A stretch of 63,902 nt of DNA, the filler included, from Collodictyon triciliatum (taxonomy: Eukaryota), in NCBI GenBank assembly GCA_043381765.1. It is 9 parts of 9 records of this genome, joined end to end, with 100 filler letters (N's around TTAATTAATTAA, not from the genome) between each part and the next. Parts side by side here need not be neighbours in the genome. Positions count along the whole stretch, not along the records: positions 29,857 to 37,215 come from JBHJMP010003937.1; 8 more parts are not named here. One strand, written 5' to 3'. Shown here in pieces: positions 1 through 63,902 of this stretch. How positions within the stretch are numbered: the stretch's first letter is position 1; the number at the start of each line of letters is the position of its first letter. Under the pieces are notes generated by a model, which did no database searches, was not told the DNA's origin, and was given only the letters and a program-made list of their open reading frames with translations. The position numbers were made by a program, and so were the translations under genes.

Positions 1-53
1 TTTTGTTTTTTTTGTTGTTTTTTTTTTTTTTTTTTTTGTTTTTTTTTTTTTTT

Positions 54-121
<68 letters not shown>

Positions 122-156
122 GCTGCTGCTGCTGCTTACACTAAATTTTGAACTTT

Positions 157-2911
157 GGAGCAGGCACGGATTAACTATAGAGCAACATACTTGAGAATTA
201 TACTGGCATACTGTCCTCCTGATATAGACCACCGCATTGAGTGCATTAATCAACTTCAAGTATTTATGATTTTATTTTTACTCCCGACATACATTTTATT
301 AGATACAATTGATGGTTGTTTTCATAATTTTATAAGTCGTATTTCACCATTATTGTCTAAAAAGAAAGAAAAGAAAGGCTTGAATTCATTGCTTAAAATA
401 TTTGCGCTCATTCAAGTCTACTTCTAGTTAAGTTTTCAAGACTTTGACGTCTTTTATCTGTCCCTGGCCAAGCTTGCTTCTTTGGATTCCTTGATTGCAT
501 CACCTGCGCTACTCAATGCTTATGCGTCGCATGCGATGGCAGCAATCGGCACAAACTCAGCAAACAGCAGATCGGCTGGGTTGGCGATTATCGCTGTTTT
601 GGCACAACAAGATACGCGATTTGTTCTGGGATTGTTTGGTAGTTTTTGACATGCACTTATCTAATTAGGGTTGATAATATTTTCTCCACATTACTTTTCT
701 TGAAATTGCTGTTTCTTTAAAAAGAGTATACTTATTTGTTTATTTTTTTTTAATTGACAGATCGATTATCTTCATTTTCTGATGACCCCTGGTGGGAAGT
801 GCAGGCTCAAGTAGTTGTCCCATATTGAGTTAGTATAGTATGAATAAAGACCTGTGAATAATCAAATAAAACCACGTGTACTCATCTCGAGGAAAATTCC
901 TAGTGGCAAGATTCACCATCAGTGTTATTTTTAGATTCTTGTCATTGCAGCGAAGCTTTTAAGAGCCATTCAAAAAGGGTCTGCGCAATCGTATCGTATA
1001 TACACTGCTGTTCACAGTGTCTTGGATGAAAAATGCTCTCCTCTTGTCCAAAAGATAGGTAGGCACAAGCGAATATTCACATTTTTTGTTTAGTTTTTTT
1101 TTTAAAAAAAAAATTTCAACAAGAAAAATAGTACGACCTTACACCAGGTTTATTTTCTGAATATATGCAGGGCTTATTTATTTAACCCCTATTATGGAGT
1201 TCCACCCTGATCTGTACAAGATTTATCTGATAACACTGTTGCTTATGCCTGGTAAGATTTCATCTTGGCTTTTACAATAAATATACTACCAGTATTCTTT
1301 ACTTCACTTTCTTTCCCATTTGCCTTATTTGCTTCGACTTTTCTCCAACTCCATATTTAATTTTCTGGCACATAAGTGTGAGGCGGTCGTTGATATCTTA
1401 TTTCAATAAATATAAAAAAAGAAAATATGAGAGACAACCTTCTTGAAGACGACCCTGCGTTGGTTGAAGATATTCAGGTCAGAATTAAAAAAAATCTATT
1501 CATCATGACTAATTCATATATTTGTGGCGACTCAAAATACTATTACATATTTCTCTTATTTTTGTTCATTTTCTCCTTACCTTTTTGTTAGTATTAGAGC
1601 ATGTTCACTTTAATTCGCATCATAATCTCCAAACGCATTTTAGCCGAATGGAGTTGTAGCAGGGAATTATTCCATCACAAGTTTACCTTCCGAGTGGAAC
1701 GACCTTGGAATTACAAATGCACTTTCAGCACATGTAAATTTCAGCCAGAGGATTCATGTGATGACAATCATGATAATTTTTTTTGAACTAAATAATATAT
1801 ACACGCATCCTTATTTCAGCAGTAGTAACTATTTTGGTTTTCCTTCCAGGTAAGCGCTGAAAAACTGGATTACTTAGAAAAGGAACACATAGACATCTTC
1901 CTTGCAGCAACTAAACATGAATTTGTCGAAAATGGTATTTTTTTCAATTCTATATATATCCTTAAATGTTGAACAAACCAAAATAAAGCAAAAGAGCTTG
2001 TTTTATTGTAAGATTTTACAAATACCTTTTTTATTAAATTTTTTTTTATTAGAATCACTAGTTTTTTTTTTTGTTGACTAGTTATGGTTCTTTTAAAAAG
2101 ATATTTTGGTTGAGAAAAAATAATAACTGTATATTTTCATGTATGTGTATATGTAATTAGAGATTCCTGCATGGGCGCAAATATTCTATCAAATGAAAAA
2201 CTATTTCTACGTCTCTCTCTGCGATGAACTCTTGTGTGAAACAGCTTGCGCCATCGTCTATCGCTTTATATTTAATCTTGGTCGGCTATCATTTCAGGTT
2301 TCCTTCTATACCCCCTCAGGAAAAAAAAAAAGAAAAAAAAAAGAAAAACGGAGCCAACACACGTCAAAAACTAACATCGTTGTCAATCAATACGACTGTG
2401 GAGTGATACCCGAAAACTTTATCTTTTTTTTTCTCTGTTGCTTTTCACTGACTCGCATAACTGCAGACGCTTCCTACTTTTGTGACCAGTTTACGTATGT
2501 TGTTTCCGAGTGGTTCTCTGCGTTGCCAACAACTTGTTATCGAGCTCCTGGGTCATTTGTACAACATAAGTAATCACAGACTATACGCCACTGGTTATAT
2601 CTGACCATAATAATGATAATACCAAAGATGGCTAATATCAACAAACAATAAGAAACAATACATAATGGTAGATGATATATTATGATACACATACCCCATG
2701 ACCGATAAAAATATGAAGGTGAGTGTTTCAAGCAAAGCATTAACCAATATGTATGGACTGAGCGTATTTGGCACATTTTTCCTTACCACAACTTGTAGGC
2801 GATGAAATCCAATATTCAATGAGAGATGCCCTTGGTTTGCGACAAGATATCCTGAACGAAATGAAGCAGAACCCCGACTTTCGCGAGTTTGCTCGCCTGA
2901 TTCAAATGTAG
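157..2911 (+). CDS. Multi-exon hypothetical alpha-helical (ARM/HEAT-like) protein, 5'-truncated
   Basis: Chain of GT-AG exons reading ...EQARINYRATYLRIILAYC..., ...SAGLAIIAVLAQQD..., ...DDPWWEVQAQ..., ...YFYVSLCDELLCETACAIVYRF..., ending DEIQYSMRDALGLRQDILNEMKQNPDFREFARLIQM* (TAG 2909-2911). Family not recognised; the fold is a guess from the amphipathic helical pattern. Confidence 0.6.
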
Positions 2912-3487
2912 TTTCCCAGCCAGGGATCGAAACAGACTTTTACCGGATCAAATAGTGATATAAAGTTTCCCTTTGAGCGAAGTGATATGAGCCATTATAT
3001 ATTTCTCAACACCGCCATCAAACATTTGTATCGGCACCAGACTCTGAACGCTCTATTATCATTTTACATCCCTTTGTTCGTACTCAATAGTTTGGCGAAT
3101 GTTGTAGACGGTCGCCATCCTGATTGAATCATGAAAGGTTTATTCGATAATCTTTTTCTTGAAGAAAAAAAAAATGCACCAGAGCGCTTGGAAGCTTTGA
3201 TATCCACATAAAAGAATGATTGTCAGAGACTGGCGTGGAATAAAAATCCACCGCATTAACCGCGACTTGTTCAATTTTTGTCTTGTGAACGCGGAACAGA
3301 TGCAGGGACTCATTCTATTGTGGTTCTGGTTCTGGGTTTGAAGTATATGGCGAGAAGAAAAGTGAAGTGAGATGAAGGGAAGTGAATGAAAGGATGGCTG
3401 TCTGTGTTCTCTGTTAGTGTAAAGTCGATGTCGCTGTGTGGAAAGTGGTCTGACGAGAACGCGAAGGAAAAAGCCAATCCTTTTCGT

Positions 3488-6400
3488 TTATGATAATTCT
3501 CTATTCCAAAGTTCCTCCGCGTCCTGGCTGTTTTCGGGCAGCCAGCGAACGACACCCTTTTTTTTTCCATGTCATTATTAATGTTATTATTATTATTACT
3601 ATTGAAAATAAAACTGTGTTATTACGTGGAATAATTACACGAAAAAGAAAGTGAATCTTACAATATTTTAGATATGATATGAAATAAACACAAAAGAAAA
3701 TGTGATGGAATACCTGAAGGCGGGTAAGTGTGCGCTGTAAGTAGCGCTCAACCTTGACTCCGCGGTCTTCTTCCGCATCGTCCTGTTGTTCATAGGTAGA
3801 TAAATAAACAAATAAACAAATAAACAAATAAACAAATAAACAAATAAATAAATAAATAAATAAATAAATAAACAAATAGAGAAAGAATTCATGGTTTTTC
3901 CAAAAAAAAAATTAAGTGAAGAGTAAATTATTCATGATTTGAAGAGAACAAGATTACAAAACCAATAAAAATCTTTTTTTTTTCGATTGCTTTGAACCGA
4001 ATAAAGGGAGAAAAAAAAACCAATTGCAAGCTGGCAAAAGGGAACATCATTATAGCTTTAATCTCGCTTTTTCGTTATCTTCTAACTTTCTTACTTGTCC
4101 GACGGGAGGGTCGTACAGCGATGCCTGCCCGGTTTGCAAAGCCTCTGCAAAGGACATCGGATTCAATTTGATGAGCCTGTTTGTAATGACCATTTGTTCG
4201 CGGCTGAAGAGGTTAAAGTATGCAAACAACCAGTAAACAGGGGTGAAGGGAACAATAAAGTGGACGAAGACAAGAATCGCTGTGAAAACCCAGTAAAAGA
4301 CGAGGATTTGGTCCTGAGTTTCATCTCCAGACTCAAACGCGCGCGAGAAAAAAGACCCGTCAAACACAGACTGCATCAGCGACCCGTCATACTCAACTCC
4401 TTGTGTGCTGTAACAAACACTGGCAACAAACATATGCACAGTCACACAAGATGGCAAAAGTCTCTCAAGGCGGAGAGCGAGCTTAACCTCGTAGGGCGGA
4501 GGTGGCCCACTGACCCGCAAGACAGTGTATTTGCACACCCAATAGTGAAGAATGAGGCCGATAAACCCGATGATAATCACAATCGGCGCAATCGGGCTGA
4601 GTGCCAGGCAAATGAAGATTACTTCCAGCGTAAAGGCGTATGCTTCGGCTAGATTGAACGGAGGATTGCGATAGGCCTCTTCATAGTCCTTGCGGGTGAA
4701 GCAGAACGGAAGCATCTTTTGGACCTTTCGTTTGTACAACACAGGCATGGACAATCTCCTAAGCACAGGGCCGATGATGATAGCCATGACAACAAGGATG
4801 TAGCCTTCCACAAAGTCGGGGACTTTGTACACATCTTCCATCTGAATCTCACCTTCTTCGTCGACTTTGCCTTGCACAGAAAGCAGCACAGCAAGTGCCA
4901 CAGAAAGCGAAGAGTTGAGGATGGTCACAAAGAAGATCTTTGCGCAAAGTCCAGTTTGCAGGCCAGTGTGCGAATGGTGGCGTTCCTGCGGGACGACGTG
5001 GCAGAGAAAAGCTGTGAGTGCGTAGTTGAGGAAACCCACGATGATGGCTACGGCCAGCGGGAATCCTTCATTTGGAGACTCTTCATTCTCCAGAATGGCA
5101 GAGTTGATCAACAGCGAGATTCCAATGAGTCCAAAGCAAATCAAGAATGTTCCGAGTTGGCGGACAAAGCGCGAGAAGTTTCCGTGGCCTAGGTTTTCCC
5201 AAATGATGTCGAGGGGCTCTGGTGGGTCAAGGGCTTCCACAGACCTTATATGAGTATGTCCTATTTTAGCTACTTCGTTCTCTTTGGGAAAGAAGGATTG
5301 GTTATGAATATATAGTATGTGTGACTGAATGAATCAATCCAATAATATGCATGCATGCTCCAATTTTGAAGATAAGGTTATGCAGATAAACTCTTAAGAA
5401 AAAAAGAGAAAGCTGTTCAAAATATTTGTTGCTTATCATCAGATAAAAAAACCTATAGCGAAACTTGGGTGGTCCGCTGTAGCACCATATCAATTGGCAT
5501 GTGCGGGCAAAACGGGACCCCATATATACTTCCTTGCACTTTACTGCGCTTTCGATATTCTCAAAGGTTACAAAAGCGCGTCCAATCGGATCAGGTCTAT
5601 TTTGATGTAGATTTAAAATCAGCAAACAAAGAAAGCGAGTATTGCTAATGTCACTTACGGTATGATATTACTAGTGTATCCTACGATTTTCTTTCATATT
5701 AAATACATATAATTTTTTTGCTTACTGATATTGTTGTGAAAAATTTAATCAAGCAAATTGAGGAAAGAAAATATCAATTTATATTTACACATCCGATTTA
5801 ATGTACATTATTACTTTTTGGCTTCGGCCTCTGTAATCAAGGCTTCAATATCAGACAAATATCGGGTCCAGAAAAGACTGTCGCAACCGATCCCAAAAGG
5901 CTGGAAAAGACGCCGGCGGCTGAGTGACTGCGTGTTTCGTCCTGCAATACCAAGATATTCATAGTACCATGGGTCGGGGCAGTTTGCAGCCTCTGCAGCG
6001 AGTGCATGGTCTAATCGCTGTCTTGCGATTGTGCGCTTTGTTCGGAGCTCAATCAAATCGGGTGGCAACGAAACGATGGTTATTTTATGGACTTTACCAT
6101 ATCTATATAGATTTAAATTTATTGTCTTATCCAAGCAAGCCAACACCCCCACCATCCTGCACAAAACTGAAAGAAAGAATAAAAAATAATAATTGTGTTA
6201 TGCGAGCGATTGAAAAACTGACAAGATTTTACGGATAATTATTCTTATTTTCGTACTGCATATGAAAAAAATATACTCTGTAAAGAATTCTGATAATTCC
6301 TGCTCTTTATACGAAAGCTTTGGTAACCCACGAATCTCCACCGTATAATAAGGTGCAGTGAATTTGAAGTTTTTCATATTCAGAATTCTTTCTTGCTACG

Positions 6401-7160
6401 GTTATAAGCATTAAAAAGGAGAAAAAGGAGAAAAAGGAGAAAAAGGAGAAAAAGGAGAAAAAGGAGAAAAAGGAGAAAAAGGAGAAAAAAGAAAATGGAA
6501 AAATCAATTAATCGCTACGTTGGATTTATATCATAGCTAAAATATGTATATATTCAGCAAAAACATGAGGTAAGACTGGAAATATAATTTTTTAGTTCGA
6601 TGATTCATATTTGCCATATTTATTTTTACCTCATAGTACTTTTGGAAGTAAATGAAGATCAACAGAAATATAGAAAATAGCAGGTCCATCACAAGGATAG
6701 TGGACGAAACTCTCTCATCGCCCAAGTTTGTGATGGATATCCCTACCAACGGAGGCGGATTGTCGTTGACGCTTGCATAGTGCTCTCCAGCGAGTTCGGG
6801 TCCGCTTCCGCCGCCGTATTCAATCAGGCTGACAAGTGCCATAACTGTTTGGGATTGCATCCGATGTTTTGATTGGAAAAGTGTAAATATTTCACAATAA
6901 ATATAATAGATATATATTAATAAATAAACGTTTAAAATAGCAATAACAATAACAATAACAACAACAACAACAATAATAATAATAATTATGAATGCTTCGA
7001 AAGATTTTTTCATAAAAAAAAAAGCTTACTGCTAAACAGTCCAAAAGCGATCGCATACTCTTTGACGTGGTGGAAAAACAACGCAAGACCCACACCAGCA
7101 TCTCCAGTTTCGAGAACTTTTGAAGTCAGCGGAGTCAGTCGAAAGGGAGATTCTGAGCAC
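3488..7160 (-). CDS. CSC1/OSCA/TMEM63 (DUF221)-like multi-pass cation channel, 5'-truncated
   Basis: ORF 4050-5240 has PPEPLDIIWENL, PPFNLAEAYA and PIAPIVIIIGFIGLILHYWVCKYTVLR. An upstream exon has GRAFVTFEN (cytosolic RRM-like domain) and the 5'-most exon has GVGLALFFHHVK. A GTAAGA donor after ...PPVGQ leads to two small exons ending GVVRWLPENSQDAEELWNRELS*. Confidence 0.8.
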
Positions 7161-7366
7161 CTAGTTTTAGGAAAACTGTTATTCATGCACCAAGTCTTCC
7201 GACACAAGCACATATAATGACGATGACAATTACAATTACAATTAAACCATGAAGACTAACTGTCAAAATAAGAAGGAAAAAGATAAAAATAATGATTGAA
7301 ATAAGAAAATAAAACATGGGATATAAATGTACGAAAAGCAGGATTCGTGTGGGATATGCAAAAAAA

Positions 7367-7466
7367 NNNNNNNNNNNNNNNNNNNNNNNNNNNNNNNNNN
7401 NNNNNNNNNNTTAATTAATTAANNNNNNNNNNNNNNNNNNNNNNNNNNNNNNNNNNNNNNNNNNNN
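7367..7466. other. Artificial contig linker (N-run + TTAATTAATTAA + N-run), one of eight
   Basis: The same six-frame-stop 12-mer sits inside a ~100-nt N spacer at 7391, 14875, 22339, 29801, 37260, 44717, 52177 and 59633. The intervening contigs are all ~7.36 kb, consistent with size-sorted concatenation. Confidence 0.97.
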
Positions 7467-7713
7467 TCTTTTTCTTCTCTTTTTCTTCTCTTTTTCTTCT
7501 CTTTTTCTTCTCTTTTTCTTCTCTTTTTCTTCTCTTTTTCTTCTCTTTTTCTTCTCTTTTTCTTCAACTCCAGCAACAGAACGAAGTCCGCTTCACACAC
7601 ACACTCACTCACACGGGCAACACAAGGAATAAACCAACTATCAGAGTTGAAGAGAGAAAGCCCAGGAGGCTGGCAGTATGTTCATTCCGCGGGAAGGGCC
7701 CCGAACTGCGCGC

Positions 7714-10700
7714 TCATTCCACATTTGGTGCCACTTGCTCCTTGTCTTGCCTCTCGTGCGACTGGCCGGGTGCTCCGTCTTGGGGTTGCTTGCCTGGCTT
7801 TGTTTTGGACGGTCCACTTGTTGGGCACAGATATCCACTCTGGTCCAGGAGCTCTCCTTGTGAGATGGAGTCGAGGACGTACTATCATATGTAAGGATAT
7901 GTGGTGAGTATGCGTGCTGTGGATACTACGTTGCCTGCCAAGGGGAGCTTGGATGTGGATTCCCTTCGGATTTAGCATGCTTCTTCTCTTTTTCTTTTTC
8001 TTTTTTCTTTTTCATTTATTTTTCGCATTCTTTCATTTTATTTTATTTTTTTAGTGCTCGATTTTTTTTCCCTTTTCTTTTCCTTTATGAATTAAATACC
8101 ACGATGGGCAGAGAGGAGGAGAACGATATAATAAAACTGATAAGGTTCGATCTGGGTGGGTTACTGCTTCAAAGAGGATGGGCGTGCCTTTGGCGTTTCT
8201 GGGGTGACCAATGGTCTTCGACGCGATGCAAAAGTGAGAATTGGATATCGACTCAGTTACCTAGATGTATATCAAGATGTCACAAAGATATGTCCCTATC
8301 CATTTTAAGCATATTCTCAATTATGGAAAATAATCATGATTCATTATACAACACACATTTGTGGTATTTTTTTTTTTTTTAGTAACAATACTTCTTTACT
8401 CAGATACATCTGTATAAAAAAAAAAATCGACAGAAAGATATCTCGTTTCGTGCTATCGGGTGGCAGTGGGGGATGTTGGCGAGCTTAGGGCATCTTTACC
8501 TCAGCGCCACCAGATCTCAAAATGTCGCTTAATTCATCGCGGGGTATGGATGTTTCTCCGAGTATATAAATCTTTTTACCATGGAATATGGACATCTCCT
8601 TGTCGGCTATAGAGATACGGGTGAAGGAAGAAAAGAAAAAAGAAACTTATGTTAAACACATATATGTGATATGTGAATCATTTACCATTGAACTTATTTC
8701 AAATGTAAAAATCAAAATGGGCGAGAGTCTTTAAAATCGTAGTAGGAAATCTAGATAAGATATGGAAGAGGGGGAACGTAACATCCTTGGTCTTAATGTT
8801 AACTAGACCGAGGAAATAGAATAAGTGAGGGAGAGCCTAGGAAACGACTCTCTCACAGTTGTTCATAGAGCTACCTTTCTTTTTTCGAAGTAACTTCGGG
8901 CCAGGAAGGAAGTCGACTTCAAAATCAATCTCCGGAGCCCATCGTCCGTGCTCCAATGATGAAAAAAGCCACTCTGGAGATACAACCCACAGGCCTTCAA
9001 TCATAAATTGGAAAAATATTAATATACTATCATTTTTTTTAAAAAAAAAATGAAATAAAATAATTGAATTATTCGCTGCTCGAAAGAGTTCCCCCTCCAA
9101 TTCCAACTTTTCATAAATGTGGATGTGATAAAAAAAAATTTTATTATGCCTTGTCTTTGCTTCTACGAGTTATACTCAAATAACATGCATATCACCATAA
9201 ATGTCAATCAAAATAATACCGCGAACAGAGCCAGCCAATACTTTAGAGGTTCGCCTGTGTGTGGCAACAATGTGGGTGGTCAGATCATCAACCGCTACTA
9301 CGACCTAAATTGCCCAAGGACCATTTGGTAACAGACGTTATTTTCTATTTCCCCGGTGAAAATGGAAAAGTGCAAATGAAGCATTTGAAAGCTAGAACAC
9401 ATTCTTTAATATACGTAATAGATATTTCATAGCCACCTTCCCTCCTAAATTACAAGTGATATCGTAAGCCAAAGCTCGAGCATTTTTATCCAGACCTGAT
9501 AAAGCGATGTGAAATCCCTAAAACGTTCAAATAATGGTATAAATTATCATTTACAAGATACAGAAAATATGTCACAAGATTAAAAGCTCCTTTTGTACAA
9601 AAGAAAAGAAGAAAACAAGGTGGAAAAAGAAAAAGAGGAAAGCCAGAGCAATCACTGTTTTTCTTGTCCTTGATATGCCCTTTGGCGTGTCTAGTTTAAA
9701 CTGTGCATTCCTAACTGACTCATCGCCAGAGCCCTCTTCAAGGTTTAAAACCGTTTTTCTTTTAATCTCCTTCTTCCTCTCTTTTTCTTCAGTGGGCTCA
9801 GTGCATTCGCTCGGTTTCATATGATAATCTGCGATGTTTCTTGGCTTTTTAACAGAGCCCTCTTTTGGAATGATATCTTCTCCCTCATTCACCAATACCT
9901 TCTTTGTCTCTATATTTAAATTATACTGTTAATTTATTCACAGTATGTAAGCTCTTTCTATTCTCTCTGTTTTCATCTAAATCAATTCAAAAAAAGGAAA
10001 TAGTATGGTAATGCGAAGATATTGTCTCGTCCTAAAAAAAATTAATATTTAACAAAAGTGATACCACCAGGGCTCTTCTCAGGGATAGAGGCCAACAGGT
10101 TTGCGCACAGGACGTCTGGTGAAGATGTAAATAATTCTAGGGTGTCTATTCATTTAAGCACGTTCAAAAACTGAATCTAATTCTATATCCATGTCATATG
10201 TACAACTATTGATGTTAATATAATTATACAAATACCGTTTGGCTCTAGTGTCAGTCGCTGAGGACTTGATATTCGCTTTCTTGATTTTGGTGTGGTTTCA
10301 GTATCATGCTCTCGATTTGCTTTGATTTGTTGTGATGATGAAAATTTTGCGTCTGTTGACTCTTTCATGGACAACTCCTTTGGCTCCATACTTTTTCTAC
10401 GTTTCTATTGAGTTTTTCCAGTCAAATTGGATTCACAAAATTCTTCAAATAAAAAAATCAGCAATACTAGTAGCAAATGTACAGGGATGAATCCGTCAAT
10501 ATGTATTTCATGGTAAAATGGATACCAACGAAATAGGAACCTTGTCTTTTTTCTCCAAGAGAACAGAGCCAACAATTGGATTCTTTATCACAAACGCATC
10601 CATGGGAATGAACATTCCATCTTCCAGGCATCTATGGTTAATTCGCTTAAATTCTATACTAATAACTGGATTTTATGTAACAATCTTACTTATCTACCCA

Positions 10701-10928
10701 AAGGGGAGACACTATTGGGATTCTGTATTCTAGTGCCTGTTGAACAACGTTGGGTTTACCGTTTTTGAATACTACTGCAGTAGTTCCAGTCGATAATTTT
10801 GAGACCGATTTTGCACCGAATGATTCAATTTTAGTTTTCAGCACCGCGCTAACACTCTGTCCGTCCTCTGTAAAAACTGACAAAAATATGCTTTTTCCAA
10901 AAAATATTCTCCCATTTGATTCTCCCAT
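7714..10928 (-). CDS. Microcephalin-like protein: N-terminal BRCT, low-complexity middle, C-terminal tandem BRCT
   Basis: N-terminal FFGKSIFLSVFTEDGQSVSAVLKTKIESFGAKSVSKLSTGTTAVVFKNG...IPIVSPLWVDK. C-terminal THIVATHRRTSKVLAG, GLWVVSPEWLFSSLEHGRWAPEIDFE and YVLDSISQGELL. This 1+2 BRCT layout is that of MCPH1. The start codon is uncertain. Confidence 0.75.
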
Positions 10929-12174
10929 AGGTGAATGCTTGAAACATAGCAAGAAATTAGTGGGTTATTCAAACATGCGTCACATATATTGTGAAATGTA
11001 TATATAATTATACACCTTGATGTTTTGGTGAAGAAGCTTCGCACTAGAAAATATACAATAACACAAGTTTTCGTAGGCTGCTGTGGTTTGATTAGGAATG
11101 CACAATGTCAAAGAGAATAAGCGCTCAAAAACCTTTTCCACTCCGGATGCGCTTGCGCATAACTTGGTGTCAGAGACGATGGTGGGAGAGGGTGGCTTTT
11201 TTACCTAAAATGCAAGGAAGGAGACTTGATTCGTGAAGTTTGATATTAACTTTGGATTTTCATATTTCAGGTGATACTGAATTTATATGAAACTTATTAT
11301 TGTTACCACATACATACATACATACATACATACATACATACATACATACATACATACNNNNNNNNNNNNNNNNNNNNNNNNNNNNNNNNNNNNNNNNNNN
11401 NNNNNNNNNNNNNNNNNNNNNNNNNNNNNNNNNNNNNNNNNNNNNNNNNNNNNNNNNNNNNNNNNNNNNNNNNNNNNNNNNNNNNNNNNNNNNNNNNNNN
11501 NNNNNNNNNNNNNNNNNNNNNNNNNNNNNNNNNNNNNNNNNNNNNNNNNNNNNNNNNNNNNNNNNNNNNNNNNNNNNNNNNNNNNNNNNNNNNNNNNNNN
11601 NNNNNNNNAAAAAAAATGGAACAATGAAATAAGAATACAACTTAGTACATTCGTGTCGAGCTCGTCTATTCAATTCTTTAATATTTTTTTTTGATGCGCT
11701 ATCAGAGGAGACGATTCAACAGCAATAGTTTTGAAAGAAAGTAGCCACCATGTTGAAGCGCCATAAAGAGCCTGATACAGAGTTTCTGGTATGCCTCCAC
11801 TTGCCTAATATAATTTTGCAGCATGTCTCGGTGGCTCTGAAACAGAATAGTCGCCCCCAGGAATGCGGGTTTGTTGGAGTGTCCAATCAACGCGGCATAG
11901 GGCGATCGCAGGAGCGAGGACTTATGTCAGGGCGCCCCGTCGTTGCATCTCTGAAGCAAGCTGCTCTTTTTTGAAAGTTTGAACATTTGAACTATGTCCT
12001 TATGTGGAATTTACTATGTCCATTTTAGGAATTAGATTGTGTTAGCTGTCGCCTTCTGTGTTTTCTTTGTTTCGTCATCCGGTCGTGTTCTTTGAATGAG
12101 CGGGTTGGGTACGTTCTTGGAGCATGTTTCACGTCTGCTGTTTTCTTGGCCGAATACCTCCGTCTGTGAGAACT

Positions 12175-13410
12175 ATGCGCATCTTCTCAAACAGAGCGTG
12201 AGTATTTCACTAGTTGAAGACACTGGAACTGGAGTTCTTCTCTAGAGTTCACAGTCGAAATGTAGCCAAGCTTCGTTTTTGGTGGCCATGTTTTGTTTTT
12301 TTGTTTTGTTTTTTTCTTTTCTTTTGTTTTTTTGTTTTTTTGTTTTTGTTTTTTTGTTTTGTTTTTTTCTTTTCTTTTGTTTTTTTGTTTTGTTTTTTTG
12401 TTTTGTTTTTTTGTTTTTGTTTTTGTTTTTGTTTTTGTTTTTGTTTTGTTTTATGTTTATTTTTGTTTTTGTTTTTGTTTTTGTTCTTGTTTTTGTTTTT
12501 GTTTTAGTTTTTTTTTTATGTTTATTTTTATGTTTATTTTTATGTTTATTTTTATGTTTATTTTTATGTTTATTTTTATGTTTATTTTTATGTTTATTTC
12601 ATGTTTATTTTGTTTTTGTTTTATGTTTATTTTTATTCGGTACCCTTCAGCTTGATTGGACGATTCACGAAGGCTCTCTGTTCGGCAATACCCGCATCAT
12701 CGAGCGCAGGTTTCTTTTCCCGAGTTCCCTCTCTCTGCCGCATTCTCTCCGCCAACCACAACAGATAATACCACTTATAGACGTTGCATTCTGTTATCAC
12801 GTCTGGCTACTATGATTTATATGATTCAAGTCAACTTTTTTAAAATATATTTTTATAAACATATTCTTATCATTATTTGACAAAACAGGTACTGCATTTA
12901 TCAACCAATATTCTACAACATCACACAAGAAAACTTCAGTGAGAAAAATGGAACCTGTCGTTTCGATCCCAGCCGAGGGTGTAATTCGACTCCAAGAAAA
13001 TGAGGATAAAATCCTTACCTTGCTAAAAGAAGTGGCAGCTCATGATGAAAGCCTATCTGGGATAACAATTCGAGTAGCTGGAGGATGGGTTCGCGATAAA
13101 GTATGCTTTAAAATAACAATGAACATATCAATACATTAATATTTGGTGCCTAATCTTGTTAACATAAGAGATTCTATAACACTGATAAATTTGGGTAACA
13201 ATGAAATCAGATTTTAGGTTTAGAATCTCACGATCTAGATATTGCCTTGGATATCACGTCTGGGGCTACTTTTGCTCACAAAGTGAATGCATATATGAAA
13301 GAAAAGGTAAGTGGATTTTATGTCTTCAACGATGATTTACTCGTTACTCATTCATACGATTTGACTCATCTGTTCCCCTTTTTCTTTCCTTCTTTCTGTC
13401 TATCTATCTG

Positions 13411-13472
<62 letters not shown>

Positions 13473-14731
13473 ATCCTCTTTTATATTATCATCTATTCTA
13501 TCTTCTTCTTCTTCTTCTTCTTCTTCTTCTTCTTCTTCTTCTTCTTCTTCTTCTTCTTCTTCTTCTTCTTCTTCTTCTTCTTCTTCTTCTTCTTTTTNNT
13601 TTTCTTTTCTTTTCTTTTCTTTTCTTTTCTTTTCTTTTCTTTTCTTTTCTTTTCTTTTCTTTTCTTTTCTTTTCTTTTCTTTTTAATTTTTAATGGTTTT
13701 ATATTTTTTTTCCATTTTTTTTTTCATCTTGTTAAAGGGGGAAGAGGTTCACACAGTTGGGGTCGTTCAGACAAACCCAGAGCAATCGAAGCACTTGGAA
13801 ACGGCCATCATCCGAATTCACGGAACTTTCATCGATATGGTTAACCTCAGATGTGAAGAGTACACAGAGAATAGCCGAATTCCAGAGATTGTGTGATTTT
13901 ATCTCACCAACATGATTTGACTATTTTCTACTGTGGATACAAATCTATCTTTATCATAAACTAGGTTGTCAATTATTATAATCATTTATTTATCACTTTT
14001 CTGAGAGCCATTATTCGAATCAATTCAGAAAATTGGAACACCATTGCAAGATGCAGAGCGTCGAGATTTGACAATTAACTCTCTGTTTTACAATGTAACC
14101 AAGGGGATAATCGAAGACTTCACTGGGAAGGTTTGCTGTTTTGTTATACTGCTTCGCGATCAGGCTTTGGTTTTCCATGTCTTGTCTCAGTTTGACCCAC
14201 ATGTAAATTATGGTTTATATATGAAACACGACCAGGGTTTACAAGACCTTCGCAGCAAAATCATTCGTACCCCACTAGCTCCCTTAACAACTTTCTTGGA
14301 TGACCCCCTACGTGTTTTGAGGACGATTCGTTTCGCCGCACGTTTTGGCTATCAAATTGTGCCCGAGATTATAGAAGCAGCATCACAGGAGTCTGTGCGC
14401 GTGAGTTCTTAATTTTTTTCCGCAAAAAATACTGGATTTCCGTCCTTATGTACTATTTTTTTTTTTGTGTGTGTGAGGGCTATCTTTCGTTTTTATTGCC
14501 ACTTTTCACCTATTCTTGGTATAAATCATTTTTATTTTATTATTTCGAATATACGCATAAAGTATTTAAATCTGGATAGTGCTTTAAATTAAAAAAAAAA
14601 AGAAGCTAAAACCACGCATCCAACCTTTAAGCTACATTTTGTAAAAGGAAAAGTTGTTATAATTAGAGTGCTCTGGCGACGAAGATATCACGGGAGAGAA
14701 TCGGAATCGAGGTCGCAAAAGCTTTGGAGGG
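12175..14731 (+). CDS. CCA1: CCA-adding tRNA nucleotidyltransferase (class II), 3'-truncated by contig end
   Basis: Motifs RVAGGWVRDK, HDLDIA, NPEQSKHLETA, IDMVNLRCEEYTENSRIP, DAERRDLTINSLFYN, DDPLRVLRTIRFAARF and KISRERIGIE on successive exons. Core ATG at 12948; a possible upstream extension starts at ATG 12175. Confidence 0.93.
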
Positions 14732-14931
14732 TGTGATTTGAAATCTGTCATAATTATTGAGCTTATCCCCTAGATTTTTTTATTATTTTTTTTTTTTTTG
14801 TAATTATCCTTGGTTTGGTTTGGTTTTTTTNNNNNNNNNNNNNNNNNNNNNNNNNNNNNNNNNNNNNNNNNNNNTTAATTAATTAANNNNNNNNNNNNNN
14901 NNNNNNNNNNNNNNNNNNNNNNNNNNNNNNT

Positions 14932-15024
<93 letters not shown>

Positions 15025-15372
15025 TTTTCCCTTTTCCCTTTATTCGATTTAAAGATGTTGCACGGTATCTTCACATCACCAGCGCCTCTGTTTTGCCAGA
15101 ATGGATAACGCTTATGCAGTCTTTTATTGTATTCATGCCATATGCGATACAATCGGCATGGGAAATCCGCAAACCCGCGGCGGTTGTGTTGAAAGCCATA
15201 ATCAAACCTGCGATGTTCTCCGACTCAGCGGAATGATCCAGCATCAGTGACAGGAGGCAAACTCTGAAAAGCCCCGCTTGCGCCTCGACAATCTCCTCGA
15301 GCTATGAGTCAGTCTTTCTGGAATATAGAACTCGGTGGGCATATTCCTTTGTTTTGTTTGGTCCGTTTGAAG

Positions 15373-18305
<2,933 letters not shown>

Positions 18306-18406
18306 TTGCTTATTTTGCTTATTTTGCTTATTTTCTTTGTGGTCTAGAATTTTTTTTTCTTTATTCGATTCAAAGTTCGTGGTCTTGATTTGAAACATTC
18401 ACCTAG

Positions 18407-19263
18407 TTTTTTTTTTTTCTTCCTTTCAATTTTGTTCAGTATGGTGGAGATGTTGGCTTTGGTTCGCTAGCCATCGTTTGCATGGACGCTACTTGTTGGC
18501 CGGGTGGCGGAGAAATAGTCGGTAATCAGGAATTGCATCCTGCGGTTTGACCTGTAGCCTGGGTCTTGTGCTTGCATGAGAGATACAAGGCGAGGTTTAA
18601 TATCCTTCTCAGCTTCTTTCCACATGTCTCTTCTCACAGGGTCTGAGTAGTAGAGAACGTGCAGGTGGCAAAGAAGCTGTTGAGGAAAGGGATTTGTATG
18701 ATGTCATCCAGCCTGTTATCAGGAATGGGTGTTTGGTTGTTGAGTCTTGCTTTGCGTGAGACTGTGCGTGCTATCCACATAGTCCATAGCAAATGGCCTC
18801 GCTTCGCTGCCCAGAATGTTTTTGCGTCTGGACGCAGCTGCTGCAGAGGCCCAAATATCGCCTGGATTGGGCCAACAGCTGCAGCCGTCTTGAGTGCCAG
18901 TCGAAGAATCTCACCGGCTGTTTCGTGCAGGTTTTGAGCGAAGGGGCATTGCACAAATGTGTGCTCAATGGATTCATCACCGTTGCTGCAAAGTGTGCAT
19001 TGTTGGGAGACTTTGCCAGCTTTTGCCGCGCGTGTGCCTATCCATGGCTCCCTATTGGTGATATCAAGCATTAGAGAGCGGTGATTTAGAAGGACTTGCG
19101 GAGTTCGTGCTTGTCTCCAGCTCGCGGTGAGCGGGGTGTGTGATGCCCAGTGTTTCTCCCCACCGTTGATGTTTTGACTTTTTGTAGGGTGTCGGCGGCG
19201 ATATTTTGTATCAAAAGAATTTAGAGTAGGCCATAGCCATCTAGAGCTGCATAAGCTGCGCAC
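18407..19263 (-). mobile_element. 5'-truncated non-LTR retrotransposon (L1/Tx1-like) ORF2 3' end with zf-RVT zinc knuckle, frameshifted
   Basis: CTLCSNGDESIEHTFVQCPF and LWTMWIART motifs. After a frameshift near 18670 the frame continues ...MQAQDPGYRSNRRMQFLITDYFSATRPTSSVHANDG*, then a short UTR and an A-rich tail (T-run 18407-18418 on +). Confidence 0.8.
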
Positions 19264-19689
19264 CGTTAGACGAGCGTTCGTTCTTGAGGCGGAAAAAGAA
19301 TGGTGGCAGGGTGTCGTATGAGAATGGTCTGTGTGGGCAATATTTTTCGGAACTGAAACCTTGCAATATATGCAAATTTGTTGCTTTCATGCAATTTTCT
19401 TCATTTATTTGTGTTCTTTTGACTTTCAAATGAGTTTTAGATGCAACAGACCTAAGAAACACAAGTCATGATTGCGAAAACACAGCCCAAAAATAGTTAA
19501 AACACGATTTTGATTTTGCTTGTTTGAATGGTTTAACTGTGCTATCCAGTCATACATTTAAATCTAGGGACGGGTTTAATTTAAAATTGCCGGATTAATT
19601 TGATTATAAGTGAAAGAAACTTGAAGCCAAAGGATATTTAAAATGAGGAAATGCAAAACCCACTTAAATTGCGCACTTATTTGATAACT

Positions 19690-21488
19690 AGCTCAGTTGA
19701 CAGACTTTAACTGTATAAGAAATGGGTTCATATTAAAAAGAGCAGTATGTTTTAAAAATATGATTTTTTTCCTTTATTCGATACGTTTTAAAAATATGAT
19801 AATATCAGATCCATTTAGCTGAACAATAAACTGTTTTTTTATTTTTCCATCAAATTAAAGTACCTGATTCTCTGAAAAGTCTAGGGATTCAAGACACGTC
19901 ATTGTAAATATGCATAATGGAATATCGACCAACTATATACCATCAGTAAATGTCAAAAAAAAAAAACCTATAACTGAACCCTATTCAGGCCATATTAGAT
20001 GAAAGTAAACCATATTATTTGAAATGCACAGCTTTCTTAAGTCAGTGAGGACGCTAAAAGAATCCGGAATCAATGAAATCTACAGTTTCAATGTATTTTG
20101 ATTATGATTTTTTGAAGTGAAATTGAGAAAGACAAATATTCTAACCTTATTATGAGACAAGTCCATGGAGTGTATCCATTTCAATGAATGAATAAATTCT
20201 TCGCCTTGCATGAAAAGGTCTCCTCTATAAATGTAATCGAAAAGGTCTAAATCTGAATGACTAGCAGGGAAGCTTCCATAATATATGTTGAGATTCGTCA
20301 TTGATGCTATGCTTTTTGGGACTCTGATTTTAAAGTGATTATGAATTGTCTTAATTCGAATGTCTCTCAATTTGAATAATTTTGTAATATCCTGAGGTAG
20401 AAATTCAATCTGTTTCAGTTCGAAATGATGCGTTAATATATATATATATATATATATGTAAAAATTCATCAGCATTTTATTAAAAGTGAATATCCGAAAA
20501 AAATGCGCATTTTTTTTATTAACAAAGGAGTTAGCTTACTCACCCAGCCGTTGTGGACGTAAAATGTCTCCATATTTTTTAGTCTAGAAATTTCGTTTGG
20601 TATGCACGACATATTATTGGCAGATACATCGACTACCTTCACATTTTCTAATTCAAACAAACTAATTGGGTAGGATGTGAACTTGTTTTCTGATATGTCG
20701 ATATATGTAAGACCAATTAAATTCTTCATTCCTGGTGGGAGATCTGAAAGGCAATTTCTGTATGCGTATATTTCTTTCAAATTTTTCAGAAAATTTATCC
20801 CTGGTGTTAATTCTGATATTTTATTATTTGATATGTCAATGCGTTCAAGCCTATTAAGACTGGATATTTCACCCAAAACTGATGTAAGTCTATTCCCATG
20901 CATATGCAACTCCTTCACCATGGTCAGATTTGATAAAACAACTGGAAAAATACAAATATCGTTTTCTGAAATACATATGCTGCTCATATTTGTCAATTGT
21001 GACATTCCACTTGGTATTCGTGTGATTTTATTTCTATACATATCAAGAGTATTGATGTTGGTACATTTGGTAATACCTATCGGCAATTTAGATATTTTGT
21101 TGTATGACGCTCTTAAATCAAAAAGGTTTGTCAATGCTGATATTCCGGCTGGCAACGATATTAGTTCGTTATGTGATACGTTAAGAACTCTTAAATTACA
21201 CAACGCAGATAATTCATCAGGTAAAATTGATATGACGTTATGAAGCAACCATAATTTTTCAAGGTTTGTAAGCTTCGAAATATCTGGTTGTACAGATGCG
21301 ATTTGGTTTTGATGAACGCAAAGAGACTTTAATTCGGTCATTTCGAATATACAAATAGGAAAAATTGATATGGCTTTCCGCTGAACTTCCAGAGCAGTGC
21401 ACGATTCGATTCTATCGAAGAAGCTGTTGGGTTCATAATATGGTTTTAAGCTTATAAGCTCATATAAAGAAGATGATGTATTACCCAT
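19690..21488 (-). CDS. Intracellular leucine-rich repeat protein with predicted N-myristoylation motif
   Basis: Starts MGNTSS (MGxxxS). About 13 typical 23-aa LRRs lie in ORF 20469-21488, with further LRR exons near 20145-20412, 19990-20058 and 19864-19932. The 3' end is uncertain. Confidence 0.8.
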
Positions 21489-21641
21489 CTATGAATCGAA
21501 CCTATTAAACAAAAAAGGAAGAGGTAAATGCCATATACAAGTTACTCGTTCCTATATATAAAATGAAAAATTTTGTAATCACGAGTAAATTAATGATTAA
21601 GTGAGTATTAATAAAAAAAAATAGCATGAAACACAAGAAAC

Positions 21642-21686
21642 CTGTCGTATTATTACCTATATATTATAGAGGTAATAATACGACAG
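21642..21686. repeat. Perfect 17-bp inverted repeat with 11-nt spacer
   Basis: ctgtcgtattattacct (21642-21658) and aggtaataatacgacag (21670-21686). Confidence 0.9.
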
Positions 21687-22393
21687 AATCAAGTGAAAAT
21701 ATACTGTGTCATACTGATGTCTACCAGATATTGATGGGGTTTTTTGCACTTATATTTTGTTGTTTTATTGAAGTGTTTTTCCACTAAATAAATCCATGAG
21801 AAGGTCGATAAAAACCAATTAGAAATTGTAATTCCATTTGAAAATTAATATTACGGAGCTAGTCATGTAAGACTTCTCAATCTCTTAAATTAATTCAAGA
21901 CTTTCGTGAGTGTAAACTTTCAACACTTTTTTTCATAAACTTATATGAAGCAGGAAATGACACATTAACATATAAATATCGAATTAATTTTGTTTTCACC
22001 AGCAAAACCTAAGTATTTTTTTTATAAATAGATGAGAAATCTTTATGAAGTCTTTGTTAAAATCCTTGTGTCCAGCATTAGATGACCAAAGTCGGAATGA
22101 GTCTTGCTCGTGTTATGTAGCAAAGGACTTCAAAAGTCGTTTAAACCGATCAAATTTCTCGATATTTTTTAAAAAAAAAATTAATTTTAATCTTTTATTC
22201 TTTTATTCTTTTATTCTTTTATTCTTTTATTCTTTTATTCTTTTATTCTTTTATTCTTTTATTCTTTTATTCTTTTATTCTTTTATTCTTTTATNNNNNN
22301 NNNNNNNNNNNNNNNNNNNNNNNNNNNNNNNNNNNNNNTTAATTAATTAANNNNNNNNNNNNNNNNNNNNNNNNNNNNNNNNNNNNNNNNNNN

Positions 22394-25300
22394 NGAGTGG
22401 AACTTTAATAAATGTATCTGTCATAAGTCTGCCAAGCAAAGTGGACTGGAGCCGATTCCTGTCGCCAAGTTGACCGAGGGCGAAATTAAGGATGGTGTCG
22501 AATCCTTCCTCATCCGCTATGACAAGACCCTGAACGAAAAGCAAGTTGGAATGATTCTGGCTGACTTTAAAGATACTGGTGAGGCATTTTTAATAAGAGT
22601 GTATATTTTGATAAAAAAATTTCCAAGGAATGATTAGTTATTCTTATGTGATATTTATTATAGGCCATCCACTTTATCTCCGCATCATTCTGGATGAAGT
22701 CAGGGTCTTTGGTGTCTATGAGAAGCTTGATGATGAACTGTTTGCGCTACTTGCGACCAACGGTGTCATTGACCTTTACACTCTCATTATCAAACGCTGG
22801 CAACTGAAGTTTGACAGGAAAGGTGAGTTTTGGTTTCATATTTCACAAAAAAAAAATGCAAATTATAATAGCAATTTTTGTTGATTGATACTTTTTCAGT
22901 GGCCTCAACTGATGGAAAAGAGACGATGAAGGTCGAGTATGTCTCCCTCTCGATGAAGGTTCTATTTGTTTCCCGCATCGGCCTGAGTGAAGGTGACCTG
23001 GACAAGTACATGAATGACGCGATTGGCGCAGGATTCGAGCTTGCTGAATGGTTTGCTTATTCTTGAATATTATATAATGAATAGGTTTACCCTTTCTCAT
23101 TTTCTTTTCTTTTCTTATTTATTTAATTTATTTAACTTATCTTTTATTCATTAAAATAGGAAATCCTTTTTCTTTACCCTCATCGAGTCGCTTTTCGTCC
23201 GCAATGGAAGGTTGGTGTTATTTCTCAGTCTTTTTCTTTCGTTAATCTGTGTTTTTGGTTTTATTTGATTTGGATATAAAGCTAACTATTGTTTATAATA
23301 GATACATGTACTTCCACCAGCTGCTGTTGGAGACCACCGAAAAGGTTTATTTCTCCGAAGGGAAAGAGATGGAAAAAACCCACGAAAAATACGGAAAATG
23401 GCTGTTTGGCCAGTATTCTGAGGCTTCTGACGCAGATGAGGAGCTTGCTGCTGAAATATGCTACCAGCTTCTGAAGGGCAGTTCGTTTGACTTGCTTGTG
23501 GAATACATGAAGCAAAAACATGTAATTTCTTTATTTTTTATTCGAGTATTTACTGTCATAATGAAACGGCATTCACTGATTAATTATTTTAAATATTTCA
23601 TAGGTTATCAGCATCATGCTTGGTGGTCGCTATCGCTACGAATTCTTTACATGCTGGAGAGCAATCAACGCAAGTGGAGCGGCGAACTACAAAGAAGCCT
23701 ATGGAAGTTTGGCTTTAGTAATTTGTTGCTTAATTTTAATTTTTTGAAGGTTACTACTCACAATTTTAATTATCAATCATGATTTATCTATTAATTATTA
23801 TTGTTTTTCAGTCTTTGGATAAAGTGGGAGACCTGCTTGTTGGATTTTTCTTGGAGTCTTTTGAGAACTCGTTCTTGTTATCTGTTCTGAATGTGCGTCT
23901 TGGAAAGCATCAGACAGAAGGTATGCGATTCGTTATTTTTTTTGATGAATTTATGTCATGAATATGAGTGTATATATATGGAGACATTCAATAATCTATC
24001 ATTCATAGATGCGAAGGCTGCTGATTACCTGAATCTTGGTCGTGTCTACAAGAACCTCCAAAAGTAAAAAATAATAATAAAAAAACAATGATTATGATGA
24101 TTAATTAATACATGACATGATGTTTATAATGCAACTTTTCTAAAATAAAAATTGAAAAGCTGGGCGGAGTCCATGGTCTACTACAAGAAATGTCTCGACG
24201 CCGTTGAGAAAAATGCAGATGATTCCCTGCGCATTGCTACCATCCATGAAGAGATGGGTATCATCTATCAGCAACAGGACAAGTAAGGCTCGCTTTCAAC
24301 TGTAAAATAAATTATGAATAATGTTTCAAAAAGGAATTATTCTGATTTTTATTATGAAACAGAATCGATGAAGCTCTTGATGAATACAAGAAATCACTGG
24401 AATTGAGAATCAAACAACTGGGTGAGAACGACTTGCAAGTGGCCCAATCACATGACCGCTTTGGAGATATCTACGTGAAGCAGTCAAAGTAATATTTAAA
24501 TCATTTATATTCGTTAATATTCTACTCTTTTCTTTAAATATATATGTATGCTGATCAATTTTTTATGATAGGAATGTGCAGGCTCTGGTTGAATATGAAA
24601 AAGCCATGGAAATCCGCCAAAAGAAAGTCGGAAACGAGCATCCTCTTGTCGCAACATCGTACCAGAACTATGGCCATGTCTCTCTGGCTGGGAAAAAGTA
24701 GCACATATATATTCATTAAACACAGTTTTAAATTAATTATGATAATTTTAGATATATTAATATGATTGAATCATCAAGGTATGAAGAATCTATTGAAAAC
24801 TTCGAGAAGGCGAAATTAATCCTTGAAAAATCGCTGGGAGCTAAGCATGCATCTGTTGCCTCGACAATCCAGTTTATTGCAAACGTTCATCTTGCCAGTG
24901 GAAAGTTCGGATTTCTAAATTTTAGATTTTTTGTATACTACAATGATATTCTATACTTTCAATTTTTGCAAAACATATTTGGCTTCATTTCTTTCATTTG
25001 TATGGACTCTATTTGGGGTTAAAATTATGCATCATATAATGCTAACAAAATAAATATCAAAACTATCGTCTTATATAGGAAAACTGAGGCCTTATCGTCA
25101 TTGAAGCAATCGCTGGATATTTTCATGTCTGCCCTGGGTGAAAATCATCCGAATGTCGTGGCCTGTCATGAGATGATTGGAGACATCAGCCATGATTTGA
25201 AGGAGTATCTCTTTTTATAAATTATTTATATTTTTAAAAGAAAAGAATAACTTATTTACTCACATTTTCCTAGCTTTAAGGGTGCTTTGGAGGCGTATAC

Positions 25301-28300
25301 GAAGACGCTGGATATTCGCGTGAGAACACTGGGCGAAAATCATGCTGATTATGCGACTTCCCTGGAGAATGTTGGCCGAACAAACTTTGAGCTGAAAAGG
25401 TAATTTTCTCTTTCTATTATTTAAAAATTAAATATTTTATTAAAACCAGTAAAAGCATACATATATATTCACTAATATACATGTATTTAGATTGGACCAA
25501 GTTGTTGAATACTTCCAGAAGGCTGCTGCTATCAGAAAGGAGACAAATACTATCATGTCACTGAAAGATGGCCCACAAATTGACAACATTATCCGACTCA
25601 TGAAGGACAAGAAGGAGCATGAAGCCGTCATTCAGCTTTACAAAACAGCTGCTGTTAGACATGCTGAAAAGTCCTCCTATGAAAACTGGGACTGGTGGGT
25701 GGCTTGTGAGACTGCACACCAATACTGCAAGGATAACAAGCTACACGAAAGTGGCGTGGCATTCTGGGCTGAGATGAGAGACAGATTCGCTGTTAAACTC
25801 GGATGGATTCACCCCAGAACATTAAACTCATGCGAATACTTGTCCGTCCATTCAAAAGAAATTGGAATCAACAAAGAGCCTGTCGAGTTTACAAGAGTCA
25901 ATAGATTCATTTGTGAAACTCTTGATGATGCAAAGCTGGATGAGGAATGGAATCGTGAGCAAATCATCGCATCGTTATTCAGAATTGTCTGCATGTCAAA
26001 GACTGATGAGAGCAAATCAAATGCTGCATCTGATGCAATCACACTTTTGAATTTCATGAATGTTTCGTTCGGTGGAATGGATTTATCAAACATCAAAATT
26101 CCACATGCAAATCTCAGTAACTCAATCTTTGATGGTACAAATCTCACTGGTGCCAACTTAGATGGTGTTGACTTCACAAATTCGATGCTTGGTGATTGTG
26201 TTTTTGATAATGCGAATATGAATAATGTGAAATTCGGAATTCGTTATGATAAATTAGAAGGTCATACAGAAACTGTTAGAAGTGTTTGCAGTATTCAAGG
26301 ACCGAATGGTGAAAATTGGTTGGCTTCTGGAAGTGATGATAGCACAATACGTATTTGGGATGTAGCCACAGGAAACCAAATAAAAACATTAGAAGGTCAT
26401 ACATATGCTGTCTGCAGTATTTGCAATATTCAAGGACCGAAAGGTGAAAAGTGGTTGGCTTCTGGTAGCTATGATAAAACTATACGTGTTTGGGATGTAG
26501 CCACAGGAAACCAAATCAAAAGATTACGTGGTCATAGAGCTTATGTTAATTGTGTTTGCAGTATTCAAGGACCGAATGGTGAACATTGGCTGGCTTCAGG
26601 AAGTGATGATAAAACAATAATTATTTGGGATGTAGCCACAGGAAACCAAATCAAAACATTATATGGTCATACAGAATCTGTCATGAGTGTTTGCAGTATT
26701 CAAGGACCGGATGGTGAAATATGGTTGGCTTCTGGAAGTCTTGATAACACAATACGTATTTGGGATGTAACCACAGGAAACCAAATCAAAACATTAAAAG
26801 GTCATACAAGCGATGTCAATTGTGTTTGCACTATTCAAGGACCGAATGGTGAAACGTGGCTGGCTTCTGGAAGTTTTGATAGAACAATACGTATTTGGGA
26901 TGTAACGACAGGAAACCAAATCAAAACATTAGAAGGTCATACAAGGGAAGTCAGAAGTGTTTGCAGTATTCAAGGACCGAAAGGTGAAAATTGGCTGGCT
27001 TCTGGAAGTGTTGACAAAACAATACGTATTTGGGATGTAGCCACGGGAAACCAAATCAAAACATTGGAAGGACATACAGAACCTGTCGCTAGTGTTTGCA
27101 GTATTCAAGGACCGAATGGTGAAAATTGCCTGGCTTCTGGAAGCTATGATGAAACAATACGTATTTGGGATTTAGGCACAGGAAACGAAATCAAAACATC
27201 AGAGGGTCATATAGGTGGTGTATTGAGTGTTTGTAGTATTCAAGGACCGAATAGTGAAAATTGGTTGGCTTCTGGAAGTTGTGATAATACAATCGGTATT
27301 TGGGATGTAGTTACAGGAAACCATATCAGAACATTAGAAGGTCATACACATACTGTCACTAGTGTTTGCAGTATTCAAGGACCGAATGGTGAAAACTGGC
27401 TGGCTTCTGGAAGTGTTGATAAAACAATACGTATTTGGGATGTAGCCACAGGAAACCAAATCAAAACATTAGAAGGTCATACAAATAATGTCAATAGTGT
27501 TTGCAGTATTCAAGGACCGAATGGTGAAAGTTGGTTGGCTTCTGGAAGTTGGGATAAAACAATACGTATTTGGGATTTAGCCACAGGAAACCAAATCAAA
27601 ACATTAGAAGGGCATGGAGATGCTGTCGAGAGTGTTTGCAGCATTCAAGGACCGAATGGTGAAAAGTGGTTGGCTTCTGGGAGTGAGGATAAGACAATAC
27701 GTATTTGGGATATAGCCACAGGAAACCAAATCAAAACATTAGAAGGTCATACAAGTTTTGTCATGAGTGTTTGCAGTATTCAAGGACCGAATGGTGAAAA
27801 CTGGCTGGTTTCTGGAAGTGGCGATGAAACCATACGCATTTGGGATGTAGCCACAGGAAACCAAATCAAAAAATTAGAAGGTCATACAGATTGGGTCAAG
27901 AGTATTTGCAGCATTCAAGGACTGAATGGTGAAAAGTGGCTGGCTTCTGGAAGTGATGATAATACAATACGTATTTGGGATGTAGCCTCAGGACACCAAA
28001 TCAAAACATTAGAAGGTCATATAGGTTCTGTCACTAGTGTTTGCAGTGTTCAAGGACTTAATGGTGAAAATTGGCTGGCTTCTGGAAGCAAAGATAAAAC
28101 ATTACGTATCTGGGATGTAGCCACAGGAAACCGAATCAAAACATTAGAAGGGCATACAAATGATGTCAATAGTGTTTGCAGTATTCAAGGACCAAATGGT
28201 GAAAAGTGGTTGGCTTCTGGAAGTGATGATAAATCAATACGTATTTGGGATGTAGCCACAGGAAACCAAATCAAAACATTGGAAGGTCATACAAGTTGGG

Positions 28301-29436
28301 TCAATAGTGTTTGCAGTATTCAAGGACCGAACGGTGAAAATTGGTTGGCTTCTGGAAGTGGTGATGAAACAATACGTATTTGGGATGTAGCCACAGGAAA
28401 CCGAATCAAAACATTAGAAGGGCATACAAATGATGTCATGAGTGTTTGCAGTATTCAAGGACCGAACGGTGAAAATTGGCTGGCTTCTGGAAGTCGTGAT
28501 AACACTTTACGTATTTGGGATGTAGCCACAGGAAACCAAACACACAGTCTGCAAAAGTCAGAAGTGACCTACACCCAAGGAAAATATCTTGTCAAGAAAG
28601 AAAAGCCTGACGAAGTCATCGCAGTATTCAACAGAACAAGTGATGCGATGGACATGATTGATACCAACAGAATCCAAGATGCAAAGACAGTCCAGATTAT
28701 CGGCCCAAGAAAGCTGCAAGGTGGAAACATCCAAATCAGAAATGTCACGCGATTGAGTCAATTCAACAAATCCCTCCTACTTTCTATCGGTGCTGCTTCC
28801 TTCGATGCGGACTTTGCTGCCTATTGTGAGCAGGGTAAGTTCACCAAGTTCCAGGCTCAAATGATGGCTGAGTGCTGTGAGAATGCATGGGGTATTGAGA
28901 AAGACACTGAGAAAGCAGCTGAGTGGAGAATTATCGCTCCTTTGAAATCATCATTAGACTTTGATGGATTGAAGCAACTCGCACAACGAGGCTCAAAGGA
29001 TGCATTCAATGTTTTGAAAGAAATGGCTGAAATTAAGGAAAACATTCTTAGCAAATGGGCAAACGAGACATATGGAAGTAAAATTGGTGAAAAATACAAA
29101 TATCCACAGGCTGTTTCTATTGTTGCTGAATGCTATGAGAATGGATGGAGTGTTGAGAAGAACACCGTGAAAGCAGCTGAGTGGTTCGGAAAAGCTGAAA
29201 ACTTTGAAAAATTGAAGCAACTTGCTCAACAAGGCTCAAAGGTGGCATTCAATGTTTTGAAAGAAATGGCTAAAATGATGGAAGATATTCTGGAGTACGA
29301 GACATATGGAAGAAAAATTAGTGAACACAAATATCCACAGGCTATTCCTATTGTTGCTGAGTGCTATGAGAATGGATGGAGTGTTGAGAAGGACACCGTG
29401 AAAGCTGCTGGGTGGAGACAGAAAACCTCAGCTTAA
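22394..29436 (+). CDS. NLR/STAND-like multidomain protein: TEP1/NPHP3-type post-NTPase helical region, TPRs, pentapeptide repeats, 17 WD40, Sel1-like repeats (5'-truncated)
   Basis: GHPLYLRIILDEVRVFGVYEKL, VSRIGLSEGDL and YFHQLL resemble the helical/winged-helix tail that follows the NACHT domain in the TEP1/NPHP3 family. Next come 42-aa TPR exons (LGENHPNVVAC, LGAKHASVAST), spliced in frame (AG|A TTG GAC at 25491) to the long terminal exon (ORF track 25492-29436, 1314 aa). The P-loop itself is outside the contig. Confidence 0.8.
24160..25399 (+). repeat. Array of single-TPR exons, all with phase-2 boundaries
   Basis: Exons 24363-24488, 24572-24697, 24779-24904, 25079-25204 and 25274-25399 are each exactly 126 nt; 24160-24282 is 123 nt. 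Confidence 0.88.
26254..28540 (+). repeat. 17 tandem 135-bp (45-aa) WD40 repeats with high internal nucleotide conservation
   Basis: Unit LEGHxxxVxSVCSIQGPNGENWLASGSxDxTIRIWDVATGNQIKT. The DNA core cagtattcaaggaccgaatggtgaaa...tgggatgtagccacaggaaaccaaatcaaaacattagaaggtcat recurs every 135 bp. Confidence 0.97.
28864..29420 (+). repeat. Three Sel1-like repeats; the last ~240-bp unit is a recent tandem duplication
   Basis: AECCENAWGIEKDTEKAAEW, AECYENGWSVEKNTVKAAEW and AECYENGWSVEKDTVKAAGW. Near-identical DNA at ~28960-29190 and ~29200-29420. Confidence 0.8.
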
Positions 29437-30385
29437 CAAGGTAAGTAGTATAGTAAATGCGTATTAATGTATGTTCGTTAACTAGAATCATTTTAGATGG
29501 AGAGATTCTCTGCGTTTTTTTCAAGCAGACCTCCGCTTTTTTCCCACAAGGACACTCCATGAAAACAGAATAAAACCATAAAAATGAAAGCAAAGCTGAT
29601 CGATCTCTGTTGCAACCATTTTTTTCTTTTTTTTTCTTTTCTTTTTTCTTTTCTTTTTTCTTTTCTTTTTCCTTTTCTTTTTCCTTTTCTTTTTCCTTTT
29701 CTTTTTCCTTTTCTTTTTCCTTTTCTTTTTCCTTTTCTTTTTCCTTTTCTTTTTCCNNNNNNNNNNNNNNNNNNNNNNNNNNNNNNNNNNNNNNNNNNNN
29801 TTAATTAATTAANNNNNNNNNNNNNNNNNNNNNNNNNNNNNNNNNNNNNNNNNNNNTGAAAAAAAAACAAAAAAAAAAAAAAAAAAAAAACATACAACAG
29901 CCGGCAAACCAGCACAACTTCCTCAGCATAGGCATTAGCGGAACCGGCAAGAATATTGTAAAATTATTTTTGCAGACTCTGAAGAAATATACCTTTATTT
30001 TTTGAATCAGCAACTATAATATAAGTCAAAATTTTGGAAATATAAGTAATGAATTATCCATTCTAATAGTCGGAAGATATTCATCCGTTCAAGTCGACTC
30101 CTTGAATCTCAAAATCATACTTTAATCAACCAGATTCAGGTATGACACATATTTGGGAAAATCTCTACGTGTATATTTTATGACTAAATAAACGCTAGAT
30201 TCTGATAATTTGCTATCCTTGTTAATATTTACCTATACTTTTCATAAGGCATATATAATATTGAATGATGTATGAATTAAAAATAGTCAAGTTGGAAAAA
30301 TCAATCATAAGTTAATTTAACGTCATTAGAGGGAGTTTCATTGAAATAAAAAAAATCTATACGTAATTAATACAAAAATTTGACT

Positions 30386-30560
30386 ATTTTTTAATTCTTT
30401 CATTCCATTTTGTGCAGGGCGGTGGAGATGCTGGCTTTTGTTCGCTAGCCATCGTTTGCATGGACGCTACTTGGTTGCCGGGTGGCGGAGAAGTAGTCGG
30501 TAATCAGGAATTGCATCCTGCGGTTTAGCCTGTAGTCTGGATCTTGTGCTTGCATAAGGA
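30386..30560 (-). mobile_element. Severely 5'-truncated copy of the same LINE family (3' terminal ~170 bp)
   Basis: 30421-30556 aligns nearly base for base with 18443-18577 and encodes LMQAQDPDYRLNRRMQFLITDYFSATRQPSSVHANDG* plus an A-rich tail. Confidence 0.85.
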
Positions 30561-33500
30561 AGACCAGGACACAAATTTCAACTCTTTAAATATTTTGATT
30601 ATTTCTCAGGATGAATTTAAAAAACCGTTTATAATAGCACTTGATGAACTTTCAGAAAGGGCCCATCTGTCATTCCATTTCATCGTACAAGGAACTCTGG
30701 AGCTCTCATTTTTTGGTTATAAATAAGTTATACAGTAATTTGACCAAGCCAATTCATAGTATCGAAAGGAAATTTATTTATCTGAAGGTTTCAAGTACCA
30801 TTAATCTAATTTTTATAATAATAAAAGAAACACATAATTAAAACTTTGAGGTCATTACAAAGAATAGTGCAATCTTTGGGCCAGATTGGCCAAGAATCTG
30901 ATAGTAAAAAAAGTATGATTCTTGTCTAATTTTACCCTCTAATTCTTATCATAATTGAAAAACACGAAAAATTTTAAAATTTTATGACAGAATATTCGTC
31001 ACATGTTTGATATTCAACGATAGAAAAAGCAAATACGCACATTTTAAGTACACGTGTTTATAAAGCCTAATTTTTAGCAGATCATCAATCAAACTTCATT
31101 CTTCATTTAGGTCTCGTTTTGATAAATGAATTAATCTGATAACTTCATGGACTAGCTGAAGAATCGCATTATTTAATTCAATATATCATATTAAGCATTA
31201 ATCATTCATCTTGAATTAGAAACTGGTCGAACTAAAGTCATGGACAAAACTCAGATACAGTTGCAATTGGAAGGGACAATAGACAAAATCCGTGGGAAAG
31301 GGAACTATTTCGATCTACTACTTGGAGGAGGGGGGAGGGGTGGTGGATCGGCGGCTCCTAGTCTTCCCGATGGTCTGAAGTAAAGGTCTAAGAACGTACG
31401 GCGGGGGTGTTGGGTTGTGTTGTGTGTGGAAGTAAGTATGTCTTGGTCTAGTCATTCATGACCAAAAAAAATAAAAAATCATATTCGTTGTAAATTTCTC
31501 TAATCAAGAGTCATTTATCCTTTTTTCGGTAAGGAGGATTAATCTTATTTGAAAACATTACCTATTCAACATATAAAATACAGCATGCATAAAGTCGAAT
31601 AGTTTATAATTAAAAATATTTCATTAGTAAAACTATACTAATGATAGAACAAAATTCAATAAAATTAAGAATTATCATCGAAGTCTGGCCATGCTAGTTA
31701 TTTCATTATTTAGTTGATAGATTTAATCCTAACATAAAATACATGGAATCAATATTGTAATACTTACAATAAATACAATAATATCAGCTATATGTTTTCT
31801 AATGAAGTTTAATCAAGATGAATGGCCTGCTTACAGAATCGTCATGCCACGTCATTTATTTTTCGATAATCGTATCACGTATTGCCTTGTGAATACTAAA
31901 TCTACAAATAATCTTTAAATTACGTATCTACTAGAAAGTGTTTGTTATCTGCAGATTCTTGGTATCTGTATTTTAAATTCCGTTTTAATTAAATCAATAG
32001 ATACGCTTTTGCATCAAATGTGAAATTTAAAAAACAACTAACCGACATAAAAACCATTATATTATCCAAATCGAAAAACACATACCATATCTCCGCTAAA
32101 AACCAGTTTGCCGCTGAATGATACACCACCCCTCTCCTTGACTGACCTGCAATGATTTGTCCACAGCTTCACACCCATACCCTTCACCTAAATAGACCTT
32201 GTTCGTTTCTCCAAGTGAAATGATTTGTTAGTTTACCGCTCAATAAAGAAACCTATTTGATAATTAATCGTTGTTGAATCATCTAAATTAGTTCAATTTT
32301 CTCCCTTTAAGATTTAGATGTCGATTTATCAAATCCAACAAACCCACCCTCCTCCTTCCAATTCCAAACCAATCAGAGGTAATGAAAAGGTATTTGTGAT
32401 ATGTATTATTATTATGTCCCCCCGACTAACCGAGGATATGGTAGACGGTTCACGCCCTTTTGTTGTTTTACGACTACCATCGTTCAAATATAATAAAAAA
32501 CCCTTTTTATGCATACAATTTATATTTTCGTATATTTATGTTGATTTCTTAATGATTTATTTATTTAATCCACCACATACAGTATGACTTCTATGATTGT
32601 TTCATACCAATGATTCTATCATTTTATCAAATCCTTGATATTGTTCGGTTTATTCCTATTCGGTCAAAATATGGCCGAGTACAAGTATTAATGCATACAC
32701 AATTTTATTGATAATCTATATTATTCATTTTTTTTATCAAATATTCAAAAACAAGAATTCAATTTGTCTGCATTGATAGAAATGTAAACCAATTGAATAG
32801 CTAAACTTTCAGTTCTAAAATATCTCTTGAAATGATTGTGCTTGTAAATTGAATACTATCAATACCTTTTATTATTATTTTTGTATCATAATTAGTTTTA
32901 GCTTTTTATAAACACTGATTTTATCTTGGGTTCCAAAGGAACTTAAAAATCACATGGCTTAGAGCTCAATGAAATATAAGATTGACATAAAACATATCGC
33001 TATTAGTAGTCAAAAGAATATAGTCAAATTTTTATCGATATAAGTTATGAAAGTTTTGGTTCTGATTTAATGAATAATATGAATATGGAAACTGACATAC
33101 GATTGGATTTTTAAGATAGTTGGTTGATTTGAATCCAAATTGAGAGCCTTTTTATAGGTAATGAAATAATCACGATGAAAAAGATACATGAAAATCTATA
33201 GTGAAACTGATCGCTAATCACTGAACCTCTTAGAGATGATACCCAGCTCTCAAAAAACATATTTTGGTGTTTCAATCAGTTGCTAATGTAAGTTTACCGA
33301 ATATTAGGATGTCACTCATCGCTTGGCCATTTCCATACACATATGGGCGTACTTCATGAGTAAGCATAGTTCTAAAACAATTAGTAATCCAGCTAACTGA
33401 AGGAAGATTTCATAAAAACTAAATTTTATACTTTTAAATCCAGAACAAATTTTTATCGGAAGCCATGTTCAAGGGCGATATCATTTTTCTCATATAATAA

Positions 33501-34570
33501 GTATTCGATATAGTCAAGCAAACAGGGTTTCTTTAATATATGATTCAATATAAATTATCTGATAATATGGCTGTTTTAACCTCTGGTTGTTTGATTAATT
33601 ACTGTGTAATTATATGGTAAACACTAAGAGGATTCAAATAAATGGTTATTACCCTAACATTTTTCATTATCATGATGAATAACAATTTATACGAATGCAA
33701 CAACCAAGAAAATTTTTTTTATAATTTGGAACTGACATTTATAATTTTAGGAATGACCAAAGTTCTAGCCGTCACAATGATTTTATGCAAATAGTTCCAT
33801 TCTCTCTTAATTATTTTAGTCATTAATCAAACCATATGAAGCACAAACTCATGATATTCTTATCTATCAAAATTTATTTGTATTTACAATCATACGTTTT
33901 AGCTTATCGGTGAATATCCAAAGATGATGAATAATAGATTATTTATCTGGTTTATATGATATTGAAAAATGAGAGAGGATTAACATACTGAATAATGATA
34001 TATGTGTGTACAAAAAGACAAGTGGTTTACGAATTTGAGGTTGATTTATTACAAGGAAAGTAAAAATAATATAAATAAGACAGTTCATATGAAAATTATA
34101 AAATCAAATAATGAATATAAATTTATACACTAAAAAATTCATTCATTTTTCCTAAGCAATATGTTTTTGTTGATTTATTTTTATAAATAATTCATTATTT
34201 TCATTATATCAACTTTATATCACATGAAAAATCAAAATATTTGATTTTTTTGACACAAAATTAAGCTTCGATTTGAGAATTGCTTTATTTAATAATGAAT
34301 ATTCTTGAAATCAAATTTACTGAATATACCTATGTTTGGTGAATAAAATATCAGCAGAAAAAACAATATTCAACTTATACTGAGAAATTAATTGCAATAG
34401 GATAGAAATGCACTCACCAGATGAAAAAAGAACTGATTTCCAACGCAATAATTTCTTCGAATCGATAAGGACATCTCCCAAAATTCCTGCAACGTGCGTT
34501 TCATAATTCAATCTGTGATAAATACATTTGATTAATTAGTCTTAATTTTAAATATATAACCAGAAATTCA

Positions 34571-37215
34571 ATGCTTTTGGTTGCGTTTGTTGCCATCGTT
34601 TTCATTGTTTCATCGGCATCCTCAATTCATCCACGTCAAAGGTATATTTTGATTTATGAATATTTATAAAATACACTTTCGACTCAAATAAGGAAAACAG
34701 ATGCCAGTATTCAAGAGATGAGTTGCTTTCCATGAATGTTGAAGATGCGTTCCAAATTCTGTTGAGCTTCTACGATGAGACATGTCCTTTGTTGAAAGAG
34801 AGTGAGGATAACTTTTCAGGGTTGATGAATGGTCGCAAAGATGGAGAATACTCGCTAGAAAATGGACGCGGTGCTGAATGGAATTACGGAAAAAAATTAT
34901 CATCTAGTAAGGTCGATTTCTACAAAGAAATTCATTCGGAAAAACAAAGTGGAAACAGAGAACGGGGGTTGGAGAATGAAGATAGTCGAAATGTGGCCGA
35001 TAGAAATACTGGGACCCAATACGAACTGCTTGTCCAACTTTACAATTCACTTGGCGGCGATATTTGGTTTTGGAACACTGGATGGAAGAATGAAACTATC
35101 CCGATTTGTAATTGGTATGGAATATCGTGTCATCAGAGCTGTTCAGATCAAGACTATAAGGTATTCCCAGTATGACAATAATATCTCTTTTGATTTCATT
35201 TTTAACATATTTTCCTTTATATTTGTAGAGCAACACATGTCCTATATTCAGAATCAGTATGTCTGGAAACAATCTTAATGGTGACATTGAAGCTGCCTCT
35301 ATAATTTTTGAGAAGTTTCAATTATTGGATTCTTTGGACATGAGCTACAACTTTATTTACGGAAATCTTCCAGACTTTAATCTCCCTAGTATTACGTATC
35401 TGAAACTCTATGTGAATCAAATTACAGGAACGATTCCAGACTTTCAAGGAATGCCGAATATTGAACATACTGATATTGATGGGAATGAATTGGAAGGAAC
35501 AATACCGGATTTTTCTGCAATACAGTCGCTGAATACATTGTTAATTGGTGGAAGTGAAAAAATTACAGGTACAAAGTAATTTCTATAAGGTTTATTCTGA
35601 ATTCTAATGATTTTTCCATTTCAGGAACTCTTCCAGACTTCTCAGTGTTGCCAAATGTTCAGTTTCTTGCAATTTATAGCTGCGAGGTTCATGGTATGTT
35701 TTTCGTTTACTTAAATATGATGGCATAGAAGTGCTAATTTTAATGCTACAGGAACGGTTCCGAACTTCAGTGGAATTCCAAATGTTTTAGAGATATATCT
35801 TCACAACAATCGATTAACTGGTAAGTTGTTGTTATTATTTCATATGTTATTGATAAAAAAAAAACTAACTTTATATTACAGGAACGGTTCCAAACTTCAG
35901 TGGAATTCCAAATGTTGAAATAATTTATCTTTACAGCAACCAATTGAATGGTAAGTTTCAATTATTATTTTCATGTATTATTGATAAAAAAAAAAAACTA
36001 ACTTTATATTACAGGAACAGTTCCAAACTTCAGTGGAATTCCAAATGTTGAAATAATTTATCTTGACAGCAACCAGTTGATTGGTATGTTTAATTATTAT
36101 TTCATGTGTTATTGATAAAAAAAACTAACTTTATATTACAGGAACAGTTCCAAACTTCAGTGGAATTCCAAATATTGAAAGAGTTTATCTTGGAAACAAT
36201 CAGTTGAATGGTAAATTTCAATTATTATTTTCATGTGTTATTGATAAAAAAAAACTAACTTTATATTACAGGAACGGTTCCAAACTTCAGTGGAATTCCA
36301 AGCGTTAGAAGAATTTACTTTGACAGAAACAGACTGAAGGGTGATTTCTACTTATTTTCGATTTCTATTCCTTTGATTTTCATATTTCCTGTAATATTAA
36401 TGAGTAATTTTAGGCACAATCCCAAACTTTTCAAATACGCGTAAACTGGAGATTTTTTCTGTCTATGATAATCAGTTGGAGGGAGTGGTTCCAGATTTCA
36501 AATATTGCAAAATAATCAAGGAAATAGCATTGTTCCGAAATAAGTTATCAGGCACATTACCGATGTTCAATATGAATAACCTGACAAGACTAGATGTGAG
36601 CGAAAACCAAATCACTGGCTCTATTTCCAATTACTGGAAATTACCATCAATTAAATACATCGACTTGTCTTGGAACAAAATGAACGGCACAGTCCCAACC
36701 TATTTCCAGGGACTGTCAGAACTGAAATCACTCGTTTTATCTCACAACAAATTCTCTGGAAGTATGCCTAATTTATTCTGGAATCTGCCGAATCTAGTCA
36801 CGATTGACTTAAGAAATAACTCATTTTCAGGAGACATTGGTGTTTTCATCTCACCAGCTTCAGGCAATTACGGTTATTTTTATGAAAACATTTTGCTTGA
36901 TGATAATAGACTGAATGGGGAATTGAATTGGTGGATATTTGACTTTGTTCTTAACATAAAAACATTAAGTCTTAAGAACAACAACATCACCAAGCTTGAT
37001 GAGCTTACAAATCTTTTGAGATGGACTTCCCTTGACCTCACTGGAAATCCGATTGTTGAAAGCATTCCTGAATCATACGTTAGGTTTTCAAAGCTTGAGT
37101 ATCTGGGATTAAATAAAACATCGATGAATCACGGAACAGCTAATTTTCTTCCTGGTTTTATGAATTTTACGACATCTTTCAATCTACAAGATGAAACAAA
37201 ACGCTACCTTTGTCC
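34571..37215 (+). CDS. Secreted/surface LRR receptor (signal peptide, LRR N-cap, GxIP/GxVP-type LRRs), 3'-truncated
   Basis: Signal-like MLLVAFVAIVFIVSSASS; cap LVQLYNSLGGDIWFWNTGWKNETIPICNWYGISC; LRRs of the NxLxGxVPxF type. The last exon is clearly paralogous to ORF 42496-43839. Confidence 0.88.
35752..36340 (+). repeat. Tandem exon+intron repeat: five 69-nt LRR exons separated by four near-identical ~60-nt phase-1 introns
   Basis: Exons 35752-35820, 35882-35950, 36015-36083, 36142-36210 and 36272-36340. The introns share ttattattttcatrtrttattgataaaaaaaa(a)ctaactttatattacag. Confidence 0.95.
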
Positions 37216-37315
37216 NNNNNNNNNNNNNNNNNNNNNNNNNNNNNNNNNNNNNNNNNNNNTTAATTAATTAANNNNNNNNNNNNNNNNNNNNNNNNNNNNN
37301 NNNNNNNNNNNNNNN

Positions 37316-37757
37316 AACAAATAACAACAAATAACAACAAATAACAACAAATAACAACAAATAACAACAAATAACAACAAATAACAACAAATAACAACAA
37401 ATAACAACAAATAAACAACAAATAGACAACAAATAGACAACAAATAGACAACAAATAACAACAAATAACAACAAATAGACAACAAATAAACAACAAATAA
37501 ACAACAAATAGACAACAAATAACAACAAATAACAACAAATAACAACAAATAAACAACAAATAAACAACAAATAAACAACAAATAAACAACAAATAAACAA
37601 CAAATAAACAACAAATAAACTACAAATAGACAACAAATAGACAACAAATAGACAACAAATAGACAACAAATAGACAACAAATAAACAACAAATAAACAGC
37701 AAATAGACAACAAATAGACAACAAATAGACAACAAATAGACAACAAATAAACAACAA
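37316..37757 (+). repeat. Compound 10/11-mer satellite (AACAAATAAC / AACAAATAAAC / AACAAATAGAC)
   Basis: Directly visible; runs from the contig start up to the ATG at 37758. Confidence 0.95.
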
Positions 37758-39953
37758 ATGGACAAACACTTCATGGAATTTTTTTGCCCCCAAACCATAG
37801 GAAACCCCATTCGCACATCCGACACACATGGACCATTTCCAGACCTCAGTAGTTGTCCTTCTCCCCTATTTGCGCATCTGTACCCGTCGCACATCAATCT
37901 GAATCAGCAGGTATGCTTTTGATCCTTGCCCCAGCCATCCCATTATTCTGAATCACTTTCACTATTGCCCTCAAAAATGCTTTCTAAACGGGCGGAAATG
38001 TTTTCACTCTTCCAAACCTTATCTGTCTCCTCAAACCAATTCTAGAGTTCTGCGCCATCGTCAGGAGCCTCGTTGGTGGCCGGCTCAACCTCCATTATGA
38101 ACGCGAGTCCAAATGCAAGTCAGGGCACAAACGTGAATGCGGGGGTTAACGGAACCTCCAATGCTCACAACAACGCGCAATACCTACAACCAATGCCGAG
38201 TCCATTTTCGTATAATTTCCCGCAACAGTGGCGCTCTCCGAGTGTGTTACCTGCTGACTTTGGCGAGTTTCCATCTCCTGCGCCGTTCACGTTATCTGCT
38301 AATTTCACACCTCAAAACCAAATGAATTTCCACCAGCGTTCACCTCTCCACACACATGCCACAACTATGTCTACGTCTTCAGTCGCAGCCACGTGTTTCA
38401 ATGGCCATACGCAGTCCCACCATTTCAACCTGGACTCAGATTCGCCTATCTTCGGGTCCACAAACTCGGCAAATACTGTAATAGCACAGGATAAATGCTT
38501 GCCAAGAGACAGCCACTTCTCCCTAGACAGCACCTCGTATTACCCTCACGCCAAAGAGAACGGGACACTCGAACAAACAGACTTGATCGGTTCACAACCC
38601 ATGTATCGCCATGCACACCTGCACGACTTTGACGAGCCAGACACCAGAAGAGAAGAGCACTTAGCTTCAATATATGATCTGCCACGCTATCACGGAGTGG
38701 AGCCTCCTCCGCAACAAGAGCATCATCAGGTATCCAAGGAGCTTGAAAACAAGCGAGACTACGAGACAAAGAATCGATTGGGGCACGGAAATGATGCTCC
38801 GTATGACCATACGAGCTCTACATTGGCCACGTCCGCCTCAGGCCCCTCGTCCAAACTCGGGAAAGTAAGGAAAGGGCCAGCTCATCCCCCACTATCTTCC
38901 TTTGTCCCCTCTGTAGACTCTGCCTTATCCACAAAGAATCAGGCGCAGCGAGACCAGTCCTCGTCACAGCACCCTGGGGTTGAAAAGGAATATGGCCTTG
39001 GAATCAGTTTGGACTTTTGTCCTCATCCTGAACAAACTCAGGAAGCTGCGTCCAACGATGGCATTGGAAAGTCCGGCAACCTCCAGCATGGCTCTGGCCA
39101 TCCAGCATCATCGCAGGTGTCACAAGTACGTGGAGAATTCCCTCCACAAGCAAATGGGCCAAGTGACACCGGACGCTACAACGGACCCAAACTACACGAC
39201 ATGAAGCAGCACACTGATTTCTCTGAGGGACCCACCACGATATTCTCCACCATTGCAACACTAAACACGTATGAGGCCACCCCTGGGTACAATGGAAATG
39301 AATCCGCAAAACCAGGTACGAGTTTCAAAAATCCAAAGTTTAGTCATGGAGACTCTCCAGACTATGCCGACGAAGACTCTCTGGGCCGTGTGGGGCACAT
39401 GGGCACAACTGCGATGGGTGGCAGGTCGAAGCCTGAGACAGGCATGGTTTCTAGTCAGATTAATCCGCAACACAAAGAACAGCACCGAGCCACCCGGGTA
39501 TGTGGCGGATGCGGATTGGAAAAGAAGAGGGTCTATCGCTATCTTGGCGCCTCTGCGCCGTTCTGCAATGCGTGCAACCAGCATTGGCGCAGACATCTAC
39601 ACGAATGCCCGCTCTGCCTCAAGCTCCGCTCGTTGAACGCGTCCGAGGAACTGCGCGGGGTGGACATCACACTTTATCAAAATACCCAGAGACCCAACGT
39701 CCGGAAACGTGACCTGCCGATGAGATTTCCGCCGACTCCCGGTCACATCAGCACGCCCAAAAAGGGGTTCGGTTACGCAGATGGGTCAACAGACGTGATG
39801 GGTTCCCTCGGCCACAACCACCGGGGCTCGTCAAACGATGCAGATACTATGAATGCAGACTCTGCTTTCCTGTCAGGAAGACGGATGCATCACCCAGGAC
39901 ACAGCTCCTATGCAAGCATTCCGTACCAACCGCCTTTCCCTTTTGCCTCATAA
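37758..39953 (+). CDS. Low-complexity protein with an atypical GATA-type zinc finger
   Basis: CGGC-x17-CNAC followed by NQHWRRHLHECPLC. Exon 37758-37910 (CAG|GTATGC) splices in frame to 38046-39953. The rest is S/H/P/G-rich and looks disordered. Confidence 0.7.
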
Positions 39954-40600
39954 CCCTGAAGTTTATTAGGCCTACTCCCCCTTTCTGTTTCTGATTCTTA
40001 TTGTTGCTTGAATCACATCTCAAAGCAGAAGATGGGCTGGCTTCTTTCCTTGGTTTTTTTTTTTTAAAAAAAAAAGAGAAAAAAGAAGAGGAAAGAAAAG
40101 AAAAGAAAAGAACATTAGTACGAACGAACAAGAGCGATGCCCTCTGATAGCAAACCATTAAACATATACTGGGACTCCTAATTACCATAGAACTGGGCAC
40201 ATCCAACCTATCATCTGACCAGCTCACAACCTGCACGTAAACCTTTTTCTCCGATTTACTTGGTCTTATGCTGCATTATAAGACTCTTCCTTTGTTTTCC
40301 TTCTATTTCATCTCCCACCCTCATATCTACTTGGACCTCTCCCTGCGTACCTTTTTTTTTCGAACATTTCTTTACAATTTTCTATATTGTTTGTGAAAAG
40401 AAAAGAATGTTGATGGCCGATTACTCTGTGTTATTCCCCTTATCTACTCATTCTATTTAAATACGAATCCAATACACAAAAACCACCCAACCCGCCGCCG
40501 CTCAATCTGCAGAGATTTAATAAACACGTTGTTGCGCATTTCCTACGAGTCATCCTTCACCTGCCATTCTAGCTGTCTCCTCTCTGTCTGGACGTTCTCT

Positions 40601-40661
<61 letters not shown>

Positions 40662-40990
40662 TTCTGTCGCAAAAGAAATAAACCCCTCCAAAGAACATTA
40701 TGAACGTGATAATGTACACACTTTACACGGAAAAGAGAACGAGTGAAGCTGTATTAAAGTTTAAACTTGCCTCAAAGGTGAAATCAAAAACCTGCATTAT
40801 TGAATACTTCATCAATTTTGCCATTCATATGAACGATTATCGCCCATGTCAGGAGCTGTTTTTTTCTCTTCATATTATTTTTCATTTTTCACTTTGCTCA
40901 TTATATTACAAACCAAGAGTTAAAAATTAGGCGAAAATAAGAGGGAATACTGAATAAATTAGTTTTTTGGAAAAAAAAAGCAAGGTAATT

Positions 40991-43900
40991 TTATCGCTCA
41001 GCGAGCTCAATTGCTGATGTAGAGCGAGAGACACTTCGAATTGCAGACGAAAAAGAGCGAAGTTTTGCCGGTGAAGATGAGACGTCCCAGTATGCCATAA
41101 TCGGGAGCAAAATCATATATACGGCGAATACCACTACCACCATGGTGTTGATTGCTACTACTAGATACATCAACCACATCTGGTCTTCTATCAAATTAGC
41201 AAGCAAGCAACAGAAAAAGGAAAAGTATATCACATAGAGACTCCATATTTCCAAACGATTATCTCGGTGTGAAGCATACGGCTTGTAGCGATATTGAATC
41301 CAGATGGAAGCCTGTTGTATAAATGGGTATGATATTGTCAAATTTTGAAGACGACACAAAAGTATTGAAGAAAGATGAGACAACTATCTATTTGATACAC
41401 GTATTCAAATACCTGGAGCAAGATAAAAAGTAGTAAGTACAGAGTTGCCGGCATGTGGTAGGGGACCATCGAAATAATTAGGCTAAATGCCATCTTTCGG
41501 ATAAGGAGAACAACTTCCCAGTAGATATGGTTCTAACATGACAATTCATAAGAGATTCAATGGAGGGATTTTTTTTTAATGATGAAAAGTAGAATATCAG
41601 CCCCATAAATTAATTATATTTTAAAAAAGTGTTACTGATATGTGCGAGTATTGCGAGGATAATACGATAGTTAATCGATCAATATATTTGCGTGTTTTGG
41701 AATACTTACCTCCGAATAGCTCATGTATAAAAACCCATATTTCAACTGTAAATTAGGGTGCCTGGGATTTTCCTTGATGAGTTTCAAAGTGTGCCAGATG
41801 AACAGCGGGAAACCAATCACGAAAACAAGGGACAGTGTAGCTAAAGATAAAATCTTCTTGTACTCTCCAGAAATAGGATTGCATTCAACCCAAGGACTCG
41901 TATTCAAATACCAGGCGTCAGTGCCCTTGTCATAGAGTGTACAGCCAAGCGCCCCAAAAACATCTCGTGTTACGCGGTAGTAGATTGTGTGTATAAATAT
42001 CAGAGTTATATGAACAGCCTATGCACATTTTTTTTTTAGTGTACTCAATCTAAATAGAGAAGGTTTTACTATAAAGGATATAGAGATAAAAATTGATTTG
42101 CAATCTTGTAGTTTCTAAGCTTATTTCATCTGGAGAGTACCTTTTTCTGAACCCTGTGATTTCCAGTCAGAATCACACATCCCCCAACGAAAAGATAAAT
42201 GGGAAGGGACATCATATTGAACAACAAGGCAGGGAATGCATCTGTCTTTCCTATCACACATGATACGGATGGAAAGTTCAAAGAGCCAACAGAAGAGAAT
42301 ACTTCCAAAAACTTACTGATACCTTCGGTAGAAACGCTATTTGTCGTAATTACCGAAAGAGTTTGCAAGTGAAAAAAAAGTATCTTCAGCTTACCTACAT
42401 AAAGCAAAATATTGCCACAATAATTATTCAGACACATTCATGAAATATATCACGATCTTCAGTACTGACGCCATATTTCTATATATTGAAAAAAATTAAG
42501 GTGAAAGATGCAGTGCAGTAGACACCAGTGATTTGAATTTACCTGATGTGCGGAGAGGAGTATAATAAAGGTACATCAGAAATCCCACAAAAAACATCGG
42601 TGCCAAAATGGATAGAGCTATTATTTCACTTGTTTTACACTCATAGCATCCTTTTGAAAACTTTCCAAACCCAGTTATACATTTTGAACATACTCTGCCT
42701 CCATAACCATGGGTACATGCTTCGATATTTGCATGAGATTGATTATGGCTTCTGTCTATGGTTTGAATACACGCAGAGTAAACAGGACACAAAATGAGAG
42801 CTTCTAAATTGTCGAAGGATGGGGATGCGAAGCAGTTCCTTATAGACCTTCCATCACTGCAATCACAATACCTTGGACATTGTATACATTTGTTGTTTGC
42901 TCCGTAGTAATTGGGGAGGCAGGCGCAATAGTGGTAATCGTAGTATGACCCATCCATGTCTACAGCCGTTTGAATCACTTTATCTTTGGACTCAATCTCT
43001 GGGCATACATACTGGTCGGTTGGTTTTGCTATGAAAAATTTTGTTGTCGGCTCAAAAAAGTCAGGTATATAAGTGTCAGTTCCGTGGTTCATTAATGTAT
43101 TTTGGACCATAAACGACTGCAATCGAACAAAATACTGATATGAATGGGGAATTGAGCCAGCGATTGGGTTGTTTGAGATATCAATCTTGCGCCACTGAAG
43201 TACATTCGTCAGGTTCCCCAGGTGAGTAAGTAAGTTGTTTGACAAGATTATATCCTGTACAGATGACACATAATCGAAAATAAACCAGTTCAGCCCTCCG
43301 GTCAAGCTATTTCCGTCCACCCGGAGAATAGAATAGAAGTAGTCATACACTCCAGTATCTGGGGAAATAAAAAACCCAACGTCCCCTTTGAAACGATTGA
43401 ACCCAAGGTCTATGATTTCGAGGAGAGGGAGATTCCAAAAATATACAGGCAAAAACCCTTCTATGTGGTTCATACGAACGTGAAATTGCTTAAGGTTGGT
43501 CTTATCTTGGTAGCCTTCAGGTACAGTTCCATCGAATCGATTATATGAAAAATCAAGAAAGGAAATCATTGTTATATTTGTCAAGCATGGGAGCGTACCA
43601 TTTAGTAGATTCAAACTGAAGTCCATGTATTCCATGTTTGGGTGAGAATATTCAGGTACCGTTCCACCAAAAAAGTTGTTATGTAAGCTAATCTCTCTTA
43701 AATCCAAAGAATGATTGAGTAAAGGCAATGCACCAGTAATATTATTTGAAAAAAGTCGAAGCCTTTGTAACAACGGCAGTTGAGTGAGTTCTTGCAGCGA
43801 AGTAAACAAGTTCCATGACAAAAACAAATCCTGTAGCACTGGAAGTCCAAGGTCTGGAACAATCCCTATTCATCACAATAAGAAAAAAATTGAGAAAATT

Positions 43901-44334
43901 TCCTGTTGTAATCTCTGTATTAAAAAAATCAAAAAAGTTAGCAATCAGAATTTGAAAAAAAAAAGCGTCATATCCCAGACACTAATTAATCTGTAAAAGT
44001 AAACCAGAGAAGGATTTAAGAGGGTATTACAGCCTTAACATATATAAGAGTAGGTATTGCAACCTCCAAATTTGTTGCCAGCCAAGTTGAGTTCTCTAAG
44101 TGCCGGTGTCGCCAGAAACAATGGAAAAGTTCCTATTTATATTTGATGTCCGCTTTTATTTTCCTCAGAAAGAATAGCGTGCGAGTAAAATAATTTCTTA
44201 AACAACGTTTTTACAAGGAAAATTATAGGAAAAGATAAATGAGAAATGTATAATCTAATAGAAACCTGAAAATGCATTGTTATAAAGCCTTAAAGTTTCC
44301 AAATAAGCGTGGTGTTGCATAGGAGTAAACGGCC
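40991..44334 (-). CDS. LRR + Cys-rich + multi-pass transmembrane receptor-like protein, 5'-truncated
   Basis: LRRs, then CACLPNYYG...CIQCP...CTHGYGGRVCSKCITGF. The TM region has LKILFFHLQTL, YLNTSPWVEC, YGFLYMSY, YWEVVLLIRK and KPYASHRDNRLEIWSL. The 5' exons 44266-44334 and 44064-44132 are each 69 nt, phase 1. Confidence 0.85.
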
Positions 44335-44772
44335 CTAATGTAGAAATATATATTGACCATTGCTGGACGAAAGGATAAAAAAATAAAAATAAAATACAGT
44401 AACATGAAGAGAATCAAAAAAAAATTTTTAAAACATATAAGGACCCTTCCTTCCCTTGAATCGAACAAAGGGGGAAAATTAAAATATATAAGGACAATAG
44501 GACAAAATGCTAAATATATATAATATAAAAAAATACAATCCCCTCCCCCTCCCCACCAGTTCTCATTCCCATTCGATTCGATTCGATTCGATTCGAAGAA
44601 AAGAAAAGAAAAGAAAAGAAAAGAAAAGAAAAGAAAAGAAAAGAAAAGAGAAGAGAAGAAAAGGAAAAGAAANNNNNNNNNNNNNNNNNNNNNNNNNNNN
44701 NNNNNNNNNNNNNNNNTTAATTAATTAANNNNNNNNNNNNNNNNNNNNNNNNNNNNNNNNNNNNNNNNNNNN

Positions 44773-44804
<32 letters not shown>

Positions 44805-45090
44805 AAAAGAAAAAGAAAAAGAAGAAAAAGAAAAAGAAAAAAGGAAGAAAAAAAAGAAAAAAAAAGAAAAAAGAAAAAAGAAAAAAGAAAAAAAGAAAAA
44901 AGAAAAAAAGAAAAAAGAAAAAAAGAAAAAAGAAAAAAGAAAAAAGAAAAAAAGAAAAGAAAGAAAAAAGGGGACCCAAGAATAGACGCAAGCCAAACAT
45001 GAACCCAACACAATTGCATTCTAATCGTTTCCCTACTGTGACACAGACATCTCGCTGTCCCACACGCCGTTCAAGCCTGATCCACAGGCG

Positions 45091-51624
<6,534 letters not shown>

Positions 51625-51829
51625 CCCAGAGCAGGCACAAATGGATGCAGACACGAATAAGAAACACACCAAAGCAGAATGAACAAATCAAAACAAATCA
51701 AAACATATCAAAACATTAATAAAAACAACAGGAAAAAAAAAAGACAAAAAAAAGGAACAAAACATCAGCAGCGACTTACCTTGTTTCGCTCATGAGGCGC
51801 ACAGTGTCGATAAAGAAGGTCGAGAAAGA

Positions 51830-51943
51830 ATGGGCGACAATGTGGCAAACGAGGCAGCCAAAACAGCTCAGGCATTAGAGACGACTCAGACACCCACGAC
51901 AGCGCCTCAGAAGACTGTCCGCCCGCGTTGGAGAGGAAACATG
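51830..51943 (+). CDS. Possible first exon of an unidentified gene
   Basis: ATG-initiated MGDNVANEAAKTAQ...RWRGNM followed by a GTGAGT donor and an (AAAAGAGTA)n repeat to the contig end. Confidence 0.3.
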
Positions 51944-52232
51944 GTGAGTCCGCTTTCTTGTCAAAGTAAAAAGAGTAAAAAGAGTAAAAAGAGTAAAAAG
52001 AGTAAAAAAGAGTAAAAAGAGTAAAAAGAGTAAAAAAGAGTAAAAAGAGTAAAAAGAGTAAAAAGAGTAAAAAGAGTAAAAAGAGTAAAAAGAGTAAAAA
52101 GAGTAAAAAGAGTAAAAAGAGTAAAAAGAGTANNNNNNNNNNNNNNNNNNNNNNNNNNNNNNNNNNNNNNNNNNNNTTAATTAATTAANNNNNNNNNNNN
52201 NNNNNNNNNNNNNNNNNNNNNNNNNNNNNNNN

Positions 52233-52265
<33 letters not shown>

Positions 52266-52350
52266 TTTTTTTGTTTTTTTGTTTTTTTGTTTTTTTGTTT
52301 TTTTGTTTTTTTGTTTTTTTGTTTTTTTCTTTCTTTTTTTGGCCGCTTAC

Positions 52351-52464
52351 CGAGCCATCGGCCTGCTTCTCCTCACGCCATTTCTTTCCGTCAGCTGTGG
52401 TGATCACCGTCTCCTGAATCTTCAGCCCCTCCTTCTTGCGACGCAACTCCTCCAGAAAAGACAT
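52351..52464 (-). CDS. First exon of a gene cut by the contig end; weakly reminiscent of the DUSP19-type phosphatase N-terminus
   Basis: MSFLEELRRKKEGLKIQETVITTADGKKWREEKQADGS followed by a GTAAGC donor. The product guess is from remembered similarity only. Confidence 0.4.
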
Positions 52465-52688
52465 TCTTGTTTTCGTGCGCGTCTCTTTGCGTGTGTTAAT
52501 GCTTCAGCAATCGCTCATCAAATAAAAGGGGCAAAAGGAGGAAAATATATATATATATATATATATACCTATACTTATATACTTATATTCATATGCTTTA
52601 GGGAATCGCTTGCATCCAGTTTAATATTCCGCTGCTTCACCGAATCGCATCCCGTCACAAACTTTGCAGCTGTCTGATCGCGGCTGTC

Positions 52689-55600
52689 ATGAGCCTAATC
52701 AACCCAGGTTTGCAATATAAAGCGGAGTCAATCCCAACACGCGTGTCGAGACAAATGCAAAAGCGCTCTCTCTGTGGATATAACTATGATGTCTTATGTA
52801 TGTGAGTTTGCATGTGGTGCTGTTTTGTGGGCCTGCTACTCACAAGAAGGCCTTTCAAGTCTCCATTCTGCGGATCGGCCGATATCTCACCCAAGCGTGC
52901 GTGGACTATGAAAAGGTTCTTCTTATTGGCCTTCCTTGCCACTCTTCGTGTCGTGATGGCCTTTTTTTTCAAAGTCCTGCATATCTGCAAATATATATAT
53001 AAAAAAAAAGCGATAAGGCAGTCATTCTACATGCGACCGTCGCTTGTTTATGATAGTAATGTCGCTGAAACGGTGGATTAGTGTGTGTCCAAAAGAGCTA
53101 CAGGTGAAGACGGAGAGAATGAGGAGCTTATCGAAAGAGTGGAGGATGTCGCAAGGATTGAAGCAGATGATATGTTGGTAGAGTTCGGCTGTGAAGATAA
53201 TGCATCGGATCCAAAAGGTATTTGATTGGTTAATATACAGTTATCGCCTTGTCGACCTTCCTCTTCCTCTTCCTCTTCCTCTTCCTCTTCCTCTTCCTCT
53301 TCCTCTTCCTGTTATCACCTCACTCGTAGAATTAATTTAAGATTTTTTGAACCTACGGATTAATCCTGAAAAAAAAGAGGCTCTTTGAAGGTTCCTCTAG
53401 TATTCGTGTCAATACACCAAAATGAAAAATATATAAAAAAACGACTATAATTATGGATGATGGAAATTATCAAAGTTTTTGTTTGAGCATTATCCCACTT
53501 TTTAGATATGTAACTACATGAAACTTTGACACAATATAGTATTTATCTCGAAATATCCCAGGATATATCAAATCAGCGAGCATACTTTGGGATTTATCAT
53601 CTTCTGCAGACATCACGGAATTTCTAGGAAGCCACTCTACCCATGTGTTACTTTTAAAATTACTCCACATATCCCTATGCAAAGGTATGTTCTATTGGTT
53701 TCTCCTACACGACGACAATAGTAGTAATAATAATAAAAGAAAATGGTGAGTGGAGGTATGCCCATTGGCTTTTTGTTGCGCACGATTCAGTTACACCATC
53801 TTCCTTTTTTAACTTTTTTTATAACAAAAAAATCAGAAAATTGTGATGAAGCACCAGACTTAGCTTCTCTTCAATCGGATAGGATGATGGAAGTCACACT
53901 AGGCGCTTTGGGAAATCTTTGCATTGACGAACAAGTTTGCAAGAATGTAATTTTTTTTCATCATCTTCATTTGAATATAACAGTATTGTCCAGAATGAAA
54001 TACTTTTCTCACAACAATTACCCGAATATGTTTCATGTTATCCATTTTTTAACTCTTTTTAGATTTTGGACTTTGGTTTCCTTTCTTTGGCTGAGCAAAT
54101 CATTCATGAAGTAAATGACATCCAATCGCTCATGGAACTGATAAGGTATGTACAATATTCAATCGTTTCACTTTTATATCGGATATTTTGAACTAGTTTC
54201 AACCAACATTTCCTTACAGGATCTTTGAGACATGCTTGTCGCATGGTACACCCAGTTTGCTCAAATTCTTTCAAGTTTGCGACCGTTGAATTCATATTTT
54301 GTGCTATCGTTCATTTTCACAACTTATTGATACTGAAATAGAACCATTTAACTACAGCAACCTCATGTTCTAGGAAGAATTTTGCTTATTTTCAATTGCG
54401 TCAGAAGAGTTGATCTGAAGGAAAAGGTAGGAATTGCATTAAAGGATTTAAATTAATGTCATTTTTAAGGGTCAACAGTAATAGACCCCTTTTCATCATT
54501 TCAAAACTGTCGTTAGATCTTATCTTTGACCTTGTTCTTACTGAGGACACCTTTGAAGGCATCCTTTCATTCTATAATGCTGGAATATGACTTTTACCAA
54601 AATGTTACTGACACGATTAAAGAAAATCTGAGCCCACTTAAGTAAATATGAAGCTCGCTTGATAGATAATCTGATGGAATGGACGGCATGTCATCAAATA
54701 TTTGAATATTCATTAAAAAAAATTTTGGAAATCATAATTGAGCTGACTAATCTACAAACGCAGAGATAATATTGTGGATTTGTGCATTATTCTGCTAGAA
54801 AATATCGCATTTCTCGAAAATCCGTCGCCAGTATGGAAAATCAAAGGATTAGTACGTATCCTAATTCTGAATATAACATATGGCAATCTAGAAAATGACA
54901 AATCTGAAATAGCGAAGGAATATTGATATGTATTATTTAAACACGGAAAGGTTAAATGCATAAGAAAAGTTCTAGATTCAGAAGAATCCCCAAATATCAA
55001 ACAATCCAGTAGGGCAGTTCTCTCCCCGCTTTCTTTCTATCTTTGATTATATTCACCAACAACTTCCCATTTCCATTCAGCATAATTGAACATTGTTAGT
55101 CAAATAGACTGACGTTTCTTATTCATAGTCGTTTCCTTCATATCAATCATGCTTCAACAAAGCCCTGATATCCTTGCATCCAGGATGCTCTATGCTGCTC
55201 TAGGTATTTTTTATTTCAAAATGGATTTCTTTGGTATACCCTCCTGTTCACTTTGCCCACACAATGGATGCTCTGTGCTCACAGACATAAATTTACAAAG
55301 GGCAATCCATCAGTTCCATACTGGCTCTACTTCCGCGTATTGGCGAATCTCTTGATATGCTTCCTTTCTTCATAGATGTAGCTCATATAGCAAAGGGTAT
55401 AGTCGAGGTAAAGATTGTCTTGCGTGTGAAGTCATACAATACATCATTACATTATGACCTAGGTTGGTGACGAATCTTATAAAAGAGAGACGGAGGGTTT
55501 CGGTTCGGCGGGTGTTAAGAAAGGATGCAACATCGACAAGGAAAAGCTGCTCCTCGTTCTCAAGGTGCTTTGTTTTGATGCCCAGTGGTCCGTGAAATGA
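52689..55600 (+). CDS. SAAL1-like ARM-fold protein, multi-exon
   Basis: Exons give ILWDLSSSADITEFL, DRMMEVTLGALGNLCIDEQVC and NDIQSLMELIR, in the order of the SAAL1 family WDMS / RLxEIxVGILGNMAC / DxxTLxE motifs. The last exon ends ...KEKLLLVLKVLCFDAQWSVK* (TGA 55598-55600). The start is uncertain. Confidence 0.55.
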
Positions 55601-55965
55601 GATGTTTTTTGTTTTTATATTTTTATTTGAAATAGCGACTTAATCATAGTGCCTTGATTGTTTTTTGTTTTTTGTTTTTTGTTTTCTATTAGCAAAACGA
55701 TGTCGGCTGAGCTTTGTGTCATTTTGTTGCACAGGACATCGAGTCGTTGCCTCTATCCCACAAGCAGATCTTGCAAGAGCACACTTGTTTTATCAAAAGA
55801 ATATGCCATGAATCATAGAGCCGGCTCGTTGGTTGTGATGGCGAATATAAAGGATGCAGAGTATGAAAAAGCATGAAAAAGTAAAAAGAAAAAATACGAA
55901 AGGAGCAGGCAGCAATAGAGTATATGGATTATATACCATGCGATTACCAAAATCCACAGGTGAGT

Positions 55966-56037
55966 GGCTTAATAGTCTAGTGGTATGATTCTCGCTTTGG
56001 GTGCGAGAGGTCCCGGGTTCAATTCCCGGTTGAGCCC
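55966..56037 (+). tRNA. tRNA-Pro(UGG)
   Basis: GGCTTAA/TTGAGCC acceptor stem, CTCGC-TTTGGGT-GCGAG anticodon arm, GGTTCAATTCC B box, T5 terminator ~8 nt downstream. Confidence 0.96.
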
Positions 56038-56273
56038 ACATACTTTTTGCTCTCTCCGCTCTCATGTCCACAAACCCTCTTTTTGCGCCTTTCGAGTCCT
56101 GTTTTATTGAGCCGTCCGCAAAATGCTTTTATGCAACTTGCTGAGCGACCTTTCTGTTACTCGTATGCATTTTCCTTTGATTTTTTAATCGCTTTATGTG
56201 ATAAAGTCCATCTCCTAAATCGCTTGTTGTGACACCATCCTTTGTTGTTCTCCCTTGTATTTCACCCACACAC

Positions 56274-56990
56274 CTAGTCTAGCTCCGGCCTCTCTCCTCC
56301 GGGCTCACACATAAAGCTTTCGAGTGTTATGATTCGGTTGCAACCAATGTCCAAGTATCTGAGGTTTGAAAGAGAGAGTATGCTCTTGGGTAAGCTCCTT
56401 AGTCTATTCCATGACAGGTCGAGCTCTTCCAGGCACCGCATCTCTGTAACCACCTCTGGTAAGAATGAGAACCGACAACGGCTCAAGCAAATACAAGAAA
56501 GATTCGAAAGGGAAGACATTTCTTGTGGAAGATGGGACAAAGGATTGGAAGCTACATTAAGATCTTGCAGATTGTAGAATAAAGATATTTGAGATGGCAG
56601 CGCAGATATGTTGTTGGATGCCAGACTCAATTGGCAAAGATTACTGAGCTTGTAAAGTCCATCTGGGATGGAGATAGGTTCCTATTGCACAACATCATGA
56701 CCAGCCATGTATTCACCTCGTGTGCATTTGGACTCCACATTGGATGTATCACCATTTCCTCCTAATATAACATTATTAGGATTGCATGTTGTATCAATTG
56801 CTTCCTTCGCCACCTTCGTGCTCTTGTTACTCAGACCGCCTGGGAAGAGACATGGGGAATGAGATGTGAAAAAGACTGAATCTCTTCGCCTCTCATCCAA
56901 TCGCAAGACCCAGGTAATTGGGCAAGCAACATTGTGTGATTTCTGATTAGAAAAAGACAACTGCTCCGCATATCGGCCAACAGAGACCAT
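56274..56990 (-). CDS. Short LRR protein gene or LRR pseudogene (~6 repeats)
   Basis: IPDGLYKLSNLCQLSLASNNISALPSQISLFYNLQDLNVASNPL...LRYLDIGCNRI. The 5' exon structure is uncertain and the protein ends abruptly. Confidence 0.6.
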
Positions 56991-57566
56991 GCTAACGAAG
57001 GTGGGCGAAAATGACCGTGAAACATATTAATAGTCTGGAAAACATAAATAAGCTGAATTTACTGAATTCGTAAAAACAAAATATGGTGTGGTATCATACT
57101 TGATTCGTGGATATTTCAAAGCTCAAATAGAAATTGGAAATTTTGCATTAGATGCCGGCACCATGCTGCTTTAAAAAGTGGTATGAGATGTTGGATGCAT
57201 GCTTCAAATGAATCATATTAACGCCAGTAAATGCATACAATAATGCTAACAGAGTTGGTTTCAGGCTTCCTGATGACACAAAATGTTTCGTCACTATAAT
57301 CTTGGAGTTGATGGACTGCATATGAAAGTTGGATTTGGGATTAATTCTATTTTTAAGGTTTATACAACAGCACCGTTTTTCTCACCCAAATACTGCCAGT
57401 GTATCTTAAGAGCCCGCCAGTTCAACATGCCAGAGCTTCGAGGGTTGTTCTAGAAAACTTTATTGTTAAAGTTCAGGGGAGATAAAAGTGTATGCCCACA
57501 TCTTGGCGCATACAAAACGACGCAGAGACGAGAGGAAGCCTTGTCACTCAGAAAAAAAGTAGTGTC

Positions 57567-57639
57567 TGCCGAAACTCGGGATCGAACCAAGGACATCAAG
57601 ATCTTCAGTCTTACGCTCTTCCAACTGAGCTATTTCGGC
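57567..57639 (-). tRNA. tRNA-Phe(GAA)
   Basis: Reverse complement GCCGAAATAGCTCAGTTGGAAGAGCGTAAGACTGAAGATCTTGATGTCCTTGGTTCGATCCCGAGTTTCGGCA; T7 terminator downstream (A-run 57552-57558). Confidence 0.96.
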
Positions 57640-58913
57640 TTCTTCTTGACATAATTTGTATAGTAGGGTATATAAACTATATTTTGGTTTTTGGTTTGTT
57701 TTTCCTTATGTTTTTTTTATCAACCAGCGCTGGCTGACGACAAGAAAGAGCGGGAAACTTCCGTTTGAATCAGTGGTGATATTTTCATGTTTTATTTGAT
57801 ATTGCGCCAGTTAATGCAGCATCTTTAGTCCTGCAGGATGTGTACTGTAGAACGCATTCACCAGTTTTGGGTTGCAAAGGACGCACACAGTCGCATCTTT
57901 GGTTGTGATATATTTATTTATATTTGTATAAACTAAAAATTATGAAAGCTTTTTTGTATTACAACATCTTTCGTATTGGTATCACTTCCTTTTGTGGTGT
58001 ATTTATGTTATTTTGTGAATGGGTAAATCAGTTGAAGAAGGAACTTTGTGGGTTGGTGTCGCGGTGGATGTTTGTATTGGATTCATGCACACCACTTCAC
58101 AAACTCGCAAGGCACTAGCATGCAATATTATTTCGAATAAACTTTTGACACGAGTGCGCTCATTTCAAGTGTTTTGCATCTTCCATCTGCACCCGCTCCA
58201 TCTTCATACATGGTGCACATGAATTTCAAGTGCTTATCGGCATTTATCACTACATTGTTGTCTCCTTGCTGTTCATTGAAGCATCTTTTGGAGTCATCTG
58301 AATCTCACAAGAACGAAATACTTGGCATATAATAAAGTGCGCATTCCAATAGATTCTCAAATAGCTGTTCTGCAGCGATTTAATGCAACGCCACAGAAGG
58401 AAAACGAATTATTTGGCACCGGTCAACTTTTCACTTTTCTTTTTATATCAGGAAATTGTAATTAAAGGATTGAGCCAAGAAAATCTTCCCATCCTTTAAG
58501 AAGATAAGAGTAATTTGCATTAATCATTTATTCATCCATTATAAATTTTTCATAATATATATCTAAGTTGCGAATAAATTCATTCTCACTTATAAGCATT
58601 TATGTTTTTATATTGTTTTTCTTACTCATACGGCCGTATTTTCCATGACTTGTCATCGGGCTCTCAATCACGCCAAAATTACGCCCGACTGAAAAATCCC
58701 CAAGCTTAATTTTCATCTTTCTATCAGATAGCATGTTCGAAGAGACCAAAGAGCCTCAGGTAATGCGTGATACCGCTCTACTTCATTTATGTCGAGCCAT
58801 AACAAACATTACAAAATTGGGAGAGCTGCTACTCCCTCGATGATATTCGCCAATAAATTTCCAATGTATATTAAAGGTTATTAGTCGTGTGCACTAAAAT
58901 TTTCCTTATCAAA

Positions 58914-59588
58914 GTTGTTTCCTTCATATCAATCATGCCTCAACAAAGCCCTGATATCGTCGCATCCAGGATGCTCTATGCTGCTCTAGGTATTTTTTTT
59001 ATTTCAATACAGATTTCCTTGTTATACCTTCCTGTTCACTATATCCACACAATGATGCTCAACCCCGCGCTCAGATTTCACACGCCATTCACCAGCTATA
59101 TCGACTTTACTTATGTGCAATGGCTAATCTTGTGCACTTATTATTTTAACTACTATTGGCCCAAGTGAAGGAAACCATGAAGCCGCGCAACATTTTATAT
59201 CTGGAGTTGTGTGATAAACTCCGTCTTTATTTTTTGGGGTTGGTGACAAATCCTATAAAAGAGAGACGGAGGGTTTCGGTTTGGTGGGTGTTAAGAAAGG
59301 ATGCAACATCGACAAGGAAAAGCTGCTCCTCGTTCTCAAGGTGCTTTGTTTTGATGCCCAGTGGTCCGTAAAATGAGATGTTTTTTGTTTTTATATTTTT
59401 ATATTTTTATTTGAAATAGCAACTTAAGCATAGTGCCTTGATTGTTTTTTGTTGATTGTTTTTTTGTTTTTTTGTTTTTTGTTTTCTATTAGCAAAACGA
59501 TGTCGGCTGAGCTTTGTGTCATTTTGTTGCACAGGACATCGAGTCGTTGCCTCTATCCCACAAGCAGATCTTGCAAGAGCACACTTGT
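58914..59588 (+). pseudogene. Partial duplicate of the 3' end and downstream flank of the SAAL1-like gene
   Basis: 58914-59040 matches 55128-55255 and 59239-59588 matches 55462-55787. The AG acceptor of the last exon (ctag|gttggtgac) is replaced by tggggttggtgac, and the middle segment is unrelated. Confidence 0.8.
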
Positions 59589-59688
59589 NNNNNNNNNNNN
59601 NNNNNNNNNNNNNNNNNNNNNNNNNNNNNNNNTTAATTAATTAANNNNNNNNNNNNNNNNNNNNNNNNNNNNNNNNNNNNNNNNNNNN

Positions 59689-60330
59689 CTGATGAAAGCA
59701 GCCGGTAGACCATCGGGGTGGAAACGCACCCAAAAAGAAAAACTGGCGAGCTTAGAAGATAAACTTGCCGAGCAGCTAACATCAGATATCCACAAATACC
59801 GTGAAAAATGGGAAGCGAGATACTTGCGAGACTTTGAGCAGATGGAGAAATGGTTCTTTGGACTAGGAAAGGAAAAAGAAAAGACCTTGTATCCGTCCTA
59901 CGCACCAGCTGAGGACATGCATCATTTATTACCTCGCAACAACAAAAAGAACACCCACGACTTCTTCTCAAAGATGTGGTCAAGGCGAGACTATGATGCT
60001 GCTACTCTCGAGCTTATCACCACAAATTGCTCCAAGGCTTCACCCTCGCAAGCAGCCAGCATGATGGCACCAATAGATGCAGGCGAATTGTGGAAAGCGG
60101 TCAAGTCGCTGCACAACGGAAAGGCGTCAAGACCAGATAGGCTGCCCAACGGAATATACTCTGCTTTCTTTAACGAGGTCAAGGCATCCTTAGTTACTTT
60201 TCTGAATGGAATCGTGTCTGGTGGCGACCTACCGCAAGGATTTACAGAGGCCACGGTGCGGCTGATACCAAAGAAAGGAAACTCGAGCAATCATGCAGAA
60301 TGGCGACAGATTTTGCTGCTGAATAATCAT
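59689..60330 (+). mobile_element. Degenerate non-LTR retrotransposon (L1/Tx1-like) linker and start of reverse transcriptase
   Basis: ELWKAVKSLHNGKASRPDRLPNGIY (decayed KSPGPDG), ATVRLIPKKG and WRQILLLNN (decayed WRPISLLN). The ORF breaks off before the YADD region. Confidence 0.85.
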
Positions 60331-63300
60331 CATAATGAGTTCAGACTGTAAACTCATCTGGGATAAGGCTTCTGGTATACCTAAATAACATACGTCAAGG
60401 TAACATGTCTTCAAAGATACGCGAGAACTAGATTGAAGTTGCATAAATTATTGCTTTTATTGAATCGAGCCTTTTCTATCGACACATTCATATATAGTAA
60501 CTTGGTAGAATTGCCCACCCAAGTAGTATTTCATAGTTGATTGCTTTTGTGAGGTATCATCCCTCTTATGGAAAAATTGAGATAATTTCCAATTATTNNN
60601 NNNNNNNNNNNNNNNNNNNNNNNNNNNNNNNNNNNNNNNNNNNNNNNNNNNNNNNNNNNNNNNNNNNNNNNNNNNNNNNNNNNNNNNNNNNNNNNNNNNN
60701 NNNNNNNNNNNNNNNNNNNNNNNNNNNNNNNNNNNNNNNNNNTGGGGTATGCATAAAAAGGAAGAACAGAAATTCAAATGCAGATACATGCATTGAATTA
60801 CTTGAGGGAGATCGTAAAGAAACGAAACGAAACGAAACGAAATATGGCAGGTTAATATGTACGTGATAAGAGATTAAGCTATGATAACACCATCACGTCT
60901 AAGTGAACCTGAACATGATGTAATCTAGTTCTTCGTTTCCTCGTCAGCGAATCACCTTCCGAACAATATATGATCAATATAATTTTCCTGTTCCAATGTG
61001 AGAAAACTACATTTAAGATTGAAACGAATCAATCGTCAAGAACTTTATGAATACAATAATGCTCTACTGCGCCGTATGTACAAGATGGTGGTATTCTGGA
61101 ATTTGATATTGTCTTCATATTTTATTTTCCAACAAATATTCTAGATTAAGGCCCCGACTAACCCTTGTTCTATCATGTGTTGCATATCTTCTGGCGCCAT
61201 CAGCAATTTCAAAATGGGCTTTCCGAATTTGATGTCAGCCGACTGGTAGATGCCAAAATTCAAAATAAGTATGGATTGATTTTAGAAATGAAATTGAAAC
61301 GGTTTGAATATAATAGACGTAATACCATTCGATATCTCTCCGCCAAAAATCCCATCGTCGAGTGACTAGAACTATGAAATAGATGTAGTATGAGAAAGAT
61401 GACATATATTATCATATTGATTATGGGTATTTTTTTTTCTTCCTCATACTTTTTTTTAAAAAAACGTGGGATTATTAATCTTGAAGAGATAATTCAAATT
61501 CACTAAATTCATTTATTTATACCGCCGAATCATTTTTTGAAAGTGTTCCCTTGTTTCGCTGATAAAATTGACCTCCTTTTTCCACTCTTGCAGACAAAGT
61601 CTTTTAAGAATTTAAAGGGATCAAGTTTCTAGACTGCTATTTCATGACATTCTTTACATATGTATTCGAGCTATTGGGAAAAAAAAAAACAGAAACGACT
61701 ATTCTGGTTTTGCTTTTCTTATTCTTTTTGTATTTGTATTATACCTGTACTCTCTTCTTTTGGCGAAAATATAAGGGCGGAGCATCATTTCTTTAATATG
61801 CCTATCAAGGATAAAACATATGAATTCTGAGATAAATGAAGATAATAGGGTAGATATACGACGAAAGAAATTCATAGAAAAGTACACATCATACTAATGA
61901 ATAATCTAGAGGTCCTTGGCAACCAGAGGATTACAATATGAAAAGTAATTGAATAGAGTCCCTCAAAAAAAAAATTAACAAAAGATTACCTTGGTATTGG
62001 AGAAATATATTCTTCCTTCCCATATCGAGGAAATGCTGTGTTCGGATTATATAAAGGGGTAGATTTCTCTGCGAAAAAAAAAAAAGCCTTTTGAAAATGA
62101 ATTCAGGATGCTGAAGGCAGAATATACTCACGTGTGCTGACTTTGGGTGGCTTAGTAAGAGCAGCATGTTTTGCCAAATATTCTTGCTTATTCACTACAA
62201 ATCGGTGAATAGGAAGCAAGCTTTGGCTTGGTATAGAACGCGACTTCATAGGTAATTTATTTCATTAGTCGAGGACTCTGGTAAGTTTCAAGTCAACAAG
62301 ATACAAAACTCATACAAAACGTATTGAAAATTATCTTTTATAGAGATATGTAAAGGCTTTGGAAAATTTAAAGGTGATGAAATAGGTTCAGAAAATTACT
62401 ATATCAGATATATAACCATACAGATGATGTATTTCCTTTGGAGGATACTGTCTTTTCAATCAACGATTTCATCTTAATCTTGTTTTTAGGCGTTCGTAGA
62501 TAAGCAAGTCCTTGATTTTCTTGTAAAAATCCCATAATAATCTCTGAATAAAGTGGAGCATATGTACTAATAGAAGTCACCGGTACTCAATTAGAATATA
62601 CACCTTTGGAGCTGGGACAAATGGCTTCATTAATTTGATTCAAGAATGTACTCCACCGTCAGAGAACTGATTCAAATTATGAAAAATATATAGAACCTTC
62701 TATTTTGACCCACTGCAAGGAAAGGAGCATGAATTGTGCGTGATATTCGGACCGAAATCTTCTCCAAACCCTTTGTATTTGAACCACTAAAGATAAATAA
62801 TATAGTCTCAATGTTTATCAAAAGATATATCCGCAAGTTAAATCAATATTTTTTTATAAATGCCCTTGATATTATATATAATTATCTTGTTGGTTTTATA
62901 ACACACCTCTATTAAGAAATTTCTTAACCGCAAGCAAGGCCTGCGACTGACCTCGAGTTCCTCTCAAAAAAGTAACAACTATTTTTGCCGATTCGATTTT
63001 CCGTCTAACTTTCCATCTCTTAACAAACTTCCTTACCAATCTAGTAAATAAAATAACAATTATGAAATAACATGGGCTTGTGTTTCACAATATTGAACAT
63101 GATATATGGATTCTTTCGGTGTAGGAAGTACTAATCCGAATTTCAAGACAGCCACTGATACGCACCATATATAAACTTACTCGTAAATAACGTGAATAGC
63201 TCGCATCTCTCTACACGCTTGTTTTCGTGCTATAAATCGTCTAATCGATCTTTGCACCTTAATTACTTTTGAAACACGATCTCGAAGCGCCAACCTTTTT

Positions 63301-63902
63301 CTTACAGATTCCTATTATGGGAGTAAGGGTCTCTCAAATACTCACAAAAAAAAGTCATGCTTTGGCACATATTTTCTAGTGTTTAAGCAACTATTGGATT
63401 GAGATGTTTCAACATAAGAAACGAACCTCTAGGGTATCAGTCATTTTCTGGTAATTGTATTAAACCGGTGTATATTTACAGGAAATATATGAATTGAAAC
63501 ATAAAATATATATATTAGACATATTACTAGCTATTCTTTACATAAGTCACATATGTATGATGAAAAAAAATTCAAGATTTTGGAGATTATATGACTTAGT
63601 TTTTGAAAACGTAAACTTAAAACCCAACTGTTTGTCTGATCAGTACTGAAACAACAATCAGCCAGTATCTCTGGGTATGAACTACCCTCCATGAGTCAGC
63701 TAGAATTTCCTTTTCGTTCTGAATCTTTATTTAAAAAAAAAAAAGAAAAGAAAAGAAATCAAGATAATGATAGCATTTAAAACATTACTCTCCGAAAAAC
63801 ATAAATGTAAGTATATGAAGTAAAAAAAAAAAAAAAAAACCCAAAAGAAAAAAAGAAAAATATAAATAAAATTAATTTATCTTTCTTTTTTTTTTTTTTT
63901 TT

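What the first reader, a model, noticed from the sequence alone, without database searches (positions are those of the whole stretch)
26254..28540. HET-E-like WD40 array: homogenised scaffold with hypervariable surface codons
Seen: 17 repeats are near-identical even at synonymous sites, yet two short windows differ in almost every repeat, often by whole-codon changes. After GH: TETVRS, TYAVCS, RAYVNC, TESVMS, TSDVNC, TREVRS, TEPVAS, IGGVLS, THTVTS, TNNVNS, GDAVES, TSFVMS, TDWVKS, IGSVTS, TNDVNS, TSWVNS, TNDVMS. After SGS: DDS, YDK, DDK, LDN, FDR, VDK, YDE, CDN, VDK, WDK, EDK, GDE, DDN, KDK, DDK, GDE, RDN. Repeats 15 and 17 share the private tract ccgaatcaaaacattagaagggcatacaaatgatgtc, a sign of unequal crossover or conversion. 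Established: these are the propeller top-face positions that diversify under concerted evolution in Podospora HET-D/HET-E (HNWD) NLRs. Inference: a fast-evolving non-self receptor in a lineage that does not look fungal.
Basis: partly seen in the sequence, partly recalled or inferred. Interest (0 to 1): 0.78.

Follow-up and report, generated by a model that had tools for sequence, protein, structure and literature searches.

The report
Homogenised WD40 sensor array, variable surface
A protist-like gene for a large signalling ATPase carries 17 nearly uniform WD40 repeats that differ mainly at five ligand-facing residues per repeat, the pattern known from fungal self/non-self receptors, so it is a new example of a known evolutionary trick rather than a new kind of system.

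Summary
There are 17 gap-free 135-bp (45-aa) WD40 units at 26254-28548. Scaffold codons are 91% identical between units; six variable codons are 49% identical. At unit codons 6, 7, 9, 28 and 30, dN/dS is 2.45 (bootstrap 1.65-3.65) and dN is 5.7 times the scaffold dS. These codons lie in the d-a loop, the start of strand a and the b-c turn of an AlphaFold model. They match five of the seven high-dN/dS positions of Podospora HET-E.

The array is the intronless last exon of a 15-exon gene cut off at a contig end. The window is a chain of ~7.4-kb contigs joined by linkers. A collinear 2,619-aa homologue shows the full architecture: CH, DUF4062 (TIR-like), NACHT-type NTPase, TPR, pentapeptide, WD40, Sel1. 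That homologue's repeats are only 43% identical to each other.

So this is an NWD/NPHP3-type STAND protein with a HET-E-like sensor regime, not a member of the HET-E family. Three things remain untested: an immune or allorecognition role, variation between isolates, and whether the assembly is correct. The shared tract in units 15 and 17 is not significant on its own.

The parts
22295..22394 (.). Artificial linker (44 N, TTAATTAATTAA, 44 N). It marks the start of the contig that carries the gene.
   Evidence: the same linker occurs 8 times, about 7,460 bases apart, mostly next to microsatellites. DNA outside 22395-29756 is therefore not a true neighbour of the gene.
22395..23920 (+). Seven exons: 22395-22578, 22664-22822, 22900-23050, 23160-23210, 23302-23521, 23604-23717, 23812-23920. 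They encode the C-terminal edge of the NTPase domain and the helical region after it. The reading frame is open at the contig edge, so the 5' end of the gene is missing.
   Evidence: Manual GT-AG model. tblastn of homologue P0185 finds each exon, 44-71% identity, matching P0185 residues 800-1103. No Pfam match to single exons. P0185's NACHT and nSTAND1 matches end at residues 817 and 845.
24009..25399 (+). TPR region in seven exons: 24009-24063, 24160-24282, 24363-24488, 24572-24697, 24779-24904, 25079-25204, 25274-25399. The last five are 126 bp each, one TPR per exon, and all are split after the second base of a codon.
   Evidence: TPR_12 matches per exon, E 1.2e-6 to 9.5e-3, all below the curated cut-off for single exons. 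The homologues reach TPR_12 E 3.5e-40 and 4.5e-40. Intron boundaries.
25491..29436 (+). Last exon, 3,946 bp, no intron, stop TAA at 29434-29436. It holds linker, pentapeptide repeats, WD40 array, C-terminal linker and Sel1-like repeats.
   Evidence: Open frame of 1,314 codons. Collinear with P0185 to its C-terminus.
25492..26049 (+). Family-specific linker domain, about 186 aa, no Pfam match.
   Evidence: An exhaustive phmmer search of 1.84 billion representatives found 7 proteins at E <= 1e-3 and 4 at E <= 1e-10.
26050..26235 (+). Pentapeptide repeats directly before the propellers.
   Evidence: Pfam Pentapeptide E 8.9e-11; Pentapeptide_4 at residues 187-248 of window:25492-26253. All 63 hits carry pentapeptide domains.
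26254..28548 (+). 17 WD40 units of 135 bp (45 aa). Within each unit, counted from the leading L of LEGH, the hypervariable codons are 6, 7, 9, 28 and 30, and codon 21 is moderately variable. Unit k starts at 26254 + 135(k-1).
   Evidence: Pfam WD40 E 3.9e-167 with 17 stretches. H4, D29, W35, S25 and S27 are invariant in 17 of 17 units.
28111..28168 (+). 58-base stretch across the unit 14/15 boundary, identical to 28381-28438 across the unit 16/17 boundary.
   Evidence: This is the longest identical run between any two units, but it does not exceed column shuffles (p = 0.25).
28549..29433 (+). C-terminal region with Sel1-like repeats. Pfam matches one at about 29122-29196. Two further look-alike copies near 28866-28930 and 29362-29420 were judged by eye.
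   Evidence: Pfam Sel1 E 3.5e-12, one stretch. The other two copies were read from the translation.
29757..29856 (.). Artificial linker marking the end of the contig. It is preceded by a (TTTTTCCTTTTC)n microsatellite at 29620-29756.

Best explanation
The array is the ligand-sensing beta-propeller region of a very large STAND (NLR-like) NTPase of the NWD1/NWD2/NPHP3/TEP1 type. The full protein, judged from a collinear homologue, has these parts in order: CH domain, DUF4062 (a TIR-like domain), NACHT-type NTPase, helical region, TPR, pentapeptide repeats, about 17 WD40 blades, and Sel1 repeats. In this gene the 17 blades trace back to one or a few units much more recently than in relatives. Recombination between units (unequal crossing-over or gene conversion in an intronless exon) keeps the scaffold uniform. 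Selection keeps or drives apart five residues per blade, which point out of the d-a loop, the start of strand a and the b-c turn. The result is tandem propellers with a fixed, stable frame and about 85 individually varied contact residues.

Shown: the repeat pattern, the excess of amino-acid-changing differences, the secondary-structure location, and the homology to a STAND family.

Inferred: that ligand binding on the propellers releases the NTPase to oligomerise and switch on the N-terminal effector, as in Apaf-1 and as proposed for TEP1; that the ligand is non-self or otherwise fast-changing; and that alleles differ in repeat number and order.
For: Repeat pattern.
- 17 units, no indels.
- Scaffold identity 0.910 against 0.487 at six codons.

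Selection.
- dN/dS is 2.45 at the five hypervariable codons (95% bootstrap 1.65-3.65).
- dN at those codons is 5.74 times the scaffold dS (3.58-10.63).
- Scaffold dN/dS is 0.36.

Recent common origin of the units.
- Scaffold pS is 0.17.
- Family members with the same 45-aa unit have internal amino-acid identity of 0.43, 0.44 and 0.37, against 0.77 here.
- All 17 units resemble the same few P0185 units, with no positional signal.

Mosaicism. 21 of 55 pairs of informative two-state scaffold sites show all four combinations.

Structure.
- AlphaFold model: mean pLDDT 77.2, pTM 0.51.
- Positions 6 and 7 are coil in 16 of 17 units. Position 9 is strand in 17 of 17. Positions 28 and 30 are coil in 15 and 16 of 17.
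- By the rule in PMC3419727 (passages read), positions 7, 9 and 28 are the R1-2, R1 and D-1 top-face hotspots.
- Foldseek best match is 2ymu_A, 'highly repetitive propeller' (E 7.8e-35). Apaf-1 entries and the 8-blade designer Tako8 also match (target TM 0.81).

Family.
- My spliced model aligns to P0185 at 46.7% identity over 1,834 columns: model 16-1752 against P0185 800-2616.
- The P0185 N-terminus has CH 6.1e-11, DUF4062 7.8e-11 and NACHT 1.5e-5.
- DUF4062 is reported as a TIR-like NADase that sits beside NACHT in NWD1, NWD2, TEP1 and NPHP3 (bioRxiv 10.64898/2026.05.01.722283, abstract and passages read).
Against: - The NTPase and the effector domains are not in the window. They are inferred from one full-length homologue of unknown origin.
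- That homologue's NACHT, nSTAND1 and NPHP3_N matches all fall just below Pfam's curated cut-offs: 25.3 against 26.7, 24.5 against 27.1, 23.0 against 24.8 bits.
- Amino-acid identity between units (0.77) is below the 85% used for fungal 'high internal conservation' (PMC4986451, passages read).
- Synonymous divergence of about 0.2 means homogenisation is not very recent.
- The dN/dS at hypervariable codons rests on about 3 synonymous sites, and those codons were chosen because they vary.
- Codon 30 alone has pN = pS.
- The longest shared tract is not significant.
- No close paralogue was seen among the 120 best-scoring proteins listed in each of two searches, out of 7,953 and 7,877 hits. There is therefore no evidence of an expanded receptor family or a shared repeat pool.
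- There is no data from other isolates.
Confidence: 0.7

Rival explanations
1. A young repeat array with no recognition role. A housekeeping or cytoskeletal scaffold protein recently re-amplified one WD40 unit. The surface positions vary simply because they are the least constrained sites of any WD40 blade.
For: - Hu et al. (PMC5587647, passages read) describe 305 'highly repetitive' WD40 proteins (internal identity >= 0.7). They read them as young duplications whose hotspot sites are diverse.
- The homologue has a CH (actin-binding type) domain.
- NPHP3 and NWD1 relatives in animals are not classical immune receptors (recalled).
- No paralogue family was seen.
Against: - Mere lack of constraint predicts dN about equal to dS. 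Observed dN at the five codons is 5.7 times the scaffold dS and 2.45 times their own dS, and no bootstrap replicate of 500 fell at or below 1.
- Scaffold dN/dS is 0.36 and the 765-codon frame is intact, so the protein is under selection.
Confidence: 0.15
2. Old blade-specific contact residues kept by purifying selection. Each blade binds a fixed part of a conserved partner. Short-tract gene conversion homogenises only the scaffold, and selection rejects conversions that overwrite the contact codons. The array would then be diverse between blades but slow-evolving.
For: - Synonymous differences are also higher inside the hypervariable codons (pS 0.34 against 0.17), as expected if those codons are older than their flanks.
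- The homologue P0185 has a similar number of units: 18 found by my motif, and about 19 by spacing.
Against: - Hypervariable residues show no positional match to P0185 or P0186 blades. Matches on the collinear diagonal are no more frequent than off it (matrices read by eye, no formal test).
- The hypervariable codons lie only 54-60 bases apart within each unit, so conversion tracts would have to be very short.
Confidence: 0.1
3. Assembly artefact. The order and number of units, or the array as a whole, is a chimera or collapse of reads from one or several similar loci.
For: - The gene lies on a 7.36-kb contig that breaks in microsatellites at both ends.
- PMC12222747 (passages read) shows that short-read assemblies of such WD40 arrays in Podospora are unreliable.
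Against: - All 17 units are distinct, 5-21 differences each from the consensus.
- No two units share more than 58 identical bases in a row.
- The frame is intact across 2,295 bases.
- The repeat count is close to that of an independent homologue.
- Even a scrambled order would leave the per-codon pattern standing.
Confidence: 0.05

Closest known systems
Podospora anserina HNWD genes (het-e, het-d, het-r): HET-NACHT-WD40 NLRs with highly conserved repeats
   Same: - A STAND NTPase with a C-terminal WD40 sensor made of very similar tandem units.
- Variation is concentrated after GH, after the next V, and around the D of SGSxDxT. Five of the seven HNWD high-dN/dS positions are the five hypervariable positions here (register).
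- Signs of shuffling between units.
- More units than one propeller holds.
   Different: - The unit is 45 aa (135 bp), not 42 aa (126 bp). The three extra residues lie in the a-b loop.
- Unit identity is 77% aa and 85% nt, against 80-100% reported for HNWD.
- The N-terminus of the homologue is CH plus DUF4062, not HET.
- TPR, pentapeptide and Sel1 modules are added.
- HNWD positions 10 and 39 are only mildly variable here (4 and 3 residue types).
- There is no evidence of allelic repeat-number variation or of exchange between paralogues.
Highly repetitive (HR) WD40 proteins of Hu et al. 2017, including the Nostoc protein solved as PDB 2YMU (organism recalled)
   Same: - Internal identity of at least 0.7 (0.77 here).
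- Every blade keeps the Asp-His-Ser-Trp residues.
- Diversity sits at predicted hotspot sites.
- 2ymu_A is the best structural match.
   Different: - Most HR WD40 proteins are bacterial or fungal (50% and 36% of 305). This one lies in an intron-bearing eukaryotic gene of another family.
- Their identity measure may not equal mine.
Animal DUF4062-NACHT STAND ATPases: NWD1, NWD2, NPHP3, TEP1
   Same: - By homology the protein has DUF4062 next to a NACHT-type NTPase, followed by helical, TPR (as in NPHP3) and WD40 (as in NWD1/2 and TEP1) regions.
- Pfam's NPHP3_N and TPR_NPHP3 models give weak matches to the homologues.
   Different: - TPR and WD40 occur in one protein, with pentapeptide and Sel1 repeats and an N-terminal CH domain.
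- The repeats are homogenised. I know of no report of that for the animal proteins (recalled, not searched).
Ciliate, Mortierella and Mycoavidus NB-ARC/NACHT proteins with pentapeptide repeats before the WD40 array (for example P0076, Paramecium tetraurelia)
   Same: The pentapeptide stretch lies directly before a long WD40 array in a STAND protein.
   Different: - 42-aa units with internal identity 0.51 in P0076.
- Only 41% identity to the window's array.
- No match to the family-specific linker.
Ectocarpus NB-ARC-TPR candidate receptors with one repeat per exon (PMC3341825)
   Same: Each TPR is a separate 126-bp exon with matching intron phases, a layout that permits exon shuffling.
   Different: - For that paper only the search listing and the start of the abstract were seen.
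- Here the TPR exons are not alike at DNA level (no tandem-repeat hit).
- The variable module here is the intronless WD40 exon.

Membership tests
HNWD (Podospora HET-E/HET-D/HET-R) | N-terminal HET (TIR-related) effector domain | tested here: not met
   The N-terminus is absent from the window. The collinear homologue P0185 has CH and DUF4062, with no HET match among the 6 Pfam families at E <= 0.01. DUF4062 is itself reported as TIR-like, so the role may be analogous.
HNWD (Podospora HET-E/HET-D/HET-R) | NACHT nucleotide-binding domain | tested here: inconclusive
   Only the last part of the domain lies in the window. P0185 matches NACHT at E 1.5e-5, 25.3 bits, under the 26.7-bit cut-off. A GxxxxGKS motif is visible in P0185 by eye.
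HNWD (Podospora HET-E/HET-D/HET-R) | 42-aa (126-bp) WD40 units with 80-100% identity within a gene | tested here: not met
   Units are 45 aa (135 bp). Mean identity is 0.77 aa (0.60-0.91) and 0.853 nt.
HNWD (Podospora HET-E/HET-D/HET-R) | Diversifying selection at repeat positions 10, 11, 12, 14, 30, 32, 39 | tested here: met
   The equivalents of 11, 12, 14, 30 and 32 are the five hypervariable codons, with pooled dN/dS 2.45. The equivalents of 10 and 39 are only mildly variable.
HNWD (Podospora HET-E/HET-D/HET-R) | Repeat-number polymorphism between strains and repeat exchange between paralogues | not testable with these tools
   There is one sequence only. No paralogue was found among the listed hits. 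The organism's genome was not available.
Highly repetitive WD40 (Hu et al. 2017) | Internal sequence identity of at least 0.7 | tested here: met
   0.768 mean pairwise amino-acid identity of the 17 units. My measure is a plain pairwise identity, and theirs may differ.
Highly repetitive WD40 (Hu et al. 2017) | High density of Asp-His-Ser/Thr-Trp tetrads, with diversity at hotspot sites | tested here: met
   H4, S25, D29 and W35 are invariant in 17 of 17 units. Positions 7, 9 and 28 (R1-2, R1, D-1) carry 11, 9 and 11 residue types. The hydrogen bonds themselves were not checked.
STAND / NLR-like NTPase of the DUF4062-NACHT (NWD/NPHP3/TEP1) type | P-loop NTPase of the NACHT clade with DUF4062 next to it | tested here: inconclusive
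   Not encoded in the window. Present in homologue P0185, which is collinear with the window's gene over 1,834 columns at 46.7% identity. DUF4062 is above its cut-off (42.5 against 24.7 bits). NACHT is just below its cut-off.
STAND / NLR-like NTPase of the DUF4062-NACHT (NWD/NPHP3/TEP1) type | C-terminal superstructure-forming repeats (TPR and/or WD40) as sensor | tested here: met
   TPR_12 matches on six exons, and WD40 E 3.9e-167 with 17 stretches.
WD40 beta-propeller | Four-stranded blades; d-a and b-c loops on the top face | tested here: met
   The model shows four strands per unit in all 17 units. Foldseek matches propellers at E down to 7.8e-35. Which face the loops lie on follows from WD40 topology, not from measured coordinates.

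The most novel reading that the evidence does not exclude
A non-fungal, amoeba-like eukaryote has independently put the sensor of a TIR-like/NACHT STAND protein into the same 'shuffle the scaffold, diversify the contact residues' regime as fungal heterokaryon-incompatibility NLRs. It would use this for allorecognition or pathogen sensing. That would make repeat-shuffling NLR sensors a recurrent solution in organisms whose cells or networks fuse. It would also give the DUF4062-NACHT clade (NWD1/NWD2/NPHP3/TEP1), whose signals are unknown, a member with a readable ligand surface.
Probability: 0.2. Interest if true: 0.7.

Novelty: new member of a known kind. Interest (0 to 1): 0.45.

Why it matters
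Highly conserved repeats with hypervariable contact residues are the best sequence-only marker of rapidly adapting NLR sensors. They are documented mainly in fungi and bacteria. Finding the regime in a different STAND clade has two consequences.

- **Reach of the regime.** The clade includes human NWD1, NWD2, NPHP3 and TEP1, and the gene comes from a poorly studied eukaryote. This would widen the known reach of the mechanism.
- **A testable case.** The gene gives about 85 defined surface residues, with relatives in the same family that lack homogenisation to serve as a control.

It also carries a practical warning. Such arrays sit on short contigs and need long reads before anyone trusts their repeat order.

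Tried and rejected
**Searches that did not find the family**
- The word-index search with the linker found only pentapeptide-repeat proteins: 63 of 710 candidates, at most 54% of the query covered. The family appeared only in the exhaustive search.
- Two word-index searches with the WD40 region looked for close paralogues or a named source organism. The near-length search gave 7,953 hits and the shorter-length search 7,877, with 120 listed each. Best identities were 51% and 55%, so none was found. Only the best-scoring 120 were visible, so closer but shorter relatives cannot be excluded.
- Pfam on the single upstream exons gave nothing for the first five.

**Tools and papers not available**
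- The Reticulomyxa genome paper is not held.

**Tests that were negative or weak**
- A GENECONV-like test of the longest shared run gave an observed 33 polymorphic sites against a shuffle mean of 29.6 (p = 0.25).
- Identity between units does not depend on their distance: 0.909-0.914 at lags 1-8. There is no sign of recent local duplications.
- No positional correspondence with the units of P0185 or P0186.

**Lineage**
- I suspected a foraminiferan such as Reticulomyxa filosa (recalled). The only check was a table in PMC13746701 (passages read): assembly N50 of 3.6 kb and mean intron of 87 bp. Here the contigs are about 7.4 kb and the 14 introns have mean 93 and median 86.5 bp. This is compatible and no more.
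- The searches 'Reticulomyxa filosa + WD40', 'Rhizaria/NACHT/WD40/NLR' and 'foraminifera + NACHT' returned nothing on such receptors, judging by the listed titles and abstract openings.

**Not used**
- The genome-contig scan (bacteria and archaea only) was not used.
- Complex prediction was not used because no partner is known.

Full report
**1. What the window is.** The 63,902-base window is not one stretch of chromosome.
- Eight identical linkers (44 N, TTAATTAATTAA, 44 N) lie about 7,460 bases apart, mostly flanked by microsatellites.
- The window is therefore a chain of separate contigs of nearly equal length.
- The feature lies on a contig spanning 22395-29756. Genes outside those bounds are not its neighbours, and gene context cannot be used.

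**2. The observation.**
- Tandem Repeats Finder gives one array: period 135, 16.9 copies, no indels, score 3165.
- From 26254 there are 17 in-frame 45-aa units.
- 111 of 209 departures from the consensus lie in 18 of 135 columns, where 27.9 would be expected (p = 2e-42).
- Pairwise nucleotide identity is 0.910 in the scaffold and 0.487 in six codons.
- Only one of six frames is open, and no other copy of the unit exists in the window.
- The wording 'near-identical even at synonymous sites' overstates the case. Scaffold pS is 0.17 and fourfold sites differ at 0.18.

**3. Selection.** I used Nei-Gojobori counts over all 136 unit pairs.
- Codons 6, 7, 9, 28 and 30 have pN 0.58 and pS 0.34. The other codons (21 set aside) have pN 0.067 and pS 0.171.
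- After Jukes-Cantor correction, dN/dS is 2.45 at the five codons (bootstrap over units, 95% interval 1.65-3.65).
- dN at those codons is 5.74 times the scaffold dS (3.58-10.63). Scaffold dN/dS is 0.36.
- Caveats: the five codons were picked because they vary. They hold only about three synonymous sites. Codon 30 alone has pN = pS, and codon 21 has pN < pS. Pairs of repeats are not independent. No tree-based or recombination-aware test was run.

**4. Concerted evolution.**
- Low synonymous divergence between units cannot be old. Family members with the same 45-aa unit have internal amino-acid identity of 0.43 (P0185, 16 units), 0.44 (P0186, 6) and 0.37 (P0184, 7), against 0.77 here.
- All 17 units are most like the same few P0185 units. 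Neither whole units nor hypervariable residues show a positional match.
- The array was therefore rebuilt or homogenised after the lineages split.
- Identity does not fall with distance between units.
- Of 69 scaffold minor variants, 48 occur in a single unit.
- 21 of 55 pairs of informative scaffold sites show all four combinations. This points to recombination between units or to recurrent mutation.

**5. Structure.**
- I built an AlphaFold2 model of 26203-28639 with 25 homologues as the alignment. It has mean pLDDT 77.2 and pTM 0.51, with four strands per unit throughout.
- Positions 6 and 7 fall in the loop between strand d and strand a. Position 9 is the second residue of strand a. Positions 28 and 30 are in the turn between strands b and c. 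Position 21 opens strand b.
- In WD40 propellers the d-a and b-c connections form the top face (established knowledge).
- The primary-sequence rule of PMC3419727 names positions 7, 9 and 28 as the R1-2, R1 and D-1 hotspots.
- I could not read coordinates, so exposure was not measured.
- Foldseek's best match is 2ymu_A, 'a highly repetitive propeller structure'. Apaf-1 and the 8-blade designer Tako8 follow (target TM 0.81 over 339 columns), which suggests at least one 8-bladed ring.

**6. The gene.**
- A manual model has 15 exons and 14 GT-AG introns of 69-174 bases.
- The last exon (25491-29436) holds a linker, pentapeptide repeats (E 8.9e-11), the array and Sel1 (E 3.5e-12).
- Upstream lie TPR exons and a helical region. 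The frame is open at the contig edge.
- An exhaustive search with the linker found 7 proteins in 1.84 billion.
- The spliced model aligns collinearly with P0185 (2,619 aa) at 46.7% identity over 1,834 columns, starting at P0185 residue 800. This validates the model and shows that about 800 residues are missing.
- Those residues in P0185 carry CH (6.1e-11), DUF4062 (7.8e-11) and a P-loop NTPase. The NTPase matches NACHT, nSTAND1 and NPHP3_N just under their cut-offs.
- None of this is encoded elsewhere in the window.

**7. How it most likely works.**
- A 2026 preprint reports DUF4062 as a TIR-like NADase placed beside NACHT in NWD1, NWD2, TEP1 and NPHP3. It proposes that their WD40 domains sense a signal that lets the NTPase oligomerise and activate the TIR-like domain.
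- By homology the window's gene is a member of that clade with extra TPR, pentapeptide and Sel1 modules.
- Its propellers would be the sensor. The uniform frame with intact Asp-His-Ser-Trp residues in all 17 blades gives stability. Five varied residues per blade form the ligand surface.
- The regime matches Podospora HNWD genes. There, repeats of 80-100% identity are thought to evolve by unequal crossing-over, with diversifying selection on surface positions.
- Using the het-e repeat printed in PMC12222747, HNWD positions 11, 12, 14, 30 and 32 are exactly the five positions here.
- A role in non-self recognition is an inference from this analogy only.

**8. Membership and novelty.**
- It works like a HET-E sensor but is not in that family. 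The unit is 45 aa, identity is below the fungal 85% criterion, and no HET domain is present in the homologue.
- It does meet the 'highly repetitive WD40' definition of Hu et al. Their set already includes proteins outside bacteria and fungi and notes diverse hotspot sites.
- I therefore rate it a new member of a known kind.
- The lineage is a eukaryote with short introns and about 36% G+C around the gene. It could not be named.

**9. Limits.**
- There is one sequence from a short contig, and short-read assemblies of such arrays are known to be unreliable.

Noticed in passing
window 7367-7466, 14831-14930, 22295-22394, 29757-29856, 37216-37315, 44673-44772, 52133-52232, 59589-59688: Identical linkers (44 N, TTAATTAATTAA, 44 N) about 7,460 bases apart. 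The window is a chain of separate, similar-sized contigs, most of which break in microsatellites. Four further N runs (251, 2, 483 and 145 bases) are ordinary gaps.
   Followed up: yes
window 24160-25399: Each TPR of the same gene is its own exon. Five exons are exactly 126 bp and one is 123 bp. Every intron falls after the second base of a codon, a layout that would allow repeats to be added or lost by exon shuffling. In contrast the 17 WD40 units share one intronless exon.
   Followed up: partly
window 35747-36301 (contig 29857-37215): A 130-bp tandem repeat (4.3 copies, 88% matches). Each unit seems to hold one leucine-rich-repeat exon plus its short intron. It lies inside an LRR gene whose last large exon is 36404-37215 (LRR_8 E 2.5e-20).
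   Followed up: partly
window 20469-21488 (-), 42496-43869 (-), 45025-46395 (+): Three further long open frames made of leucine-rich repeats, on three different contigs (LRR_4 5e-33, LRR_8 8.2e-12, LRR_8 1.3e-39). LRR proteins look abundant in this genome.
   Followed up: partly
window 46532-49042 (+): An 836-codon open frame with polycystin domain and PKD-channel matches (8.7e-19, 1.5e-17). It is a polycystin-type cation channel without introns.
   Followed up: partly
window 18634-19386 (-) and 59689-60351 (+): Retroelement remnants. One is a 250-codon frame with the zinc-binding region of reverse transcriptases (zf-RVT 3.4e-7). The other is an open frame at a contig start that looked like a retrotransposon by eye but matched no Pfam family.
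   Followed up: partly
window 55966-56037 (+) and 57567-57639 (-): Two tRNA genes (Rfam 59.7 and 65 bits). They are the only Rfam matches in the window.
   Followed up: no
window 38046-39953 (+): A 635-codon open frame in a stretch of 52% G+C, far above the window's usual 30-40%. It is rich in Ser, Pro, Gly and His and matches no Pfam family.
   Followed up: partly
window 4050-5333 (-) and 49449-50276 (+): Open frames matching the RSN1_7TM calcium-dependent channel region (2.3e-10) and a SPRY domain (1.8e-13).
   Followed up: no
proteins P0064, P0069, P0081: Proteins of unnamed origin that combine a P-loop NTPase with very uniform WD40 arrays (internal identity 0.61-0.77). In P0069 and P0081 the array is followed by what looked by eye like Sel1- and TPR-like repeats, the same order as in the window's gene. 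P0064 has 44-45-aa units and a trypsin-like N-terminus.
   Followed up: partly
protein P0187: A 77-aa fragment 66% identical to the window's linker region. It is the closest relative found, and may be a paralogue or a close species' orthologue cut off at a contig end.
   Followed up: no

Follow-up and report, generated by a model that had tools for sequence, protein, structure and literature searches.

Does a tandem array of exons in Collodictyon triciliatum, in which introns are better conserved than the codons for a presumed binding face, reflect diversifying selection on a surface receptor or the history of its duplication? The array lies on contig JBHJMP010003937.1 within the 63,902-nucleotide stretch of joined genome records analyzed here (the window), and each of its exons encodes a single leucine-rich repeat (LRR). 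The initial annotation had proposed a diversifying receptor system driven by unequal recombination. The host is a poorly sampled eukaryote, for which the nearest known relatives of the gene family are transcripts of Diphylleia rotans.

We delineated a gene model that yields a stop-free spliced product of 695 residues and is truncated at the contig end (37215; Table 1). Splicing of exon 1 to exon 2 results in an open frame, and residues 5–52 of the spliced model align with residues 11–64 of the D. rotans relative P0084 with 41% identity (E 3e-7). The hydrophobic amino terminus encoded by exon 1 is a putative signal peptide as judged by eye. Pfam detected LRRNT_2 on exon 2 with an E value of 0.0024 and 18.6 bits, under the cut-off of 20.7, whereas the last visible exon matched LRR_8 (2.3e-20), LRR_4 (3e-20) and LRR_1 (1.8e-19). 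Tandem LRRs with the consensus LxxLxLxxNxLxGxIP were evident from Pfam, from a pattern search and from PDB matches, the pattern search yielding 16 units of 22–27 residues beginning G-x-[IVLFM]-[PSHQEG], and the gene contains at least 17 LRRs. In this AT-rich eukaryote, the locus probably codes for a portion of a receptor-like LRR protein's ectodomain.

Table 1 Features of the Collodictyon LRR gene, numbered along the whole window.
Feature	Position	Strand	Length	Description	Basis
Exon 1	34571..34641	+		ATG and hydrophobic N-terminus; ends in phase 2	Sequence reading
Exon 2	34701..35160	+		N-terminal region with a candidate LRRNT-like Cys cap; aligns to the matching P0084 region	Translation and Pfam
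Exon 3	35229..35568	+		Multi-LRR exon; ends in phase 1	Pfam LRR_1, LRR_4
E0	35625..35693	+	69 nt	Older exon in phase 1, encoding one LRR; not part of the recent array	
Tandem array	35747..36301	+		130-bp unit (69-nt exon plus 58–64-nt intron), 4.3 copies	
E1	35752..35820	+	69 nt	Cassette exon	
I1	35821..35881	+	61 nt	Intron	
E2	35882..35950	+	69 nt	Cassette exon	
I2	35951..36014	+	64 nt	Intron	
E3	36015..36083	+	69 nt	Cassette exon	
I3	36084..36141	+	58 nt	Intron	
E4	36142..36210	+	69 nt	Cassette exon	
I4	36211..36271	+	61 nt	Intron	
E5	36272..36340	+		Cassette exon; 5′ 30 nt in the array, 3′ 39 nt outside	
Last visible exon	36414..37215	+		About 10 further LRRs; truncated by the contig end, linker from 37216	

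E0 to E5 are six consecutive 69-nt exons in phase 1, each following an AG and each encoding one 23-residue LRR; all six had been read in the initial annotation and were confirmed together with their peptides, every exon ending 68 positions after its first base. Their donors are, in order, GTATGT, GTAAGT, GTAAGT, GTATGT, GTAAAT and GTGATT, and the codon at every cassette junction, which begins with the final G of the exon before it, is Gly. Tandem Repeats Finder reported the 130-bp unit with 88% matches, and a second repeat search found five copies at spacings of 130, 133, 127 and 130. The left edge of the array corresponds to the acceptor of E1 and the right edge to position 30 of E5. A pattern for the intron/exon core matched four times and a pattern for the exon 5′ part five times (≤3 mismatches), with none of 100 shuffles giving any match; across the 63.9-kb window, in either orientation, the exon 5′ pattern at ≤3 mismatches identified the five cassettes only and no inactivated or inverted LRR exon copy. 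Thus, both the exon-per-LRR layout and a local amplification carrying the intron along, as initially suggested, are supported.

The lengths of I1–I4 are not divisible by three and read-through meets stops in the list of open reading frames. All four introns share an invariant 3′ end including TTACAG and CTAAC, the latter presumably a branch-point-like motif. The idea that the ~60-nt introns are themselves degenerate LRR units, either repeats that became intronised or introns that arose through tandem duplication, was rejected: on local alignment of the four introns to eight LRR units, the best alignments were equalled by 42–83% of 300 shuffles for 4/4 introns. E0 was correctly set apart from the recent array: relative to E1–E5, its 5′ half carries 10–11 differences in 30 nt and its 3′ half 17–25 in 39 nt, and intron I0 is not alignable with I1–I4. 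The conserved core is not an element of deep conservation, being missing from E0, from I0 and from the 69-nt exon of a paralogue at 44132–44064.

Divergence along the unit is markedly uneven. The last 29 ungapped intron columns show zero variation besides poly-A length, and the first 30 nt of the cassette exons contain two changes, both silent, whereas π rises to 0.26 in the last 39 nt of the exons and to 0.129 in the first ~29 intron columns (7/29 variable, plus two gap columns), corresponding to a whole-intron π of ~0.065. Among units U1–U4, variable positions made up 17 of 39 in the exon 3′ half and 7 of 58 in the ungapped part of the intron alignment (Fisher p = 6.6e-4), confirming a higher substitution density in the strand codons than in the introns. 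The earlier view of the introns as the better conserved part therefore holds numerically, but does not hold for the intron as a uniform entity, since its first ~29 columns vary. Taking the exon 3′ and intron 5′ parts as one block, 24 of 68 sites are variable against 2 of 59 in the core formed by intron 3′ and exon 5′ parts (Fisher p = 4e-6), and the two constituents of the variable block compared with each other gave p = 0.13. The conserved block spans the intron/exon border and does not track exon or intron identity.

Pairwise comparison of the cassettes revealed 0–2 differences per 30 nt between 5′ halves. In the 3′ half, E1 differs from E2–E4 at 12–15 of 39 nt, E2 is nearest to E3 (3/39), and E4 differs from E2 and E3 at 8–9 of 39 nt, with the corresponding introns differing at 2/58. 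The 3′ half of E5 differs from those of E1–E4 at 13–19 of 39 nt, its 5′ half at 0–1 of 30 nt. With 19/39 nt separating it from E1 and 18/39 from E4, its 3′ half is as distant from these two exons as unrelated LRRs of the same gene (46–67%), which argues for halves of different age rather than accelerated replacement. Four parsimony-informative 2:2 sites among U1–U4 (n = 4) fall into two incompatible groups, two pairing U1 with U2 and U3 with U4 and two pairing U1 with U4 and U2 with U3, although all four are transitions, for which recurrent mutation is possible.

We compared replacement with silent change in the same codons. For the 39-nt strand half of E1–E5 the mean pS was 0.547 and the mean pN 0.264, with pN/pS between 0.32 and 0.98 in 10/10 pairs, values derived from a small sample of five copies with ~7 silent sites per half, in which Nei–Gojobori path averaging in multiply changed codons may inflate the silent count. 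The variable residues are x positions 13, 14, 18, 19, 21 and 23 of LxxLxLxxNxLx, with Tyr16 constant, in agreement with the variation initially described for the strand. These six positions exhibited a pN of 0.452 and a pS of 0.473 (pN/pS ~0.96), whereas the scaffold codons of the 3′ half showed 0.096 and 0.600 and the 5′ half 0 and 0.130, respectively. Silent divergence of the strand half (0.39–0.60) is several-fold above that of the intron and the 5′ half (0.13–0.15). For the pair E3–E4, a pS of 0.209 and a pN of 0.204 stand against two substitutions in 58 intron columns, and for E1–E5 the 3′ half reached a pS of 1.06, indicating saturated silent sites. Of the codon columns whose amino acid is shared by E1–E5, nucleotide variation is present in 3/3 of those in the 3′ half and in 2/10 of those in the 5′ half; on E1–E4 alone the invariant-residue columns varied in 2/5 and 2/10 cases, a difference that is not significant. 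The excess in the β-strand codons is not confined to replacements, as the silent sites of the same codons share it. The strand codons do differ non-synonymously at the x residues, as had been claimed, but their silent sites differ at least as much, and the diversifying selection read from this pattern was not borne out: positive selection at solvent-exposed LRR positions was not detected in E1–E5, a comparison of low power with five copies, and selection for diversity is not demonstrated by these data.

We consider it rather likely that the locus is a recombination mosaic, in which unequal exchange or gene conversion, centred on the core of intron and exon 5′ part, assembled the array and made its units partly uniform, leaving the strand halves older. 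The array arose by unequal exchange, or replication slippage, between neighboring single-LRR exons with one breakpoint in mid-exon, a step that its edges (35747 and 36301) show. The units were then probably homogenised in part by renewed unequal exchange or by gene conversion in short tracts, with tracts covering the intron, chiefly its 3′ half, together with the first 30 nt of the exon encoding the GTVPNFSGIP loop side. Such tracts would seldom reach the last 39 nt encoding the β-strand LxxLxLxxNxLx, so that the strand halves would be older than the core and would have drifted, the x positions at an approximately neutral rate and the scaffold positions under purifying selection. Splicing constraint could be a partial cause of the invariance of the last 29 intron columns. 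Unequal recombination, as proposed initially, is supported as the likely engine, and local copying of the 130-base exon-plus-intron unit is an ordinary growth route for such genes. As the cassettes are symmetric (phase 1-1, 69 nt), their gain, loss or skipping would preserve the reading frame; the locus can for this reason change its LRR number easily, whereas selection to do so is not demonstrated here.

The x-position replacement divergence (0.40–0.45), being 3- to 6-fold the intron value, stands as a counter-point to the mosaic. With the intron as the neutral reference, this excess is what one would predict for a uniformly young array, in which introns and 5′ halves reflect low neutral divergence and diversifying selection drove replacements on the ligand-facing β-strand. 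The location of all differing residues at x positions, the excess of pN in the 3′ half and at these positions over π of the intron, including its more variable 5′ part, and the closest solved relatives, plant LRR receptor ectodomains such as those of GSO1 and FLS2, which bind ligands on that β-strand face, would all fit. We nevertheless regard this explanation as unlikely, given pN/pS values that stay at or below 0.98 in every pair, the elevated silent divergence of the strand half and the background-level 3′ half of E5 beside its near-unchanged 5′ half; moreover, x positions are the least constrained LRR residues, and their variability is likewise expected under drift. Selection that acts against conversion of the binding face, thereby maintaining diversity, would yield an identical mosaic and is indistinguishable from it. 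In an extended form of this idea, which we hold to be quite unlikely, the array would serve a protist surface receptor as a module for diversification in the germline: conversion would keep identical an invariant recombination and splicing core, consisting of the intron 3′ end and the GTVPNFSGIP half, such that cassettes could be freely gained, lost, exchanged or skipped, and selection would reject conversion of the β-strand halves, so that several distinct binding faces persist. Such a receptor would be combinatorial in the manner of DSCAM or ROCO, and would belong to a lineage near collodictyonids, for which, to our knowledge, immune-type receptor diversity is undescribed.

The identical acceptors and branch sites might alternatively serve regulated skipping of the symmetric exons, by analogy with the ROCO genes of Ectocarpus. 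Any subset of the six phase 1-1 cassettes with their Gly junctions is skippable in frame, the four acceptors and the 29 ungapped intron 3′ columns are invariant, and alternative splicing of tandem LRR exons is described in brown algae (PMC11378527). Symmetric phase is, however, the automatic outcome of duplicating one unit, and an indel of a multiple of 23 residues in the LRR region was found in 0/7 isoform pairs from five Trinity genes of D. rotans, a small sample from a distant species, making a combinatorial splicing system very unlikely in our view. Wrong copy number or chimerised alleles or paralogues through short-read assembly have to be considered as well for a 130-bp repeat with an invariant core of ~60 nt on a 7.36-kb contig of a fragmented assembly, with its small contigs and N linkers. 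Reads from one DNA run gave 18 short contigs with 85–99% likeness to parts of the gene, none spanning the array and with zero depth across the 35620–36051 bins, a result that is mute on cassette number. An assembly artefact is still highly improbable, since the differences among the units are many, ordered and compatible with the frame, all splice sites are intact, and the spliced product is open with LRR periodicity as in the relatives; an artefact alone would not generate the exon-per-LRR structure.

The D. rotans relatives outline the protein to which such an ectodomain may belong. The spliced model is 39% identical to P0079 (516 columns) and 32% identical to P0084 (656 columns), and neither alignment has gaps across the cassettes. 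The last visible exon shares 53% identity over its full length with P0004, which runs on into a Cys-rich region and a transmembrane segment. In all three relatives the LRRs are followed by a Cys-rich region and transmembrane helices, and their long carboxy-terminal region contains several hydrophobic stretches as judged by eye, suggesting a Cys-rich stalk followed by a putative multi-pass membrane domain. Pfam analysis of P0079 and P0084 identified LRR families, NIDO and a weak DUF7630, and no ROC, COR or kinase domain; the single-pass architectures with a kinase (RLK) or a short tail (RLP) are absent from the D. rotans relatives. An expansion of the array relative to these proteins was not supported, as P0084 has extra blocks of ~23 residues and hence more LRRs, the LRR count of P0079 being a reading of landmark positions only.

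Copying of LRR exons along with their introns is known from other protists, and the module of 69 nt in phase 1 represents a third size and phase after the 72-nt exons of brown algae and the 90-bp exons of Tetrahymena. The ROCO genes of Ectocarpus and other brown algae carry type I LRR exons, with one LRR per 72-nt phase-2 exon; these exons are tandemly duplicated and shuffled, and a role as variable receptors has been proposed (PMC3341825, PMC11378527). Shared with the Collodictyon exons are a fixed length divisible by three, a symmetric phase, an exon start at the Gly of GxxP and tandem copies, whereas exon length and phase differ in Collodictyon. Its protein is moreover predicted to be extracellular, with the putative signal peptide and, in relatives, the Cys-rich stalk and multi-pass membrane domain in place of a ROC-COR GTPase, an architecture that differs from the earlier cases; the one array of five cassettes seen here comes without inactivated or inverted intronic LRR copies and without detectable positive selection. 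For Tetrahymena, the source describes arrays of at least three LRR exons, each exactly 90 bp long and following a phase-2 intron, tens of thousands of such exons genome-wide, a link to the retrotransposon REP and unequal crossing-over between exons of one gene as the proposed cause of copy-number change (PMC6564038). The Collodictyon exons resemble them in forming tandem arrays of fixed length and phase, but differ from the 90-bp phase-2 criterion in length, phase and the presence of one small array; the principle is alike and the module different. No transposon was seen on the contig of the Collodictyon array.

Plant LRR receptor kinases and receptor-like proteins share the GxIP-type LRR and, putatively, the LRRNT-like cap, but have a 24-residue instead of a 23-residue repeat, and the relatives of the Collodictyon gene are without a kinase domain and possess downstream of the LRRs the Cys-rich stalk and many transmembrane helices of no Pfam family. 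In plant resistance-gene clusters such as SH3 of coffee, gene conversion reportedly homogenises the paralogues while solvent-exposed LRR residues stay diverse, with dN exceeding dS. The mosaic of homogenised and diverged segments with diversity at the xxLxLxx residues is similar to such plant clusters, in which, however, whole genes are concerned and dN > dS, whereas the Collodictyon array consists of 130-bp units within one gene and dN does not exceed dS. The methodological lesson is that introns more conserved than codons can mimic positive selection, and that silent sites of the same codons reveal the unequal ages of the two halves. Should skipping of cassettes or polymorphism in their number be demonstrated later, the locus would provide a compact model of receptor diversification.

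A literature search pairing 'Diphylleia rotans' with 'leucine-rich repeat' returned none, the exact 25-nt exon core had 0 matches in metagenome contigs, and among 362 stretches matched in a protein-guided metagenome scan one was confirmed, with only 25% identity. The 60-residue open reading frame reading through a cassette gave six candidates among proteins of 106–2000 residues, 0 of them at E ≤ 10, and Rfam had 0 matches at E ≤ 1 in 35400–36600. The best matches among solved structures were plant LRR receptor kinase ectodomains, namely GSO1 (6s6q), FLS2 (4mn8), MIK2 and PEPR1, with E values from 3e-68 to 3e-57. The look-alikes in the protein atlas were protist clusters.

The gene model comprises ten exons, with six 69-nt exons placed between exon 3 and the last visible exon, and all introns are of the GT/AG type with lengths of 56–73 nt. 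The positions of these six exons in the initial annotation proved exact, each exon having 69 nt, an AG before and a GT after, and translation beginning at the final G of the upstream exon reproduced the listed 23-residue LRRs. The spliced product of 695 residues is stop-free, incomplete at the contig end, and exhibits a hydrophobic amino terminus as judged by eye as well as an LRRNT-like cap scoring 18.6 bits, under the Pfam cut-off of 20.7. A pattern search of the product yielded at least 16 units of 22–27 residues opening with G-x-[IVLFM]-[PSHQEG], and Pfam LRR families matched with E values of 1e-19 to 1e-20.

Features of the LRR gene, its paralogue and the surrounding stretch (window positions)
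Feature	Position	Strand	Remark
Exon 1	34571-34641		
Exon 2	34701-35160		
Exon 3	35229-35568		
E0 (older 69-nt exon)	35625-35693		
E1–E5 (cassette exons)	from 35752, 35882, 36015, 36142, 36272		69 nt each
Tandem array	35747-36301		
Last visible exon	36414-37215		cut by contig end
LRR-gene paralogue	40991-44132	minus	next contig
Paralogue single-LRR exon	44132-44064	minus	69 nt, phase 1
Paralogue long exon	from 43865	minus	
Paralogue C-terminal ORF	41383-40991	minus	hydrophobic
135-bp tandem array	26253-28540		intron-free
ORF containing the 135-bp array	25453-29436	plus	1327 aa
Intron-free LRR open frames	20469-21488	minus	
	45025-46395	plus	
	46532-49042	plus	
	56274-56681	minus	
11-bp microsatellite	37316-37759		opens contig
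Linkers	7367-7466, 14831-14930, 22295-22394, 29757-29856, 37216-37315, 44673-44772, 52133-52232, 59589-59688		

The closest protein of comparable length (P0004) shares 53% identity with the last exon along its full 266 residues; past the LRRs, it carries a Cys-rich region and a TM segment. Among longer proteins, the full-coverage relatives were five transcriptome proteins with 31–42% identity, all from Diphylleia rotans (EukProt EP00002; 922–1602 residues, some 5'-truncated). By eye, the full-length D. rotans forms open with a signal peptide, their LRRs have 23 residues, and a Cys-rich stalk leads to a C-terminal region with several hydrophobic stretches; Pfam, run on P0079 and P0084, matched no family in that region and found neither a kinase nor a ROC domain. 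The spliced model aligns without gaps across the cassettes with one of them (P0079), and with a second (P0084) the only gaps there stem from LRR-sized blocks inserted in the latter, which supports the exon borders.

Tandem Repeats Finder reported a 130-bp unit with 4.3 copies and 88% matches, ending at position 30 of E5, and a second repeat search gave five copies at spacings of 130, 133, 127 and 130 nt. The array edges lie at the acceptor of E1 and midway through E5. Patterns of the core, the intron 3' end plus the first 30 nt of the exon, occur 4 and 5 times compared to 0 in 100 shuffles. The cassette introns of 61, 64, 58 and 61 nt are all indivisible by three, and read-through hits stops. 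Judged from the sequence, the locus is a real, neatly preserved tandem exon–intron duplication in a receptor-like LRR gene.

Divergence along the cassette unit (variable sites and pi among units U1–U4, each a cassette exon plus its downstream intron, unless stated)
Region	Variable	pi	pN	pS	pN/pS
Exon nt 1-30 (5' half)	2/30	0.039	0	0.13-0.15	0
Exon nt 31-69 (3' half)	17/39	0.256; 0.318 with E5	0.264	0.547	0.32-0.98 in 10/10 pairs
Six x positions of LxxLxLxxNxLx			0.452	0.473	0.96
Seven scaffold positions, 3' half			0.096	0.600	0.16
Intron, first ~29 columns	7/29 + 2 gap columns	0.129			
Intron, last 29 ungapped columns	0 (poly-A length alone differs)	0			

The earlier claim that the introns are better conserved than the strand codons holds for the exon 3' half compared to the whole intron (17/39 vs 7/58; p = 6.6e-4), but the boundary between conserved and variable sequence ignores the exon/intron limits. 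Intron 3' and exon 5' sequence together form a conserved block (2/59 variable), exon 3' and intron 5' sequence a variable one (24/68; p = 4e-6), and the exon 3' half does not differ significantly from the intron 5' part alone (p = 0.13). E5 is the clearest case of a diverged 3' half beside a near-identical 5' half: its first 30 nt show 0–1 differences from the other cassettes, its last 39 nt 19 from E1 and 18 from E4, a divergence inside the 46–67% range of unrelated LRRs of the same gene. E3 and E4 repeat this on a smaller scale, with pS of 0.209 and pN of 0.204, yet 2 changes in 58 intron columns.

This block pattern, together with the array edges, supports the proposed unequal recombination and indicates that the unit is a mosaic with parts of unequal age. 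The array would have started when two adjoining single-LRR exons, alike in their 5' halves, underwent unequal exchange, which fits edges at the E1 acceptor and within E5. Since intron and 5' half are near-identical in every copy, further rounds of unequal exchange, or short conversion tracts with the core at their centre, may have followed array formation, and the core, being identical across copies, would be favoured as substrate. Most of the strand-half sequence would lie outside these tracts and so be older, spared either by neutral escape from conversion or by selection against converting the binding face, each of which would fit this pattern equally well. The informative 2:2 sites, four in number, split evenly between U1,U2 against U3,U4 and U1,U4 against U2,U3; as all four are transitions, this conflict is weak evidence. 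The core is no functional element conserved across the family, since it is missing from E0, its intron and the exon of the paralogue; it also matched no Rfam family. Likewise, the introns were tested as degenerate LRR units, which was ruled out. Two perfect palindromes, GGAACGGTTCC and GGAATTCC, lie inside the invariant core (35750-35781 and each later cassette start); they originate from the G-T-V-P and G-I-P codons, and their presence in the presumed recombination substrate is probably a coincidence.

Diversifying selection was not borne out by the originally proposed comparison of dN and dS per exon half: Nei–Gojobori counts of pN and pS show no replacement excess. Silent divergence in the strand half is several times that of introns and 5' half, and where all five exons keep the same residue, the codon column varies in nucleotides in 3/3 cases in the 3' half compared to 2/10 in the 5' half. 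Replacements at the x positions accumulate about as fast as silent changes, by drift, while the scaffold positions are under constraint. With five copies and about 7 silent sites per half, the tests have low power.

Scans of metagenome contigs found no further array copies, and a search with the cassette peptide gave no match. The freshwater metagenome run X1 contained short contigs 85–99% similar to parts of the gene (34000-37215), none crossing the array, suggesting that the sample held paralogues or a related organism; in one record the match is confined to the core (36126-36175) with unrelated flanks. Isoforms of D. rotans, a small sample from a distant species serving as proxy, differed by 23 residues in 0/7 pairs.

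LRR exon arrays are already known, and the locus follows the same working principle. Each LRR of the Ectocarpus ROCO genes is encoded by a 72-nt exon opening at the same Gly, shuffled and with reported positive selection (PMC3341825); these exons have phase 2 and undergo alternative splicing (PMC11378527). In Tetrahymena, LRR exons of exactly 90 bp and phase 2 number in the tens of thousands and are attributed to unequal crossing-over (PMC6564038), and the LRR exons of vertebrate gonadotropin receptors are named as a similar case (PMC11378527). In contrast to the first two, the module here has 69 nt and phase 1. Lacking ROC-COR and with an extracellular architecture, the locus is not a ROCO; its LRRs are closest by sequence to plant LRR receptor ectodomains, with different downstream domains.

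The paralogue also contains a 69-nt phase-1 single-LRR exon, and the exon-per-LRR layout is therefore older than the array. Its intron and exon 5' half are devoid of the cassette core. The long exon carries LRRs according to Pfam; by eye, it also has a hydrophobic segment and a region rich in Cys.

The window joins nine pieces via N44-TTAATTAATTAA-N44 linkers, arranged nearly by falling length; the first eight measure ~7.36 kb each and the ninth 4.2 kb. Adjoining pieces are not syntenic, and the DNA past 37215 is unrelated. GC ranges from 31 to 43% per piece, with 31% for 29857-37215, the piece that holds the cassette gene. Several contig ends consist of simple CT/GA or poly-A/T repeats, which probably caused the assembly breaks there; the microsatellite AACAAATAAAC comprises 41.6 copies.

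The 135-bp array (16.9 copies, 85% matches) encodes near-identical WD40 repeats, with 17 WD40 stretches in the open frame. High-identity WD-repeat arrays occur in fungal NWD/HET-E recognition genes, which this array resembles; the frame is a candidate second repeat-receptor in the assembly. The further intron-free LRR frames are on contigs other than that of the cassette gene, and downstream of one of them lies an 836-residue hydrophobic, membrane-protein-like ORF.
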